Shown: positions 1 to 64,000 of the stretch, piece by piece | Numbering within the stretch: the first letter of the stretch is position 1 | Layout of the letters: the number at the start of each line of letters is the position of its first letter | Origin: Desulfotalea sp. | Lineage (GTDB): Bacteria > Desulfobacterota > Desulfobulbia > Desulfobulbales > Desulfocapsaceae | Assembly (NCBI GenBank): GCA_051531995.1 | Contig: JAOPTU010000012.1 | Span: 28,430-92,429 of the forward strand | Length of the DNA stretch: 64,000 bases | Reading direction: 5' to 3' | Translations under genes and position numbers: made by a program | Notes under the pieces: model-generated | Seen by the model: only the letters and a program-made list of their open reading frames with translations | Databases searched by the model: none | Told to the model about the DNA's origin: nothing

Positions 1-138
1 TTTCTGATTTGTTGCATGAGAAAGTTACAAATCAGTACGAAAAAAACTCACCTTGGTTAATCAAGCATTTTTTGAGAAAGAACTTTTCTTGCCACCTATC
101 TGTGATATGATTATCTCAGTAATTAAATAGGAATAAAA

Positions 139-408
139 ATGAGCAAATACACAGAGCAAGATTGCCCAGAATGTGGCCAAAGTTTAAGATTTCCAAACCA
201 TGTGGGTGGAGTGACCATGCAATGTCCAAACTGTGGTCAAAAATTCTATTCAGATTTTAAAATTGGTAAGGTAGGAAAACAGAAAATCAATATCAGCAAC
301 TACAGTTCAAATTCAAATGGACAAAACACTCCGAGAATCTTCATAGATCTTTTCGAAATGCCCTACAAAATATTTCAGAAAATCAGCAAGGCATTAAAAG
401 GTAAGTAA
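139..408 (+). CDS. small zinc-ribbon protein, function unknown
   Basis: 89-aa ORF with AGGA about 7 nt upstream of the ATG. Two CxxC pairs (CPECG, CPNCG). No family recognised. Confidence 0.5.
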   Translation: MSKYTEQDCPECGQSLRFPNHVGGVTMQCPNCGQKFYSDFKIGKVGKQKINISNYSSNSNGQNTPRIFIDLFEMPYKIFQKISKALKGK

Positions 409-528
409 AAGAATAAAACATTGAAATAGGCCGCAGTATAAAAATTACCAATAAACAGCCGCACCGACGACCCGAGAAATAATGATTGGGGCAAGATATC
501 TAATACACGTAACAAGCACTGACAAAAT

Positions 529-1563
529 CTACCAATCAATCCCAAGAATTATACTATTAATTCCACTGCCAATCCCAAGTGTGACTGCTCGTTGACTAGA
601 GGTAAATGCCTTCTGTTCAATAGCCATAGCAAGAGTTATAGGAGCAGATACAGTTCCAACATTGCCAAGAATTGGCAAGGTTTGAAAATTCTTTTTTTCA
701 TCTAAGCCAAGTTTATCAAACAACATTCTAAAATGGGCTACCCCAACTTGATGACAACAATAGCAATCAATATCACTATCACGCCAACCATCATCTTTAA
801 AAGTTTCCCATGCTGCCTCAGCAGTATCGACACCTCGAACTAACAATTCCTCTGAATCGGTTTCCATTAAGGTATTATTGCCGCCAGAATGGTCGCCTTG
901 GCACAGATGGATGTGATCGGTATCAGTCCGCCAAACACCACGTACAAGCCTTGGCTTATCTTCATTGTCCTGCACTGAACGCATGAAGCAAGCTACAGAA
1001 CCAGAACCAATAGTCAGTGAAGCAAAAGATGATTTGATTGTCTTACGTGTCAATTTTTCGTTACTATTTAGATTTGCAATAGTTGAAGACAAAAGTTCTT
1101 CGGCCGTCTCTCCAGAAACAACCAAACCATTTTTAACCTGACCTAGTTCGATCATATTGGCAAGCATCACCATACCATCTAAAAATCCCAAACAAGCATT
1201 GCTAACATCAAAGACAAGGCAAGATTTCTTTAAACCAAGATTATGATGTACAAACGATGATGTAGCAGGTTCAATCATATCCTTACAAACAGAAGTGAAT
1301 ATGAGACAGTCAACTTCAGAAGGATTAATTTCTCCTTTTTCAAGAGTTTCTTTCCCAGCCAAGGTAGCTGCTTGACTTGGCTTAGTACCAACATCCCATA
1401 ATCGACGCTCACGGATACCGCTCATTAATTCGAGCCTACCTTCTGGTAAACGCAATCGCTCATAAAGAGGAGCTAATTGAGCCTCAATTTCAGTGGATTG
1501 AACAACATTGGGTGGTAAAGCGTATGAAAAAGTGTCTAAACAAACCTTGGAATAATTAAACAT
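529..1563 (-). CDS. 3-oxoacyl-ACP synthase III (FabH/KAS III) family condensing enzyme
   Basis: 344 aa. KAS III catalytic triad motifs are visible: SNACLGF (Cys), CCHQVG (His), LGNVGTVS (Asn). 24-nt gap to the upstream kinase gene on the same strand. Confidence 0.8.
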   Translation of the reverse strand: MFNYSKVCLDTFSYALPPNVVQSTEIEAQLAPLYERLRLPEGRLELMSGIRERRLWDVGTKPSQAATLAGKETLEKGEINPSEVDCLIFTSVCKDMIEPATSSFVHHNLGLKKSCLVFDVSNACLGFLDGMVMLANMIELGQVKNGLVVSGETAEELLSSTIANLNSNEKLTRKTIKSSFASLTIGSGSVACFMRSVQDNEDKPRLVRGVWRTDTDHIHLCQGDHSGGNNTLMETDSEELLVRGVDTAEAAWETFKDDGWRDSDIDCYCCHQVGVAHFRMLFDKLGLDEKKNFQTLPILGNVGTVSAPITLAMAIEQKAFTSSQRAVTLGIGSGINSIILGIDW

Positions 1564-1587
1564 AAGTAATTAAGGATAAAATTAATT

Positions 1588-3216
1588 CTATGACCAAACT
1601 TTACTGATAATATCTTCAAAGTCAGTAAGGTCTACTTTAGGTAAGGTGAAATCAAAACAGTCATGGTCGAGATGATCGGTACCAACAGCTACTAGTAACG
1701 ATTTTTGTCCAACGAAATTATCTAACTCTCTGATGGTTTGCGCCACACTCTTACCGTTGAAACTTGGTAAATCAGAACCAAGAAAAAAAACATCAAATCG
1801 GTTAAGAGCAGCTTCGCATAAAGCTTGCTGAGCTGTTATGGCAGTGCTTACCTGCCAGCCCTTGCCTAATAAATATGTTACCACCTCATTTTCCTGCTCT
1901 ATATCATCAAGGGCAACAACTGCAGATTTACCGAGATGCTTACCAATCAAAGAAAGTAATTGTTTACGATCTATTGGTTTTGCCAAATAATCGTCCAATC
2001 TGGAATAGAAACAAGCTTCTCGATCAGCAACAGCTGTTAGGGCAATTATCTTAGAGTTATTTTTAGGCCAAGTTAGTTTTCTTATCTGTTCGCAAGCAGC
2101 AAACCCATCAAGAAGAGGCATTTGTATATCCATGAGAATAATATCAAAATAACCACCTTTAACAGCTTTAACCGCAGCTTCTCCATCGGCGACAGCGACA
2201 ACATCAGCACCTTGTTGCTCCAATACTTTGCTAATCAAAACTCGATTAACGGTATCATCTTCAGCAATAAGAATTCTCTTACCCGAAAGATCTGCAAAAA
2301 AATCAGGTTTCCTCACTAACACCTCTTCAACCTTTCGGGTAGAATCAAAAGGCAAAGAAAAACTAAACAAATTACCCATATTGCATGGCTCTACACGAAC
2401 AGATCCACCCATTAACCTAATCATTTGCATAGCGCATACCAGATCAAGGCTAAGGGTATCAATTGCCAATGGCTGAAAACTTCCCAAAACAAAAGGCAAG
2501 GAAAGAAAGTCGTTAATAGCTTCTGATAAATGGGCCGGCAAGGTAGTTCCTGTATCAGAAACAGTCACCCTAAGTAGAACCTGCCCAGGCTTGGCATTTA
2601 CTTCACAGTTTACATTAATGGCCACAGCCCCTTGATCACTGGTATGACGAACACGATTACCAACTAACCCAGCAATTATTTGCTTAAAACGACGACCATC
2701 ACCCCGCAAATTAATCGGAACATCAGGGCTTATGAAACAGCTAAATTCAATATCTCTACCGATGGCATCAAAACTAAGATCGTAAAGATCGCTATCTAAA
2801 CATTGCTTAAGATTAAAATCTTCAGAACCAAAATCTAAGCTGCAGGTTTCGAGTTTACTAAAATCAAAAATTTGCAAGAGTTTGTGGTGAAGACGCAAGG
2901 TTTCACTACTTGTCATGCCGATATATTCACTAACCTCATCATCTGTAATGATCTCAGATAAAACATCTAATCCGTTCAACACACCATTTAAAGACGTACG
3001 GATTTCATGCTCTGCCTGTTCCATAAACTTGCGACGCAGTTTACCTGCCTGTTTATTGGTAGCTAGTTGTTTACAACACTCTTTTTCTTGGCCTGCAATA
3101 AGGTTCTCAAAAGCTTTCTTTTTAAGAGCTATATTTTCTTTGCGAAGAGCTAAAACTTCATCTTCCAATTGAGATACGATTGCTTGGCTAATAGAACTAT
3201 CTGTTTCTTCTGGCAT
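1588..3216 (-). CDS. cytoplasmic hybrid histidine kinase / response regulator
   Basis: 542 aa with no TM segment. N-terminal coiled coil, H-box AEHEIRTSLNGV, N-box-like LVGNRVRHT, weak G-boxes (VSDTGTT). Then a receiver domain (ILIAEDD, ILMDIQMP, YLAKP) and a C-terminal receiver-like segment. Confidence 0.7.
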   Translation of the reverse strand: MPEETDSSISQAIVSQLEDEVLALRKENIALKKKAFENLIAGQEKECCKQLATNKQAGKLRRKFMEQAEHEIRTSLNGVLNGLDVLSEIITDDEVSEYIGMTSSETLRLHHKLLQIFDFSKLETCSLDFGSEDFNLKQCLDSDLYDLSFDAIGRDIEFSCFISPDVPINLRGDGRRFKQIIAGLVGNRVRHTSDQGAVAINVNCEVNAKPGQVLLRVTVSDTGTTLPAHLSEAINDFLSLPFVLGSFQPLAIDTLSLDLVCAMQMIRLMGGSVRVEPCNMGNLFSFSLPFDSTRKVEEVLVRKPDFFADLSGKRILIAEDDTVNRVLISKVLEQQGADVVAVADGEAAVKAVKGGYFDIILMDIQMPLLDGFAACEQIRKLTWPKNNSKIIALTAVADREACFYSRLDDYLAKPIDRKQLLSLIGKHLGKSAVVALDDIEQENEVVTYLLGKGWQVSTAITAQQALCEAALNRFDVFFLGSDLPSFNGKSVAQTIRELDNFVGQKSLLVAVGTDHLDHDCFDFTLPKVDLTDFEDIISKVWS

Positions 3217-3251
3217 CAGTTCCTCTTAAAATATAAACCGAGTTTTTCTGC

Positions 3252-5393
3252 TTATTTATGACGTAATTCCCAACAGAAATGAATCTTTTCGTTACGGGAA
3301 AAATCAAAAGGTATTGTACTCTTGCTAATATCTTTGATTTGAAAACGTTGAGCTAACTGCTCATCCAAAACAAATCTTCGAAAATTAGTGGAAAAATATA
3401 GCGTTCCTTCCTTAGTAAGCCTAGCCATTGCCTTGCTCAGCAAGACAGTATGGTCACGTTGTACATCAAAAACCCGGTTATCTTTTTGGGTATTAGAAAA
3501 AGTTGGTGGATCAACAAAAATGAGGTCATACAAATCTCTTTCTTTGCTAAGCCATTGTAAACAATCAGCCTTTACCATGCTATGATTGTTTTCAGCAAAA
3601 CCGTTTAAAGCGAAATTCATTGCCGTCCATTCAACATAAGTGCGAGAAAGATCAACAGTTGTTGTAGTCGCCGCACCACCAATAGCTGCATGAATAGAGG
3701 CTGTACCAGTGTAAGCAAAGAGGTTTAGAAAACGTTTTCCTTTAGCCTGATTTTCAATAATTTGTCTAATGGGACGATGATCTAAGAAAAGTCCGCTATC
3801 AATATAATCATGGAAATTAACGAGGAAGCGACAATTACCTTCCTGAACCTGATACATTTTTTTGCGGTTGTTTTGTTTCTGGTACTGACCCTTTCCTTTT
3901 TGCCTCATTCTTCGTTTTACAAAAACACGATCAGAACGAAGTCCTAGGGTTTCTTTTATGGCACGTAAAGCTTGATTAAAACGGGTTCTAGCCACCTCGG
4001 TATCAATAGTTTTAGGCGGCATGTACTCTTGCACATAGACCCATTTTTCGTAAATATCCACACTAAGATTATAATCAGGTAGATCACGGTCATAAACCCT
4101 AAAACAGGTAATCTCCGCTTTCTTTGCTGCTTTAAGATATTTCTTCAGGTTCTTTTTAAATCTATTACCAAATTGAACACACTCTTCAGGCATATCTCCC
4201 TGCTTGATTTCCCAAACAAAAGGCTTATTTTCCTTTGCCTCAAAAGTACCTGATAAGATTCTACAGCCAATAGAGCCGTTATATAGTCTAGTTTTATCCT
4301 GCCAAGAAACACCGAAACTTTCAGCCAAATCGGGATTAGATATAAAAGCAGAAAAATTCCAACCAGCAAATAAATTACTACCTATTCGACCAAAAGCTGA
4401 ATACAGTTGCCTAACTTTTTCCGTCTCAGAAAGTCGCTCACCGTAAGGTAAATTACAAATTATAGTACCATCTTTAGAGGGAGAACCTAAATTGGTTAAC
4501 TCGGAGCATTTTACCTGGACATGCTCATCAAATCCGGCTCGCTGAATATTTTTACGGGCAGCACTAACAACAACTGGATCGGCATCATACCCTGTTATAA
4601 TAGGCCAACTTTTCTCAAAACCAGCGTCCTCTCTTGAAACTGCTTCATCAACTAAAGATTTCCATAAAGTAGGCTCATGTTGCTTCCAATCAAGAAAACC
4701 ATAATAGTTTCTGCCAAGTCCTGGAGCTACATCACCATAAAGCATGGCCGCTTCTATGAGTAAGGTACCAGTTCCGCACATAGGGTCGATGAGCGTGGAA
4801 AAAGGATTATCTCCTTTACTCCACGAGCTAAGTCCAACAATACCAGCTGCTAAAGTCTCTTTCAAAGGAGCCATGCCACCAGAAACCCTGTAGCCTCGTT
4901 TATGTAAACTTTCACCTGAAAGATCGACAAATAATGTTGCTTCGCTACCACCAATATGTATATGAAACCTTACCATTGGCTGAGTAGTTTTAACCGATGG
5001 TCTATCTCCAGTTGCAGCCTTAAAAAAGTCAACAACGGCATCTTTGACCCTGAGAGCAGCAAACTGACTATGGTTCACAACGGCATCTTTTCCTAGACTA
5101 CAATCAATAGCAAAAGTCGTACTGAGATCCATATGTTCATGCCAGGCAAAATCCAGCACTCCGGAATACAAGTCATCCTCATTGGCAATGGTATAAGTCT
5201 TTAACTTCAGGAGAATACGAGAAGAATAGCGGGACCATAAACAAGCCCTATATGCAGTCTCAATGGATCCTTTCCATTGGATAATGCCTGTATCACTAAC
5301 AATCTCGCTTCCAGAAAATGAAGCTATTTCTTCTGCAATTAATTCTTCTAACCCTAAGGCACAATTAGCTAAAAATTGATATTCTTCTCTCAT
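3252..5393 (-). CDS. rlmL: bifunctional 23S rRNA methyltransferase RlmKL
   Basis: 713 aa. N-terminal half carries NLPYGERL and the C-terminal SAM-MTase half carries FVDPPTFS. The N-terminus is colinear with E. coli RlmL/YcbY as I recall it. Confidence 0.85.
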   Translation of the reverse strand: MREEYQFLANCALGLEELIAEEIASFSGSEIVSDTGIIQWKGSIETAYRACLWSRYSSRILLKLKTYTIANEDDLYSGVLDFAWHEHMDLSTTFAIDCSLGKDAVVNHSQFAALRVKDAVVDFFKAATGDRPSVKTTQPMVRFHIHIGGSEATLFVDLSGESLHKRGYRVSGGMAPLKETLAAGIVGLSSWSKGDNPFSTLIDPMCGTGTLLIEAAMLYGDVAPGLGRNYYGFLDWKQHEPTLWKSLVDEAVSREDAGFEKSWPIITGYDADPVVVSAARKNIQRAGFDEHVQVKCSELTNLGSPSKDGTIICNLPYGERLSETEKVRQLYSAFGRIGSNLFAGWNFSAFISNPDLAESFGVSWQDKTRLYNGSIGCRILSGTFEAKENKPFVWEIKQGDMPEECVQFGNRFKKNLKKYLKAAKKAEITCFRVYDRDLPDYNLSVDIYEKWVYVQEYMPPKTIDTEVARTRFNQALRAIKETLGLRSDRVFVKRRMRQKGKGQYQKQNNRKKMYQVQEGNCRFLVNFHDYIDSGLFLDHRPIRQIIENQAKGKRFLNLFAYTGTASIHAAIGGAATTTTVDLSRTYVEWTAMNFALNGFAENNHSMVKADCLQWLSKERDLYDLIFVDPPTFSNTQKDNRVFDVQRDHTVLLSKAMARLTKEGTLYFSTNFRRFVLDEQLAQRFQIKDISKSTIPFDFSRNEKIHFCWELRHK

Positions 5394-5394
5394 A

Positions 5395-5811
5395 TTAATC
5401 CTTGGTATTTCTTTTTTTTATCATATTTTCTATATCAGTTAGCTCGATATTTAGAGCTTCAACCGAGAGATTAATTTCAACCAGTGAAATGGCCAGGGAG
5501 GCAAGAAAACATATTAAACTTCCTCCAAACAAATAACGCCCTGCATCCACGTAGTTTGTGAATAAAGCACATATACAAGATACACACAAAAAAAGGCCAA
5601 ACACTCCAAATCCTTGCATATATTTAATCAGGACAACCCGTCTTCTTAAACTTATGATCTGTTGAAGAACAAGGTCACTGGGGCTGCTCAAGTATTTATC
5701 ATGTAAAATACGGATTCGTGAGCCTAGAGCTAAGAATCTATTCGTGTAAGCAATTAACAAAAATGTCGCAGCAGGAAATAAAAATGCTGGTGTCGTAAGT
5801 GAAATTTCCAT
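5395..5811 (-). CDS. DUF2721-type membrane protein
   Basis: 138 aa with several hydrophobic helices. YTNRFLALGSRIRIL motif. 1-nt gap to rlmL. Confidence 0.55.
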   Translation of the reverse strand: MEISLTTPAFLFPAATFLLIAYTNRFLALGSRIRILHDKYLSSPSDLVLQQIISLRRRVVLIKYMQGFGVFGLFLCVSCICALFTNYVDAGRYLFGGSLICFLASLAISLVEINLSVEALNIELTDIENMIKKRNTKD

Positions 5812-5965
5812 AATATTTATTAAGTATGTTTAAAAGTAATCTATCTGTTATACTTGTACTGTTTTTATACCTTAATTAATCGAATAACTTTTTAGAAGTT
5901 CGTTTTTAGGGTAATTTAAATATGTGAGTAATATTTAAAATTATATATCCCAAGGAGATAATCCC

Positions 5966-6589
5966 ATGAATAAAACTTCATACACAAATATTTTTATTAC
6001 TACCCTGCTAGGTTCTGCCTTAATTCTTGCCAGTGGTTGTAGCCAAAAACGTGTTATTGCCCCTCCTACACCAAAATCATCAACACAAGGTGAATACGTA
6101 ATACCAGAAATACCTCCTGCCGAAGCTAACAACAAAGGATATACAGAGGATGGCATAAGCGAAGGTTCACTAGATGACACCTACGAAAGTAAATCCATGG
6201 ATGGCAAATCAGACGCCCAACAAACAAGAGAATACCTCATTATGCATGGCAGGTCTTCAAAAGAAATGCAACCAGTCTATTTTAGTTTTGATCAAACACA
6301 AATCAGCCCAGCGATGCAGGAAGTTATATTTAAAAATTCTAGGGTTCTGAAAACTAACCCAAGTATTTCTGTGGTCATTGAAGGAAACACCGATGAGCAA
6401 GGAACCAACGAATACAACATGGCTCTAGGTGAACGCCGTGCCCTTAATGTCGGCAAATACTTAATTAGCTTAGGCATTGAGAAGAGCAAAATACGTACAG
6501 TCTCGCTTGGTGAAGAACGACCTCTTTTTACAAATGACACCGAGGAAGACCTTAGGCATAATCGTAGAGCAGACTTTATCATCGAGTAA
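5966..6589 (+). CDS. pal: peptidoglycan-associated lipoprotein (OmpA-domain)
   Basis: Signal peptide with lipobox LASGC. C-terminal OmpA-like domain VYFSFDQ...EGNTDEQGTNEYNMALGERRA...NRRADF closely parallels Pal. No tolB is adjacent. Confidence 0.8.
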   Translation: MNKTSYTNIFITTLLGSALILASGCSQKRVIAPPTPKSSTQGEYVIPEIPPAEANNKGYTEDGISEGSLDDTYESKSMDGKSDAQQTREYLIMHGRSSKEMQPVYFSFDQTQISPAMQEVIFKNSRVLKTNPSISVVIEGNTDEQGTNEYNMALGERRALNVGKYLISLGIEKSKIRTVSLGEERPLFTNDTEEDLRHNRRADFIIE

Positions 6590-6673
6590 AGGGAAGCTTG
6601 AATATAACAGGAGTGTTACAGCTTAGCACTCCTAAATCCCCCTAATTTTACTCATCCAGCAGTTCCATTATAT

Positions 6674-7126
6674 ATGGAATCCTTCTTCTTATCTCTGCCA
6701 GCAAGCTACGACCTTATTAACCTTTTTGTTTTAAGTTTTTTAGCCGCAAGCCTGTTACCTATAGGGTCAGACTGGTATCTAGTTTACCTAATTACTCAAG
6801 AAATTAGTAGTCCCACTGTGCTCGTCTTAATTGCCAGCGTAGGAAATTATTTAGGTGCTGCAACAAACTATTATATTGGTTACACAGGATCGGATTACCT
6901 AAAAAAGAAAAAACTTTCGGGGAAGAGCTTTAAAAAAGCAGAGAATATTTGGGCCAAATACGGTTCTTATTCGCTTCTTTTCTCCTGGCTACCCATAGTA
7001 GGCGACCCACTTTGCCTAGTCGCAGGTCTTTTAAAAACGTCTTTTACCAAATTTTCTATACTTGTTTTTGTGGGGAAATTAACTCGGTACATTATCGTGG
7101 CAATTGTGACCCTACAAATGATCTAA
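6674..7126 (+). CDS. YqaA/DedA-type inner-membrane protein
   Basis: 150 aa, 4 hydrophobic segments, WLPIVGDPLCLVAGLLK motif typical of the YqaA (COG1238) family. Confidence 0.6.
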   Translation: MESFFLSLPASYDLINLFVLSFLAASLLPIGSDWYLVYLITQEISSPTVLVLIASVGNYLGAATNYYIGYTGSDYLKKKKLSGKSFKKAENIWAKYGSYSLLFSWLPIVGDPLCLVAGLLKTSFTKFSILVFVGKLTRYIIVAIVTLQMI

Positions 7127-7511
7127 AATATAATTAATTCGCTAGAGCTCAGAAAGCCTCAAAAATGACAATATCTTCGTCGAAACACTATGTATATATC
7201 CACACTGCTCGATTGCATTAGCTTTATACATATCCATTGAGCTATAAAAAACAGTTCAATATCAAATTATTCAACATCTGCACAAGCAAAAGTCTGGCAT
7301 GCGTACGATAACTGGATTAAGCATGGAAGATGATTTGTAATTTATTATTAACATTGGTTGAGGTACTTTTTAAGGGAAGATCTTCAACAACAGGATGAAA
7401 GTTATAAGCTGAGGCATCTACATTTCATTAAATCGTTATTTTGCTGCTCAGTGGTATCTTGATAAAATTTAGAATAACTAACCATCCCACCACTTTCTGA
7501 GAAAACTCTAA

Positions 7512-8864
7512 CTATTTAAAATCAGAAGCATCTATCTCATATTTTTTTAATTTATAATGAATAGACCTCCTGCTAATATCGAGAAGTTCTGCTGCACTCG
7601 TTAACACACCTTTAGTTTTCCTAAGTGCCCGAACAATTGTTTCCTTTTCGCTATGATCTAGAGAAAATTCATTAGAAGAATTATCTAAAGACGCTTTCTG
7701 TTGCAATTGTTCTAATTGAAGATCAGCTCGATTCAATTGCCCATCTTTACACAAAACAACCCCCGCCTCTAAAGAATTTTTCAATTCTCGAACATTACCT
7801 GGCCAATCGTATTTTTTCATCCATTCCAAGGTGTCACTTGGAATAACAATCGGTTCAATGCCATATCCTTTGCAATGATGCTGAACGAACAACTCTGTAA
7901 GTGCCGGTATATCTTCTTTTCTATCTCTTAAGGAAGGGAGGTTCAAGGTTACAACTCTGAGGCGATAATACAAATCTTGCCGGAACTTCCCAGACTCTAT
8001 ATCGGCTGCTAGATCAGTATTGGTTGCAGCAATCACTCTACAATCAATCTGTTTTTCCTCAACGGAACCAACCTTTCTAATTTTTTTATCTTCCAGAAAA
8101 CGTAGTAGACGATGCTGCATCTCAGCTGAAATATTGCCAATTTCATCTAGAAACAAGGTCCCCCCATCAGCCGCTTCAATAAGTCCTTTTTTATCTTTTA
8201 TTGCATTAGTAAATGCCCCTTTTGTGTGTCCAAACAGCTCACTTTCTAAAATTCCAGGAGGTGTCGATCCACAATCTATGACTATTAAAGGTCCATTTTT
8301 GCGATTGCTGTTCTGATGAATAGTCATCGCCACACATTCTTTTCCAACACCACTTTCGCCAAGAACCAGTGTATTTACATTACTTGAGGCAATGCGAGAT
8401 ATCATATCTTGCAACGTTTTCATCGCAGGGGATTCACCCCAGTAAAAACCATTATTGTCAAAAGAAGTTGTTTGCTTATGGACCTTTTGCACATCACTTG
8501 CAAAATAATCTTTAACCTTTTGAACAAGTAATTTGCCATCAAAAGGCTTACTTAAATAATCAATGGCCCCTGTTTGAACAGCGTAAACCGCTTCTGGAAT
8601 ACTGCCGTAAGCCGTGAGAAAAATAATAGGTGTTCCTGGTTTAACGGATTGAATCTTTGAGTAGAGCTCTATCCCGCTCATGTTCGGCATTTTCACATCT
8701 GAAACTATGAGATCAATGGGTCGCTCATTGAAAATTTCCAGAGCACTTGCACCATCACTTGCTTTAAAAATTGTAAACCCCGCAGCACAGAATCTTGCAT
8801 CAAGAACTTCCAAAATGCTCGGATCATCATCGACTATGAGGAGAGAATAATCTCGTTTATTCAT
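7512..8864 (-). CDS. sigma-54-dependent response regulator (NtrC family enhancer-binding protein)
   Basis: 450 aa. Receiver domain (LIVDDD, VSDVKMP), AAA+ domain with Walker A GESGVGKE and a GAFTNA variant of the GAFTGA loop, C-terminal Fis-type HTH. Confidence 0.9.
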   Translation of the reverse strand: MNKRDYSLLIVDDDPSILEVLDARFCAAGFTIFKASDGASALEIFNERPIDLIVSDVKMPNMSGIELYSKIQSVKPGTPIIFLTAYGSIPEAVYAVQTGAIDYLSKPFDGKLLVQKVKDYFASDVQKVHKQTTSFDNNGFYWGESPAMKTLQDMISRIASSNVNTLVLGESGVGKECVAMTIHQNSNRKNGPLIVIDCGSTPPGILESELFGHTKGAFTNAIKDKKGLIEAADGGTLFLDEIGNISAEMQHRLLRFLEDKKIRKVGSVEEKQIDCRVIAATNTDLAADIESGKFRQDLYYRLRVVTLNLPSLRDRKEDIPALTELFVQHHCKGYGIEPIVIPSDTLEWMKKYDWPGNVRELKNSLEAGVVLCKDGQLNRADLQLEQLQQKASLDNSSNEFSLDHSEKETIVRALRKTKGVLTSAAELLDISRRSIHYKLKKYEIDASDFK

Positions 8865-9358
8865 AATGGCTTTTTAATTTCCTGTAATTGCAGATCAATA
8901 GCTTCAAGTTCTGAAATTTGATGTTGTAATGTCTCGATTTGAGCCTCTTTTTCCTGAGTGATTGCTTGTTCACGTTTTATAAACTTAGATTGTTTTTTCA
9001 GTGCTGCAATTGCTAAATCAGGATTTTCCATATACATGAGACGCTGATTAACCGCTTTCCACTCATTAAAAAGTTGGACAGCTTTAATCAGCGCAGAACT
9101 TGTTCTAGCGATCATTATACGTGTGCAGGCAAGATTATAGAGTGCGGTATTTTTGATCTGCTGTTTGATCTCACTCTTGGAAATTTCAATAAATATTTTT
9201 TCTGCTTTTTTATAATTACCTAACTCAAATTGATCTTCCCCATCTCTTAATTGTTGAACTTCAGAATCATAGAATACAACAACAGGATAGACACTACACC
9301 CTGGTAAGCTGGTGAATAACAAAATGGTTAATATGATATATTTATAGTTACATTTCAT
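8861..9358 (-). CDS. lipoprotein of unknown function within the two-component operon
   Basis: Start placed at ATG 9358 (MKCNYKY); the track ORF starts earlier. Lipobox LPGCS. C-terminal coiled coil. 4-nt overlap with the regulator gene. Confidence 0.5.
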   Translation of the reverse strand: MKCNYKYIILTILLFTSLPGCSVYPVVVFYDSEVQQLRDGEDQFELGNYKKAEKIFIEISKSEIKQQIKNTALYNLACTRIMIARTSSALIKAVQLFNEWKAVNQRLMYMENPDLAIAALKKQSKFIKREQAITQEKEAQIETLQHQISELEAIDLQLQEIKKPL

Positions 9359-9407
9359 AGAAATACTCTTTTCTAGGTTAAGGTAAAAATTTGTAAACCC
9401 CACACCA

Positions 9408-10859
9408 CTATACTTTAGGGAGCATTATAGAAAATGTGCATCCTTCCGTACGATTGTTCGACACTTGGATTGCCCCATCCATTTCTTTAACAAATTTATG
9501 GGAAATATAAAGACCTAGCCCTACACCATCCATATGTTTACGAACTGACTTGCTCCGATAATATTTTTTAAAGATCAATGATTTCTCATTATTTATTATC
9601 CCCGGTCCCTGATCTTTAACTCGGAAAAGAACATACTCTGAATTATCATCTTTGAGAATAGATATGGTTATCTCGCTGTTTGCAGGAGAAAACTTAATGG
9701 CATTACCAACGATATTAAACAAGATCTGCTGTACATCCTCCAACCGTCCATACAGTTTGCCACAATCTGGTTGAAAATCATGTTTTAAAGCTATGCCTTT
9801 TTTTTCTGAAAGCGAGTTAAGGCTACTAATACAGTCCATCACAACGGGTTCTGGCTCAATTGGCTCTCTAATCTTTTTAGATGTATTAACTTCTAAAATC
9901 GAGGCATGCATCAACTGATCAAGAAGTACATTTATCCGTGTAAGTTCCAAACTAGCTATGGATAGAAATTTTCTCTGTTTTTCATTTATTGTACCCATTA
10001 TTTCTTCAACAATAAGGTTCACAGATTCTTGTATGGAAGCTAATGGAGTACGAATTTCATGACTCAACGTTGCGATAAAATCAGCTCGAAGGTTTTCCTG
10101 CTCTCTCAATTCACTGCTCATCTCATTATATGCTGCTGCGAGATCTTGAAATTCATCTTTCGAAGTCACATTTATTTCAGGAGCATTACCTCCTTTAGAC
10201 AAACTCTTTAATCCACTGGTTAGTTGCCTTAATGGAAATATTATAGACTTGGAAACAAACCAGACACCAACAATTGCAATCATCACAGAAAGACTGATTC
10301 CAAAAAGCCCGTTTCTTTCACTACTTATAGCATGATCGTGAATTTCTCCCAGACTTTGCTCTATCTGTCGCTGATTAGAATTTCTCATATCAACCAGTAC
10401 AGTCAACCATTGCTGCAGAATATCTTCTTCCACCCAATGTATTAATTTCAACTGTTTCTTTTCTCCAGTAGTATAGAGATTCGAAAGCTCTTTGTACTCA
10501 GCGTAGAACTTAAGAAATCCATCTGGCTCCGGAATTTTCTTCGCAGAAATCAGCTGAACAACAACACTGAGACTTAAATCAAACTCTCTTTGCGCTCCTT
10601 TAAAAAAGTCTCTATATGCTTCTTTGTCCAATAAAGTGTATTTTTTAGAATTCGCATCCATCTCAAGAAGTTCTTCAATCATTACCTTAGATTGATTCAT
10701 CACAAAATTATTTATAACAACAATATCTTGAGATAAAATCTTCATTTTCTGAGTATGTAAAAAAACCATGGCGATGGTTCCATAAAAGATGAGAACAAAC
10801 AAGAATAAAAATAGTGCAAGTTTGGAAGTTATTCCTACATATGGATGAATCGTTTTCAA
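9408..10859 (-). CDS. membrane sensor histidine kinase (HAMP-HisKA-HATPase)
   Basis: 483 aa, two TM segments flanking a periplasmic domain. H-box LSHEIRTPLASI, N-box NAIKFSP, DQGPGI, GVGLGL. Confidence 0.85.
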   Translation of the reverse strand: MKTIHPYVGITSKLALFLFLFVLIFYGTIAMVFLHTQKMKILSQDIVVINNFVMNQSKVMIEELLEMDANSKKYTLLDKEAYRDFFKGAQREFDLSLSVVVQLISAKKIPEPDGFLKFYAEYKELSNLYTTGEKKQLKLIHWVEEDILQQWLTVLVDMRNSNQRQIEQSLGEIHDHAISSERNGLFGISLSVMIAIVGVWFVSKSIIFPLRQLTSGLKSLSKGGNAPEINVTSKDEFQDLAAAYNEMSSELREQENLRADFIATLSHEIRTPLASIQESVNLIVEEIMGTINEKQRKFLSIASLELTRINVLLDQLMHASILEVNTSKKIREPIEPEPVVMDCISSLNSLSEKKGIALKHDFQPDCGKLYGRLEDVQQILFNIVGNAIKFSPANSEITISILKDDNSEYVLFRVKDQGPGIINNEKSLIFKKYYRSKSVRKHMDGVGLGLYISHKFVKEMDGAIQVSNNRTEGCTFSIMLPKV

Positions 10860-11038
10860 TTTAACCTCTAAAAGTAGCTATTTCTGGATATTCATAATCA
10901 GCAATAACCGTATCTTTTAACATTTTTTAGTTTAACAATACTACGTCTCTTCATGAAATTTACGCCGTAACATTTCGAACCATCAACTTTACTTTACAGT
11001 AATTGATAGTCCTTTTTCTCTCAAAACTCCAGCAACAT

Positions 11039-11063
11039 TTTTTGCACATATAGTGCGCAAAAA
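11039..11063. promoter_or_regulatory. candidate enhancer (UAS) for the NtrC-type regulator
   Basis: Imperfect inverted repeat TTTTTGCACAT-ATA-GTGCGCAAAAA, of TGC-N-GCA type, about 85 bp upstream of the sigma-54 -24 element. Confidence 0.4.
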
Positions 11064-11134
11064 GATGTTTACCAAACGCCCTCCGCACCCTACGCCTAAC
11101 CAGACAATAGCCAAACTCCAACTACTTACAAAAA

Positions 11135-11150
11135 TGGCACACCAATTGCT
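11135..11150 (+). promoter_or_regulatory. sigma-54 (-24/-12) promoter
   Basis: TGGCAC-accaa-TTGCT matches the TGGCAC-N5-TTGCW consensus. It lies about 108 nt upstream of the ATG at 11258 and diverges from the sigma-54 two-component operon. Confidence 0.7.
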
Positions 11151-11257
11151 AAGTAGTAAACAGTTGGATACGGTTCCACTTCAAATTACCGTAACAATAA
11201 ATACAGAGTCGATCAAATTAGTGATTGATTCAAAATATTAATAACAAGGGAAATAAA

Positions 11258-11572
11258 ATGAAAAAGTTACTCACAGTATTAATGATTGCTGGCCTTACAA
11301 TGTCTTCTGCTGCCTTAGTTTCAGCTAACAGTAAAGTAGCTCCTGTTGTGGATACAGTAAAACAAGAAGAAGCTGTAAAACCTGAAATCTTTGTTGGTCT
11401 TGTAAAAAGTTCAGACAAAGGTCTTATGCTAGAAACTACAAATGGCACTTTCCCTTTAAAAGGTTTAGATCTTAAACAACTTGTTGATCAAGAAGTAATT
11501 ATCGATGGTGTTGCTAAAATAGAGCAGGAACAAGATGTAATTTATGTTGTAAAAGCTAAAGTTAAAGGCTAG
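11258..11572 (+). CDS. small secreted protein, function unknown
   Basis: 104 aa from the ATG at 11258. Signal peptide MKKLLTVLMIAGLTMSSAALVSA. Followed by an intrinsic terminator. Confidence 0.6.
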   Translation: MKKLLTVLMIAGLTMSSAALVSANSKVAPVVDTVKQEEAVKPEIFVGLVKSSDKGLMLETTNGTFPLKGLDLKQLVDQEVIIDGVAKIEQEQDVIYVVKAKVKG

Positions 11573-11610
11573 TTACGCATTTACAGTATTACCCGTGTTA
11601 CCAATGACTA

Positions 11611-11646
11611 ATCCCGACAACTGAGAATCAATTGTCGGGATTTTTT
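11611..11646 (+). terminator. rho-independent terminator
   Basis: ATCCCGACAA / TTGTCGGGAT 10-bp stem followed by TTTTTT. Confidence 0.7.
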
Positions 11647-12013
11647 ACGTTGCAAACTATAAACTGTGACATGGGTATTATGCTAAACTTGCTTTTAAAT
11701 TTCCAATTTTATGATTCACGAGAGAACAGCAAAGATTTGAAAGAGCGAGGATGCTAAACGGGTACGAACACAACACATCCGAGATAATCAAGAGTGAATG
11801 CCGACTAAAGGTAAGTTAGCCAAGGTAAGAAAGCTGTAGACTAGAATACATTCTAGTTAAATGACAATAAAAGTTAGAAGCGTAGATCAATTTGATAATT
11901 TTACGATAAAGTAATTCTTGATAGCACTTAGGATAACAATCCTCCCACAAACTTCCTGAGGAAACTATAAATCGTATATTCCAACCCAAGCCCCGAATTA
12001 TTAAAAGGGAAAA

Positions 12014-12051
12014 TAAAAAAAGGGCTGATCATTAATTGATCAACCCTTTTT
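12014..12051 (-). terminator. bidirectional intrinsic terminator
   Basis: GGGCTGATCA-ttaat-TGATCAACCC hairpin with one mismatch, flanked by an A-run and a T-run. It lies 35 nt downstream of the minus-strand COG1579 gene. Confidence 0.6.
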
Positions 12052-12085
12052 CAGTCCAACATTTTTGCTCTACATGTTTTACCTA

Positions 12086-12799
12086 TTAAGCTGCATCAGG
12101 GTAGTAATACATTATGCGCTGACAAGTTGGACAATCAAAGCTAACATTACCACTTAGTAGCATATTGTATTTTTGAGGAGGTAAAGCCATATAACATCCT
12201 TGGCAAACACCATCTTCAACATTGGCTAGCGCTACACCTTCACGACGTTCACGAAGAATTTCGTATTTTTGCAACAATTTTGGTTCGATGGAAGCCGCTT
12301 GTTTCTTACGTTGATCAGCCTTGGATTTCTTCCTCTTATTGATCTTCTCAATATCTAGACGAACCTTCTCGGTTTCAGCCACAACAAGTTTTTTCTCACC
12401 TTTGAAAAGATTTCCTTCCTCAGTTACCTGTGTTGTTAGCTGCTCAATGGTTTCCATGATAGCAACAATCTTTTCTTCGTTTTCCTTACTAGCCTTTTTG
12501 CCATCTTCAATCTCTTTTAAAAGAGCCGCTTGCTCACGTCCTGTTTGTACGCTCATCATCTTAGATTGACGCTCACGAACATGGGCCAACTTCTCTTCCA
12601 TCTCAAGTTCGAGAGTTTTAGTCTCAGCCTTTTGAGTATCAATCTGAGAATTTAAATCAGCGATTAATTCCTCTTTAGCAGCCAAAGCGGTAATTCTTTC
12701 ATTCAAGCCTCCTTGAACACCAGTAATATCACCATCTATATTATCTATCTCACGGTCAATTTGCTGCAACTCTACTAGCTGTTCGATGAATTCTGACAA
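12086..12799 (-). CDS. coiled-coil C4 zinc-ribbon protein (COG1579 family)
   Basis: 237 aa, long coiled coil, C-terminal CQGC...CPTC zinc ribbon. Typical partner downstream of Nif3. Confidence 0.7.
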   Translation of the reverse strand: MSEFIEQLVELQQIDREIDNIDGDITGVQGGLNERITALAAKEELIADLNSQIDTQKAETKTLELEMEEKLAHVRERQSKMMSVQTGREQAALLKEIEDGKKASKENEEKIVAIMETIEQLTTQVTEEGNLFKGEKKLVVAETEKVRLDIEKINKRKKSKADQRKKQAASIEPKLLQKYEILRERREGVALANVEDGVCQGCYMALPPQKYNMLLSGNVSFDCPTCQRIMYYYPDAA

Positions 12800-12876
12800 G
12801 ACACCATCTCCTAAAAGTTCTATTGTTTACTAAAATATGAAGCTCCACTACAAAGTGAAAACTGTTAATCCATTAA

Positions 12877-13701
12877 TTACAATTCTACAAAATTTTTCCC
12901 GATACTAACAAAAGGGCTTTTTTCAAAGCAACTTTCTACAACATTCAACGACCAGTCATATTCACTGGCATAATTTTTTAATTTATCCGCTAACAACCCA
13001 ACGCTAAACTGTTCGGTTGAATAATGACCAGCATCAACTATGCAAAAATTCTTTTCTTCTGCCCAACGAGCTATATCATGCTTTATCTCTGCCGAAATAT
13101 AAATATCAACGCCTGACTTTTGAGCCGCAGATGCAAAACCAGAACCACTACCACCACACAGAGCAACACGGCGAACCGTATCCGGAATAGGCCCAGCAAT
13201 ATTAATATTATCAACTTTGAGATTTTTTAAAATAAGAGCGAAAAATGATTTTGTATCCATCTCTTCACCAAAACTAGCAATACAACCTACTCCACATCCC
13301 TCATGATTTTCTAAAGCGATAAGCGGGTTTTCCACTTGAAGGCCAAGAGCTTCGGCGAGCCTGGCACTAACGCCACCTATTGCATTATCAAGGTTGGTAT
13401 GACAGGCAATAATTGAAATATCATTTTTTATTGCAAGCTCTATAACTTTTCCGGTAGGAGAGGAGGTATCTATTGCAGAAAGTGGGCGAAAAATGAGTGG
13501 ATGATGAGTAATGATGGTGTCAGCCTGTATAGATATGGCTTCTTCTAAGAGGGCTGTGGAAGGGTCAAGACCAACAAGAATTTTTTCAACTTCCTGTTTT
13601 CGGTTCCCCACAAGAAGACCAACATTATCCCAAGATTCTGCCAAACTTTGGGGAGCGTCTTGCTCAATACTAGTTAAGATATCTGCAATATGGATAGTCA
13701 T
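12877..13701 (-). CDS. Nif3-family dinuclear metal centre protein (GTP cyclohydrolase 1 type 2 homologue)
   Basis: 274 aa. WDNVGLLVG, ITHHPLIFRPL and GHYSTE motifs. Confidence 0.85.
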   Translation of the reverse strand: MTIHIADILTSIEQDAPQSLAESWDNVGLLVGNRKQEVEKILVGLDPSTALLEEAISIQADTIITHHPLIFRPLSAIDTSSPTGKVIELAIKNDISIIACHTNLDNAIGGVSARLAEALGLQVENPLIALENHEGCGVGCIASFGEEMDTKSFFALILKNLKVDNINIAGPIPDTVRRVALCGGSGSGFASAAQKSGVDIYISAEIKHDIARWAEEKNFCIVDAGHYSTEQFSVGLLADKLKNYASEYDWSLNVVESCFEKSPFVSIGKNFVEL

Positions 13702-13734
13702 AGCTTAATAATTACTAGGGTGAAACACAGAGCA

Positions 13735-13766
13735 TAAAAAAAAGGTACAACCCCTAGGCTGTACCT
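13735..13766 (-). terminator. intrinsic terminator downstream of the tRNA
   Basis: On the minus strand: GGTACAGCC-tagg-GGTTGTACC followed by a T-run. Confidence 0.6.
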
Positions 13767-13917
13767 TCTCAACTTCTACAATCAAGATCAATCGTCTCGA
13801 TTTCCTCAGGTTGGCACCATTTAATGGTCCAACTTATATGTCGTCGCATCCCTATCAAAATAATTCGAGACCCAAAATTATATTTTTTGTCAAAATAAAA
13901 AACCCAAAGCACTAAAA

Positions 13918-13994
13918 ATGGTGGGCGTAGTAGGATTCGAACCTACGACCGATCGGTTATGAGCCGATGGCTCTAACCAGCTGAGCTATACGCC
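13918..13994 (-). tRNA. tRNA with CAT anticodon (elongator Met, or Ile2 if lysidine-modified)
   Basis: The reverse complement GGGCGTATAGCTCAGCTGGTTAGAGCCATCGGCTCATAACCGATCGGTCGTAGGTTCGAATCCTACTACGCCCACCA folds as a cloverleaf. G1-C72 pairing, so it is not an initiator. CCA is encoded. Confidence 0.9.
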
Positions 13995-14225
13995 CGTTTG
14001 TTAGTGCTCAACATGATAATATAACCTTAAGAAACAACAACTGTCAAGCGCAAATAAATGATAATTATAATTTTTTATAATTTAAAGTCTGAGCTCATCA
14101 TGCTTAGATTACAGTTTTGTAATCTAAAGGAAAGATTCTCGTAATCTGAATATATTATATTAAACTCTGAAAGTTAGAAAACAGCCCGAATTTTAAATCA
14201 AAACAATAATAACAAGGTAAGTAAT

Positions 14226-15263
14226 ATGTTTGGCACTCAAAAAGAAGAAAACCAGCCAGCTAGCAACCGACCTAGCTACGACACTGTCCAGGAGATCACC
14301 GCACAGGTGCAGGTGGACTCTAATTGGCTCCCTGCTCTTCGACAAGAAATGAGCAGAATGATAATTGGTCAAGATCACTTAGTGGAAAGGCTTATCATAG
14401 GTTTATTAACTGGTGGTCATATCTTACTAGAAGGATTACCTGGTCTAGCTAAGACCTTGGCTGTTAAAACTTTAGCGGACATAATCAAAAGTGACTTTAA
14501 GCGCATTCAGTTCACCCCAGATATGTTGCCTGCTGATATCATCGGAACCCAAATCTACAACCCACAAAAAACCACCTTTGAAATAAAAAAAGGACCGGTT
14601 TTTTCATCGCTTGTTTTAGCTGACGAGATAAACAGAGCTCCTGCCAAAGTACAGTCCGCTCTTTTAGAAGCAATGCAGGAAAAGCAGGTAAGTATAGGCG
14701 ATACTACCTTTAAATTACCAGATATATTCTTAGTTCTTGCAACCCAAAACCCAGTAGACCAGGAAGGAACCTACCCTCTTCCAGAAGCTCAAGTTGATAG
14801 GTTTATGCTCAAAGTAGTAGTTGAGTATCCAAGCATAAGTGAAGAATTTCAGATTCTTGCTAGTTATAACCAAAGAGAAAATGACACCGTCTTGCAGGAA
14901 GTAGCCAGCCCTGAAGATATATTAAGAGCGAGAAAAACAGTTTCAAGCGTTTATATCGATGACAAAATCAAAAGCTATATTGTTTCTCTTGTTTTTGCCA
15001 CAAGATCACCGCAGGACTTTAACCTTGATATCGGAGACTATATAGAAACAGGTGCCTCTCCACGAGCGACCATCAATCTGGCTCTTGTTTCCCAAGCTAT
15101 CGCTTTTCTAGCTGGTAGAGGATATGTCACCCCAGATGATGTAAAGTCGGCAGCACTTGATGTAATGCGACATAGACTCAGACTAAGTTATGAAGCTGAA
15201 GCTGAAGATATAACTAGTGAAGACATTATCCGTAAAATTTTAGACACCGTTCCAGTGCCATAA
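14226..15263 (+). CDS. MoxR-family AAA+ ATPase
   Basis: 345 aa. Walker A-like GLPGLAKT, Walker B LLADEINRA. First gene of the Bat-type operon. Confidence 0.9.
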   Translation: MFGTQKEENQPASNRPSYDTVQEITAQVQVDSNWLPALRQEMSRMIIGQDHLVERLIIGLLTGGHILLEGLPGLAKTLAVKTLADIIKSDFKRIQFTPDMLPADIIGTQIYNPQKTTFEIKKGPVFSSLVLADEINRAPAKVQSALLEAMQEKQVSIGDTTFKLPDIFLVLATQNPVDQEGTYPLPEAQVDRFMLKVVVEYPSISEEFQILASYNQRENDTVLQEVASPEDILRARKTVSSVYIDDKIKSYIVSLVFATRSPQDFNLDIGDYIETGASPRATINLALVSQAIAFLAGRGYVTPDDVKSAALDVMRHRLRLSYEAEAEDITSEDIIRKILDTVPVP

Positions 15264-16162
15264 TGCAGAAAGAAATTAGCCGAGACATTCTAAAGAAAGT
15301 GCGCCAAATCGAGATTCGCACGAACCGACTCGTTAACGCAAACCTTGCAGGAAACTACCACTCTGTCTTCAAGGGGCAGGGGATGGATTTCGATGAGGTG
15401 CGCGAATACGTTAGTGGCGACGACATCCGCAATATTGATTGGAATGTCACCGCTCGCACAGGCCTTGCCCATATCAAGAAGTTCACAGAAGAACGTGAGC
15501 TTACCATTATGCTTATGATCGATATCAGTGCTTCTGGTGACTTTGGCTCGATCAACACCAGTAAGCGGGAAATTATGGCTGAAATTGCCTCGGTGCTAGC
15601 TTTTTCAGCCATAAAAAATGGCGACAAGGTTGGATTGATCCTTTTTACCGATGTCATCGAGTTATACATCCCACCTAAAAAAGGGAGATCTCACATTTTA
15701 AGGGTTGTTCGTGAGATTTTGTTTTTTCAGGGTAAAGGTAAAGCGACTGATTTAACTGTGCCTTTAGTGTTCATCAATCAAGTTTTGAAAAAGAAATGTA
15801 TCAGCTTTCTACTCTCCGACTTCATCTGTAACGATATGGAAGAGATAAAACCCAAAATCCGCATAACCAACAAACACCATGATCTAATAGCCATACTCGT
15901 TCAAGACCCACATGATCGTGTGCTACCAGACTTGGGTTGGATTCGTTTTGAAGATGCAGAAACAGGTCAACAGGTGGAGCTAGACAGTTCGGATAAAAAC
16001 ATTAGAAAAGAGTTTGCCGAGCTTTCTAGTAAAAGGTTAAAAATCACTCATAAGGTGATAAGATCATGTGGTGTTGATATACTTGACCTCCTAACTGATG
16101 AGGCTTACCTACCTAAATTACTAGCTTTTTTCGGTATCAGAAAAAAGAGGTGTCGCCGATGA
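15263..16162 (+). CDS. DUF58 (vWA-like) protein
   Basis: 299 aa. GDDIRNIDWNVTAR motif. The start overlaps the moxR stop. Confidence 0.85.
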   Translation: MQKEISRDILKKVRQIEIRTNRLVNANLAGNYHSVFKGQGMDFDEVREYVSGDDIRNIDWNVTARTGLAHIKKFTEERELTIMLMIDISASGDFGSINTSKREIMAEIASVLAFSAIKNGDKVGLILFTDVIELYIPPKKGRSHILRVVREILFFQGKGKATDLTVPLVFINQVLKKKCISFLLSDFICNDMEEIKPKIRITNKHHDLIAILVQDPHDRVLPDLGWIRFEDAETGQQVELDSSDKNIRKEFAELSSKRLKITHKVIRSCGVDILDLLTDEAYLPKLLAFFGIRKKRCRR

Positions 16163-16743
16163 TCGCTAAAATATCGACAAGACTTTTTCTAAGTTTTTTG
16201 TCCCTAATCACCATATTACAATCTAACTTACTAGCAAGCCAAGTGGCTACGGATATAGCTGATATCGAAGGGCCAATCCCCTTGCCAAAACCATTTCCTT
16301 ATTATTATTTTGCCTTAGGTTTACTGATCACTGTTGTTGTGATTTTGTTGGCATTGTTTCTCAAAAAGAAATTTCAATCTAAAAACATAACTATTCCTGC
16401 CTGGGAAAAAGCACTTAATGACTTACAAGAAATTGAAAAAAATACTGATTTTGTAAGTGCCTCCTCCTACATTTTACGTGACTACATAGAAAAAAGATTT
16501 TCTATAAAATTCACTAAACAAACCAGTGAAGAATTTTTATCAAGCCTACAAAGTATGATGAAAAAAGATGACTTAAAAAATAGCTCTCTCCTAAAAGAAA
16601 AACAATGGCTAGAACAGTATTTACAAACCTGTGATTTAGTAAAGTTTGCTGGAAAAACACCAGATAGCACCGAAATAAAACAAATTAAATCAGCCCTGGA
16701 AAGCTTTATAACCAACAGTATCCCCCAGGAGGATAAAAAATGA
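16159..16743 (+). CDS. DUF4381-like membrane protein of the Bat operon
   Basis: ATG at 16159 forms an ATGA overlap with the DUF58 stop. Signal or TM segment plus a second TM. Position is typical between DUF58 and batA. Confidence 0.55.
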   Translation: MIAKISTRLFLSFLSLITILQSNLLASQVATDIADIEGPIPLPKPFPYYYFALGLLITVVVILLALFLKKKFQSKNITIPAWEKALNDLQEIEKNTDFVSASSYILRDYIEKRFSIKFTKQTSEEFLSSLQSMMKKDDLKNSSLLKEKQWLEQYLQTCDLVKFAGKTPDSTEIKQIKSALESFITNSIPQEDKK

Positions 16744-17723
16744 GAATCCTCTATCCAGAAGCGTTATTGCTCTTACTTTTGTTACCTGTACTAGCCTACC
16801 TACTCAGCAAAAGAGGACCGAGGCCAGCCTTAAAATTTTCATCAACCTCTTTGGTAGCTCAGCTAAGCACCGTGAAAAAAGCACCTGGCAAGACAGCTTT
16901 GTACCTGAGACTACTTGCTCTAACATTTATAATTATTGCTCTTGCCAGACCTCAGCTAGGCAACACATACAAAGAAGTGGAAGCAAGTGGTATCGACATA
17001 CTTCTAGCTGTGGATATTTCAGGATCCATGAAGGCCATGGATTTCACCCTCGACGGAAAAAGAACAAATCGTCTTGATGTAGTGAAAAATGTGGTTAAAA
17101 AATTTATCGAAGAACGACCAAACGACCGTATTTCTCTTATTGCTTTTGCCGGTAGACCTTATGTAGTTTGTCCTCTAACCCTTGATCACAATTGGCTACT
17201 AGAAAGATTAAACAATATACAAATAGGAATGGTGAAAGAAAATGGTACGGCTGTTGGATCTGCCATTGGTAGCGGAGTGAATAGACTTCGTGACAAAGAT
17301 GCTAAGTCTCGCATTATGATCGTCTTAACAGATGGAGTGAGTAACGTTGGTAAAGTATCTCCTCTAATTGCCGCCGAGGCCGCCAAAAGTTATGGGGTGA
17401 AAGTATACACAATTGGTGCTGGCACTAGAGGTGTGGCACCATTTCCTACAATTGACCCTTTTGGCAGAACAAGGCTAGTACAACGAAAAGTAGATATCGA
17501 TGAAAAAACTCTCACCGAAGTTGCCAATATAACCTCGGCGAAATACTTTCGCGCAACAGACACCAAATCTCTTGAAAACATTTATGCCGAAATAAACAAG
17601 ATGGAAACTACAACTAGAAAAACAAAACAGATTGAAAACTACCGAGAGCTTTTTCTCTTTCCACTGGCCCTTGCCCTTATCCTCCTCGCCATCGAGTTAA
17701 CAAAAAGGAAGAGGTTGCCATAA
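16740..17723 (+). CDS. batA: vWA-domain membrane protein BatA
   Basis: 327 aa. N-terminal TMs, MIDAS DISGSM, C-terminal TM. Confidence 0.8.
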   Translation: MRILYPEALLLLLLLPVLAYLLSKRGPRPALKFSSTSLVAQLSTVKKAPGKTALYLRLLALTFIIIALARPQLGNTYKEVEASGIDILLAVDISGSMKAMDFTLDGKRTNRLDVVKNVVKKFIEERPNDRISLIAFAGRPYVVCPLTLDHNWLLERLNNIQIGMVKENGTAVGSAIGSGVNRLRDKDAKSRIMIVLTDGVSNVGKVSPLIAAEAAKSYGVKVYTIGAGTRGVAPFPTIDPFGRTRLVQRKVDIDEKTLTEVANITSAKYFRATDTKSLENIYAEINKMETTTRKTKQIENYRELFLFPLALALILLAIELTKRKRLP

Positions 17724-17724
17724 G

Positions 17725-19644
17725 ATGATTAATTTTCAACAACCAATTTGGATTCTAGTAGGTCTAATAGCCGTGCTGACCTGCTTTACCTTCGATTTCA
17801 TCCGTCAAAAAAGAAGACAGGAAAAGCTCGCTGATTTCGCCTGCCAAAAACTACGAGAGAAACTCATTGTTAATGTTTCCAAGAGAAGGCGTAGCACCAA
17901 AAATGTTCTTATTTTACTAGCCATTTTCTTTATCTTTGTAGCAATAGCCAGACCACAATATGGATTTCAGTGGATTGATGTAAGAAGCAAAGGCATCGAT
18001 ATTTTATTTGCGATAGACACTTCACGCTCAATGCTAGCTGAAGATATTAAACCTAACCGATTAGAACGTGCCCGTTACGCAATTTTAGATTTTTCACAAA
18101 ATCTGAACGGTGATCGAGTTGGCCTAATTCCATTTGCGGGTTCCGCTTATTTGATGTGTCCACTAACAACAGATTACACCGCCTTTTCTGATTCGGTTCA
18201 AGATTTAGACACTAATATAATTCCACAAGCAGGAACAAATATTTCTGCCGTTATTGAGCTTGCTGAGAAAACTCTGCAAACTAGTAATAACCACAAAATC
18301 CTGATTATTTTAACCGATGGAGAGAACCTACAGGGCAACGTCATCGAGACAGCGACAAAGGCAGGAGAAAACGGCATGGCAATCTACACAATTGGTGTAG
18401 GTACAAACTCAGGAGAATTAATCCCTACTGAAAATGGTTTTTTAAGAGATTCAAATGGTAAGTATGTTAGCTCCAAGCTAGATGAAGAAACCTTAAAGAA
18501 AATTTCGGCCAGTACAGGGGCAAAATCCGTTTTATTAGGTAGCAGGGGGCAGGGTCTCGAAAAAATATACAACGAGGAATTAAGTTTAATCCCAAAAAGT
18601 GAAAACAAAGAAAAACGTAAAAAAGTATTTATCCAAAGATATTATTGGCCGTTAGGATTTGCACTATTTCTACTAATACTGGAGATGTTGATAGGAGAGC
18701 ATGGAAAACAAGGTTTTTTCTCTAAAAGGAAAAAAGAGGTTCTAACTCTTTTTCTTTTAGCTTTTCTTTGTAATGACAGGACAGCATTAGCCGATAATGG
18801 TAGCGATAGTTACCTTTCAGGTGATTATATAAGTGCTGGAAAAATATACGAAGAACGCTTAAGCAAAAACCAAAACGACCCCACCCTTCTGTATAATATG
18901 GGTAGCATTTCCTATAAGAACAACCTCTATGATGAGGCAATAAATTACTTCACTAAATCACTTAGTAGCGAAGATATAAGTTTACACAGCAAAGCTTATT
19001 ATAACCTTGGTAACTCTTTTTATAAAAAAGGTGAAGAAAGTCTGGCACAAGATCCATCCAAAACTATAGAATCATGGAAGAAGGCTCAGGATAATTACCA
19101 AGCGTGTTTGGAACTTGATAAAAACAATATCAAGTCAGAACAAAACAAAAAAATCGTGCGAAAAAAGCTAGAAGAATTAGAGAAACAACAAGAAAAAAAT
19201 CAACAGAATCAAAGTAGCCAGCAGGACAATAAAGATGAACAAAATAAGCAAGATCAGCAAGGTAAGCAGGATCAACAGAACAAGCAAGAACAGCAAAACC
19301 AACAAGACAAACAAGACAAACAAGACAAACAAAATAATAATGAATCCAGCTCAGAAAAACAAGGTAGTGATGAAAAAGATAACAATCAAAAGAATACAAA
19401 AGATAAAGAGTTAGACAAGGCACAACAGGAAAAAGAAAATAAAGAATCTAAAGCCACTGAGACACCACAAGCTGTAAACAAAGAGCCGGTCCAGCCTGTT
19501 AAAGCTCAACAAGATGAAAAAGAAAACGGCATGAGCAAAAAAGAGGCCCAGAGAATACTTGAAATTCTCCGTAACGAGGAAGGTGATATAAACTTTGTCC
19601 CTAGTTCAAATGGTACCAACAACAACACCGACAAAAACTGGTAA
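17725..19644 (+). CDS. vWA + TPR protein (BatB/BatC-like fusion) with a Q/K/D/N-rich tail
   Basis: 639 aa. MIDAS DTSRSM, TM segments, TPR repeats (YNMGSISYKNNLYDEAINYF), then a low-complexity QDK/QNK region. Confidence 0.8.
   Translation: MINFQQPIWILVGLIAVLTCFTFDFIRQKRRQEKLADFACQKLREKLIVNVSKRRRSTKNVLILLAIFFIFVAIARPQYGFQWIDVRSKGIDILFAIDTSRSMLAEDIKPNRLERARYAILDFSQNLNGDRVGLIPFAGSAYLMCPLTTDYTAFSDSVQDLDTNIIPQAGTNISAVIELAEKTLQTSNNHKILIILTDGENLQGNVIETATKAGENGMAIYTIGVGTNSGELIPTENGFLRDSNGKYVSSKLDEETLKKISASTGAKSVLLGSRGQGLEKIYNEELSLIPKSENKEKRKKVFIQRYYWPLGFALFLLILEMLIGEHGKQGFFSKRKKEVLTLFLLAFLCNDRTALADNGSDSYLSGDYISAGKIYEERLSKNQNDPTLLYNMGSISYKNNLYDEAINYFTKSLSSEDISLHSKAYYNLGNSFYKKGEESLAQDPSKTIESWKKAQDNYQACLELDKNNIKSEQNKKIVRKKLEELEKQQEKNQQNQSSQQDNKDEQNKQDQQGKQDQQNKQEQQNQQDKQDKQDKQNNNESSSEKQGSDEKDNNQKNTKDKELDKAQQEKENKESKATETPQAVNKEPVQPVKAQQDEKENGMSKKEAQRILEILRNEEGDINFVPSSNGTNNNTDKNW
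19303..19329 (+). repeat. 3 x 9-bp in-frame tandem repeat (CAAGACAAA = QDK)
   Basis: Three perfect adjacent copies read directly in the sequence, embedded in a wider CAA/AAG-rich tract. Confidence 0.85.
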
Positions 19645-19649
19645 ATAAT

Positions 19650-21386
19650 ATGAAAAAAATAGCTTTATTAACATTTATACTCGCACTATTTACAACAATC
19701 AGTTTGGCAAGCGAAGTATCAGTTAAGGTTGGCATGCGCAAGACCTCTTTTAGTATCACCCAGGGGGGTGTCATGCTGGTGGAAATACAGGGCAGCAGGT
19801 CGGCTGAAATCATCCTCCCAGATGTTAACGGTATAACCTTTCAAGGGGCTGGCAGTAGCCAAAACGTACAGTTTATAAACGGTGATTTTTCGGCAACAAT
19901 TGTGAAAAGTTACGTCATCGTGGCTGAAAAAGAAGGCAGCTACAATATCCCTAAAATAGAGGTGAAAGTAGATGATGAGTCGTACTATTCTAAACCTTTT
20001 ACCTTTCGAGTGAATGCTGATAAGACAGCACAAACAAAGGATATTAGGGGTAATGAAATTGCTTTTATTGACCTGCAAGTGGAAAAATCAGCTTACCCGG
20101 GCGAGAAACTGGATTTAGTCGTGAATGCTTATTTTAATAATAATTACAATATCAAAGTAAATTCAGGGCCCCAGCTAACCTACAATAATGGTCTAGTCAT
20201 ATCTTCTTCCAGTGATAAACCAATCCAAACCCAAGAGAGTCGTGGTACAACCACCTACAGTAAAGTTATGTGGCACCTTAGTATATCTGCTCTAAAGTCT
20301 GGCTCATACCCAGTAGAAGTACAAATACCTGCTATTATTACCACCAAAAGCCAGCGTAGAAACCAGTTTAACGATCCATTTTTTAACTCTCTTTTCCAAG
20401 ACAACAAAAGAGAAAGTTTTGTCGTAAAAAGTGACATAGTAGATGTCGAGATACTTAAATTACCTGAAGAAAATATGCCCGATAATTTTACGGGAGCAAT
20501 AGGTAAGTTTGATATTGTAGTCTCCGCTGACTCCGCTCAAGCAGAGATAGGTCAACCTGTAACCCTGATAAACACAATTGTTGGGCAAGGAAATTTTGAA
20601 AACGTTAGCCCTCCAGTAATGAATGAAAATAAAAATTGGAAAATTTATCCTGCCAAACCGATAAGCGATCAAAATGAAAAAAACCAAAAAGTTTTCGAAC
20701 AGGTTGTAATTGCTAAAAAACAGACAAGTACCATACCCCCACTACACTTTAGTTATTTTGATCCTGAAACAAAAGAATATGTGGTCATCGAAAGTGAACC
20801 TATAAAAATTGAAGTTTTAGCTAACGGTTTAGATGCTGTAAATCAGGATAAAAAAGAACCTACTATTGAAGAACCAAAAAAGGTGCATGATCTTACTAAT
20901 ACAAAGAGCATTACTCCCAGAAAACAGCCAGATGACATCATTGACCAGTACCCTTCTGATTTATCGGCTAAACAGACAAAACCAATTTTCATGCAAGCAT
21001 GGTTTCAGGTCATTATTTTTGTTTGCCTGCTATTAATGGCTGTTCTATTCAGCTACTCTTTATATTCATATCTACAAAAGAAAAATTATAAAAAAATCGC
21101 TGAAAAGAACCGCCTAAAATTACTTGAGAAACAGTTATTAGATATTGCCGAAAAACAAGGCGATGATAAAATATTGAGAACCAAGGTGTGTATCCAAGAA
21201 CAGTTATCTCTTAAGCTGGGTCTAGAAGCTAGAGCAATTAGTGGAGCTACAATTAGAGAAAAACTTCCACACTCTGAACTTAGCAATATTATGGACAAGA
21301 TAAATGATTTTAGCTTAGTTGGAAAACCAATATCTAATGATGAAATAGTCACGTATCTAGAACAAATCAAAAAGGAGTTGAGCTAG
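19650..21386 (+). CDS. batD: BatD-like (oxygen tolerance) protein
   Basis: 578 aa. Signal peptide, large beta-rich extracytoplasmic region, C-terminal TM and cytoplasmic tail. Operon position after batB/C. Confidence 0.7.
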   Translation: MKKIALLTFILALFTTISLASEVSVKVGMRKTSFSITQGGVMLVEIQGSRSAEIILPDVNGITFQGAGSSQNVQFINGDFSATIVKSYVIVAEKEGSYNIPKIEVKVDDESYYSKPFTFRVNADKTAQTKDIRGNEIAFIDLQVEKSAYPGEKLDLVVNAYFNNNYNIKVNSGPQLTYNNGLVISSSSDKPIQTQESRGTTTYSKVMWHLSISALKSGSYPVEVQIPAIITTKSQRRNQFNDPFFNSLFQDNKRESFVVKSDIVDVEILKLPEENMPDNFTGAIGKFDIVVSADSAQAEIGQPVTLINTIVGQGNFENVSPPVMNENKNWKIYPAKPISDQNEKNQKVFEQVVIAKKQTSTIPPLHFSYFDPETKEYVVIESEPIKIEVLANGLDAVNQDKKEPTIEEPKKVHDLTNTKSITPRKQPDDIIDQYPSDLSAKQTKPIFMQAWFQVIIFVCLLLMAVLFSYSLYSYLQKKNYKKIAEKNRLKLLEKQLLDIAEKQGDDKILRTKVCIQEQLSLKLGLEARAISGATIREKLPHSELSNIMDKINDFSLVGKPISNDEIVTYLEQIKKELS

Positions 21387-21388
21387 CC

Positions 21389-22102
21389 ATGAAAAAATTT
21401 CTTTTTATAATTCTATTTTTATTACCGCCTCTTACTTTTGCTTCAAATTTTAATGATGCAAATAAAGCCTTTAAAGATGGGCAGTACGATAAGGCAATCC
21501 CTTTGTACCAAGATATATTGGAAGAAAATGGTTACTCTGTAGCGGTTCTATATAACTTGGCAAATTCATATTCTAAAACAGGTGATATAGGTCGTGCTGT
21601 TCTTTATTATCAAAAGGCTAAATATATTGATCCAAGCAACGGCGATATTACAAAAAACCTGCAATTACTCCGCGAGAATGCTGGTCTGTATAACCAAGAA
21701 GAAAATAAGTACCTAGCCATTATATCACAACTAAATGTCAGTTCCTGGGCTTTTATTTCCCTATTCTGCCTAATTGCAATAACATTACTACTGTTTATAA
21801 ACAGATTATTACCAAAATTTAAATTTGTAACCAGAGCTAGTATACCTGTTCTAATAGTCGCAATGACCTTGTCCGCCTTTTCATCCTGGAACCAATATAA
21901 AAACTGGCAAGCCCTGGTTTTAATTGATGACCAAGATTTAAAGATTAGCCCTTTTGATAAATCTGAATCAAAGGGAATTTTAAAAGCAGGCAGACTTGTA
22001 TATGAAAATAAAAAATATGATAACTATATCTATGTAAAAGATGAGACAGGACGTAAAGGTTGGCTAGAGAATACGAATATTGAATCTATTATAAATCATT
22101 AA
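21389..22102 (+). CDS. TPR + SH3-like protein (BatE-like)
   Basis: 237 aa. Signal peptide, TPR repeats, two TMs, C-terminal SH3b-like end (GRKGWLEN). Confidence 0.65.
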   Translation: MKKFLFIILFLLPPLTFASNFNDANKAFKDGQYDKAIPLYQDILEENGYSVAVLYNLANSYSKTGDIGRAVLYYQKAKYIDPSNGDITKNLQLLRENAGLYNQEENKYLAIISQLNVSSWAFISLFCLIAITLLLFINRLLPKFKFVTRASIPVLIVAMTLSAFSSWNQYKNWQALVLIDDQDLKISPFDKSESKGILKAGRLVYENKKYDNYIYVKDETGRKGWLENTNIESIINH

Positions 22103-22193
22103 GTACTTTTTCGTTTAAACGAAAAACTTTGCGCTAAAAATTTATTACTTAAGTTGTTCTATATTTATTATGGAAATAAGGCTGGAAGGGTGT

Positions 22194-22889
22194 TTATGCC
22201 TTATCTTGATCAATTTTTTCTAGTAGAACTTTAACAACTTGCCCGATACTAAGAATACCTGTATCAACCAAATGGGCATCATCTGCTTGTTTTAAAGGAG
22301 CAATTTTTCTAGTTCTATCATTTTTATCCCTGGTTATTATTTGCTCTAATAATACATCGTAAGTAATGCTCGTATCCCCTTTTTCCTCTAACTGTTTAAT
22401 TCTTCTAGTTGTTCTAATTTCTGCACTTGCTTCAAGAAAAAATTTATGTCTCGCTAAAGGGAAAACAACAGTTCCCATATCACGCCCTTCTGCCACAAGA
22501 TAACCAGCAGCACCTATATTTCTTTGTAATTCTGTTAATTTTTCCCTAACGCAAGCAAGAGCTGAGACTTCAGATGCTAGAAGGGAGGTAGAGGGAAGTC
22601 TAATTTCTTCACTTACATCCTCTCCTGCAATTATAACCCCAGTATCTCCATCTTTGTTGCTGATTAACTTTAATTCCACATCAGTAATAGCACAAGCGAC
22701 ATCATTTTCATTTGTCAAATCGATACCATTATTTTTCAAAAATATACCTATTGCCCGATACATAGCACCAGTATCAAGATAAGTATATCCCAGAATAGAT
22801 GCAACTTTTCTGCTTATGGTAGACTTCCCCACGCCCGCTGGACCATCTATACAAACAACATTAATTTTACTGCACATAGCCCAGTTCAC
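22194..22889 (-). CDS. cmk: cytidylate kinase
   Basis: IDGPAGVGKST P-loop, GRDMGTVVFP. Confidence 0.9.
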   Translation of the reverse strand: MNWAMCSKINVVCIDGPAGVGKSTISRKVASILGYTYLDTGAMYRAIGIFLKNNGIDLTNENDVACAITDVELKLISNKDGDTGVIIAGEDVSEEIRLPSTSLLASEVSALACVREKLTELQRNIGAAGYLVAEGRDMGTVVFPLARHKFFLEASAEIRTTRRIKQLEEKGDTSITYDVLLEQIITRDKNDRTRKIAPLKQADDAHLVDTGILSIGQVVKVLLEKIDQDKA

Positions 22890-23982
22890 CTAAACAGTCC
22901 AAAAGAGTGTATAAAAAACGTGTGTTTTCAGATTCATTTCCAACTGTAACCCTTATACAGTTGCTAAACCCATAAGCAGACATGGAACGAATAATTACCC
23001 CTTTTCGCAACATAGCCTCATAAAGTTGGTCGGCATTTCCCTTAACATCAACAAGAACAAAGTTTGTTTGCGATGGATAAGGTATGCATCCCATTTCTTT
23101 CATTTTGCTAGTTAAATAAATCAGTCCATCCCTAGTCTTCTTAATGGTCTTAGAGGTAAATTCTTTATCTTCAATGGCAGCAAGTGCACCAACTTGAGCA
23201 AGACTATTAACATTGAACGGTTGGCGAACCTTATGCAAACACTCAGCTATTGCCTTTGGCATAATGCCATAACCAATACGCAACCCAGATAAACCATAGA
23301 CCTTGGAAAAAGTTCTAAGTGCTACAACAGCACACCTCTTATTGGTATTACGGATTAGAGAGTAGATATCCATCCACTTATCGTCATCCATAAATTCTAT
23401 ATAGGCTTCATCTAAAACTAAAATCACGTGTTCTGGGATTTTGCTTATAAAATCATATAATTCGCTTGGAGGTACAAATGTTCCTGTAGGGTTGTTGGGA
23501 TTATCAATAAAAATTAGACGCGTTTTTGAATTTATCTCGGCTAGAATTGTCTCTAGATCATGACGCATATTTTTAAGCTTGATAACCTTATTGGTTCCTC
23601 CTCGTACTTGAACGAATTTCTGGTACATCAAAAAAGAAGGATGGCTGGTAATTACCTCTTTTCCCTCTGAAATAAATGCTTTTACTAAAAACTCTATAAC
23701 CTCATTAGAACCGTTACCAAGAACAACTTCCGAAGAATCAACACCGATATTCTTAGCGATAGCCTCGGTTAGATAAAAAGAAGAGCCATCAGGATAGCGC
23801 ATTAAATTTGAAAGAGAGTTCTCAATCGCTTCAATAGCCTTTAATGATGGACCCCAAGAATTTTCATTTGAAGCTAATTTAATAGGGTTACTGATACCAT
23901 ATTCCCTTTCCAACTCATCAATAGGTTTTCCTGGCGGGTACGGTTTAATATTTTCTATATTACGTGGAATATCTAATTTCAA
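22867..23982 (-). CDS. hisC: histidinol-phosphate aminotransferase
   Basis: 371 aa. LASNENSWGPS and the PLP-lysine motif RTFSKVYGLSGLRIGY. Confidence 0.9.
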   Translation of the reverse strand: MKLDIPRNIENIKPYPPGKPIDELEREYGISNPIKLASNENSWGPSLKAIEAIENSLSNLMRYPDGSSFYLTEAIAKNIGVDSSEVVLGNGSNEVIEFLVKAFISEGKEVITSHPSFLMYQKFVQVRGGTNKVIKLKNMRHDLETILAEINSKTRLIFIDNPNNPTGTFVPPSELYDFISKIPEHVILVLDEAYIEFMDDDKWMDIYSLIRNTNKRCAVVALRTFSKVYGLSGLRIGYGIMPKAIAECLHKVRQPFNVNSLAQVGALAAIEDKEFTSKTIKKTRDGLIYLTSKMKEMGCIPYPSQTNFVLVDVKGNADQLYEAMLRKGVIIRSMSAYGFSNCIRVTVGNESENTRFLYTLLDCLGELGYVQ

Positions 23983-23997
23983 ATCATTACTCCTTAA

Positions 23998-25455
23998 TTA
24001 TAGATCCAGATTTCTTGGCTGTAAATTTAACATCTTTTCTAGATTAAAAGCTGTTCTGAAAAGTGTTTCCTCCCCAAAATGAGAACCTTGTAACTGAATA
24101 CCAACGGGTAAACCTGATTTAGTGTACCCACCTGGTACAGACATACCAGGAATTCCTGCTAAATTTGCTGATAAGGTTAAAATATCAGATAGATAAAGAG
24201 CTAACGGATCGTCTGTTTTTTCTCCTATTTTCCAAGCAGGGGTTGGGCTAACTGGAGATAGAATAACATCACACTTTTCATAGGCTTTTTTAAAATCTTC
24301 TAAGATAAGAGTTCTCACCTGTGATGCTTTTTTATAATATGCATCATAGTATCCAGAAGATAAAGCGTAGTTACCGATTAAAATACGTCTTTTAACCTCA
24401 GCTCCAAAACCTTTAGAACGGGATTCTTTATACATTTCGTGAAGCTCTTTTGCATCCATATCACGATAACCATATAAAGCTCCATCATAACGGGAAAGAT
24501 TAGAACTAGCTTCAGCCGGAGCAATTAGGTAGTAAACAGCAACACAGTAATCGGTCAGAGGAAGACTTATATCAACAATTTCAGCCCCAGCTTCTTTTAA
24601 AATATTTATTCCGTTGTTCACAACCCCTTCAACTTCTGGATCAAGACCAGCTGCAAAATATTCTTTAGGTATTCCTATTTTCAATCCCTTTACTCCTTCT
24701 ATCAAAGAAGAAGTATAGTCTGGCACACTTTGCTGAATAGAAGTTGAATCCATAATGTCATAACCAGATATAGCATTTAAAACTAATGCGGTATCTGATA
24801 CGGTTCTACACAAAGGACCAGCCTGATCAAGAGAAGAAGCAAATGCTGTTAAACCATATCTAGAAACTCTTCCGTAAGTCGGCTTCATACCAACAACACC
24901 ACAAAGGGAGGCTGGTTGACGAATTGAGCCACCTGTATCAGTTCCAATAGAGAAAAAACATTCTTGGGCAGCAACAGAAGCAGCAGAACCACCCGAGGAG
25001 CCACCTGTTACATATCCTTTTTTATAAGGGTTTTGAGGAACTCCATAAACACAAGTTTCTGAAGTTGAACCCATGGCAAATTCATCCATACTATTTTTGC
25101 CAAGATTCACAGCACCCACAGCATTTAATTTATCCACCAATGTGGCATTATAGGGAGGCATGAAGCCTTCTAGCATTTTAGAGCCACAGGTCATAGGCAT
25201 CCCTTCAACAGCCAACAAATCTTTTATTGACATCGGAATACCACAAAGTGGATTTTTTTCTCCAGCTAATAACTTCTTGTCCGCTTCTTTTGCCTGTTCC
25301 AAAGCAAAATCTTCATCGACAGAGATAAAAGCTTTAACCTCCGGCTCTACCTCGGATATTCTTTTTAAGCAGTCCTTAGTAAGATCAACGGAACTAAACT
25401 CTCCTGCTCTTAATTTTTTGGAGGCTTCTTCTATACTTAACTCATATGATTTCAT
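23998..25455 (-). CDS. gatA: Glu/Asp-tRNA amidotransferase subunit A
   Basis: 485 aa. Amidase signature GGSSGGSAASVA. Confidence 0.95.
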   Translation of the reverse strand: MKSYELSIEEASKKLRAGEFSSVDLTKDCLKRISEVEPEVKAFISVDEDFALEQAKEADKKLLAGEKNPLCGIPMSIKDLLAVEGMPMTCGSKMLEGFMPPYNATLVDKLNAVGAVNLGKNSMDEFAMGSTSETCVYGVPQNPYKKGYVTGGSSGGSAASVAAQECFFSIGTDTGGSIRQPASLCGVVGMKPTYGRVSRYGLTAFASSLDQAGPLCRTVSDTALVLNAISGYDIMDSTSIQQSVPDYTSSLIEGVKGLKIGIPKEYFAAGLDPEVEGVVNNGINILKEAGAEIVDISLPLTDYCVAVYYLIAPAEASSNLSRYDGALYGYRDMDAKELHEMYKESRSKGFGAEVKRRILIGNYALSSGYYDAYYKKASQVRTLILEDFKKAYEKCDVILSPVSPTPAWKIGEKTDDPLALYLSDILTLSANLAGIPGMSVPGGYTKSGLPVGIQLQGSHFGEETLFRTAFNLEKMLNLQPRNLDL

Positions 25456-25494
25456 CGTAAATAAACCTAGAAAATATTATTTTTATCAAAAGTC

Positions 25495-25785
25495 CTAAAG
25501 AACGCGTGGAACTTGGAAAGCAGTTCCATTTTGAAGAGGACCATTTACGAGAGATTTTTCTTGGGATAATGAATCTTTAACAATATCCTCTCGAAAGGCA
25601 TTTGTTTTTGAAAAAGCATGGGTTGTCGGAACAACACCCTCAGTATTTAGTTCACTTAGTTTATCCACATATGAAAGAATATTATCTAACTGTTCTGTCA
25701 TTTTTACAAGCTCGCTCTCCTCTAGGTTAAGACGAGATAAATGTGCTACGTGCTTTACTTCTTTTTCTGAAATTTTCATATTCAT
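25495..25785 (-). CDS. gatC: Glu/Asp-tRNA amidotransferase subunit C
   Basis: 96 aa. VKHVAHLSRLNLEESE N-terminus typical of GatC. Confidence 0.9.
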   Translation of the reverse strand: MNMKISEKEVKHVAHLSRLNLEESELVKMTEQLDNILSYVDKLSELNTEGVVPTTHAFSKTNAFREDIVKDSLSQEKSLVNGPLQNGTAFQVPRVL

Positions 25786-26913
25786 TTAACCAATATAATT
25801 AAGATAACTATCTAATGTTCTACCAGTATCTAACTCACCACTAGGTACAAAATCCACAATACTTTTACAAAAATAATCTACTATTTCACCGTCAAATTGA
25901 GTTCCTGAACAGTTTTTAAGCTCTTGAATAGCATCTTTCATACTTAAATTAACGCGATAATTTCTCTTGGATGTCATGGCGTCATAGCTATCAACTATTA
26001 TTAATATTTTTGTAAGATTATCTAACTCATACCCTGTTAAGCCATCAGGGTACCCTTTACCGTCAACCCTTTCATGGTGATGGCGGATAATAAAATTTTC
26101 TCTATCCATAAAGCCAAGAGGTTTAATAATATTAGCTCCGACTTCAGGATGTTTCTTTATTAATTCCCACTCGTCAATTGTTAATTTGCCAGGTTTTTGG
26201 ATACATGATAAATCGATTACCAACTTCCCAACATCATGGAACTGGGCTGCTCTTCTTAAAACCATTAAATCTTCATCAGGGAGCCCCATTGAAAGACCTA
26301 ACATCAAAGCATACTCGGTTACTCTAATAGTATGACCAGCCGTATAAAAATCTTTTTCTTCCATGGCATTTTGCAAACTTGTCATAAGTTGAACAGTGCC
26401 ATATTCAATAGTTTTATTAAATTTTCGGAGTACTTTATTTTGTTTTTCTAATTGACTTGTTTTTAACTTAAGATCTTCTTCTAAATTTTGTTTATAAAGA
26501 TTTTCTTTTAGAATAAACTGTCTTTTTTCAACGGCTCTTTTTACTTTTTGATTGAATACATCTAAATCACCTAAGGGCTTAGTCAAAAAGTCATAACCAC
26601 CAATGTTTATTGCTTTTACTGCATATTCCATTGATCCTGCCCCTGTAAGAAACAAAACAGGAATATTGTATTTCAATTCTGTAATTCGCTCCATGGTAGC
26701 AAAACCATCCATCCCTGGCATGTTTATATCAAGGATGATTACGTGAAATGTTTCATCAATCAATATTAATGCCTCTTCACCACTACTAGCTGAAACGACG
26801 GTATACTGATATACTTCTAGAATTTTTGAGATTGTATCTCTTACTATTCTATCATCATCAATAACAAGAATCTTAACAACTGAGTTTTCAAGAGAATTGA
26901 TTGTATCCTTCAT
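25786..26913 (-). CDS. response regulator with HD-GYP domain (c-di-GMP phosphodiesterase type)
   Basis: 375 aa. Receiver domain (VIDDD, ILDINMP), HDVGK and HHERVDGKGYP motifs. The stop abuts the gatC start with no gap. Confidence 0.85.
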   Translation of the reverse strand: MKDTINSLENSVVKILVIDDDRIVRDTISKILEVYQYTVVSASSGEEALILIDETFHVIILDINMPGMDGFATMERITELKYNIPVLFLTGAGSMEYAVKAINIGGYDFLTKPLGDLDVFNQKVKRAVEKRQFILKENLYKQNLEEDLKLKTSQLEKQNKVLRKFNKTIEYGTVQLMTSLQNAMEEKDFYTAGHTIRVTEYALMLGLSMGLPDEDLMVLRRAAQFHDVGKLVIDLSCIQKPGKLTIDEWELIKKHPEVGANIIKPLGFMDRENFIIRHHHERVDGKGYPDGLTGYELDNLTKILIIVDSYDAMTSKRNYRVNLSMKDAIQELKNCSGTQFDGEIVDYFCKSIVDFVPSGELDTGRTLDSYLNYIG

Positions 26914-27153
26914 TATTTCCCATAGCAGAATTTTTTGTTTGGTACTTTAAAAAACAAATATTGATATCAACATGTTCTGTAAAAATAACATATTTTATAA
27001 AAGTTTCTTCATAAAAACATTTTTACCGAAATATTACAAACGCCCACTGCTCTGATTCCGTATACTTCTAACACACATAATTAACTGGTTACCACAATAG
27101 CCCTATAAAACGTGCCTAAAGTAAAGAAAATTTTTCCACATAACTTACGCGTT

Positions 27154-28206
27154 TCAAACTAACTCTTTCATAATTAAATCATGGAATTTAGGTCTAAAAA
27201 GTTTCATATCTCTTAAACTATCTGGGGAAATTGCTCGGTTAGTTAACAAAACGATAACGATAGATCTTTCTAAATCTACCCAAAAAGACGTTCCAGTAAA
27301 TCCTAAATGACCAACACTATTTCTACTAAAAAATATACCTGAGCTGGAATATTCTCTACTTGGAGTATCAAAACCATAGGTAAAACGATTTATATTTTCT
27401 TTTTTCCATATTTGCTCAATAATTTTAAAAGAACAAAAAGGTAAATCAACTTTATTGTGGTACGAATTAGTTAAACTTTTTAATAATTTAAGAATTCCCT
27501 TAATTGATCCAAAAAGACCAGCATGTCCGGCACATCCACCAAGTAGTCGACAGTTATCATCATGAACTTCTCCACAGTACTTAACATTTTTATCCACAAT
27601 ATTTACAGTGCTAACACAATTATTATTATTTAATATAATATCTCCTGAAAACTTGAAATACTCATTAAGTTTCAATGGTTTTGATATGTTTATATTCCAA
27701 AAGTTAGCTAAATTATCTCCACTTACAATTTCTATTATAGCCCCTAAGAGAATGTATCCTAAATCACTGTATATCTCTTTTTTATTGGGTTTATCTACTA
27801 ATTTTGAAAATAATATTTCCTCTATAATTTCGTTCTTTGTTAATTCTTTTTCATAAAACTTAATATGATCTAACAATCCCGACCTGTGATTCAATAATTG
27901 GCCAATACTTATATTTTTTTTATCATTAGGGATAGCTGGGTAAAATTCATCCAGAGTAGAATTTAGCTTTAACAACTTTTTATCTATTAAAGCGGCGATA
28001 GACAAAGAGGTAACTAGGGGTTTTGTTAATGAGGCAAGATCGAAATATATATCGTCAGATATCCTTATCCCATCATAAATATCCGTATTCCCGTATGAAT
28101 ACTTATCTATCATGTTATTTTCAGTAAGTATTCCTATAGATGCTCCCGAAAAAATTTCATTTTTAATAGCCTTCTCTACCAAGTATTGCATTTCCATGAA
28201 TCTCAT
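27154..28206 (-). CDS. beta-lactamase-family serine hydrolase
   Basis: 350 aa. SxxK motif SLTK, YSD, HLGFTG (KTG-type box). Very AT-rich gene. Confidence 0.7.
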   Translation of the reverse strand: MRFMEMQYLVEKAIKNEIFSGASIGILTENNMIDKYSYGNTDIYDGIRISDDIYFDLASLTKPLVTSLSIAALIDKKLLKLNSTLDEFYPAIPNDKKNISIGQLLNHRSGLLDHIKFYEKELTKNEIIEEILFSKLVDKPNKKEIYSDLGYILLGAIIEIVSGDNLANFWNINISKPLKLNEYFKFSGDIILNNNNCVSTVNIVDKNVKYCGEVHDDNCRLLGGCAGHAGLFGSIKGILKLLKSLTNSYHNKVDLPFCSFKIIEQIWKKENINRFTYGFDTPSREYSSSGIFFSRNSVGHLGFTGTSFWVDLERSIVIVLLTNRAISPDSLRDMKLFRPKFHDLIMKELV

Positions 28207-28556
28207 CTATCTTTTCCTATATTATTTTATTGTTTTTTTAAGCAATTTTTACTAAAATGATCGAACTTTGTTTTTCATATATATATATGTTTTAACGAGT
28301 TAATTTTCTTTACCTATTTTATAGAAAATTAACTTATCAACATAGTTATCAACACTTTACCAAGAGGCATTGTTAAAAGAGTTGTGGAAAACTTCTTAAT
28401 ACCATTGTTAATAAGTATTTTTTAACAAAATAGCTATTTTAAAGAACACCTAATAGTTTATAACTTTTCACCAAATTTCAATATTTTACCCAGTTTATCA
28501 ACATATCAACGGGTTTAATAGTAATAATAAAAAACTATATTATTAAAGGAGTTTCT
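28207..28556. other. candidate chromosomal replication origin (DnaA-box cluster + AT tract)
   Basis: TTATCAACA at 28334-28342, 28346-28354 and 28495-28503. TTTTCCACA on the minus strand at 28383-28391. Each is 1 mismatch from TTATCCACA. (AT)n tract CATATATATATATG near 28277-28290. Directly upstream of dnaN. Confidence 0.55.
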
Positions 28557-29687
28557 ATGCCTCTTCAGTGCACAGTTGAAACAAAAGACCTCTTAGAAGG
28601 TATCAGCAGTTTACAAAATATCACAAACAAACCTGGCACTATGCCTATTCTGTACAATGTTCTTATTGAAACAGTTAGTGGTGGTTTATGTCTTACAGGT
28701 ACAGATCTTGAGATAGGTTTAAAAATATTTATAAAAGCAGATATTCTTCAAGAAGGTTCTATTACATTACCTTCAAAGAAAATATTTGAAATCCTTCGTG
28801 AATCTGGATCTGATCAAATATCTATAAATGAACAAAAAAATTCATGGGTTATTATTACAGCAGGACTTAGTACCTATAACCTTGCAGGGCTTGCAAAAGA
28901 TGATTTCCCTGAATTTCCAGAGTATGAAGAATCTAACTTTACTACTTTTGATAGCTATGTTTTCCAAGAATTGATAGAAAAAATTATATTCTCTGTGGCT
29001 AACAATACAGAAAACATTTATACACTTACTTCTGTTCTTGTAGAAAAAGAGCAAAGAGAAGATAAAAATTATCTTAAAATGATCTCTTCTGATGGGCATA
29101 GGCTGTCTATTATGGAAAAAGAGGTAGCTAATGACCTATCTGAATTTAATATTCAGCCACTGACCTTGGTGCCGAAAAAAGGAATTCAAGAATGGAAAAA
29201 GTTTTGTGATTTAAGAGATAATGTAGATGTTTCGTTTGAACATGATAAATTAGTACTTAAAAATGACCAAGATGTTATGGTTATAAGTCTAAAAAAAGGT
29301 GATTTCCCTCAATACAAAGCTATTGTTGATGCTGTTGATTTAGAAAATAATATGGCAATACCAAGAATTCCTTTTCTTGAATCTTTAAAAAGAATTAGTC
29401 TTTTCACCGAAGATATTTTTAATACTATTCAAATAAGAATTAGTAATGATCTTGTAGTACTATCATCACATAATGCAGATATTGGTAATGCTAAAGATGA
29501 ACAAGCAATAGAATATTCAGGGGAAGAACTAAATCTCGGTTTTAACTGTAGATATTTTATTGATACTCTACAAGTTATGGAATGTGAAAAAATCAAAGCT
29601 TATATAAATTCTAGTAATAGTCCATGTTTAATAAAATCAGACGAAGATGTCGGTTTTACTAGTATTATCATGCCAATGCAGCTTTAG
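28557..29687 (+). CDS. dnaN: DNA polymerase III beta sliding clamp
   Basis: 376 aa. Three-domain clamp pattern and C-terminal IIMPMQL. Confidence 0.95.
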   Translation: MPLQCTVETKDLLEGISSLQNITNKPGTMPILYNVLIETVSGGLCLTGTDLEIGLKIFIKADILQEGSITLPSKKIFEILRESGSDQISINEQKNSWVIITAGLSTYNLAGLAKDDFPEFPEYEESNFTTFDSYVFQELIEKIIFSVANNTENIYTLTSVLVEKEQREDKNYLKMISSDGHRLSIMEKEVANDLSEFNIQPLTLVPKKGIQEWKKFCDLRDNVDVSFEHDKLVLKNDQDVMVISLKKGDFPQYKAIVDAVDLENNMAIPRIPFLESLKRISLFTEDIFNTIQIRISNDLVVLSSHNADIGNAKDEQAIEYSGEELNLGFNCRYFIDTLQVMECEKIKAYINSSNSPCLIKSDEDVGFTSIIMPMQL

Positions 29688-29794
29688 ACTAAAAAATTTA
29701 GATTTTATTTTCATATACAAAAGTAATTTCTAAAAGTTATATTTTTATATCAATTTAGATTTTTAAATATAATTTTTAAAAGTACCCAAAGTAA

Positions 29795-32230
<2,436 letters not shown>

Positions 32231-32364
32231 AGCATAAATAATACTTAGAAAATTCTGCGAAATAGTTCAAATTTTATGTTTATAAAAAAAATTGAATAAA
32301 TCGACAGTTTTCCAAGCTAAACTAAAAATCTTGGAATTTATAAAAGTCTAGGACTAGAGGTTTT

Positions 32365-34851
32365 ATGAGCGCTGAAAACGAAGAAATTAAAGAAACTTTT
32401 CCTCAAATATCTATAGAAAAAGAATTACAAAAATCATACCTTGATTATGCCATGAGTGTAATTATAGGTCGTGCTTTGCCGGATGTTAGGGATGGATTAA
32501 AACCTGTTCACCGTCGTGCATTATTTGCCATGCGTGAGTTAGGTGTTGCTTATAATAGACCTTATGTAAAATCTGCCCGTATTGTCGGTGATGTTATTGG
32601 TAAATACCATCCACATGGTGATAGTGCAGCCTATGAAACTATTGTTCGAATGGCACAGGATTTTTCCATGCGTTATCCTTTGGTTGATGGCCAGGGTAAC
32701 TTTGGTTCTATGGATGGTGATTCTGCAGCTGCAATGCGTTATACAGAAGCTAGGATGACCCGTATAGATACAGAGATTGTCGCTGATCTTGATAAAGATA
32801 CTGTTGATTTTATTCCGACCTATGATAACTCAATGACTGAGCCTTCGGTTATGCCGAGTAAGATTCCGGCTCTTTTAATTAATGGATCTTCAGGTATTGC
32901 TGTTGGTATGGCAACTAATATTCCACCACACAATATTACCGAGGTTATTAATGGTTTACTCGCTTTAGCGGATAATCCTAATATAACAGTTCATGAATTG
33001 ATGGATATTATTACAGGACCTGATTTTCCTACAGGTGCTCAAATATGTGGTCGTAGTGGTATTCGTGAAGGTTACGAAACAGGCCGTGGAATTGTTATAA
33101 TGCGTGCTCTTACCCATATTGAGAAAAATAAGGATGGAAGCAGGGAAGCAATAATCATAACTGAGATTCCGTATCAGCAAAACAAGGCCGTTCTAGTAGA
33201 AAAAATAGCTCATCTTGTAAAAGATAAGAAGATTGAATCAATATCAGAGGTTCGTGACGAATCTGATCGTCATGGTCTAAGAGTTGTTATAGAACTAAAG
33301 AAAAATGAGAATGCTGATGTAGTTATTAACCAGCTTTATAAGATGACACCAATGCAAAAAAGTTTTGGTATTAATCTTTTAGCTATTGTTAATAACAAAC
33401 CAATGCTTCTAAATCTAAAACAAATTTTAGAGCATTTTCTGGTTCATCGTCGTGTAATTGTTTATCGCCGTACTGCTTTTGAATTAGGTAAAGCAGAAGA
33501 AAAAGCGCATATTTTAGAAGGATTAAATATTGCTATTAACAATCTCGATGAGGTTGTGGCACTTATTAAAGCATCCAAAAATCCTAGCGAAGCTAAGCAG
33601 GGTTTAATTGATCGTTTTGAACTTAGTCCAGTTCAAGCCCAGACAATTCTTGATATGCGTCTGCAAAGACTAACAGGTCTTGAGCGAGATAAAATTGCTA
33701 CTGAGTATGAGGCTATATTAAAAGAAATAGATAGACTTCGTGCTATTTTAGCTGATGATGGTCAAGTTCTACAGATAATTAAAGATGAGTTTACTTCTAT
33801 TTTAGAAATCTACGGTGATGATAGACGTACCGAAATCATTGATGCTGTTGATGAAATTCTACCGGAAGATTTAATTGCTCCAGAAGAAATGGCAGTAACA
33901 GTAACTCATTCTGGTTTTATTAAGCGTAATCCAGTTGCTCTTTATCGTTCCCAGCATCGTGGTGGTAAGGGTGTTAGTGGTGCTAAAAATATTGAAGAAG
34001 ATTTTGTTTCAGATCTTTATGTAGCTTCAACACTTGATACATTTTTATTCTTTACCAATGAAGGAAAAGTTTTCTGGAGAAAGGTTTATCAACTACCAAT
34101 GGTTGGTCGCACAGCTCGTGGTAAGGCAATTGTTAATTTACTAGAGTTAAGTGATAACGAGAAAATAGCCGCAATTCTACCGATTGCTTCTTTTGAAGAT
34201 GAAGATAAGTCTAAGACCATTCTTATGGTTACAAAACAAGGTCGTATAAAGAAGACTTCTCTACAAGAATTCAAAAAGCCACTTAGAAAAGGAAAACGAG
34301 CCCTAACAATTAATGAAGGTGATGAAATAATTGGTGCGTATATCCTTAATGGTAATGATAGTGTTATGCTTTTCACTACAAAAGGTAAAACAATCCATTT
34401 TAATGAAACTGATGTCCGTACCATGGGCCGTACAGCAGCTGGTGTACGTGGCATAAACCTTATCGGCGATGATGAGGTTGTTAGTGCTATTGTTGCATCG
34501 TCTGATGAATCTATCTTAGTGGTAACTGAGCATGGTTTTGGTAAACGTAGTCCTTTAGAAGAATATCGTTTGCAGAAACGTGGTGGTAAAGGAATTATAG
34601 CTATCAAACAATCTGAAAGAAACGGCAAATTAATCTCTGCTGAACAAGTTAGTGATGAAGATGAGATTATGATTATTGCTGATTCTGGCAAAATGATTCG
34701 TATGAATCTAAGTGCTGTAAGAGTTATTGGTAGAGCTTCACAAGGTGTAAAACTTATTAATCTTGAAAATAATGAAAAGGTTGTAAGTATGGATACCGTT
34801 GCTCCTGAAGATGATTCTGAGGACGAAGTTGAATTAACAGAAGGTGAGTAA
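32365..34851 (+). CDS. gyrA: DNA gyrase subunit A
   Basis: 828 aa. GKYHPHGD (QRDR) and [10 protein letters not shown] active-site Tyr motif. Confidence 0.97.
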
Positions 34852-35856
34852 TTGAAAAGCACTATAGCTGTTATAGGAGCAGGATCGTGGGGAACAGCCC
34901 TTGCGATTCTGCTTTCTTCAAAAAAACATAAAGTTCGATTGTGGGGACATAATTCTGATCATGTCTCTAACCTATCTGAAGATCGGGTAAATAGTAAATA
35001 TTTGCCTGATATCCCATTTCCTACCTCTTTAGTTGTAACAAGTTCTCTAGCTGAAGCATTGATTAATGTTGATATTGTTCTCATGGTTGTTCCGAGCCAT
35101 GTTTTTCGTATAGTTTTTCGAGAAATAAGTGATCTTATACAAGATAATAGTAAAATAATTTCTGCTGTTAAAGGTATAGAAAACAATACATTATGTAGTA
35201 TGCACCAGGTAATGACAGAAGAAATGAAAAATGCAGGTAAAACTTTTGAATTAGGAGTTTTGTCTGGACCATCATTTGCCAAAGAAGTAGCCATGCAACA
35301 ACCTACAGCTGTGACAATTGGTTTCTCTTCTATAGAGACAGCTAAATTAAGCCAAGATATGTTTAGTACAGATTATTTCAGAGTTTATACCAGTACTGAT
35401 ATTGAAGGCTTAGAGTTAAGCGGAGCCTATAAAAACGTTATAGCTATCGCTGCTGGTATTTGTGATGGTCTAAGTTTTGGAACAAATACACGGGCAGCAC
35501 TTATAACCAGAGGTTTAGCAGAAATGCAGCGTGTAGGTATAGCTTTAGGAGCTGACATAGCGACTTTTGCAGGATTGAGTGGTCTAGGTGATCTACTTTT
35601 AACCTGTACTGGTGATTTAAGCCGAAATAGAAATGTTGGTTTGCAATTGGGTAAAGGCCATAAAATTGAGCAGATAGAAAATGATATGTATATGGTGGCA
35701 GAAGGAGTTAAAACCACCAAAAGTATATATCATTTAGTGCAAAAATTAAATGTAGATACTCCTATTATAAATGAAGTATATAATATTATTTATAGACAGA
35801 AAGATTGCAGAAAAGCTGTTAAAGATTTACTCGATCGAGAATTAAAAAAAGAGTAA
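34852..35856 (+). CDS. gpsA: NAD(P)H-dependent glycerol-3-phosphate dehydrogenase
   Basis: 334 aa. GAGSWGTALA Rossmann motif, GLSGLGDLLLTC. TTG start abutting the gyrA stop. Confidence 0.9.
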   Translation: MKSTIAVIGAGSWGTALAILLSSKKHKVRLWGHNSDHVSNLSEDRVNSKYLPDIPFPTSLVVTSSLAEALINVDIVLMVVPSHVFRIVFREISDLIQDNSKIISAVKGIENNTLCSMHQVMTEEMKNAGKTFELGVLSGPSFAKEVAMQQPTAVTIGFSSIETAKLSQDMFSTDYFRVYTSTDIEGLELSGAYKNVIAIAAGICDGLSFGTNTRAALITRGLAEMQRVGIALGADIATFAGLSGLGDLLLTCTGDLSRNRNVGLQLGKGHKIEQIENDMYMVAEGVKTTKSIYHLVQKLNVDTPIINEVYNIIYRQKDCRKAVKDLLDRELKKE

Positions 35857-36051
35857 AAATGTATGCTAATCAAAAGGTTTTAAGGCGTATTGTGTGATGA
35901 AATAGAATCTAATTTAGAGAGGATAGGCATTTTGCACGTAGCCCAGAAACCAGTTATATGGATGGTTTTTTCAAATTCAGTAACAATTAATAGTAATGCA
36001 TTTATTGGTGTAGTTTACTAGCAAGTGTTTTTAATAATATAGGGAGGAAAA

Positions 36052-36264
36052 ATGAAAAAGATTAAAAATGGGTTTGTTTTCACATTGATTATTTTATCAC
36101 TAACCTTGGTTGGTTGTGGTGGCGGTCCAAAATCAGAGGCTGGTATTACAACTACTTCTCTTGGTCTAGAGCTGACCGATCTTAATAAAGCGCATAGCGT
36201 TGGTGCAATTACTGATAAAGAGTATAAATCAGCTAAAAAAAATCTTATCAATAGATTCAAATAA
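36052..36264 (+). CDS. small lipoprotein with SHOCT-like C-terminus
   Basis: 70 aa. Lipobox LVGCGG. C-terminal ITDKEYKSAKKNLINRF resembles the SHOCT motif. Confidence 0.6.
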   Translation: MKKIKNGFVFTLIILSLTLVGCGGGPKSEAGITTTSLGLELTDLNKAHSVGAITDKEYKSAKKNLINRFK

Positions 36265-36283
36265 AATACGAGAGAGGATATAA

Positions 36284-36523
36284 ATGCAGAAATTGTGTCG
36301 TTTTAATATTTCATTGCTTTTGTTGGTTGGATTAATTTGTGTGTTACCGCTTGGCGGATGTGGTGGAACACAGAAGGTTGAAGTTCAAAACAAATCTCTA
36401 ATTCAAACAACAGGAACACTCGGAAGTCAATTGATTGATCTCCACACAACTTATCAGGCTGGTACTTTAACAGAGAAAGAATATAAGTCTTTGAAGAACT
36501 CTTTGTTAAAAAAGTATAAATGA
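36284..36523 (+). CDS. small lipoprotein with SHOCT-like C-terminus (tandem paralogue)
   Basis: 79 aa. Lipobox LGGCGG. C-terminal LTEKEYKSLKNSLLKKY. Same architecture as the preceding gene. Confidence 0.6.
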   Translation: MQKLCRFNISLLLLVGLICVLPLGGCGGTQKVEVQNKSLIQTTGTLGSQLIDLHTTYQAGTLTEKEYKSLKNSLLKKYK

Positions 36524-36620
36524 TCAAATCAGCTAAAAGACAGCAATTATTAATATATTGATAGAGTAAGTTTTTGCAGATTAAAACTACAAATTTATCA
36601 TTTACATATTCGCATAAGTT

Positions 36621-36654
36621 AATGGCTGCACAGTATTTTAACTGTGCAGCCATT
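36621..36654 (+). terminator. strong hairpin, probable terminator
   Basis: Perfect 14-bp stem AATGGCTGCACAGT / ACTGTGCAGCCATT with a 6-nt loop, followed by the T-rich ATTGTTT. Confidence 0.55.
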
Positions 36655-36821
36655 ATTGTTTAATTGGCCCATACCTAACTAAGAATAAGTTGTTACGTTT
36701 GGCGAGAATGATCCTTCAAAACAGATAATCCTACAGGTAGGTTGCCTCAATAGATATTACCTTAAAAGTACAGTTGTGTTAGTTTTTGTTTCAATAATTA
36801 ATAAACAAATTTTAGGTTCTT

Positions 36822-38030
36822 ATGAAATTTCTCCACACTTCAGACTGGCACCTTGGTAAGCGATTATATGGACGAGATCGGCAAGATGAATTTGTCAAAT
36901 TCCTAGACTGGTTAGACCAAATAATAATAGAAGAAAATATAGATGTCTTGTTGGTAGCAGGCGATATTTTTGATACGACTCTAGCAAGTAATAAAGCCCA
37001 AAAATTATATTATAAATTCCTTTTTAAGGTAGCTACTGGTTCCTGCAAACATGTGATTATTATAGCTGGTAACCATGATTCCCCATCATTTTTAAATGCC
37101 CCCAAAGATTTACTTAAAGCCCTCGATGTTCATATAATTTCTTCAAAAACTGATGAGCTTGAAGATGAAATCATCTGCTTAACAGAAGATGGAGTCGAAA
37201 AAGCTGTAATCTGTGCTATTCCCTATTTAAGAGATAGAGATGTTAGACGTGTTGTTGCTGGCGAAAGTATAGATGATAAACAACATAATTTAATATCGGG
37301 TATAGAAGATCATTATCAGCAGGTGACTAAACTAGCTTTAGAAAAAAAAGGGACAAAAAGTATTCCGATTATTGGCATGGGCCATCTATTTACCATGGGT
37401 GGGAAAACAATTGATAACGATGGTGTCCGTGATCTTTATGTGGGTAACCTTGTAAGTGTGAATGCAAAAAACATAGCAAATGGTTTTGATTATTTAGCAC
37501 TAGGGCACTTACATGTTCCACAGATAGTGGCAAAAAAAGATAATATTCGCTATAGCGGTTCCCCAATTCCCATAGGTTTTGGGGAGGCAAAACAAGAAAA
37601 AGAGATCATTATATTTACTTTTGCTAGTGATAAGCCATTAGATATAAAAGTAAAAAACGTTCCTGTTTTTCAGAAGTTACAAGCTATAAAGGGAAGTTTA
37701 GAACAGATAAAAAAAGAGATATCTATAGCAAAAGATAAAAATGAATCTATCTGGCTGGAGATAGAATATACCGATAAAACCCCTGAACCAAATTTAAGAG
37801 AAGAAGTAGAGCAGGCGGTAAAAGATAGTGATTTAGAAGTAAGAATAATAAAGAATCAAGCTAGTAGATATACTGCACTTAAAAGTGATACAAAAGAAAA
37901 TTTAAGTGATATTGAACCGGAAGAAGTCTTTAAACGGTGTCTTGAAAATAATGAAATAGAAGGTGAAAAGATAGAATTACTACAGGCGGCATATAAAGAA
38001 ATACTTCAAAATATTTACGAGGAATCATAG
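36822..38030 (+). CDS. sbcD: exonuclease SbcCD, nuclease subunit D
   Basis: 402 aa. HTSDWHLG, AGDIFD, GNHD, GHLH phosphoesterase motifs. Confidence 0.9.
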   Translation: MKFLHTSDWHLGKRLYGRDRQDEFVKFLDWLDQIIIEENIDVLLVAGDIFDTTLASNKAQKLYYKFLFKVATGSCKHVIIIAGNHDSPSFLNAPKDLLKALDVHIISSKTDELEDEIICLTEDGVEKAVICAIPYLRDRDVRRVVAGESIDDKQHNLISGIEDHYQQVTKLALEKKGTKSIPIIGMGHLFTMGGKTIDNDGVRDLYVGNLVSVNAKNIANGFDYLALGHLHVPQIVAKKDNIRYSGSPIPIGFGEAKQEKEIIIFTFASDKPLDIKVKNVPVFQKLQAIKGSLEQIKKEISIAKDKNESIWLEIEYTDKTPEPNLREEVEQAVKDSDLEVRIIKNQASRYTALKSDTKENLSDIEPEEVFKRCLENNEIEGEKIELLQAAYKEILQNIYEES

Positions 38031-38032
38031 CA

Positions 38033-41000
38033 ATGAGAATTTTGAAGGTGCGTCTTAAAAATCTTAATTCATTGGTTGGCGAATGGGAAATAGATTTTAC
38101 ATCACAAGAGTATCAAGCAGATGCTTTATTTTCCATTACAGGGCCTACAGGCTCAGGTAAATCAACAATTCTAGATGCTATCTGTCTTGCCCTTTATGGC
38201 AAAACCCCAAGACTTGAGAAGGTAAACGCTAGTACTAACGAAATCATGTCTAAAAAGACAGGTGAGTGCTTTTCGGAGGTAGAATTTTCTTGTGCTAAAG
38301 GACATTATCGTTGCCACTGGAGTCATAGAAGAGCTAAAAATAGGCCTGAAGGTAAATTACAATCAGCAAAACACGAGATTATAGATGTTGAAACAAACAA
38401 GGTTATTGAGGAAAAATTAAGTCTTGTTTGTGGTGTGGTAGAAGATAAAACGGGAATGGATTTTATTCGTTTTACCAGGTCTATTCTTCTAGCTCAGGGA
38501 GAATTTGATACATTTTTAAAAGCTAGTGCAGATGAAAGATCACCAATTCTAGAACAAATTACAGGTACGGAAATTTATAGTGAAATATCTATAAAAGTTC
38601 ATGAAAGACATAGGTTAGAAGAGAAAAAGTTACAGGACATAGAATCATCCATTGGCAATATCCAAGTGATGGAAAAGGATGAGGAAATAGAATTAGGTTT
38701 AAATTTAGAAAGACTAGAAACTAAGAAGAACATAGATGATACATGCATAAAAAAGCAAGTAACTATAGTTGATTGGCTTAAAAGCATCACTCTATTAGAA
38801 AATAATTTAATTGAGATAGAATTAGAAAATAAGCATTTTTTAGTAAAAGAAGAATCTATAAAAAATGAAAGATTCAAACTATTAACAGCAGAAAAAGCAT
38901 CACAGCTTGATGGTGATTATTCACAATTAAAAACTTTAAGGTCAGAACAAAGTAAAGAAAATGTAATATTGCTGAGTAATAAAAAAATACAGCCTAAAAT
39001 TACCAAGGAATTAGAGCAGCTGGAAGAGTTGTTTGATGTTAGTAAAAAGAATATTAAAAATGCAAAGAAAGAGCAGGAAGAAAAGTTAATTACTATTCAA
39101 CAAGCTAAAGTTTATGACACTCAACTATCTGAAATAAAAATACAATTAAGCAAAGAAAAAAACGCAGTAACACAAATTAATAAAAGTAGAGAAAACCTTA
39201 AAAAAGAACAAGAATTAGCGAAAAAAGACTTAAAAAATAATAATATAAAAATTAAAAAAACTCTAACTTATCTACAAAACAACAAAGGTGATGAAACCTT
39301 AATATCATCTTTAGCTGGAATTGAAGAGCAGTTAAAAAATTATATAAAATTGATAGATGAAGGAAAAAAAGCTAGTGCTAACAGGGATTCAGCAAAAAAT
39401 TTAGCTGAACAAAAAAGCAAAGTTTTAGCTGAATTAATAAATAAGTATGATTCTTTTTTGAATAGTCATAAAAAAATAATTGATCTTATTACTGAAAATA
39501 AAAAACAAAGGGAATCCCTTTTAAAAGGTAAACACCTCAGAGAATTAGTAGTCCAAAAAGACAATTTAAATCGAGAAATATCATATATAAACAAAATAAT
39601 TAGCTTAGAAGAAGAACGAGATAAATTAAAAAAAGATAAACCCTGTCCTCTGTGCGGTTCCACCCACCATCCACTTTTAGAAGATAAAATTCCAAGCCTT
39701 GATCAAAAAGAAATAGCACTAAAAGACGTCGAAATGTTAATTGAAAAAATTGATAAAATCGATGATAAAATAAAGACATACGAGAAAGAAGAAAAAAGAA
39801 GTCAGGAACAAATAAGCAAATTAGAAATTGAAAAAACAAAGGTTAAAACAGAGTACCAAGCTTTAGAAAGGGAAATAACAGTAAAGGAAGAAGTTAGGGT
39901 AAAATATGTAACTGAATATAAAGAACTAAATAACCAAATTTCAGCTTATTTAAAAACATTTAAAATCCATAATATTAATAATATAGAAGATACTAATAAA
40001 GCATTAGGCGAGCTTAAAAAACGAGCATCAAATTATACAGAGTATCAATCTAATAAGGATGTATTTGAAAAAAAGATTATTGGTGATAAGGCAAATGTAG
40101 ATAATATAGATAATCTTTTGAAAGAAAATAAAACCCAACTTTTAACTAACATCCAAGCATTAGAATCTTTAACTGTAAAAATATCAGCAATACAATTACA
40201 AAGGGATAATTTAGGACTAACCTATGAGCTTGATAAATTATCTGAAAAGTTATCTACAAATGTTGCTAATGCTGAGCAAAAAAATGAAATTTGCCAAAAA
40301 AATAGGCAAGATAAAGTATTAGAAAAAGGTAATCTAGAAAGTTCTATTATTAGTCTAGGTAAGAGTATTGAACAGAGGCTAAGACAAATATTAGAAAACG
40401 AGGCTGTTTTTTTAGCTTCACTTGCACAATTAGGTTTTAAAACAGAAAACGAATATTTAGCCTCAAAACTTGATAATGAAACACTTTTAGAATTGAGAAA
40501 TTTAATTAATAATCACGATAAAACAAAGATTAGTTTAGAAAATAGAACCAAAGAAAATAGAGATAAATTAAAACTAGAAAAAGACAAAAAGTTAAGCGAA
40601 AAAAGTACAGAAACGGAGAACAATAGTCTTCTTTCATTAACAGAAGACTATAATTTACTTTTAGAAGAAATAGGTAGTCAAAAAGAAAAAATTCAAAATA
40701 ATCAAGAAGCTAAGAATCTAATTAAAAAGCATCAATCTGTTTTGGATGGACAACGTAAAGAAACTAGTAAATGGAAGCTTCTTTACACTCTAATTGGTTC
40801 GGCTGACGGTAAGAAATATCGTAATTTTGCCCAAGGGTTAACCTTTGATATCATGATTGACCACGCTAACAAACAGCTTGTGAATATGAACGATCGTTAC
40901 CTGTTAGCTCGTAATATCCATCCATCTAAACCACTTGATTTACTGGTGGTAGACAATTATCAAGCTGGAGAAGAAAGATCCACTCAAAACCTATCTGGTG

Positions 41001-41290
41001 GCGAAAGTTTTATTATAAGCCTAGCACTTGCCTTGGGGCTATCTAGTATGGCCAGCCAAAAAATGAGGGTTGATTCATTATTTTTAGATGAAGGTTTTGG
41101 AACATTGGATGAGGATTCTTTGAGTACAGCCCTTGAAACATTGGCTTCTTTGCGTGGTGATGATAAGTTAATTGGTGTTATTTCTCATGTTCCTGCCTTA
41201 AAAGAGAGGATAGGAAATCAAATATCTGTTACACCTAGTAACTCTGGAAATAGTAAAATAACTGGTCCTGGTTGTAAGCAAATTAATTAA
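38033..41290 (+). CDS. sbcC: exonuclease SbcCD, ATPase subunit C
   Basis: 1085 aa. Walker A GPTGSGKST, long coiled coil with a CPLC zinc hook, signature LSGGE, Walker B LFLDEGFG. Confidence 0.9.
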   Translation: MRILKVRLKNLNSLVGEWEIDFTSQEYQADALFSITGPTGSGKSTILDAICLALYGKTPRLEKVNASTNEIMSKKTGECFSEVEFSCAKGHYRCHWSHRRAKNRPEGKLQSAKHEIIDVETNKVIEEKLSLVCGVVEDKTGMDFIRFTRSILLAQGEFDTFLKASADERSPILEQITGTEIYSEISIKVHERHRLEEKKLQDIESSIGNIQVMEKDEEIELGLNLERLETKKNIDDTCIKKQVTIVDWLKSITLLENNLIEIELENKHFLVKEESIKNERFKLLTAEKASQLDGDYSQLKTLRSEQSKENVILLSNKKIQPKITKELEQLEELFDVSKKNIKNAKKEQEEKLITIQQAKVYDTQLSEIKIQLSKEKNAVTQINKSRENLKKEQELAKKDLKNNNIKIKKTLTYLQNNKGDETLISSLAGIEEQLKNYIKLIDEGKKASANRDSAKNLAEQKSKVLAELINKYDSFLNSHKKIIDLITENKKQRESLLKGKHLRELVVQKDNLNREISYINKIISLEEERDKLKKDKPCPLCGSTHHPLLEDKIPSLDQKEIALKDVEMLIEKIDKIDDKIKTYEKEEKRSQEQISKLEIEKTKVKTEYQALEREITVKEEVRVKYVTEYKELNNQISAYLKTFKIHNINNIEDTNKALGELKKRASNYTEYQSNKDVFEKKIIGDKANVDNIDNLLKENKTQLLTNIQALESLTVKISAIQLQRDNLGLTYELDKLSEKLSTNVANAEQKNEICQKNRQDKVLEKGNLESSIISLGKSIEQRLRQILENEAVFLASLAQLGFKTENEYLASKLDNETLLELRNLINNHDKTKISLENRTKENRDKLKLEKDKKLSEKSTETENNSLLSLTEDYNLLLEEIGSQKEKIQNNQEAKNLIKKHQSVLDGQRKETSKWKLLYTLIGSADGKKYRNFAQGLTFDIMIDHANKQLVNMNDRYLLARNIHPSKPLDLLVVDNYQAGEERSTQNLSGGESFIISLALALGLSSMASQKMRVDSLFLDEGFGTLDEDSLSTALETLASLRGDDKLIGVISHVPALKERIGNQISVTPSNSGNSKITGPGCKQIN

Positions 41291-41307
41291 TAAAAATAAA
41301 TATAAAA

Positions 41308-43146
41308 ATGAAATTCCTAGATAGCGACGATCTTTTAGATTTATTAGTGACAGAAAAGATATTAAACGACCAACAGAAAGAACATATTTCCCTTAACAAA
41401 GGGAAAATGCGTAATAAAATTTTACGTTCTATCCCTAAGGAAGATCGTAAAAGTAAAAATATCGCTGACTTAGTCGACATTATAGCAGCTTATAATTTTA
41501 AATGTTTTTCTAATAAAGACATAAATGTTGATGAAGATTTAATAACTAAAGCGGTTGCCAAATCTAAGGGGTTAAAGTTTCAAAGATTAGATCCACTTAA
41601 TATTGATATGTCGGTGGCAACCAAACTCGTACCTAGGAATTTTGCAGAAATCCATCTAATTATCCCTATTTTGCAAGAAGGCGAGCATGTAACCTTTGCC
41701 TCTTATCACCCAGATTGTGCAAATGTTCTACGTGATATTGAACAAGCTAATCAAGTGAAATGCTCTTTTTGCTTATCTACAAAGAGTGATATTAAAAGAA
41801 TAATAGAAGAGTTTTTTGGCTTTCAAAAATCTATTACAGCCGCTGAAAGTCAGTTCGGTGATAGTTCAGATAATCCAGCACTGGATATTGGTAATCTAGA
41901 ACGATTTGTAAAACTATCTTCCACCAAAGAAATTGCGTCATCAGACCAACATATTAAAGGTGCTGTAAACCATATTTTCCAATACGCTTTAGACCAGCGA
42001 GCTAGTGATATCCACATAGAACCTAAAAGAGAGCAAAGCCTAGTTCGTTTCCGTATAGACGGTGCTCTTCATACTATTTACAACCTACCAAAAGCTGTTC
42101 ATTCTGCTCTGATATCGCGAATTAAATTTTTGGCAAGACTTGATATAGCAGAAAAAAGAAGGCCCCAGGATGGCCGTATTAAGCTTGGTGCTAAAAACAA
42201 CAATGAAGTAGAAGTTCGTGTTTCAACAGTGCCTGTATCTTTTGGGGAAAAGGTTGTTCTGCGTATTTTAGATCCAGGCCAAATATTTCAAAGTATGATG
42301 GAACTGGGTTTTAGTAAACGAGATTTAAGTGTTTATCAAAGCCTGATTAATGCTCCTCATGGTATAGTTTTGGTTACTGGGCCAACTGGTAGTGGTAAGT
42401 CAACAACCCTTTATTCAACACTCCGAGAAATTTCTACACCAGATAAAAATATCATTACCGTAGAAGATCCTGTGGAAATGGTGCATGAAGATTTTAATCA
42501 AATATCTGTGCAACCCCATATAGATGTTACTTTTTCCACAATTTTGAGAAATATCCTTCGACAAGATCCAGATATTATCATGATTGGTGAGATTAGAGAT
42601 AAGGAAACAGCAGCCCATGCGGTGCAGGCGGCAATGACAGGTCATCTTGTTTTTTCGACCTTGCACACAAATGATGCGATTAGTGCTATTTCCAGATTAG
42701 TTGATCTAGGACTAGAACCTTTCATGCTATCATCAACACTACTTGGTTGTATGGCTCAACGTTTGGTTAAAACTATTTGTCCAAACTGTAAAGAGCAGTA
42801 TAAAATAGGATCTGAAGAGCTGAGATCAATGGGTTTTAATGTTGAAGGTGATGAGGATCTTGCTTTATCTAGGGGAAAAGGTTGCAAGGAGTGTCGAGGA
42901 ACAGGTTATAAGGGGAGATGTGGTATTTTCGAAATATTTCCAGTTACTGGTGGGTTGAAGAAACTAATTGGTATTTCAAATCAAGCCACAGCGATTGAAC
43001 ATCTTGCAATTCGTGAGGGAATGAGTACCTTACGTGAAGATGCATGGAAAAAGGTGGTTGCAGGAATAACCACTTGTGAAGAGGTATTGCGAGTAACATC
43101 CGATGATAGTTTTGTTTTCGGAGATTCAGTTTCTGCTGATATGTAG
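41308..43146 (+). CDS. GspE/PilB-family type II/IV secretion ATPase (orphan)
   Basis: 612 aa. Walker A GPTGSGKST, Asp box, Walker B IIMIGEIRD, His box, tetracysteine CPNC...CKEC. Confidence 0.85.
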   Translation: MKFLDSDDLLDLLVTEKILNDQQKEHISLNKGKMRNKILRSIPKEDRKSKNIADLVDIIAAYNFKCFSNKDINVDEDLITKAVAKSKGLKFQRLDPLNIDMSVATKLVPRNFAEIHLIIPILQEGEHVTFASYHPDCANVLRDIEQANQVKCSFCLSTKSDIKRIIEEFFGFQKSITAAESQFGDSSDNPALDIGNLERFVKLSSTKEIASSDQHIKGAVNHIFQYALDQRASDIHIEPKREQSLVRFRIDGALHTIYNLPKAVHSALISRIKFLARLDIAEKRRPQDGRIKLGAKNNNEVEVRVSTVPVSFGEKVVLRILDPGQIFQSMMELGFSKRDLSVYQSLINAPHGIVLVTGPTGSGKSTTLYSTLREISTPDKNIITVEDPVEMVHEDFNQISVQPHIDVTFSTILRNILRQDPDIIMIGEIRDKETAAHAVQAAMTGHLVFSTLHTNDAISAISRLVDLGLEPFMLSSTLLGCMAQRLVKTICPNCKEQYKIGSEELRSMGFNVEGDEDLALSRGKGCKECRGTGYKGRCGIFEIFPVTGGLKKLIGISNQATAIEHLAIREGMSTLREDAWKKVVAGITTCEEVLRVTSDDSFVFGDSVSADM

Positions 43147-43174
43147 AATAGTAAGTTGTTGAGAAGAGAGAGTT

Positions 43175-43630
43175 ATGGGTATTAAAATAGTTTGTAAAAA
43201 TAAAAAAGCGTATCACAATTATTCAATATTGGATACTTACGAGGCTGGCATGGTTTTGTCTGGTCCCGAGGTAAAGTCTCTTCGTGGTGGGCGTGGTAAT
43301 ATCACCGATGGCCATGTAGCAATTAATCAGCGTGGTGAGGCAATGTTGTATAATGTTCATATTGCCCATTATCTTTTTGCTACTCAAAACCCAAATGAGC
43401 CTTTAAGAGTACGTAAACTTCTTCTACATAAAAGAGAGCTACGTAAACTAATTAGTAAATTAAACGAAAAAGGACTTGCCCTCATCCCACTGAAGATATA
43501 CTTTATTGAAAATGGCAAAGCAAAAATTGAACTGGGTCTTGCAAAAGGTAAGAGACAGTATGATAAGCGGGCTACTTTGAAAGAGCAGCAAAGTAACCGT
43601 GACCTTGCGCGGGTTATGCGTAAGGGATAA
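43175..43630 (+). CDS. smpB: SsrA-binding protein
   Basis: 151 aa. KNKKAYHNY...[15 protein letters not shown]. Confidence 0.95.
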
Positions 43631-43637
43631 ATCCTAC

Positions 43638-44005
43638 GGGGGCGAAACGGCTTCGACGGGGATGTGTAAGCTCTACGTTGCATGTCGAGCAACTGTCAGC
43701 TCGTAAAAAAGACGGAAAAAAATATAATCGCAGACGATTATAACTACGCAGTAGCAGCTTAATAACCTGTAATACTGCCGCTTCGCCAGTCACTCTCCCA
43801 TAGGGGCTGGATTTGAGGCGTCGACTAAAATGGGATAGCTAATCAGCGGTGTTCTGGTCACTGAGGTGCGAAATTATACAGAATAGTCTATCACTGTCTA
43901 TGTTCCGACGGAAGGTGCTAGGCGAAATTTAAGTACGGAACTAAACATGTAGATACGAGAGGGGAGCATTTGCGGACGCGGGTTCGACTCCCGCCGCCTC
44001 CACCA
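43638..44005 (+). ncRNA. ssrA: tmRNA
   Basis: 5' GGGGGCG pairs with 3' CGCCTCC-ACCA, including G3:U. GGTTCGACTCCCGCC T-arm. Tag ORF at 43730-43765 reads GCA GAC GAT TAT AAC TAC GCA GTA GCA GCT TAA TAA = ADDYNYAVAA. Confidence 0.95.
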
Positions 44006-44050
44006 AGAAACAACGTAACAACAGTAGTTTAGCACAGAAAAAGAAGGGCA

Positions 44051-44088
44051 GGGGGTTGATCACATGTTGATCAACCCCCTTTTTTTTT
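44051..44088 (+). terminator. intrinsic terminator after ssrA
   Basis: GGGGGTTGATCA-catg-TTGATCAACCCCC hairpin followed by 9 T. Confidence 0.8.
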
Positions 44089-44239
44089 GGGTAACAGTTT
44101 TAATCTTATTCTTGATTAGGCTTTTATTGGATTTACAACACTGACTGATTAGTCTAGCTTGCTAGGCATTTTGTTTATTATAGCTTTCATTAATAATTAC
44201 TCGCACATAGTGTGCTTTTTTATTTTTTGGGAGAGTGAT

Positions 44240-44485
44240 ATGACTAAATCAGTGTCGTTTATCGTAGAGCCAGAAGAAGCCGTAAAATTAGAGAACATTG
44301 ATCATCTTGAACTGTTGCAGGTTTTAAATAGCAGAAGTATGGGCATGGTTGGACTTATTAGACAGGCGGCCGCTAATAACTGTGATCTTTCTCCATCTTA
44401 TTTAAGTTCTTGTATGGAGCAAATAGAAGGGAATTTGATTTTGCTAGAAAGAATTACTCTCGATGCTTTTTCTTGTTTAAGGTAG
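44240..44485 (+). CDS. hypothetical protein (81 aa) between attL and int
   Basis: ATG with GGGAGAG upstream; the track ORF begins at an earlier TTG. No family recognised. Confidence 0.4.
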   Translation: MTKSVSFIVEPEEAVKLENIDHLELLQVLNSRSMGMVGLIRQAAANNCDLSPSYLSSCMEQIEGNLILLERITLDAFSCLR

Positions 44486-44494
44486 GGAAATAAT

Positions 44495-44530
44495 AAAACT
44501 GGCTAACTATGTTTCTAGTTAGCCAGTTTT
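44495..44530. terminator. bidirectional terminator between convergent genes
   Basis: Perfect 15-bp inverted repeat AAAACTGGCTAACTA / TAGTTAGCCAGTTTT with a 6-nt loop. Confidence 0.65.
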
Positions 44531-44531
44531 A

Positions 44532-45797
44532 TTATTTTTTATTAACTTTCTTAAAATCTATAACTTCACAACGTGATTTCTTTTGCATGCTAACTACCGC
44601 TCTTGTTGCTGCTATCTTCTCTTTATGATCAGGTAAAAAATATCTTTCAAAAGCTTTGCTGGTGTGCCCGGTGACGTTGGCCTTTATTTGTTCGGGGGTC
44701 ATGCTTTTACCCAGGGCCGTGACCGTACTATGTTTAGTTCCCGCATATAGGGCCACATCTTCAATACCAATTTTTTTTGCGGCTCTCTTCCACCAAACGT
44801 TTAAATACTTGGGACCAAATCTAGAATTAGCCTTAACCCCTTTTAGTGGTTTTATATGCCTAAAGAAAAACAAGCTGGGCATTGCTGGTGCCGCTTTCAT
44901 CTCTTCTTTGAAAAGTTCGCCATGTTCTGGTAATAGATGAATAAATTTAGGTTCTTTTTCTTTAGGCTTTGGGAAAACAATCCACATTTCATTAAGATTT
45001 ATATCTTGTTCCCGCACATTCAATAATTCACTCGGCCTTACCCTTGGATATAAAGAAAGAATTGTAATGCCCAACCAGATTCGAGGGTTTTTTTCGTAAG
45101 ATATTCTTTTTACTTCATCGATTATTAGTTGTTGGTCTTCAATTGATAATATCTTTTTCATGGCCAAGGTGAAATTGACTGCAGGGAAAATAGGCATTTC
45201 AAGCCCAGACTTTCTTTTCTCCCGCCTTACAATCCACGTCCAAAAATCATGTAGAACCGTTTTCCAGTTAAATAATGTTTTATTGCTTATGCCATGGTCG
45301 GCACAGAAAAAATCTTCTATTTCTCCTTCAGCAATTTCTTGTATCAACATCAAATCCCAACCCTTGCCAGCAATTTCTAAAACGTGGTCAATGTGCCTCA
45401 CCTGTTTTGGCGTTATGTCAGTATTTCTTTTTCTCTCTACAAATTTTTTTCTAAGTGATCCGAAAGAAAGAGGTTGTTCTTTGGCCCACTGGCGTTGATC
45501 AAACTTGCCTTTATCCGATTGCACACGTAAATACGTTAGGTGTCTTTCAGCCTCCACCACTGTTGCAAAACGTTTTGTATGATGTCTACCAAAGCGCACC
45601 ATTGAACGGCCACGCCATTCAACATTTGGATGGCGTGGGCAAGAATGAAAACCTCGTCCCTCAACATATTTTAGTGATTCACCGCAAATATGGCACTTCT
45701 GCGAAACGTAAATACTGCCGTGCATGCAAAACCCTCCCATGGGAACAATAGCGTTCTTGTAGGTCTTGCTATTGGTATGGAAGTGGTTTTTTGTCAA
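44532..45797 (-). CDS. int: tyrosine-recombinase phage integrase
   Basis: 421 aa (TTG start in the track; internal ATGs are possible). C-terminal catalytic region YPRVRPSEL, TKHSTVTAL, GHTSKAFERY. N-terminal Cys/His cluster CHICG...CPRHP. Confidence 0.8.
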   Translation of the reverse strand: MTKNHFHTNSKTYKNAIVPMGGFCMHGSIYVSQKCHICGESLKYVEGRGFHSCPRHPNVEWRGRSMVRFGRHHTKRFATVVEAERHLTYLRVQSDKGKFDQRQWAKEQPLSFGSLRKKFVERKRNTDITPKQVRHIDHVLEIAGKGWDLMLIQEIAEGEIEDFFCADHGISNKTLFNWKTVLHDFWTWIVRREKRKSGLEMPIFPAVNFTLAMKKILSIEDQQLIIDEVKRISYEKNPRIWLGITILSLYPRVRPSELLNVREQDINLNEMWIVFPKPKEKEPKFIHLLPEHGELFKEEMKAAPAMPSLFFFRHIKPLKGVKANSRFGPKYLNVWWKRAAKKIGIEDVALYAGTKHSTVTALGKSMTPEQIKANVTGHTSKAFERYFLPDHKEKIAATRAVVSMQKKSRCEVIDFKKVNKK

Positions 45798-45926
45798 CGT
45801 TAATTCTCTGTGAAGATTCGTGTTCGTGATCGGTTAACTAAGTGGTTTTATCTGGAGCATGGTTTAAAATTGATACGGTAATAAACAGAGTCCTAGCCAT
45901 CATAAGGACATAGGCCAGCTCTCCTT

Positions 45927-46187
45927 TTAAAAAAGATTATATTGACGATGTGTTAATGGTAGGCACAAAAAATCTTTTCCGGCTTTTCTTATGGCTTGAT
46001 GTCCTGTAAATGCAAACGTGATTTGCTTCCCCTTTTCGCCAATTTTAGAAATGCTTAGTTGTTGGGGCGGGTTATCTTTTAAAAGGCTGGTAATAGTTCT
46101 ATCAGCCGGAATGGTTAGAGTTTTGAGGTTACCTTCATCAATTTCTTTATATATGGTGCTACTCACTTTTATTGGATGGATTGTCAT
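45927..46187 (-). CDS. hypothetical small protein
   Basis: 86-aa ORF between the primase-helicase and int genes. Possibly ASCH/PUA-like, but this is not supported beyond a vague resemblance. Confidence 0.35.
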   Translation of the reverse strand: MTIHPIKVSSTIYKEIDEGNLKTLTIPADRTITSLLKDNPPQQLSISKIGEKGKQITFAFTGHQAIRKAGKDFLCLPLTHRQYNLF

Positions 46188-46205
46188 AGTTTTTTCTCCA
46201 AAACT

Positions 46206-48845
46206 CTATTTTTTAAATATCCAGCAACGAACACTTTTTTTAATGCTCTTACTGGTCATAACTCGGTTAATAGCTTCTAGTTTGTAACGCTTGCTGCCCT
46301 TGAGCATCGCTTTCAGTTGGGTGCTATCCAATACCTCTTGCCCCCAATGCAAACAACGCTCTCGAAAATGGTTAAGATTAATGGCGTAAATGCTCTCGTC
46401 CTCTCCGGCGTGGTTTAGTGAGGTTTTGGAATCAGTATTCCTTGAGCTTATGTAAAAGAAAGTTTCCCAAAATTTCTCGACTATCGGGTGATCGGCGGCA
46501 ATGCGTTCCTCGCGCAAAGTGGCCCGGCTCTCGATATAAGCCACAAAATCGGCCAGCATTTGTTCGCTGAAACTAGGAAAAATCATTCCTAAGCAGTTCC
46601 CCATGGCGGCAATTTGGGCATGGGTTTGGACAATACGAATATTGCTTACATTTTTAAGGCCAGCAAAACGGGTTTCGTATTGTTGATATGCCTTGAAATA
46701 TCGATCTAGTAATTGTCTTTCACGGGACAAAACCGAATCAAGAAAGCCACCAACACTAGCGGTAGTCTGTAGCTCAAACCACTTGGCCAATTCCCTAGAA
46801 CCTTGTTTATGATGTTTTTTGTCCATGTGAACGTGAACAATTCGAGAAAGAAGTGCCTCGGAACCATCAACCTCCGCATTTTGACTAAAAGCCAAAGCCC
46901 CACGAAAAGGGCTTTCCCTTGTTTCATTTCCTTTAGTCGCCACACCAATTACGCCAGTGTTTCGACCATTATAAAAATCTTTGAATTCATCAAAATTAAA
47001 CTGTTTACCCTTTGGCCCATCGTCACCAGTTCCACGGTCAGATTCAACAATAACGGCAGGCATATTGGCGGTTTGAGAAAAGAAACGTCTACGCCCTGCA
47101 GCGGATGTTTTTTGCACATCAATGCCCTCGGTATCATCACGGCCAAGAAGCTTCCAACAAAATTCAAGAGCGGTGGTCTTTCCCGATCCCGGCTCACCTG
47201 TAAATTCTAAAAAGGTTAGCCCTTTCTGTTTTGCTCGTATCTGCTGTGCGAAAAGTGATCCAAGATAAAAAGCCATCACGGCCACACCTTGGTGATGGAA
47301 TGCTTGAAAATATTTATTGAAAAAATCGGGGGCGGCTTCACCGTTGGTGGATATATTTATCCCGGCTAGATTGCTTTTTACTCCCTGGTCCTTTAGTGGA
47401 AAATAACCGTGCGGGTTTAGATCAATCTTTTTTCCTGCTTGCCATGCATTGTCTGGGAAAATGTAGGCTTTATTGTCGGGGCAGTATCCCACAAAATTAA
47501 TGGATTGAACCTCAAGCATTTTGCCATCTAGCCAACGTCTGACCAGTATGTCAAAGTCTTCATTGCTACCAGAAAAACGGGCACCATTTGTTTTATTGAG
47601 TAGTGCCGTTTTAAAGTTTTTAGAAGAAGAAAGAGCGGTGCCATCAAGGGCTATTAGTTTTTCTTTAGTGCCATTTTGGTAAACTATTTTAAAAACATAA
47701 AGTTGCTCGTCTAATACTTCGTCTTTCTCCATATATAAAAAAGTGGGTAAAACATTACAGATTTGAAAAGCAGAAGAATGGTTCCTGAAATAATCAAAAA
47801 CCTCTGTGTTCCTGTCCTTGTCGGTAACGGTTAAACCAACTTGTTCCAACGCATCGGCAAAACTTTTTTTGATCTTCACCGCATAAATTGCCTTGTTAAA
47901 ATCAACAAGTAAACTTGAAAGGCTAGGGCGTTTAAGTAGCATGATAAAAGCTTTTTCTTCCACGCTCTTGGCCATAAAAAGTTGGCCACGGTGAAAGCTG
48001 TTATCAATTAAGGAATCGTTCAACCATCCTTCTTTCCAATAATCATCCCAGTCTTTGCCGTTGTCCGGAAGCAAACAAACAGCCACCTTTTCACCCATCT
48101 TTTCGATAAGGTCGGCATGTTTTTGCATATACTTACGACCAGCTTTGTCGCCATCGTAGGCAAGCACCCATGTAATATCTTTGCCGACATGTTTTTTTAT
48201 AAAATTAATGGCGAAATTAGAACTACCTATGGCTGCAACTGCATTTTTTTTGCCATGAATTAGAGCTAAAGCGTGAAAAATTCCCTCAGTAATGAATATT
48301 TCTCCATCTTTCGCCACTTTTAGGTTAGGCGGTTGCCACACATCTCCTTTGTAAATAGATTTATCATCTTTCCTTTTGCCGCCTATATTTGCTTTTTGGC
48401 CATCTTCCTTTGTTTCGCCTATTAGCCTTTCCCAAAAACGTGTCTTTTCAGCATCCAAATAAAAACGAATAGTGGAAACCGCCTTGCCACTTTTTAACTT
48501 ATAATTTTCTTGGCTATAAAAAGGCCGACAAACGACCATCTTAAAACCACGATCCTCTTTTAAATAAGCATCGGCGGTGGCCTTTGGGTTTGTTGGTGTT
48601 GCCGGGTGTCTCTTTTCCCAATTTTCAAAAAGGTGGGGTAGTAGCTCTTTAGCGGTAAAGCTCATGCCACATTTGTTTTCTCTACTGCAGGCGATTCGGA
48701 ACGGTTTTGACATACTGGTATAAAGTTCTTTTTTTCCGCAGTTGGGGCATTTACCATAACGCAAAAAACCGCCTACCTGCTTAAAAGAAAACCTACTATC
48801 ACCAGCAAGGGCCGTGGCAATCTCGCCGGCTCGATTATCTGACAT
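46206..48845 (-). CDS. phage primase-helicase (zinc finger + TOPRIM + P-loop NTPase)
   Basis: Start set at ATG 48845 (MSDNRAGE). CPNCGKKE zinc finger. TOPRIM-like IFITEGIFHA and YDGDKAG. Walker A GEPGSGKTT. Confidence 0.8.
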   Translation of the reverse strand: MSDNRAGEIATALAGDSRFSFKQVGGFLRYGKCPNCGKKELYTSMSKPFRIACSRENKCGMSFTAKELLPHLFENWEKRHPATPTNPKATADAYLKEDRGFKMVVCRPFYSQENYKLKSGKAVSTIRFYLDAEKTRFWERLIGETKEDGQKANIGGKRKDDKSIYKGDVWQPPNLKVAKDGEIFITEGIFHALALIHGKKNAVAAIGSSNFAINFIKKHVGKDITWVLAYDGDKAGRKYMQKHADLIEKMGEKVAVCLLPDNGKDWDDYWKEGWLNDSLIDNSFHRGQLFMAKSVEEKAFIMLLKRPSLSSLLVDFNKAIYAVKIKKSFADALEQVGLTVTDKDRNTEVFDYFRNHSSAFQICNVLPTFLYMEKDEVLDEQLYVFKIVYQNGTKEKLIALDGTALSSSKNFKTALLNKTNGARFSGSNEDFDILVRRWLDGKMLEVQSINFVGYCPDNKAYIFPDNAWQAGKKIDLNPHGYFPLKDQGVKSNLAGINISTNGEAAPDFFNKYFQAFHHQGVAVMAFYLGSLFAQQIRAKQKGLTFLEFTGEPGSGKTTALEFCWKLLGRDDTEGIDVQKTSAAGRRRFFSQTANMPAVIVESDRGTGDDGPKGKQFNFDEFKDFYNGRNTGVIGVATKGNETRESPFRGALAFSQNAEVDGSEALLSRIVHVHMDKKHHKQGSRELAKWFELQTTASVGGFLDSVLSRERQLLDRYFKAYQQYETRFAGLKNVSNIRIVQTHAQIAAMGNCLGMIFPSFSEQMLADFVAYIESRATLREERIAADHPIVEKFWETFFYISSRNTDSKTSLNHAGEDESIYAINLNHFRERCLHWGQEVLDSTQLKAMLKGSKRYKLEAINRVMTSKSIKKSVRCWIFKK

Positions 48846-49071
48846 GTTCGCCACCCTCCAACGATTGTTGAACATCCGCCAAATCCGCTTTGACTAGCTC
48901 AAAACTTTTGTGCCCTTGTGCGTTTTTGACATCGGCAAAATGTAGTTGTAATGCTTCGACTAAAATTATTGTGCTGTCCAAGGTTCTGGCTAAACGAATA
49001 ATTGTGGCAGGTGGGTAACATTGCTTTTCTGATGTGGTGCCGGTTGTCTCACTCATTATGGCCTCCATCAA
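48835..49071 (-). CDS. hypothetical protein
   Basis: 78-aa ORF, translationally coupled between the regulator and primase genes. Confidence 0.4.
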   Translation of the reverse strand: MMEAIMSETTGTTSEKQCYPPATIIRLARTLDSTIILVEALQLHFADVKNAQGHKSFELVKADLADVQQSLEGGEHVR

Positions 49072-49525
49072 TCTGGGCCTTAATGGTCACATAAGCAGAA
49101 CCAATGGTTTGAAGTGCTTCGAGGCATTCTCTCTCACAGTCAATAAGCTCTTTCTTTGTTAGTTTCCCGTCCGCTATTGCGCTGGCAAGGGCAGAGGTTG
49201 CCTCGGCACCTTCCTTGGCCATAGAAGCGCAAATAAGAAGCCAATCCCGCAGGTCTTCTTTTGGTTCTGGTAGGGGAAGACAAATTTTATTGAAGTCTGC
49301 ACAAAGATTTTCAAGGCTGGTTGTATCGCCGGTGATTTCAATAATTTTTATATAATCAAGAAAACCAAGCTTATTAGTACGTCGACCAATTGACTTAGGG
49401 TCAATATCCGCATAAAGGGTGCCGGTTGCTATTCCTAGCTCGTCGGCAAGAGCTTTGACCCCGTAATTCTTTACGGTATCTTGTATCAGTTTTAATGCTT
49501 TTATTTGTCTTGGTGTGTTCAACAT
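49049..49525 (-). CDS. phage HTH regulatory protein (CII/CP76-like by size and position)
   Basis: 158 aa. HTH-like ALADELGIATGTLYADI. Second gene of the early leftward operon. Confidence 0.4.
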   Translation of the reverse strand: MLNTPRQIKALKLIQDTVKNYGVKALADELGIATGTLYADIDPKSIGRRTNKLGFLDYIKIIEITGDTTSLENLCADFNKICLPLPEPKEDLRDWLLICASMAKEGAEATSALASAIADGKLTKKELIDCERECLEALQTIGSAYVTIKAQIDGGHNE

Positions 49526-49656
49526 GATTCATGCTCCTTTTTTGTCGTATAAAACATTGTGGAAAGGTGCTTTAATTACACTGCGAAAAACTAGGTTAAC
49601 AAAATTAGGCGTTGTAGAAGCGGTTATAAACAGTTGTAACCGTTACATTTGTGCTT

Positions 49657-49890
49657 TTATTTTAATTTCGGCCCTGTACGCAATTTAGTGCCTTCACTGT
49701 TAGCCCATATTTCTTTTATAGGAGTTCGAATGATGTCGGATATCGCTATCCTTATTTTGGTGCTCGTCGTTTGCCCTTTTATGACAAGATGCACTGTCGG
49801 TGCGCTGACCTTGCATAATCTAGCGACATCTGCCTGGTTGTATCCTTTGTCTTCAAGTGCTCTTTTTATTTCGGTAAATTTCATAGTCAT
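49657..49890 (-). CDS. Ner/Cro-like DNA-binding protein
   Basis: 77 aa. YNQADVARLCKVSAPTVHLVIKG HTH and a trailing IKEIW motif resembling the Mu Ner/Nlp family. Divergent from the repressor-like gene. Confidence 0.6.
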   Translation of the reverse strand: MTMKFTEIKRALEDKGYNQADVARLCKVSAPTVHLVIKGQTTSTKIRIAISDIIRTPIKEIWANSEGTKLRTGPKLK

Positions 49891-49925
49891 TGCGATCTCT
49901 CCTCATTATTATTAGGTTAAAAGCG

Positions 49926-49945
49926 TAGGCTAATTGGGTAGCCTA
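49926..49945. promoter_or_regulatory. candidate operator palindrome in the immunity switch
   Basis: TAGGCTA-attggg-TAGCCTA, perfect 7-bp arms, in the 104-bp divergent intergenic region. Confidence 0.3.
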
Positions 49946-49994
49946 AAGACTAAAGTACCAGATTCGGAACACAACACAAGGGTTAATTTCAGAT

Positions 49995-50414
49995 ATGGAA
50001 CAATTCTCTCCTGAGGATCTTCGCCTAAAATTTATTGAGCTACTAGATTCTAAACGTGGAACTCAAGCGAAATTGGCCAAGTCTATAGGTAAAAAAGCTA
50101 GTTTTTTCACTCACATAAGAGACGGACATGCTGTGAACGCAATGCACCTTAAGGCTGTGGGAATTGTTTTTGGTGGGGGTACTGTTTTAAATTTATTGGA
50201 TGTGCAAAATAATTCCGAATCTGAAACAAAACTTGATCCTATAAATGTTTGCCTCGCAGAAATAAAAACAAACAATCCTAAGATTTACGAGAAAGTAGAG
50301 ACATATATTGCAGGTGCTTACGATGCAGCCAAGGCCATGGATTCTGAAGCTTGGAAGGTTTTTAGCTCGAAGAAAGTCGTACAGGAAACCGAGGCCGACG
50401 GTACGAACGGTTAG
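49995..50414 (+). CDS. cI-like HTH repressor candidate (no S24 peptidase domain)
   Basis: 139 aa. HTH GTQAKLAKSIGKKASFFTHIRDG. Divergent from the Ner/Cro-like gene. Confidence 0.5.
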   Translation: MEQFSPEDLRLKFIELLDSKRGTQAKLAKSIGKKASFFTHIRDGHAVNAMHLKAVGIVFGGGTVLNLLDVQNNSESETKLDPINVCLAEIKTNNPKIYEKVETYIAGAYDAAKAMDSEAWKVFSSKKVVQETEADGTNG

Positions 50415-50570
50415 GCACTGATTCTATTTACCATCATATCCTTGCATGTGTCTATCTATTAGATATAACTGGAAATATTGTTGAGAAAACAGGAAGGAAA
50501 GATATAAGCCTTAGAGCGATTAAATCGCATGGTGGGTTTATTTTAATATTAAACTAGTGGAGATTTACAA

Positions 50571-51044
50571 GTGTATACTAGAAACTTCATTTTTGTGTTT
50601 CTGCTTTTCCTACTTCCTAGCCTTTGCTTTGCAAAATATGGGTATAACAGAAAAGACTTTCATTTTAATAGTTACAAGCCATACACCTATACAGGTTGGT
50701 ACACTGGTAAACCCTGTTCTAAAATAGATGTCGACCACGTTGTTTCTTTAAAAGACGCCTACGAGAGTGGTGCTTCAGAATGGACTAGTGAAGAAAAAGC
50801 TAGGTTTGCCAATGATCGATTAAACCATGTCTCATCTTGTGCAAGTGTTAACCGTTCGAAAGGATCGTCTACCCCTAAAGATGTAATTCGCAAAGCAAAT
50901 GACGGGCGTGGTGTCGAATTTGAGTTTATTGATTTATGCAGTTACTTAAAGAAGTATCACAAGGTTAAAACTAAATATGGTTTGTCATTTGATAATAATG
51001 ACAAAGTTGTTTTTGAAAGATGTGATTTTATTATAGCTTTGTAA
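50571..51044 (+). CDS. secreted DUF1524-type HNH/His-Me finger nuclease
   Basis: 157 aa, GTG start with GGAG upstream. Signal peptide MYTRNFIFVFLLFLLPSLCFA. Core IDVDHVVSLKDAYESGASEWT..FANDRLNHV..SVNRSKGSSTP. Confidence 0.65.
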   Translation: MYTRNFIFVFLLFLLPSLCFAKYGYNRKDFHFNSYKPYTYTGWYTGKPCSKIDVDHVVSLKDAYESGASEWTSEEKARFANDRLNHVSSCASVNRSKGSSTPKDVIRKANDGRGVEFEFIDLCSYLKKYHKVKTKYGLSFDNNDKVVFERCDFIIAL

Positions 51045-51146
51045 AGGAAATTTTTAGTGTCTGTGATTTTGAATAAAAATGTAAAAAAACGATATAATCG
51101 TAAGATTGCATTATGTTTACCAACTAAAAAATTAAAGGAGCCATTA

Positions 51147-52052
51147 ATGGGAAGTTCCGAACAGTATACTATAGAAGTACCATATCGAATAAAATATACG
51201 AACAAAGATCCTGTTCCTGTTAAGGAACTTATCAAATCATTGGAATCTTATGAGAAACTTCTCTGTAGAACGGTTCCATTTGTTACCAGTGTATGTAATG
51301 GAGCTGAAATTGTAGATATACAGGTTTATGTAAACAAAGTGCAATCCGGTAGCTTACTAGAAGATTTCTTGGTAAAAGTTGTTTTTAAAGATAAGGACAA
51401 CTATGAAAAAGCTTTAGAGGTTGGTGCAAAAATGTTTGATAAAAACGCTGTAATAACAAGTGCTGTTTGTGTCGGTGTTGCCGCCTATATTAGTCTTGGT
51501 GTCTATAATGCTTGTGTTAATAGTGGGAACAAACAGCAACCTATAAGTATCAATGCATACAACGGGGCTATTGTTCAGACTGGCGGCACAATGAATATTC
51601 CAGAAGATCTAATTAATGATATAGTAAATAAAACAAATGACAAGGCGGCTCTTACCAAAGAAGTGTTGGGGGTAATTGCTCCAGCTCAATTAGAAGAAGG
51701 TGCGATTATTGAGGTAGGTGAGCTGGAAACTTTGAACATCCCAAATGATGTTATTATTGATACACCACGTGACTATGTCCCTCCCGAAAAGTTTTTAGAG
51801 AATGAAACTCTTATTAAGGTAAAAATATTAATATCAGCAAGCGACAAAGATAAACATGCTAGGTGGGCTGGTGTTGTTCCAGGTCATGTAGAGAAAAGAA
51901 TAGACTTTGTGCTGAATGAAGCAATTAGCCCATCTCGCCACCATGGCAAATTGGAGGCCTTTGCAGATATAATAATTACCAGTGAAAGAAAAAATAAGGA
52001 TAAAGAATTGCTTCCCAAAAAAATAGAGATAATAAAATTTTACTCAAACTAG
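51147..52052 (+). CDS. single-pass membrane protein, unknown family
   Basis: 301 aa from an ATG with AAGGAG and a 6-nt spacer; the track ORF starts at an upstream GTG. One central hydrophobic helix AVITSAVCVGVAAYISLGVY. No motif recognised. Confidence 0.5.
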   Translation: MGSSEQYTIEVPYRIKYTNKDPVPVKELIKSLESYEKLLCRTVPFVTSVCNGAEIVDIQVYVNKVQSGSLLEDFLVKVVFKDKDNYEKALEVGAKMFDKNAVITSAVCVGVAAYISLGVYNACVNSGNKQQPISINAYNGAIVQTGGTMNIPEDLINDIVNKTNDKAALTKEVLGVIAPAQLEEGAIIEVGELETLNIPNDVIIDTPRDYVPPEKFLENETLIKVKILISASDKDKHARWAGVVPGHVEKRIDFVLNEAISPSRHHGKLEAFADIIITSERKNKDKELLPKKIEIIKFYSN

Positions 52053-52063
52053 AGTGTCTTTTG

Positions 52064-52885
52064 TTACCCCATCAGCCCCTTAACCCTGCCATTATGCACA
52101 CCTACCTCACCCGCTTTTTCTGATATAGGGCCGCTTTCATTTGGCTTTTCGGTGGTGGGGTGGGAATGATCCGCAATTATTTGTAGTGCTAGTTTCACAT
52201 CTTCAATAGCCCCTGTAAGTTCCTGCAGTAAATTGGCTCCTTCACCACCAGGGGCCTTTATCGTAATAAGCGGTGCTTCTAGTAAAATATTAGTACCAGC
52301 CTTTATGCTTTTGCTTGTTCCAACTTCCTCACTACTATTAGCCCCTGCTTTTTCTGTTACATTACTTCCAGCAGAACGAACAAGATTTTGCCCCGCATCA
52401 TGGCTTATATTTCCACCAGCTTTATCCGTAATATTTGTATCAGTTTCTCGGTTCCAATCGCCTGAAGGATTAACAGTTTGAAATACACCGGGTTTTTGTT
52501 GCCACCTTGCCATATTATCCGGCACCGCTGGTAGCTTTAAGCCCATAGGGTAAACATGCTGAATAACAGGGTGGGCCGGGTTGCCCTCAATCCAGCGCAC
52601 CGTTACAATTGTTCCGGGGCGTGGATACATGAAAAAACCTTCTTCATTTCCACCCATGGGCAAGGGTAGGGGGACTGCTTCATATATGGGCAAATCAGTA
52701 ACACGGTTGCCGTTTACGTCAACAATCTCAATATCAGCGGCGAACATTGGTTCCATCCTGTCGCAAGTTTCACCGCCCGTTGGTGGGTTGGCAATTTTGA
52801 CAATCCGGGCATAACGGTCAAGATGGTACCCGTCTGCAAGTTCGGGGAACATTCTTCTTACAATGCGTCCAATTGCGTTTCGCAT
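52064..52885 (-). CDS. baseplate central spike (gpV/gp5-like)
   Basis: 273 aa. OB-fold-like PRPGTIVTVRWIEGNPAHPVI. Repetitive beta-helix AGGNISHDAGQNLVRSAGSNVTEKAGAN. C-terminal HSH motif like the spike-apex HxH. Confidence 0.6.
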   Translation of the reverse strand: MRNAIGRIVRRMFPELADGYHLDRYARIVKIANPPTGGETCDRMEPMFAADIEIVDVNGNRVTDLPIYEAVPLPLPMGGNEEGFFMYPRPGTIVTVRWIEGNPAHPVIQHVYPMGLKLPAVPDNMARWQQKPGVFQTVNPSGDWNRETDTNITDKAGGNISHDAGQNLVRSAGSNVTEKAGANSSEEVGTSKSIKAGTNILLEAPLITIKAPGGEGANLLQELTGAIEDVKLALQIIADHSHPTTEKPNESGPISEKAGEVGVHNGRVKGLMG

Positions 52886-53541
52886 TTCACCACCATTTCG
52901 TGTCCTATAAGTTGAATAGCTGTTATAAAATTATCGTTTATTTTCATACCGGGGCGAAGACCGGGTACAACGGCTATTGTTTTGGTTCCGTCTAGTTGAA
53001 CATCTGTAAAAAGTTCTTCCGGAACAGGCACATTACAGTCGGGCCACTTGCTATCTTGCCATGATCCGACATATACAACCCCGTCCTCTTGTTGCTGCCA
53101 TATATATTCATCAATACCAAAAACCCTACCTAGTGAGTCTAGGCCGTGGATTCCGTTGCCCATTGTTTGAAATACCGGCACGGGTGTTTCGCCACCTTCA
53201 GACCTGAATTGCAGGCCTGTCTTTCTACTGTAAATAGAAAGCACATCAGCCAAACTTACCCTACGTGCTGAAACGGGAATTTTGTTCCACAACACGGCTG
53301 TTAGTTCGCGACAAAAGATTCTTTGTTGTTTGGCATCCACGGTTATTGATTTTTCAATATATCCCGTGAAAAAATTCACCATGCTAGTTGTGCCCACCAT
53401 GAAATCGACCACGCCAGAAAGGGCAGATTTAGCCTGCACAGTAAAATCAGCCCTGCCGGGTGTCGATATGTCAATTGCGGTATGATCTTTCACTAGGGGC
53501 AATGACTGGTCGTTCACAGTGATATTTTTGTTTATCTTCAT
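52858..53541 (-). CDS. putative baseplate/hub protein
   Basis: 227 aa, tightly coupled upstream of the spike gene. Called by position only. Confidence 0.3.
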   Translation of the reverse strand: MKINKNITVNDQSLPLVKDHTAIDISTPGRADFTVQAKSALSGVVDFMVGTTSMVNFFTGYIEKSITVDAKQQRIFCRELTAVLWNKIPVSARRVSLADVLSIYSRKTGLQFRSEGGETPVPVFQTMGNGIHGLDSLGRVFGIDEYIWQQQEDGVVYVGSWQDSKWPDCNVPVPEELFTDVQLDGTKTIAVVPGLRPGMKINDNFITAIQLIGHEMVVKCETQLDAL

Positions 53542-54018
53542 TTAACGACCGCCTAAACCTAAAGACCTTACTTTGTCCAGAACATCAGCATGTTTACTTG
53601 CATTACTGGTTTTTGGTGCTGATGTTTGCCGTTTTTCGGCTCGTTCTGGATTTGATAAATGCTCCTGCAGGGCAAAACTAATTTCCCATTGCTGAAGGCT
53701 TTCGGCTTCGGGCCAACTAATGTTTTCGGAAAAAACGACTTGCCTCACACCAGCAACGTTGGCGGTGGGGTGGGTTATCATATAAATAACACCTTCACCC
53801 TTGTCGTCTTTCGCCTCGGCTGTTTTTATAAGATCACGTAATGCGTCGGGCTTATTAAAGGGAATTGCCAGCGAAACTCTAAGCACTTTAGGGCTTATAC
53901 CTTTCTCGGCTCGTTCGGTGCCAGAAGTTTCCCCGGCAATATCTTCAGCACGGAATGCCATTGAACCAGTTACTTTAAGGTTGTGCCCTGGTACCCGAAA
54001 CTCATTAAGTAATAGCAT
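53542..54018 (-). CDS. putative tail/baseplate protein
   Basis: 158 aa, abuts the next gene with no gap. Called by position only. Confidence 0.3.
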   Translation of the reverse strand: MLLLNEFRVPGHNLKVTGSMAFRAEDIAGETSGTERAEKGISPKVLRVSLAIPFNKPDALRDLIKTAEAKDDKGEGVIYMITHPTANVAGVRQVVFSENISWPEAESLQQWEISFALQEHLSNPERAEKRQTSAPKTSNASKHADVLDKVRSLGLGGR

Positions 54019-54022
54019 GATA

Positions 54023-54796
54023 TTAGTTTGTTTTATAATTTGAGATTAATAATTCAATTCTCTTCTTTTGCCTTGATTTTGCGCCTGGATATATTGTGTA
54101 TTTCAACTCAACTTCCTCAACATTGAAGCCTTTAAAAATCTGTCTTATTTCCGGCGTATCATTAATAGTTAAAAGGAATTTGCCTTTTATATTTTTTAAT
54201 ATCTCGGCTAGGTCTAAAAAGTCTTGTTCTTCAAAATCATTTTTATAAGCCGGTATTTTCCAATATGGCGGGTCTAAGAAAAAGAATGTATGCGGGCGGT
54301 CATATTGTGGGATTAGTTTTCGGAAATCTCTGCATTCTATCTGCACTTGCATAAGCCGTTCCCATGCTTGTTCTAAAGTGTTTTGCAGGGTCAATAGATT
54401 TAAACCCGGTTTTTTAGTTGTGCTTATGCCATACCCTTGTCTTGTGACCTTGCCACCAAAACTATTTTTTTGAATATATAAATATCTTGCGGCTCTTTGT
54501 ATATCTGTTAGCGTTTCTGGGTTTGTTTCTTTATTACGGTTAAATTCCGACCGAGACACTAACGAAAATTTAAACTGTCTATATAGTTCTTCAGGGTGGT
54601 GTTTTACTGACCTATAAAGCGTAACTAGGTCATTGTCTAAATCGTTAATAACTTCTAAGTGAGATGGTTCTTTGCCAAAAAAGACACTAGCACCACCGGC
54701 GAACACTTCCACATAACAACCATGTTCCGGCATTTTACTAATTATTGTTTTTGCAAGTCTCGATTTTCCACCAAAATATGGGATAATTCCTGTCAT
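54023..54796 (-). CDS. dam: DNA N6-adenine methyltransferase (D12/Dam class), orphan
   Basis: 257 aa. YFGGKSRLA, EVFAGGASVFF (SAM binding), LDPPYW catalytic motif. No adjacent restriction gene. Confidence 0.85.
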   Translation of the reverse strand: MTGIIPYFGGKSRLAKTIISKMPEHGCYVEVFAGGASVFFGKEPSHLEVINDLDNDLVTLYRSVKHHPEELYRQFKFSLVSRSEFNRNKETNPETLTDIQRAARYLYIQKNSFGGKVTRQGYGISTTKKPGLNLLTLQNTLEQAWERLMQVQIECRDFRKLIPQYDRPHTFFFLDPPYWKIPAYKNDFEEQDFLDLAEILKNIKGKFLLTINDTPEIRQIFKGFNVEEVELKYTIYPGAKSRQKKRIELLISNYKTN

Positions 54797-54977
54797 TATA
54801 AACCTTTACTAAATATAGGGCGTCTGCTAGATTTCCTTCCGTGCTGATTCCAAGCATAAGGTTTTCTAAGCAGGTGAACCCTGTCAACTTCCATCCGTGT
54901 TCAAGCACAGTTGGCGGTTGGGGGATGTTTGCGCATCCCCGATTCCGTTTTTCAATTACTTCTCACTAGCTGTAAAG

Positions 54978-55253
54978 TCAGTGATCTTGCATCAACTTCT
55001 GTTCATCCACCCAACTCTTTGCCCTTGCTAATTCAGCACGACAATCATTTCCAGAAGCCTCAGAGCGCAAAATAAATTCTGCTACTTCGCCGCCTGTCAT
55101 TGCTATTGGCAACGATGGTGGATCATCACAAGCAAGCTCAAAAGGCGGGTAAACTGGAACTCTATTCGTTACCGTTTTCAGCACCGTTTCGGTTTTCCCG
55201 CACGATGTCAAAAGCGGCAACAGTAGAAGGATGAACAGGGCAATCTTTTTCAT
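54978..55253 (-). CDS. outer-membrane spanin (Rz1-like lipoprotein)
   Basis: 91 aa. Lipobox LTSC, Pro-rich mature part. The start is embedded in the 3' part of the Rz-like gene in another frame. Confidence 0.6.
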   Translation of the reverse strand: MKKIALFILLLLPLLTSCGKTETVLKTVTNRVPVYPPFELACDDPPSLPIAMTGGEVAEFILRSEASGNDCRAELARAKSWVDEQKLMQDH

Positions 55254-55611
55254 TTGCTGGCCTCTCTATGTTTTTAATTATCGCTATTTGGCTTGATAAC
55301 TTTTCTATTTTTTTTATCTTTTTTTTGTAATGGTCTCGCTGATCCGCAAGGGCAACGGTATGCTGCTCTTCTTGGAGCTGAAGCTTTTTATCTTTTGTAT
55401 TATTCAAAACGGCAAGACGTTTAATCTCTGTCTGATTTTTTTCGGCCTCCAATTCATAGCGAATATTGTCGGCTTTAGCGGTTTGATAATCTGACCATAA
55501 ACATTTGCCCGCAAGACCAAGGCCAAGCACAAACAAGGCAACACCAACGGTAATGGCTATATTCATTTTTGAACTGAATAAGCCAGTTACTAAATTCCAA
55601 ATCATTGACAT
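55162..55611 (-). CDS. inner-membrane spanin (Rz-like)
   Basis: 149 aa. N-terminal TM then coiled coil. Immediately downstream of the endolysin. Confidence 0.6.
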   Translation of the reverse strand: MSMIWNLVTGLFSSKMNIAITVGVALFVLGLGLAGKCLWSDYQTAKADNIRYELEAEKNQTEIKRLAVLNNTKDKKLQLQEEQHTVALADQRDHYKKKIKKIEKLSSQIAIIKNIERPANEKDCPVHPSTVAAFDIVRENRNGAENGNE

Positions 55612-56243
55612 ATATTTTCCCCCCAGCCTGCAGCAATATAAGTAGGGGCATGTTTTTTTATTATCAAAATTGGATACATGCGGTTTTCTCGTTTGGCACT
55701 TTTCTTTCGTCCGGCATTAACCAAACCAACATCTTTATAATTTTTCGGGTCTAGTCCTTTTTTAATAGCCAATTTTTGATCACGACGTACCCAAGATTCC
55801 CCACCATTATATGCCATGGTTGTAAGGCCAAACTTGTTACATGGATCATTCGCCCTGGCTCGGTCATATAACCATTTCATATATGAGGCTTGGGCACGAA
55901 AAGCCCATGTAGGATTGGTGACTTTAGGAACACCAAGGCCGGCCTTTTTGCTCCACCATTTCGCTGTTGCAGGCATAAATTGGCTTAGTCCTTCAGCCCC
56001 GGCCCAACTCTTTGCGGTAGGGTTCCAGTTGCTTTCCTGTTGAACCTGTCCAGCTAAGTACGGAATTGGAGCATCAAGGCCCCAATAAACATGAGCCGAT
56101 CGCACCAGCAATCGGTGGTATTTCTTTGCCACTCGAGGCACCTGTTTTGTTTCAGCTGCACAAACCGATTGATTAAAACAAAAAGATATTGGCAGGATGA
56201 AAAGCATTAAGAATATCAAAATATATGGTTTTGAATTCTTCAT
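55602..56243 (-). CDS. lytic transglycosylase endolysin (SLT domain) with N-terminal signal/SAR sequence
   Basis: 213 aa. VQQESNWNP (catalytic Glu), GAEGLSQFMPATA. Hydrophobic N-terminus YILIFLMLFILPISFCF. Confidence 0.8.
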   Translation of the reverse strand: MKNSKPYILIFLMLFILPISFCFNQSVCAAETKQVPRVAKKYHRLLVRSAHVYWGLDAPIPYLAGQVQQESNWNPTAKSWAGAEGLSQFMPATAKWWSKKAGLGVPKVTNPTWAFRAQASYMKWLYDRARANDPCNKFGLTTMAYNGGESWVRRDQKLAIKKGLDPKNYKDVGLVNAGRKKSAKRENRMYPILIIKKHAPTYIAAGWGENICQ

Positions 56244-56584
56244 TACAGCCCCAAAGCAAAACCGAGTGCTAAACCAACAACAACTACAGCACGGCGAGTA
56301 AACGAAAAAACAAAAACCGTTTCATAACCAGGGCAAACAGGATAGTCAGCCACACCTTTGATAAATAATGATTTATTTTCCTGCCATGGATTCATCAAGT
56401 ATCCGGCTGGCCGTGAATACGGAAATAGATAAAAATCTAACCACCAGCCCAGGGTAGCTCCCGTGCAAACCAGAACCATTTTATAAAAGAGAACCCCTGC
56501 ATCAACTGGCAACACCAGCAAAAGCAATAAAACTAAATACAACGATAGGCAGACAATTTTGGTTAGTCTTTTTGGTAATTTCAT
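56243..56584 (-). CDS. holin candidate (3 TM)
   Basis: 113 aa, three hydrophobic helices, directly upstream of and overlapping the endolysin start. Confidence 0.45.
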   Translation of the reverse strand: MKLPKRLTKIVCLSLYLVLLLLLVLPVDAGVLFYKMVLVCTGATLGWWLDFYLFPYSRPAGYLMNPWQENKSLFIKGVADYPVCPGYETVFVFSFTRRAVVVVGLALGFALGL

Positions 56585-56585
56585 T

Positions 56586-56873
56586 TTAATAATCCTTTTT
56601 TAATATTGCCCTAATTCGCCAGAACCAACCAAAAGTTGAGGTGCCAACGAACATGAGAGGTGGGGCAACATATCGACCCCATAAAACTTTCCACAATTTA
56701 TCTGAGTTTTTCGGGCTATAACTTGAAGCCCACACGCAATAGGCCAGCCACCAGTTTTGGCGAATCCAAGAAACTTTTTCATCCGGGGCCGTTTCATCAT
56801 GCGATTTACAACAATCGGAATACCAAAGGTCAGGCCACCAGGTGCAATAGTCTTCAGTCATGTTATTCACCAA
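56586..56873 (-). CDS. small Trp/Cys-rich membrane-anchored protein with CCxxHD motif
   Basis: 95 aa. YCTWWPDLWYSDCCKSHDE and a C-terminal hydrophobic helix. First gene of the lysis block. Confidence 0.4.
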   Translation of the reverse strand: MVNNMTEDYCTWWPDLWYSDCCKSHDETAPDEKVSWIRQNWWLAYCVWASSYSPKNSDKLWKVLWGRYVAPPLMFVGTSTFGWFWRIRAILKKDY

Positions 56874-57435
56874 AAATAAGGGTAATTGGGTTCAGCTCTT
56901 CTTCTGTCGTGCAATCGTCTATCTCTTTTTCTTTTGCTCGAAGCCAAGAAAAACAAACAGAATAGTGAAGAGCTAAGGCACTAGCGACATCTGCTAGTAA
57001 AGCTGCATTCATCGTTACCCAGCAACCCGCACTAGCTTTGTAATCCTTGATTTCTAAAGTGGGGTGGTCTTTGAACTGTTTATCTAAAGACAAGTACATT
57101 GTCTGTGCGGCATTATCAGAGTCAAACAATTTGCCACCGACATCAAAACCACCATCACGGATGCGATTTTTCTCGGTCTGGGCATCTTCTTTTTTTGCTG
57201 TTTTTTGATCAATTAGGCATTTGGCTAGGTCAGGTTGAAGCACACCACTAGCATCAGGTTTAGCTAGGTAGTGCGGATATTTTTTCCCATCCTCCTGGAG
57301 CGACAGTAGATCAGTTGGCTTATAAGGATAACCTGGTCTATTAGCCCACTCAGTATCAGATAAAGACGTAGCTCCAGGAGGTAATTCTTTGACTGTATCA
57401 TCGTTTACCCACATTCCTTCAAAATAGTATTTCAT
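56863..57435 (-). CDS. tail fibre assembly / DUF4376-like protein
   Basis: Start at ATG 57435, 2 nt after the fibre stop. Position downstream of the fibre gene. The C-terminal half resembles DUF4376. Confidence 0.45.
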   Translation of the reverse strand: MKYYFEGMWVNDDTVKELPPGATSLSDTEWANRPGYPYKPTDLLSLQEDGKKYPHYLAKPDASGVLQPDLAKCLIDQKTAKKEDAQTEKNRIRDGGFDVGGKLFDSDNAAQTMYLSLDKQFKDHPTLEIKDYKASAGCWVTMNAALLADVASALALHYSVCFSWLRAKEKEIDDCTTEEELNPITLIFGE

Positions 57436-57437
57436 AA

Positions 57438-58937
57438 TTATTCTCTCTCGATCCAAAGTTCGGCGAACACCTCGTTATCTGTTATTGCGTTGCCTGCCTG
57501 TTGTCCCAAATCAGCTAGACCAGATGGTGTCTCAATGTAGTGACGAAACTCGAAATCCTTGGGAGATGCATTTTTTATGCGCCCTGCAATTGAAGTTTCG
57601 TTGTTTACATTATCACCCCGATAGGCAAACATTGAACTACCTACAATCTCGACTTGTTCGTCGTTCACATTATATAAAAAGCCCTGATGTCTGTTCGCTG
57701 AGTACGATTGTGCTCTGCCCCTAATGCGAAATCTACCTGCGGGGAGCGTAACCTGATTATCACTATTGAGAGACGCACCAACAATAGTATTGGTAACTAC
57801 GGTATTTAACACTCGGATATTCATGCCTTGGTCTGCAGGCCCACCCATTTGCCCAACAGCTCTTTCATCTCGAACATGCATCATTTGATTGCCAGTAATA
57901 TCAATACCATCAGGAAAAGCCGTTCTGGGCATAGCGTTAACAATAAGTGTCTCATCCTCAATAGATTGAATCTTTCCCCCTACTACATTGACTGCTTTAG
58001 GAATGAATGATGGGCATGGCTCAAGTATTGCGTTGTCCTGGTACCACTTGCCCTCCTTAAAGGCTAAGCCAAGTTCAGACCAGAAAAGGCAATTGGGTTC
58101 GCTGTCTAACCAGGTAACAGTTCCATCTTCATTCACAGATAGCCAGTAAGTGCCATCAGCTATACCCGTGGCATTAATATTCTTCGTCACCGTTTTGCTT
58201 GAAAGGGTGTAGCCTTTTCCTGTTAACCCTTTGGTATAGTAGAAAATGCCGTTGGTGATGTTGAGTTGACCATCTGCATCTAGGGATAATGCTGTTTCCC
58301 CGTTAGCTAGTCCAAAAGAAGATACTAAAGGGTTTAGCTTTATATAATCATGTGCGTCGTCGGCATGTTCTTCCCACTTCTTGGCCTGCTTGTCTGTAAC
58401 ATGCTTGGGGGTTTCACCTGTTTTAGATGGATCAACTATTAAGATCGCATGGGCATTCACTGCGTCTGCTAGGAGTGATGAAAGATTATATTGCCATGTT
58501 TCAGCACTTACGGTTATAGCGGTTATATTTTGCGCATCAACAAACTGAATCATAAAATTACGAGTTATGTTGTTGCCAGTGGTGTTGTTTTGAATATCAG
58601 TTTTGTGCTTTGGGGTTCCTGGGTGGGTGGTGATTGCAATAATATTATCAGTCCCTGTTTCAACAAGGCCAATCCAGTTAAAAGACCAATCACCCAAGTC
58701 AGAGCCTAAAAGAATTGAATATACAACCTGGTCAGGGTTCACATATCCCTGCTTGTCTATATTTGCAGTGTGAACAACTTGCTCTGCTGTGGGCATTGCT
58801 TGCGCACGGTCAACAGCTATGGACGGATCAAGCCCTGGTATAAAGGCCAGCACCATGCGGTCAATTAACAAAGGTGTTCCACCTCCATTTGATTGGGCTA
58901 TACGTGTTTGGCCTATGTTGGTTATTGCACTACTCAT
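57438..58937 (-). CDS. tail fibre protein
   Basis: 499 aa. The N-terminus ITNIGQTRIAQSNGGGTPLLIDRMVLAFIPGLD resembles the phage tail-collar fibre N-domain. Position after the J/I genes. Confidence 0.65.
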   Translation of the reverse strand: MSSAITNIGQTRIAQSNGGGTPLLIDRMVLAFIPGLDPSIAVDRAQAMPTAEQVVHTANIDKQGYVNPDQVVYSILLGSDLGDWSFNWIGLVETGTDNIIAITTHPGTPKHKTDIQNNTTGNNITRNFMIQFVDAQNITAITVSAETWQYNLSSLLADAVNAHAILIVDPSKTGETPKHVTDKQAKKWEEHADDAHDYIKLNPLVSSFGLANGETALSLDADGQLNITNGIFYYTKGLTGKGYTLSSKTVTKNINATGIADGTYWLSVNEDGTVTWLDSEPNCLFWSELGLAFKEGKWYQDNAILEPCPSFIPKAVNVVGGKIQSIEDETLIVNAMPRTAFPDGIDITGNQMMHVRDERAVGQMGGPADQGMNIRVLNTVVTNTIVGASLNSDNQVTLPAGRFRIRGRAQSYSANRHQGFLYNVNDEQVEIVGSSMFAYRGDNVNNETSIAGRIKNASPKDFEFRHYIETPSGLADLGQQAGNAITDNEVFAELWIERE

Positions 58938-58940
58938 CTG

Positions 58941-59489
58941 TTACACCTCAAGAGTTGCGAGTGATGTTATTGTCTCGTTTGAAAATTCTACAATCTGTAA
59001 TTCGACAGGAAGCGGGGTGACTATTTTCCAGCCATACCGACGACAAGTTCGCCCATAATGTTGAATAAGGGTGTCGAGTAGTAGGCTGTTTTCTGCTAGT
59101 TGGGTGTTTGACATGGTGAGGTGGATAATGTCCCAGTCCATCCCATCCATGCGCTCTTCTATTTCGACATATCCAATGCCAAGCCTAGAAAATATTCTTT
59201 TAAAGCCAACAACCGAGCCAGCATCACGGGCGTTTATGTAGGCATAAGCAACACGCAATCTATACAAATATAGAGGCTCATCTTTAAAACGGTCTATGTC
59301 GCGCTGGTAGGCAATAAGTTCAAGGCATGCCTCTGTGCATTTTAGTGGGTCAAGTTGCATGAGTGGCCATTTTGCCCAGCTCTGCAACAACAAGAACCAT
59401 CTGTGGCAGGCCGTTGCCAGCTTTACAATTTCGCCTTTGTTTAGCCAAATAGGAAGGGTAGGCTTTTCCAAGATGGGATCATCCATCAT
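58941..59489 (-). CDS. baseplate wedge protein (gpI-like)
   Basis: 182 aa. ATGA overlap with the J-like gene. Called by position and size. Confidence 0.45.
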   Translation of the reverse strand: MMDDPILEKPTLPIWLNKGEIVKLATACHRWFLLLQSWAKWPLMQLDPLKCTEACLELIAYQRDIDRFKDEPLYLYRLRVAYAYINARDAGSVVGFKRIFSRLGIGYVEIEERMDGMDWDIIHLTMSNTQLAENSLLLDTLIQHYGRTCRRYGWKIVTPLPVELQIVEFSNETITSLATLEV

Positions 59490-60655
59490 GCAACCTCGCT
59501 TTCAATTGTCAGATTACCCAGGGTTGCAACAGCAATTTTCGTTTTAATATCACTTTCGCTAAATGTGACAGATCGTAAATCAGGTAAAAGGCCATGCAGT
59601 TTGTCACCTAACAGAGAGAAAGAAAAACGAGAAAAAGGCATGGTGCGAATTATGTCTTTAAAATCTTGATTATCCCTGAATGCGTAGCGAATAATATTTT
59701 CAGCTTCAGCGCACAAAATTTCTATACGCTCATCAGTTAAAAAACTGTCATGGCATAAAACCACCGATAAGTCATAAGGCTCTAAAGGCATGGGCATACA
59801 TAACAACCCGTCACCATGTCCATGGTGGCCCTGTGTTTGTATGTAATCATTTACACTGGCCACCAATTCGCTCGAAGGGGCACCATTATCAACCATTATG
59901 TAGGCGTTTGCTGTGCCGGGTCCACGTGGGGCTCCATGCTCAAACCAAACATAATTGGTGTTTATCCCAGCGAATTTAGTGATGTCAGCACGGTATGCCG
60001 CATCGTGGTGGTATTGGCCAACGGCACTAAATTGGTTTCTACATCTCAGCCGCAATGCTTCGTCGATTTCATCGTCTGTGCCTTCAGCTGATATCCAATC
60101 AACTTCATTTGCAACAGAGGTAATGCCGCTTATTGGTTCAGGTAAAACAGAGTAATACCCAACACCTAAGTTATAGGATTTACCGGGTTGTTCGGCTTCG
60201 ACTTCAATTAAACCGTATGCCATGCCAGCGGTTATTGATTGCTCATTTAAAACTTTAAGGCGATAAACCATGCCATTAATTGGTGGGCTAGCAATAAATA
60301 GCCCTGCACTAATGGTGGTTTCATCATCTGGATTCTCTTTAATAAATTTTACAAAGCCACGGGTTTTTGTGGCGGTCTTTGGTTCTACGTGTACAGCCCA
60401 AGCAAGAAGTTTTAACCATGGGCCAGTGGCATCTTTTAAAAATGCATTTGGTAATACAAAATTAATAAGAAAGTTAACTATCCATAATGCTGGTTGTGTT
60501 ACGCAGGCTGAAAGAAAACGCCAAAAAGGGGAGTATTTAGGATCATTGGCAACACTGACTTTTTCATCTGCATTTAGCTTTTTCCACTCTTCGGTAATGG
60601 CTTCTTTTGTGGTTGGTATCCCAGCCTCTTTCACCATCTCTTCATAAACATTCAT
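59486..60655 (-). CDS. baseplate J-like protein
   Basis: 389 aa. EGTDDEIDEALRLRCRNQF matches the conserved Baseplate_J motif (D-E-x-D-x-x-L-R-x-R). Confidence 0.7.
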   Translation of the reverse strand: MNVYEEMVKEAGIPTTKEAITEEWKKLNADEKVSVANDPKYSPFWRFLSACVTQPALWIVNFLINFVLPNAFLKDATGPWLKLLAWAVHVEPKTATKTRGFVKFIKENPDDETTISAGLFIASPPINGMVYRLKVLNEQSITAGMAYGLIEVEAEQPGKSYNLGVGYYSVLPEPISGITSVANEVDWISAEGTDDEIDEALRLRCRNQFSAVGQYHHDAAYRADITKFAGINTNYVWFEHGAPRGPGTANAYIMVDNGAPSSELVASVNDYIQTQGHHGHGDGLLCMPMPLEPYDLSVVLCHDSFLTDERIEILCAEAENIIRYAFRDNQDFKDIIRTMPFSRFSFSLLGDKLHGLLPDLRSVTFSESDIKTKIAVATLGNLTIESEVA

Positions 60656-60657
60656 TA

Positions 60658-60981
60658 TTATCGTAGCTCCAAATAAAGGGGGCCGAAATCGATGGTGTCG
60701 GCAATCAAATAAAATGTGCCTGGCTCTGGTTCTTCAATGAGGGCCGAGCCTGGTACAATCGTTATCATGTTGTCCACCGCAAGTGTTATTTCCACCTTTG
60801 TTTTTTCTCGCAAATCAACATTTCTGTTAGCAACAAGTGGCGGCAAATATCCTTCTTCACGTATCATGTGGATAATGTTTTGCGCTATTACATCACGGTC
60901 GGTACAAAGTTGCGGTTCCCTTCCTGTATCAAGGGTTAAATCGTCGTCGGTCGCTAATAAATCAAAAAATTTACCTTCCAT
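60658..60981 (-). CDS. small baseplate protein (gpW/gp25 position)
   Basis: 107 aa between the tape measure and J-like genes. Confidence 0.4.
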   Translation of the reverse strand: MEGKFFDLLATDDDLTLDTGREPQLCTDRDVIAQNIIHMIREEGYLPPLVANRNVDLREKTKVEITLAVDNMITIVPGSALIEEPEPGTFYLIADTIDFGPLYLELR

Positions 60982-62670
60982 TTATGTCCCCGCCATTGTT
61001 GCCATACCCGACATTTCTTGTGAATTAATGGGGCGTGAAGTGGTGACACTACCAATATTGGTGGTACTGCTTTTGCTACTTGATGTTGAATTAATAGAGT
61101 TCGCTACATGTTGAGAAACACCACCGCCATTAATCCGTTCACGGCGGTTTGCTGCTGCAAGGGAGGGGCTAGTTTTAGGCACACTAATTTCACCATCACT
61201 AATCATTGAGTTGAAAGCGTTCCCTATCCATGAGACTGCATCGGCAACAAATGAAAGTTTTCCGACAAGTTTTTCAATCCACTCCATAGTGGTTTGAATC
61301 CATCCCACATCTGCAAAGTGAGCTTTCAAATCATCCCAATAGATTATTAGTGCAGCAATGCCACCAATAACGGCACCAATGGCTAACACAATGAGCGTAA
61401 TGGGTGATGTGACAATAGCCATTACTATGCCAAAACCAGTGGCGGCAAGAGAGGCCATGCCGACTACGACTCCAAACAGTGAAACACCTGCAACAAGGGC
61501 CGTAACACCAAGAACGGTATAGCCAAGGTACCTGGTCAAAGTGGGGTGGGCCTGTGTCCATTTGTATAGTTTGCCGGATGCTGCAGCCATGGCAGACATA
61601 ACCGGGTATAAAACAGGGAGTAGTGCTTGACCGAGGCCTGTACTTACAGCACTTACGCCTGATTGCCATTGTTCAAATGGATCAATCATCGTAGACGCCA
61701 TTTGCTCGGCTTTTTCCATGCCAGTGATGTTACCAAGACTACTGATAGATTCAGCAAGGCTATCGGTTTTAGGTAAAAGAAGGTCAATAAGTGCTACGGC
61801 TTCATCAGAACCAAAGGCGTTTTTGATCTCTTCTTTTTCAGCAACGGTGATAACGTCACCATACTTCCCTTTAAGCTTATCAAGAATAGTGACCATGCCA
61901 AGCATCTTGCCCTGGTTGTCCACAAATTCTAGTCCCAGTTTTTCTTGGGCACCGCCTACGCCAGCAAGGAAAGATTTATATTTTGTACCAGCCTCAGAAC
62001 CTGACATGGTTGCTTGCAAAGATCCTAAAATAGCCATTTGATTAGCTTGCTTGATTCCTGCAGATGTTGCAGAAGCGCCAAGAGAACTAAAAGACGAGGC
62101 CATTTCTGAACCAGTTGTTTTAAACATTTGTACTGCGGTGGCGGTTTGCCCGGTTAGTTGGTCAACCCACTTGCCGTTGCCCATCATATTGGCGTTATCA
62201 CCAAAAATACCGTACATGGTGCCCATGTAATCGGTGATGGTTGCCGCATCCGATTTTGTGGCTTTTGCTAGTACGCCGGAAGAAATCGTAAAACTGGAAA
62301 GGTCGTTCCCTTCTAGCCCAGCAATTGCAGATTGGATATCATAGGAGGACCGAACAACCTCGCTAGCACTTCCACCATATTTAACAGAAAAAGCAACGGC
62401 ATCATTAGCAAGGTTTTGTAGAGTACTTTCCCCGACGCCTAAACTTTCCACCTCGCCCATTGCCATGTTGAGACTATGGGCCGGGGAAGCAAGCATGGTG
62501 AGGGCGGCACCAGTCACGGCAATACCAGCAGTGCCAGCACCAATTTTCTTAAATGCCGAACTAGCAGAATCAGAAACGCCTGTAAGGGTTTTCTTGATAC
62601 GACCAGCGGGGCCAGAAACCTTGTCTAGCAAAGACATTGAAAACATTAATTTTTGTAGTTGGCTTGCCAT
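60982..62670 (-). CDS. tail tape measure protein
   Basis: Start at ATG 62670 (MASQLQKLMF); the track starts at an upstream TTG. Ala/Gly/Ser-rich helical protein with a hydrophobic block. Follows the frameshifted chaperone. Confidence 0.75.
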   Translation of the reverse strand: MASQLQKLMFSMSLLDKVSGPAGRIKKTLTGVSDSASSAFKKIGAGTAGIAVTGAALTMLASPAHSLNMAMGEVESLGVGESTLQNLANDAVAFSVKYGGSASEVVRSSYDIQSAIAGLEGNDLSSFTISSGVLAKATKSDAATITDYMGTMYGIFGDNANMMGNGKWVDQLTGQTATAVQMFKTTGSEMASSFSSLGASATSAGIKQANQMAILGSLQATMSGSEAGTKYKSFLAGVGGAQEKLGLEFVDNQGKMLGMVTILDKLKGKYGDVITVAEKEEIKNAFGSDEAVALIDLLLPKTDSLAESISSLGNITGMEKAEQMASTMIDPFEQWQSGVSAVSTGLGQALLPVLYPVMSAMAAASGKLYKWTQAHPTLTRYLGYTVLGVTALVAGVSLFGVVVGMASLAATGFGIVMAIVTSPITLIVLAIGAVIGGIAALIIYWDDLKAHFADVGWIQTTMEWIEKLVGKLSFVADAVSWIGNAFNSMISDGEISVPKTSPSLAAANRRERINGGGVSQHVANSINSTSSSKSSTTNIGSVTTSRPINSQEMSGMATMAGT

Positions 62671-62674
62671 ACAA

Positions 62675-63123
62675 TTATCCCTTGAATGCGTGAGTGACAC
62701 CGTTTGCCACGGCAATATCCATTTTGCGCCAGAAATCTTTTTCTAAAAATAATGCTTCCCCCATGGCCTGGGCGTCAACTTTGCGACCGGGGAAATGCTT
62801 TTGTGCGTAAACACGGGCTTGATACAGGGCAGAATTTTCTACACTCTGCACAACCCCTTCTACTTTCCCATTTCAATTTTAAGCTCTGGAATAAATGCAC
62901 TGCCAACCTTTTCACCAATCATCATGGTGTGGGCCGGGTTAAGAAGAAAAGGTTTTAATGCCTCTTTGCTTTCAGGGCATACCGAGCGCATTAAAAAATT
63001 ATGCAGAGGGGCTACTTTGTTGTTCGGCAGGGTTTCATTGATATATTTTTCTTGTAGTTCCACTGTTGGTTCAAAATAAATCTTTTTCCCGTTAAGTTTA
63101 ATTTCGATTTTTTGTTCTGACAT
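62675..63123 (-). CDS. tail assembly chaperone frameshift fusion (gpGT-like)
   Basis: A -1 slip at GGGAAAG opens a 62-codon extension (VEGVVQSVENSALYQ...THAFKG) with no stop until TAA at 62677-62675, just before the tape measure ATG. Confidence 0.65.
62860..63123 (-). CDS. tail assembly chaperone (gpG-like, zero-frame product)
   Basis: 87 aa immediately upstream of the tape measure gene. Ends ...G GGA AAG TAG. Confidence 0.7.
   Translation of the reverse strand: MSEQKIEIKLNGKKIYFEPTVELQEKYINETLPNNKVAPLHNFLMRSVCPESKEALKPFLLNPAHTMMIGEKVGSAFIPELKIEMGK
62863..62869 (-). other. -1 programmed ribosomal frameshift slippery heptamer
   Basis: G GGA AAG in the zero frame (X XXY YYZ), identical to the lambda G/GT slippery sequence, placed directly before the stop codon. 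Confidence 0.65.
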
Positions 63124-63153
63124 TTTCCATTCCCCTTATTGAGTCTTTGGCCG

Positions 63154-63528
63154 TTAGGCATTGTTTTTATCTTTTAATATTTCTGTTTGATTGGCCAAAA
63201 TTTTCAAAGTGTTGTTCTGAAAATCTAGGTCATTCTTTGTATGGTCTGAAAGTGCTACAGCAAGTTTTTCAATGCTTGATGAAAAATGATTTAATTCAGA
63301 ATCATAATGTTTGACCAGGTTGACTTTGTCTTTTTCACAAATGGAGATTGAAACTTTTCTAGCTAAATCTTTTTTCTGCTGCATCTCATGGTCGTCGAGG
63401 CGTTTTGAGACTGCCACAACTTTTTTATCTGTTCTTTTTTCACCGTCATGGGTACGAACAGCCACAACAACACAGGCAATAACAAAAAGGATTTGTTGCC
63501 AATAGGTCTTAATAATAGCTATCTCCAT
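63154..63528 (-). CDS. membrane-anchored coiled-coil protein, unknown function
   Basis: 124 aa. N-terminal TM QQILFVIACVVVAV and a helical remainder. AT-rich relative to its neighbours. Confidence 0.4.
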   Translation of the reverse strand: MEIAIIKTYWQQILFVIACVVVAVRTHDGEKRTDKKVVAVSKRLDDHEMQQKKDLARKVSISICEKDKVNLVKHYDSELNHFSSSIEKLAVALSDHTKNDLDFQNNTLKILANQTEILKDKNNA

Positions 63529-63530
63529 TG

Positions 63531-63731
63531 CTATTTTTCTAACTCCTGCTGACAGTTAACACAGAGGGTGCAACCTGGTTGTGCCATCCTGCGGCCCTCT
63601 GGTATTTGCTTTTTACATTCAAGGCAATATTCTAGCGAGGGCGTGGTGGACTTTGCGATGCGACTATTTTTCAGCCTCAACCGCAATTCCCGTTCCTCTG
63701 TAATCTTTGCCCTGTCGCCAAAATCAGCCAT
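63531..63731 (-). CDS. TraR/DksA-family C4 zinc-finger protein
   Basis: 66 aa. CLECKKQIPEGRR...CTLCVNCQ. Confidence 0.7.
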   Translation of the reverse strand: MADFGDRAKITEERELRLRLKNSRIAKSTTPSLEYCLECKKQIPEGRRMAQPGCTLCVNCQQELEK

Positions 63732-63734
63732 TAT

Positions 63735-64000
63735 TTACACCAAGTCTTTTGTGCGGGCTGGGTCAAGATATGGAATACCGTTGATGCGAACAAAATCGGG
63801 TGAGGTCACCTCGTATGGTATTTTCACCACCGCTTTTTTGTCGCCCGATGGGTCATAGTCTGGAAGGTCGGTAATTTTAAGCTTGCAGCCGAAGCATTCA
63901 ATTTTTTCTTCTTCCTGTGTTCCTTTTGCGAACCACATTAAATCTATGGGCTCGATAAGCTGCCAAGCTCCGGCGGCTTTTGCGGCTTCACCCACAACAC
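63735..64000 (-). CDS. phage late protein, 5' end outside the window (possibly tail tube)
   Basis: The reading frame stays open to the window edge. Position upstream of the chaperone/tape measure genes. No motif recognised. Confidence 0.3.
   Translation of the reverse strand, partial: VVGEAAKAAGAWQLIEPIDLMWFAKGTQEEEKIECFGCKLKITDLPDYDPSGDKKAVVKIPYEVTSPDFVRINGIPYLDPARTKDLV

Follow-up and report, generated by a model that had tools for sequence, protein, structure and literature searches.

What do the two genes at the end of the repressor-side unit of a Desulfotalea sp. prophage do, and do they act together? Prophage immunity-operon genes (rexAB, sieB, bstA) have repeatedly proved to be anti-phage. 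Such genes decide which phages infect lysogens and are thus relevant to phage therapy and phage ecology. The initial annotation of the stretch of DNA analysed here (64,000 nucleotides, referred to as the window) described the two genes as a repressor-linked low-GC cassette, in which a secreted nuclease and a membrane protein would form one candidate exclusion system. The features concerned are as follows.

43638..44005, plus strand: tmRNA gene (ssrA) at the left end of the prophage, its integration site; called by ARAGORN, tag peptide ADDYNYAVAA.
49049..49890, minus strand: early lytic-side regulators, a Cro-like HTH protein and a CII/CP76 regulator.
49891..49994, no strand: divergent switch region, with the inverted repeat GGCTA-n6-TAGCC at 49928-49943 found by sequence inspection.
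49995..50414, plus strand: 139-aa "cI-like" open reading frame at the repressor position, with an HTH-like motif at about residues 22-42.
50415..50570, no strand: repressor-nuclease intergenic region, with the perfect palindrome TATCTATTAGATA at 50453-50465.
50571..51044, plus strand: cargo gene 1, a stand-alone His-Me (GmrSD_C/DUF1524-type) nuclease of 157 aa with a GTG start, predicted to be exported.
51045..51146, no strand: AT-rich spacer before the 301-aa gene, 102 nt, 24.5% GC.
51147..52052, plus strand: cargo gene 2, a member of PHROG 4506, 301 aa.
52064..52885, minus strand: baseplate/spike-like gene at the converging end of the late operon (phrog_4011 "baseplate protein", E 7e-66; weak Phage_base_V match).

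The host element is an HP1/P2-like prophage integrated at the tmRNA gene. The SmpB gene (43175-43630) lies just upstream of the tmRNA gene, and a tyrosine integrase gene (44532-45797, minus strand) is found near this end of the prophage. An 889-aa primase with Toprim domains is encoded at 46206-48875, and the genes on the cro/cII side read toward it and away from the cargo genes. The Cro-like HTH gene (49657-49890, 77 aa) matches Pfam HTH_3 and phrog_769, and the CII/CP76 regulator gene (49049-49525) matches PF06892 (Phage_CP76, E 9e-17). On the opposite strand, the three open reading frames lie where they were first placed, and the stop of the 301-aa gene at 52052 and that of the baseplate gene at 52064 leave the 11-nt gap to the converging late operon that had been described. 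A homologous baseplate gene bounds the same slot in two HP1-like sister phages, L015 and L008.

The inverted repeat in the switch region is a probable operator; its pattern occurs twice in the 64 kb, and an equivalent inverted repeat is kept in L015. The palindrome TATCTATTAGATA occurs once in the window, and both it and the surrounding intergenic region are likewise kept in L015. Neither a terminator-like site nor an Rfam match was found within 50415-50570, an Rfam scan of 49400-52300 returned nothing credible, and no strong terminator or promoter calls delimit the transcription unit on the repressor side. At the nucleotide level, 49000-53000 matched none of 50,697 phage records.

The label "cI-like" for the 139-aa protein holds as to position, and less well as to family. 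The protein is encoded divergently opposite cro and cII, its HTH-like motif was read by eye, and L015 carries a 52%-identical homolog at the same position; however, it has no family match in Pfam, PHROG, NCBIfam or PDB, and its PADLOC hits are weak ones to candidate regulator models. Profile and sequence searches of the PDB returned nothing for this protein, for the nuclease or for the 301-aa family. The description of the cargo as a low-GC cassette is similarly right in part. The spot counts on which it was based are exact (18/60 at 51181-51240 and 29/60 at 52081-52140), and both cargo genes (nuclease 35.4%, 301-aa gene 36.0%) fall below the prophage backbone (41.6%). The shift is nevertheless modest, at about the 5th-6th percentile of the backbone, and the repressor gene (40.2%) lies outside the low-GC stretch. 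The GC content of the cargo genes equals the host average (35.7%).

The smaller cargo gene encodes what appears to be an exported nuclease. Its GTG start at 50571 is preceded by GGAG, 8 nt upstream. The gene caller of the protein database begins the protein 8 codons downstream (149 aa), and the longer, 157-aa start appears to be the better fit to the ribosome-binding site and to the charged N-terminus of the L015 homolog. Residues 45-141 match PF07510 (GmrSD_C, formerly DUF1524) at E 2.4e-6 and 27.9 bits, above the gathering cutoff of 23 bits, and the catalytic motif DH..ND..H..N (D55, H56, N81, D82, H86 and N94) is invariant across 17 aligned homologs, which bears out the DUF1524-type His-Me core that had been proposed. 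The same can be said of the proposed Sec-type signal peptide, with export remaining a prediction: at about residues 1-21, the protein has a charged R4, a hydrophobic stretch and a predicted cleavage site after CFA and before K, and in every aligned homolog a hydrophobic N-terminal signal sequence stops shortly ahead of a conserved GY(D/N)R(K)DF. Four cysteines (C49, C90, C123, C151) are invariant across the aligned homologs. More than 140 homologs were found, each of about 150 aa and with signal peptides. The DUF1524 group includes putative extracellular nucleases, and for His-Me nucleases an activation after export that depends on disulfides has been described (PMC5714182).

A GmrSD type IV restriction enzyme was considered as an identity for the nuclease and rejected. 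Neither the 157-aa protein nor its neighbours encode a DUF262/GmrS domain or an NTPase, and an enzyme without these partners is not a type IV restriction enzyme.

The distribution of the nuclease family bears on a different reading, in which both genes are lysogenic-conversion or host-fitness cargo with no relation to phage exclusion. On this reading, the nuclease would recover nucleotides or phosphate from extracellular DNA, or modulate biofilm or competence, and the 301-aa protein would serve the envelope in a different way. By far most members of the nuclease family are chromosomal, found mostly as a stand-alone gene in ordinary neighbourhoods of marine gammaproteobacteria; phages seldom carry it, with 6 distant hits in INPHARED and 8 loci in IMG/VR. 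This, together with the match between cargo GC and host GC, is what would be expected of host-fitness genes, and there is a precedent in streptococcal prophages, which are known to carry secreted DNases with host-benefit roles (cited in PMC5714182). As an account of both genes it is nonetheless rather unlikely, given that the 301-aa family is strongly biased to prophage immunity operons and has occasional defence-island neighbours, which favours a phage-directed role. For the nuclease taken by itself, nothing in the analysis speaks against a host-fitness role, and here this reading overlaps with the best explanation given below.

The 301-aa protein, for which no family could at first be named, proved to be a full-length member of PHROG 4506. 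Its residues 4-296 align with positions 2-296 of the 300 in phrog_4506 ("unknown function") at E 3.1e-64. The gene has the strong ribosome-binding site claimed for it, an AAGGAG located 6 nt ahead of the ATG at 51147. PHROG 4506 comprises 553 clusters at 50% identity, nearly all of about 300 aa and with full-length matches. It is present in 150 of 5,426 complete E. coli genomes (2.8%) and is also carried by isolated coliphages, e.g. 1H12. A scan of a genome collection with a narrow alignment of the 301-aa family gave 2 loci, and a further homology search with a broad alignment added at least one new protein. No mention of phrog_4506 or WP_000076840 was found in the literature, and an exact-sequence look-up of the window's own 301-aa protein gave no record.

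An AF2 model of the 301-aa protein built on a 135-sequence alignment (pLDDT 94.4, pTM 0.86) forms one compact body, and a fold search with it returned no PDB neighbour. It replaces an earlier AlphaFold model from 18 close homologs, which reached a pLDDT of 65 and gave uninformative fold searches. The protein is laid out as an N-terminal alpha/beta domain, a helix at residues 101-125, a second helix at 133-148 with a conserved GAIVQTGG, and a C-terminal beta domain that carries the conserved motif ASDxD..W..R. The claim of a central transmembrane helix separating two soluble domains is borne out only in part. The helix at about 101-125 is conserved, uniformly hydrophobic and Gly/Ala-rich, with a Kyte-Doolittle value of at least 1.6 in 111 of 135 members and a hydrophobic moment of 0.11, and it is plausibly a transmembrane helix. 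On the translocon scale, however, it is marginal (summed Hessa free energy +1.4 for the window protein and about +2.2 kcal/mol for the family median), and in the compact model it could equally be a buried core helix of a soluble protein.

Scans of the 135 family members against Pfam and PADLOC gave scattered hits at chance level. PADLOC 2.0, whose models cover both known and candidate proteins of defence systems, gave no defence match for the window proteins; 2 of the 135 family members touch the candidate PDC-S42, and none of 10 divergent members scanned singly matched. Since PADLOC 2.0 returned no consistent hit, it is position that carries the defence reading of PHROG 4506. A virion or housekeeping identity was also considered for the 301-aa protein and rejected: it matches no such family, and the gene occurs at varying positions outside the structural modules.

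Whether the two genes form one system can be read from their relatives. In L015 the order is cII and cro, then the repressor homolog (52%), the nuclease (76%) and the baseplate gene, and there is no 301-aa gene. In L008 the 301-aa homolog is intact (58%) and is preceded by a 3' fragment of the nuclease gene encoding residues 80-151; this remnant has lost the catalytic D55-H56, and where the rest would be there are instead a HEPN-domain gene and a gene for a 297-aa protein. A nuclease relative was sought in 13 other contexts of the 301-aa family and found in none, and chromosomal nuclease homologs stand alone, with no 301-aa partner. Among these contexts the pair thus essentially never co-occurs elsewhere, and the proposal of a nuclease and a membrane protein acting as one system is not supported. 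In its two-component form, that proposal has incoming DNA exposed to a periplasmic nuclease by the membrane protein, which would serve as gate, sensor or immunity partner. In the window the two genes are neighbours on one strand, and both lie below the phage backbone in GC. The L008 remnant also means that the nuclease and the 301-aa gene were neighbours in a common ancestor, and the junction of the nuclease 3' end with the 301-aa gene, being common to L008, is ancestral to at least two phages. Against this stand the nuclease that has no partner in L015, the partner with a dead nuclease in L008, the absence of the nuclease from 13 other contexts of the 301-aa family, and the lack of such a partner beside the chromosomal nuclease homologs. 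The two genes are moreover separated by the AT-rich spacer with its promoter-like site, and an exported nuclease has no need of a cytoplasmic immunity protein. The promoter-like site (TTGAAT-18-TATAAT at 51069-51098) scores 10/12 in a scan in which such sites are no commoner than in shuffled sequence; L008 retains it ahead of the 301-aa homolog as TTGAAC/TATCAT. The two-component model is conceptually similar to T4 Imm, which diverts superinfecting DNA to the host endonuclease I. For the genes in the window it is nevertheless very improbable, and a loose functional synergy between the two may exist.

In 10 of 15 contexts the PHROG 4506 gene lies in a repressor-side operon, and in 6 of those it stands directly behind the repressor. 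The E. coli homolog WP_000076840.1 sits exactly between cI and N in lambdoid prophages, on the same strand as an S24/HTH repressor gene and immediately after it. The gene is likewise directly behind the repressor in Mu-like prophages (L004/5/18, L016, L017 and L019) and in L027, and it is found further along the repressor operon in the window, in L006/7 and L009-11, and in the P2-like L022-24. The homologs behind lambdoid, Mu-like and P2-like repressors agree with the view that this is a rexAB-like slot for accessory cargo. The adjacent repressors are 27-35% identical or unrelated, against 60-85% identity among the 301-aa homologs. With the repressors so much further apart in sequence than the homologs, the association of repressor and PHROG 4506 was not inherited as one block.

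In the other 5 of 15 contexts, PHROG 4506 does not adjoin a repressor. Such contexts include a place after the Q antiterminator, one before a lysis gene, a Druantia-containing island and one beside recA. One distant member adjoins DruA, an M78 peptidase and an AAA_15/21 ATPase, and the co-cargo genes near PHROG 4506 include those for HEPN and WYL proteins.

The placement behind repressors also allows a reading in which PHROG 4506 belongs to the phage's own lysogeny and induction circuitry, e.g. as a membrane-associated sensor or modulator of repressor stability or of prophage induction. In many prophages it follows the repressor tightly, at 40-130 nt, which is consistent with such a role, as is a conserved single-protein architecture with no recognisable effector domain. 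For a dedicated partner, though, one would expect co-evolution with a single type of repressor, and the repressors here are of several types (S24 autocleaving, short HTH-only and the unclassified 139-aa protein). The family is further absent from sister phages with the same switch, such as L015, and from lambda, and it also occurs away from repressors in the four settings named above. A circuitry role is therefore improbable.

The interval 50571-52052 is probably a variable moron slot holding two independent cargo genes, of which PHROG 4506 is a candidate single-gene exclusion or abortive-infection factor. The slot would lie at the end of the repressor-side transcription unit, and its two genes would have been acquired independently and be functionally separate. 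The nuclease gene was probably captured from the mostly chromosomal family of marine gammaproteobacteria. Its product is predicted to be a small, Sec-exported, disulfide-stabilised, non-specific His-Me enzyme, which in the lysogen would most likely degrade periplasmic or extracellular DNA, and so may limit the uptake of foreign DNA, or remodel or scavenge extracellular DNA. The PHROG 4506 protein would most likely be made in the lysogen and act alone, at or in the inner membrane, using its conserved hydrophobic helix, to exclude superinfecting phages or abort their infection. It may in this way be a one-protein functional analogue of lambda RexAB. A stronger version of this reading can be put forward only tentatively, namely that PHROG 4506 is a new and widespread one-protein exclusion or abortive-infection system with an unseen fold that replaces RexAB in lambdoid, Mu-like and P2/HP1-like prophages, and whose conserved Gly/Ala-rich helix or hairpin, once a superinfecting phage has been sensed, inserts into the inner membrane or oligomerises there.

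The analysis thus splits an unremarkable cargo gene, that of the predicted exported nuclease, from a noteworthy family. PHROG 4506 is large, uniform, tied to repressors in at least three unrelated temperate-phage lineages and absent from the defence databases searched here. It is a good candidate for a new phage-exclusion gene expressed in lysogens, and one that can be put to the test: as it is present in E. coli and coliphages, experiments can be done directly in the best genetic system available. Should it prove to act in defence, a new fold would join the known effectors, and the still poorly understood Rex system would gain a compact counterpart consisting of one gene.

Each cargo gene can be compared with known systems. 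The 157-aa protein shares the PF07510 match and the His-Me catalytic motif with the GmrSD/SspE-type DUF1524 nucleases, but differs from them as a stand-alone mature domain of 130 residues, made with a predicted signal peptide and probably held by two disulfides. Within the DUF1524 group, these features fit the enzymes described as "putative extracellular nucleases" (PMC5714182). Vibrio Vvn/Dns, the EndA-type enzymes and S. pyogenes Spd1/Sda1 are exported, non-specific beta-beta-alpha-metal nucleases, as is predicted for the 157-aa protein. Vvn is reported to block the uptake of foreign DNA, and the streptococcal Spd1 and Sda1 are prophage cargo (references listed in PMC5714182). Compared with Vvn/Dns and Spd1/Sda1, the 157-aa protein is much smaller and belongs to the DUF1524 subfamily and not to the Endonuclease I or DRGH type.

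PHROG 4506 resembles BstA, P22 SieA/SieB and S. aureus PdpSau, which are likewise single accessory prophage genes and follow the same logic of a moron near the immunity region. These proteins are described as acting on superinfecting phages, some of them membrane-anchored (PMC8585504, PMC10883804, PMC10127798). The 301-aa protein differs from them in having no KilA-N or other Pfam domain, no PADLOC 2.0 match and no PDB fold neighbour. Membership of PHROG 4506 in the RexA or RexB families was tried and rejected, with hhalign of the 135-sequence profile giving a probability of about 0.1%. Lambda RexA/RexB is also a system of two proteins, with four transmembrane helices in RexB, whereas PHROG 4506 is one protein with one marginal hydrophobic helix, and its likeness to Rex is one of gene position. 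The slot itself is alike: rexA-rexB of lambda and the E. coli homolog occupy the same place between cI and N, and by analogy PHROG 4506 would be expected to be expressed in the lysogen too, with the membrane as its likely site of action.

In this HP1/P2-like prophage, a variable slot on the repressor side of the genetic switch carries two cargo genes that are independent of each other. The prophage occupies the window from about 44 kb on and is inserted beside the tmRNA gene, which is a classic ssrA integration. Three rightward ORFs, found exactly where the initial annotation had placed them, lie between the early and late operons.

43175-45797: span from smpB to the integrase gene, with smpB and the tmRNA gene followed immediately downstream by the prophage
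43638-44005: tmRNA (ssrA) gene, tag peptide ADDYNYAVAA
44532-45797, minus strand: tyrosine integrase gene
46206-48875, leftward early operon: Toprim primase gene
49049-49525, leftward early operon: CII/CP76 gene
49657-49890, leftward early operon: Cro-like HTH gene
49995-50414, rightward: gene for a 139-aa protein at the repressor position
50571-51044, rightward: gene for the 157-aa nuclease
51147-52052, rightward: gene for the 301-aa protein

The late operon converges from the right and encodes baseplate proteins, an HP1_ORF34-family protein, a Dam methylase, a tail fibre, Baseplate_J, the tape measure and an SLT transglycosylase, the last a candidate lysis enzyme. A GGAG ribosome-binding site stands 8 nt 5' of the GTG of the nuclease gene, and the AAGGAG reported for the 301-aa gene is present 6 nt before its ATG. 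The reported distance of 11 nt, from the stop codon of the 301-aa gene to that of the converging baseplate gene, is also correct. The D12-class Dam methyltransferase gene inside the late operon (54023-54796, minus strand) has 35.3% GC, as low as both cargo genes, and is probably a further accessory gene gained by acquisition. On one side it has the HP1_ORF34 baseplate gene, and on the other a 91-aa ORF (54978-55253) whose signal sequence is lipoprotein-like.

The initial annotation proposed the nuclease and the 301-aa protein as a candidate two-gene defence system. The genes are not a pair. The sister HP1-like phage L015 (identity to the window: CII 75%, Cro 63%, repressor-position protein 52%, baseplate 67%, nuclease 76%) has the nuclease gene and then directly the converging baseplate gene, and the 301-aa gene is absent. 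In L008, a second sister phage, the 301-aa homolog is intact, whereas its DNA matches the window only from a sharp boundary midway through the nuclease gene, leaving residues 80-151 without the catalytic D55-H56. When all other loci carrying a member of the 301-aa family were searched by tblastn for the nuclease, none gave a match. Because of these results, the two genes can be said essentially never to co-occur elsewhere, and joint function is very improbable.

Alignment of L008 1905-3121 with window 50806-52052 gives 86% amino acid identity for the dead nuclease fragment and 58% for the adjoining intact 301-aa gene. Since the fragment is closer to the window than its neighbour, the comparison indicates that the slot is a mosaic made by recombination and did not diverge uniformly. 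Upstream of the fragment, the nuclease gene has lost its 5' half to a different cassette (L008 311-1737), which encodes a protein with a HEPN pEK499_p136 domain and another of 297 aa. The latter has no family match and, read by eye, is possibly a PD-(D/E)xK-like nuclease; the cassette looks like a candidate module for defence or toxicity that was brought in by exchange.

The 301-aa protein gave no match in Pfam, NCBIfam and PADLOC scans. The initial annotation could name no family for it, but it matches PHROG 4506, a family of unknown function, over its full length (E 3e-64). Searched with a profile, 1.84 billion representative proteins yielded 553 PHROG 4506 clusters at E <= 1e-3, nearly all about 300 aa long with end-to-end matches. 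Members occur in 150 of 5,426 complete E. coli genomes, always annotated by PGAP as "hypothetical protein", and a search of the accessible literature found no paper mentioning PHROG 4506 or its E. coli homolog.

An AlphaFold2 model built from an alignment of 135 diverse members is a confident single body (pLDDT 94.4, pTM 0.86). An alpha/beta domain forms its N-terminal part and a beta domain its C-terminal part; between them lie a long hydrophobic helix (101-125) and a helical region containing the highly conserved IxAxxGAIVQTGGTMN helix. The best-conserved residues, apart from P207, cluster in the C-terminal domain (A231-S-D233-x-D235, W240, R251 and D274; residues 231-274 correspond to window 51837-51968). 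Its acidic cluster may bind a metal or a ligand, and no enzymatic family matching the conserved cluster was found. Foldseek with the model returned no meaningful PDB neighbour (TM <= 0.23), and sequence-profile searches turned up no relative of known structure. The position of the hydrophobic helix is conserved, and the helix is hydrophobic throughout, with a Kyte-Doolittle value >= 1.6 in 111/135 members and a hydrophobic moment of 0.11. Its values on the Hessa translocon scale are marginal (+1.4 for the window protein, +2.2 for the family median); a transmembrane helix is plausible, and a buried or latent membrane-inserting one equally so.

Fifteen distinct contexts of PHROG 4506 were examined. 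In the lambdoid, Mu-like and L027 contexts the gene lies directly 3' of a co-oriented S24 and/or HTH repressor gene, with gaps of about 40-130 nt.

Genomic contexts of PHROG 4506 genes
E. coli lambdoid prophages and phage 1H12: between cI and N
Mu-like prophages L004/5/18, L016, L017 and L019: directly 3' of the repressor
Locus L027: directly 3' of the repressor
Window: further along the repressor-side operon, with the other small cargo gene between
L006/7: further along the repressor-side operon, with a lipoprotein gene between
L009-11: further along the repressor-side operon, with small cargo genes between
L022-24, P2-like: further along the repressor-side operon, whose end abuts converging tail genes as in the window
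L008: same slot as the window; the contig ends before any repressor
Pseudomonas phage: 3' of the Q antiterminator
Cyanophage: 5' of a lysozyme gene
L025 (5001-7946) and L026: distant member (25% identity) beside DruA (Druantia), an M78 (ImmA-like) peptidase and an AAA_15/AAA_21 ATPase
Remaining context: adjoining recA

Adjacent repressors are 27-35% identical or unrelated, compared with 60-85% for the PHROG 4506 homologs; between L004 and L016 the values are 28% and 85%. Because the repressors are far more diverged, the linkage is kept across immunity types and not inherited as one block. A role of PHROG 4506 in the lysogeny circuitry of the phage itself is unlikely.

The L022 operon (2618-6040) consists of an HTH repressor gene, genes for 75-aa, 91-aa and 321-aa (WYL domain) proteins, the PHROG 4506 homolog and a 36-aa ORF, and ends against converging gpD/gpU tail genes, an architecture shared with the window. 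Phages of this group seem generally to have a cargo hotspot where the repressor unit meets the tail genes. The L025/L026 locus lies among IS fragments, defence-island-like and outside any recognisable prophage.

The 157-aa product scores above the gathering cutoff of Pfam GmrSD_C (PF07510, formerly DUF1524), which bears out its proposed His-Me core. Four cysteines, D55-H56, N81-D82, H86 and N94 are invariant in an alignment of 17 homologs, catalytic residues included. The predicted signal peptide is likewise supported, since 17/17 homologs have a signal-type hydrophobic segment, and a conserved GY(D/N)R(K)DF begins right after it. Judged by sequence conservation, these are features of an exported, disulfide-stabilised His-Me nuclease. 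More than 140 homologs were found, most about 150 aa long and from marine metagenomes; chromosomal ones are stand-alone genes in ordinary neighbourhoods. A subgroup of these (P0110, P0119 and P0127; L014; about 200-214 aa) has, between signal peptide and nuclease domain, a Pro-rich linker and an extra Cys/His-rich segment, SHGGGLNAEGCHNNRKTGDYHCH, which suggests a metal-binding or anchoring module; the phage copy lacks it. Phages seldom carry the family (six distant matches in 50,697 phage records; eight IMG/VR loci). Putative extracellular nucleases within the DUF1524 group, and disulfide-dependent activation of His-Me nucleases upon export, have already been noted (PMC5714182), so the window gene adds a further member of a recognised kind: an ordinary cargo gene in an unusual placement. 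Identity with the GmrSD restriction enzyme was rejected because the DUF262 partner of that system is absent.

The nuclease would be exported by Sec, fold oxidatively and cleave DNA non-specifically outside the cytoplasm. The benefit could plausibly be less uptake of foreign DNA, or scavenging or remodelling of extracellular DNA; it may also act directly on injected phage DNA, though no evidence supports this.

The GC spot counts of the initial annotation were exact on recount, and separate acquisition had been proposed from them. The cargo genes (35-36% GC) do fall below the prophage (41.6%), but they are modest outliers, at about the 5th-6th percentile of the phage backbone, and resemble the host (35.7%). 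The repressor-nuclease spacer contains a perfect 13-nt palindrome, TATCTATTAGATA, at 50453-50465, which occurs once in the 64-kb window; it is conserved in L015 (about 2040-2052) as TATCTACTAGATA, and the spacer around it is well conserved too. A regulator that controls the nuclease gene could bind there. The nuclease-to-301 spacer (24.5% GC) has a TTGAAT-18-TATAAT site retained in L008. Together, the palindrome and this promoter-like site hint that each cargo gene may be controlled separately; promoter-like sites around the cargo genes are no commoner than in shuffled sequence. No Rfam element was found in the cargo region.

The switch region, which separates the Cro-like gene from the gene at the repressor position, contains an inverted repeat, GGCTA-n6-TAGCC (49928-49943), conserved in L015, and a 13-nt direct repeat, CAGATTCGGAACA / CAGATATGGAACA, 31 nt apart (49959-50002), whose second copy overlaps the repressor start codon; both are candidate operators. 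The "cI-like" 139-aa protein has no repressor-family match in Pfam, PHROG, NCBIfam or PDB, and is presumed to be a repressor because it faces cro and cII, has an HTH-like motif and has the inverted repeat in the adjoining switch region.

PHROG 4506 is a large, structurally novel, repressor-linked family, and is reasonably regarded as a candidate new prophage-encoded exclusion gene that is accessible to experiment. Its product would be made in the lysogen and, working alone at the inner membrane, would cause exclusion or abortive infection. Lysogenic conversion unrelated to defence has perhaps a minor chance of being the explanation. As an exclusion factor, the protein would be a one-protein functional analogue of RexAB. 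The rexAB-like slot of the initial annotation holds by position, with the E. coli homolog filling the place of lambda rexA-rexB between cI and N, but not by descent: Rex homology was rejected, and lambda RexA and RexB are two proteins without profile similarity to PHROG 4506 (hhalign probability 0.1%).
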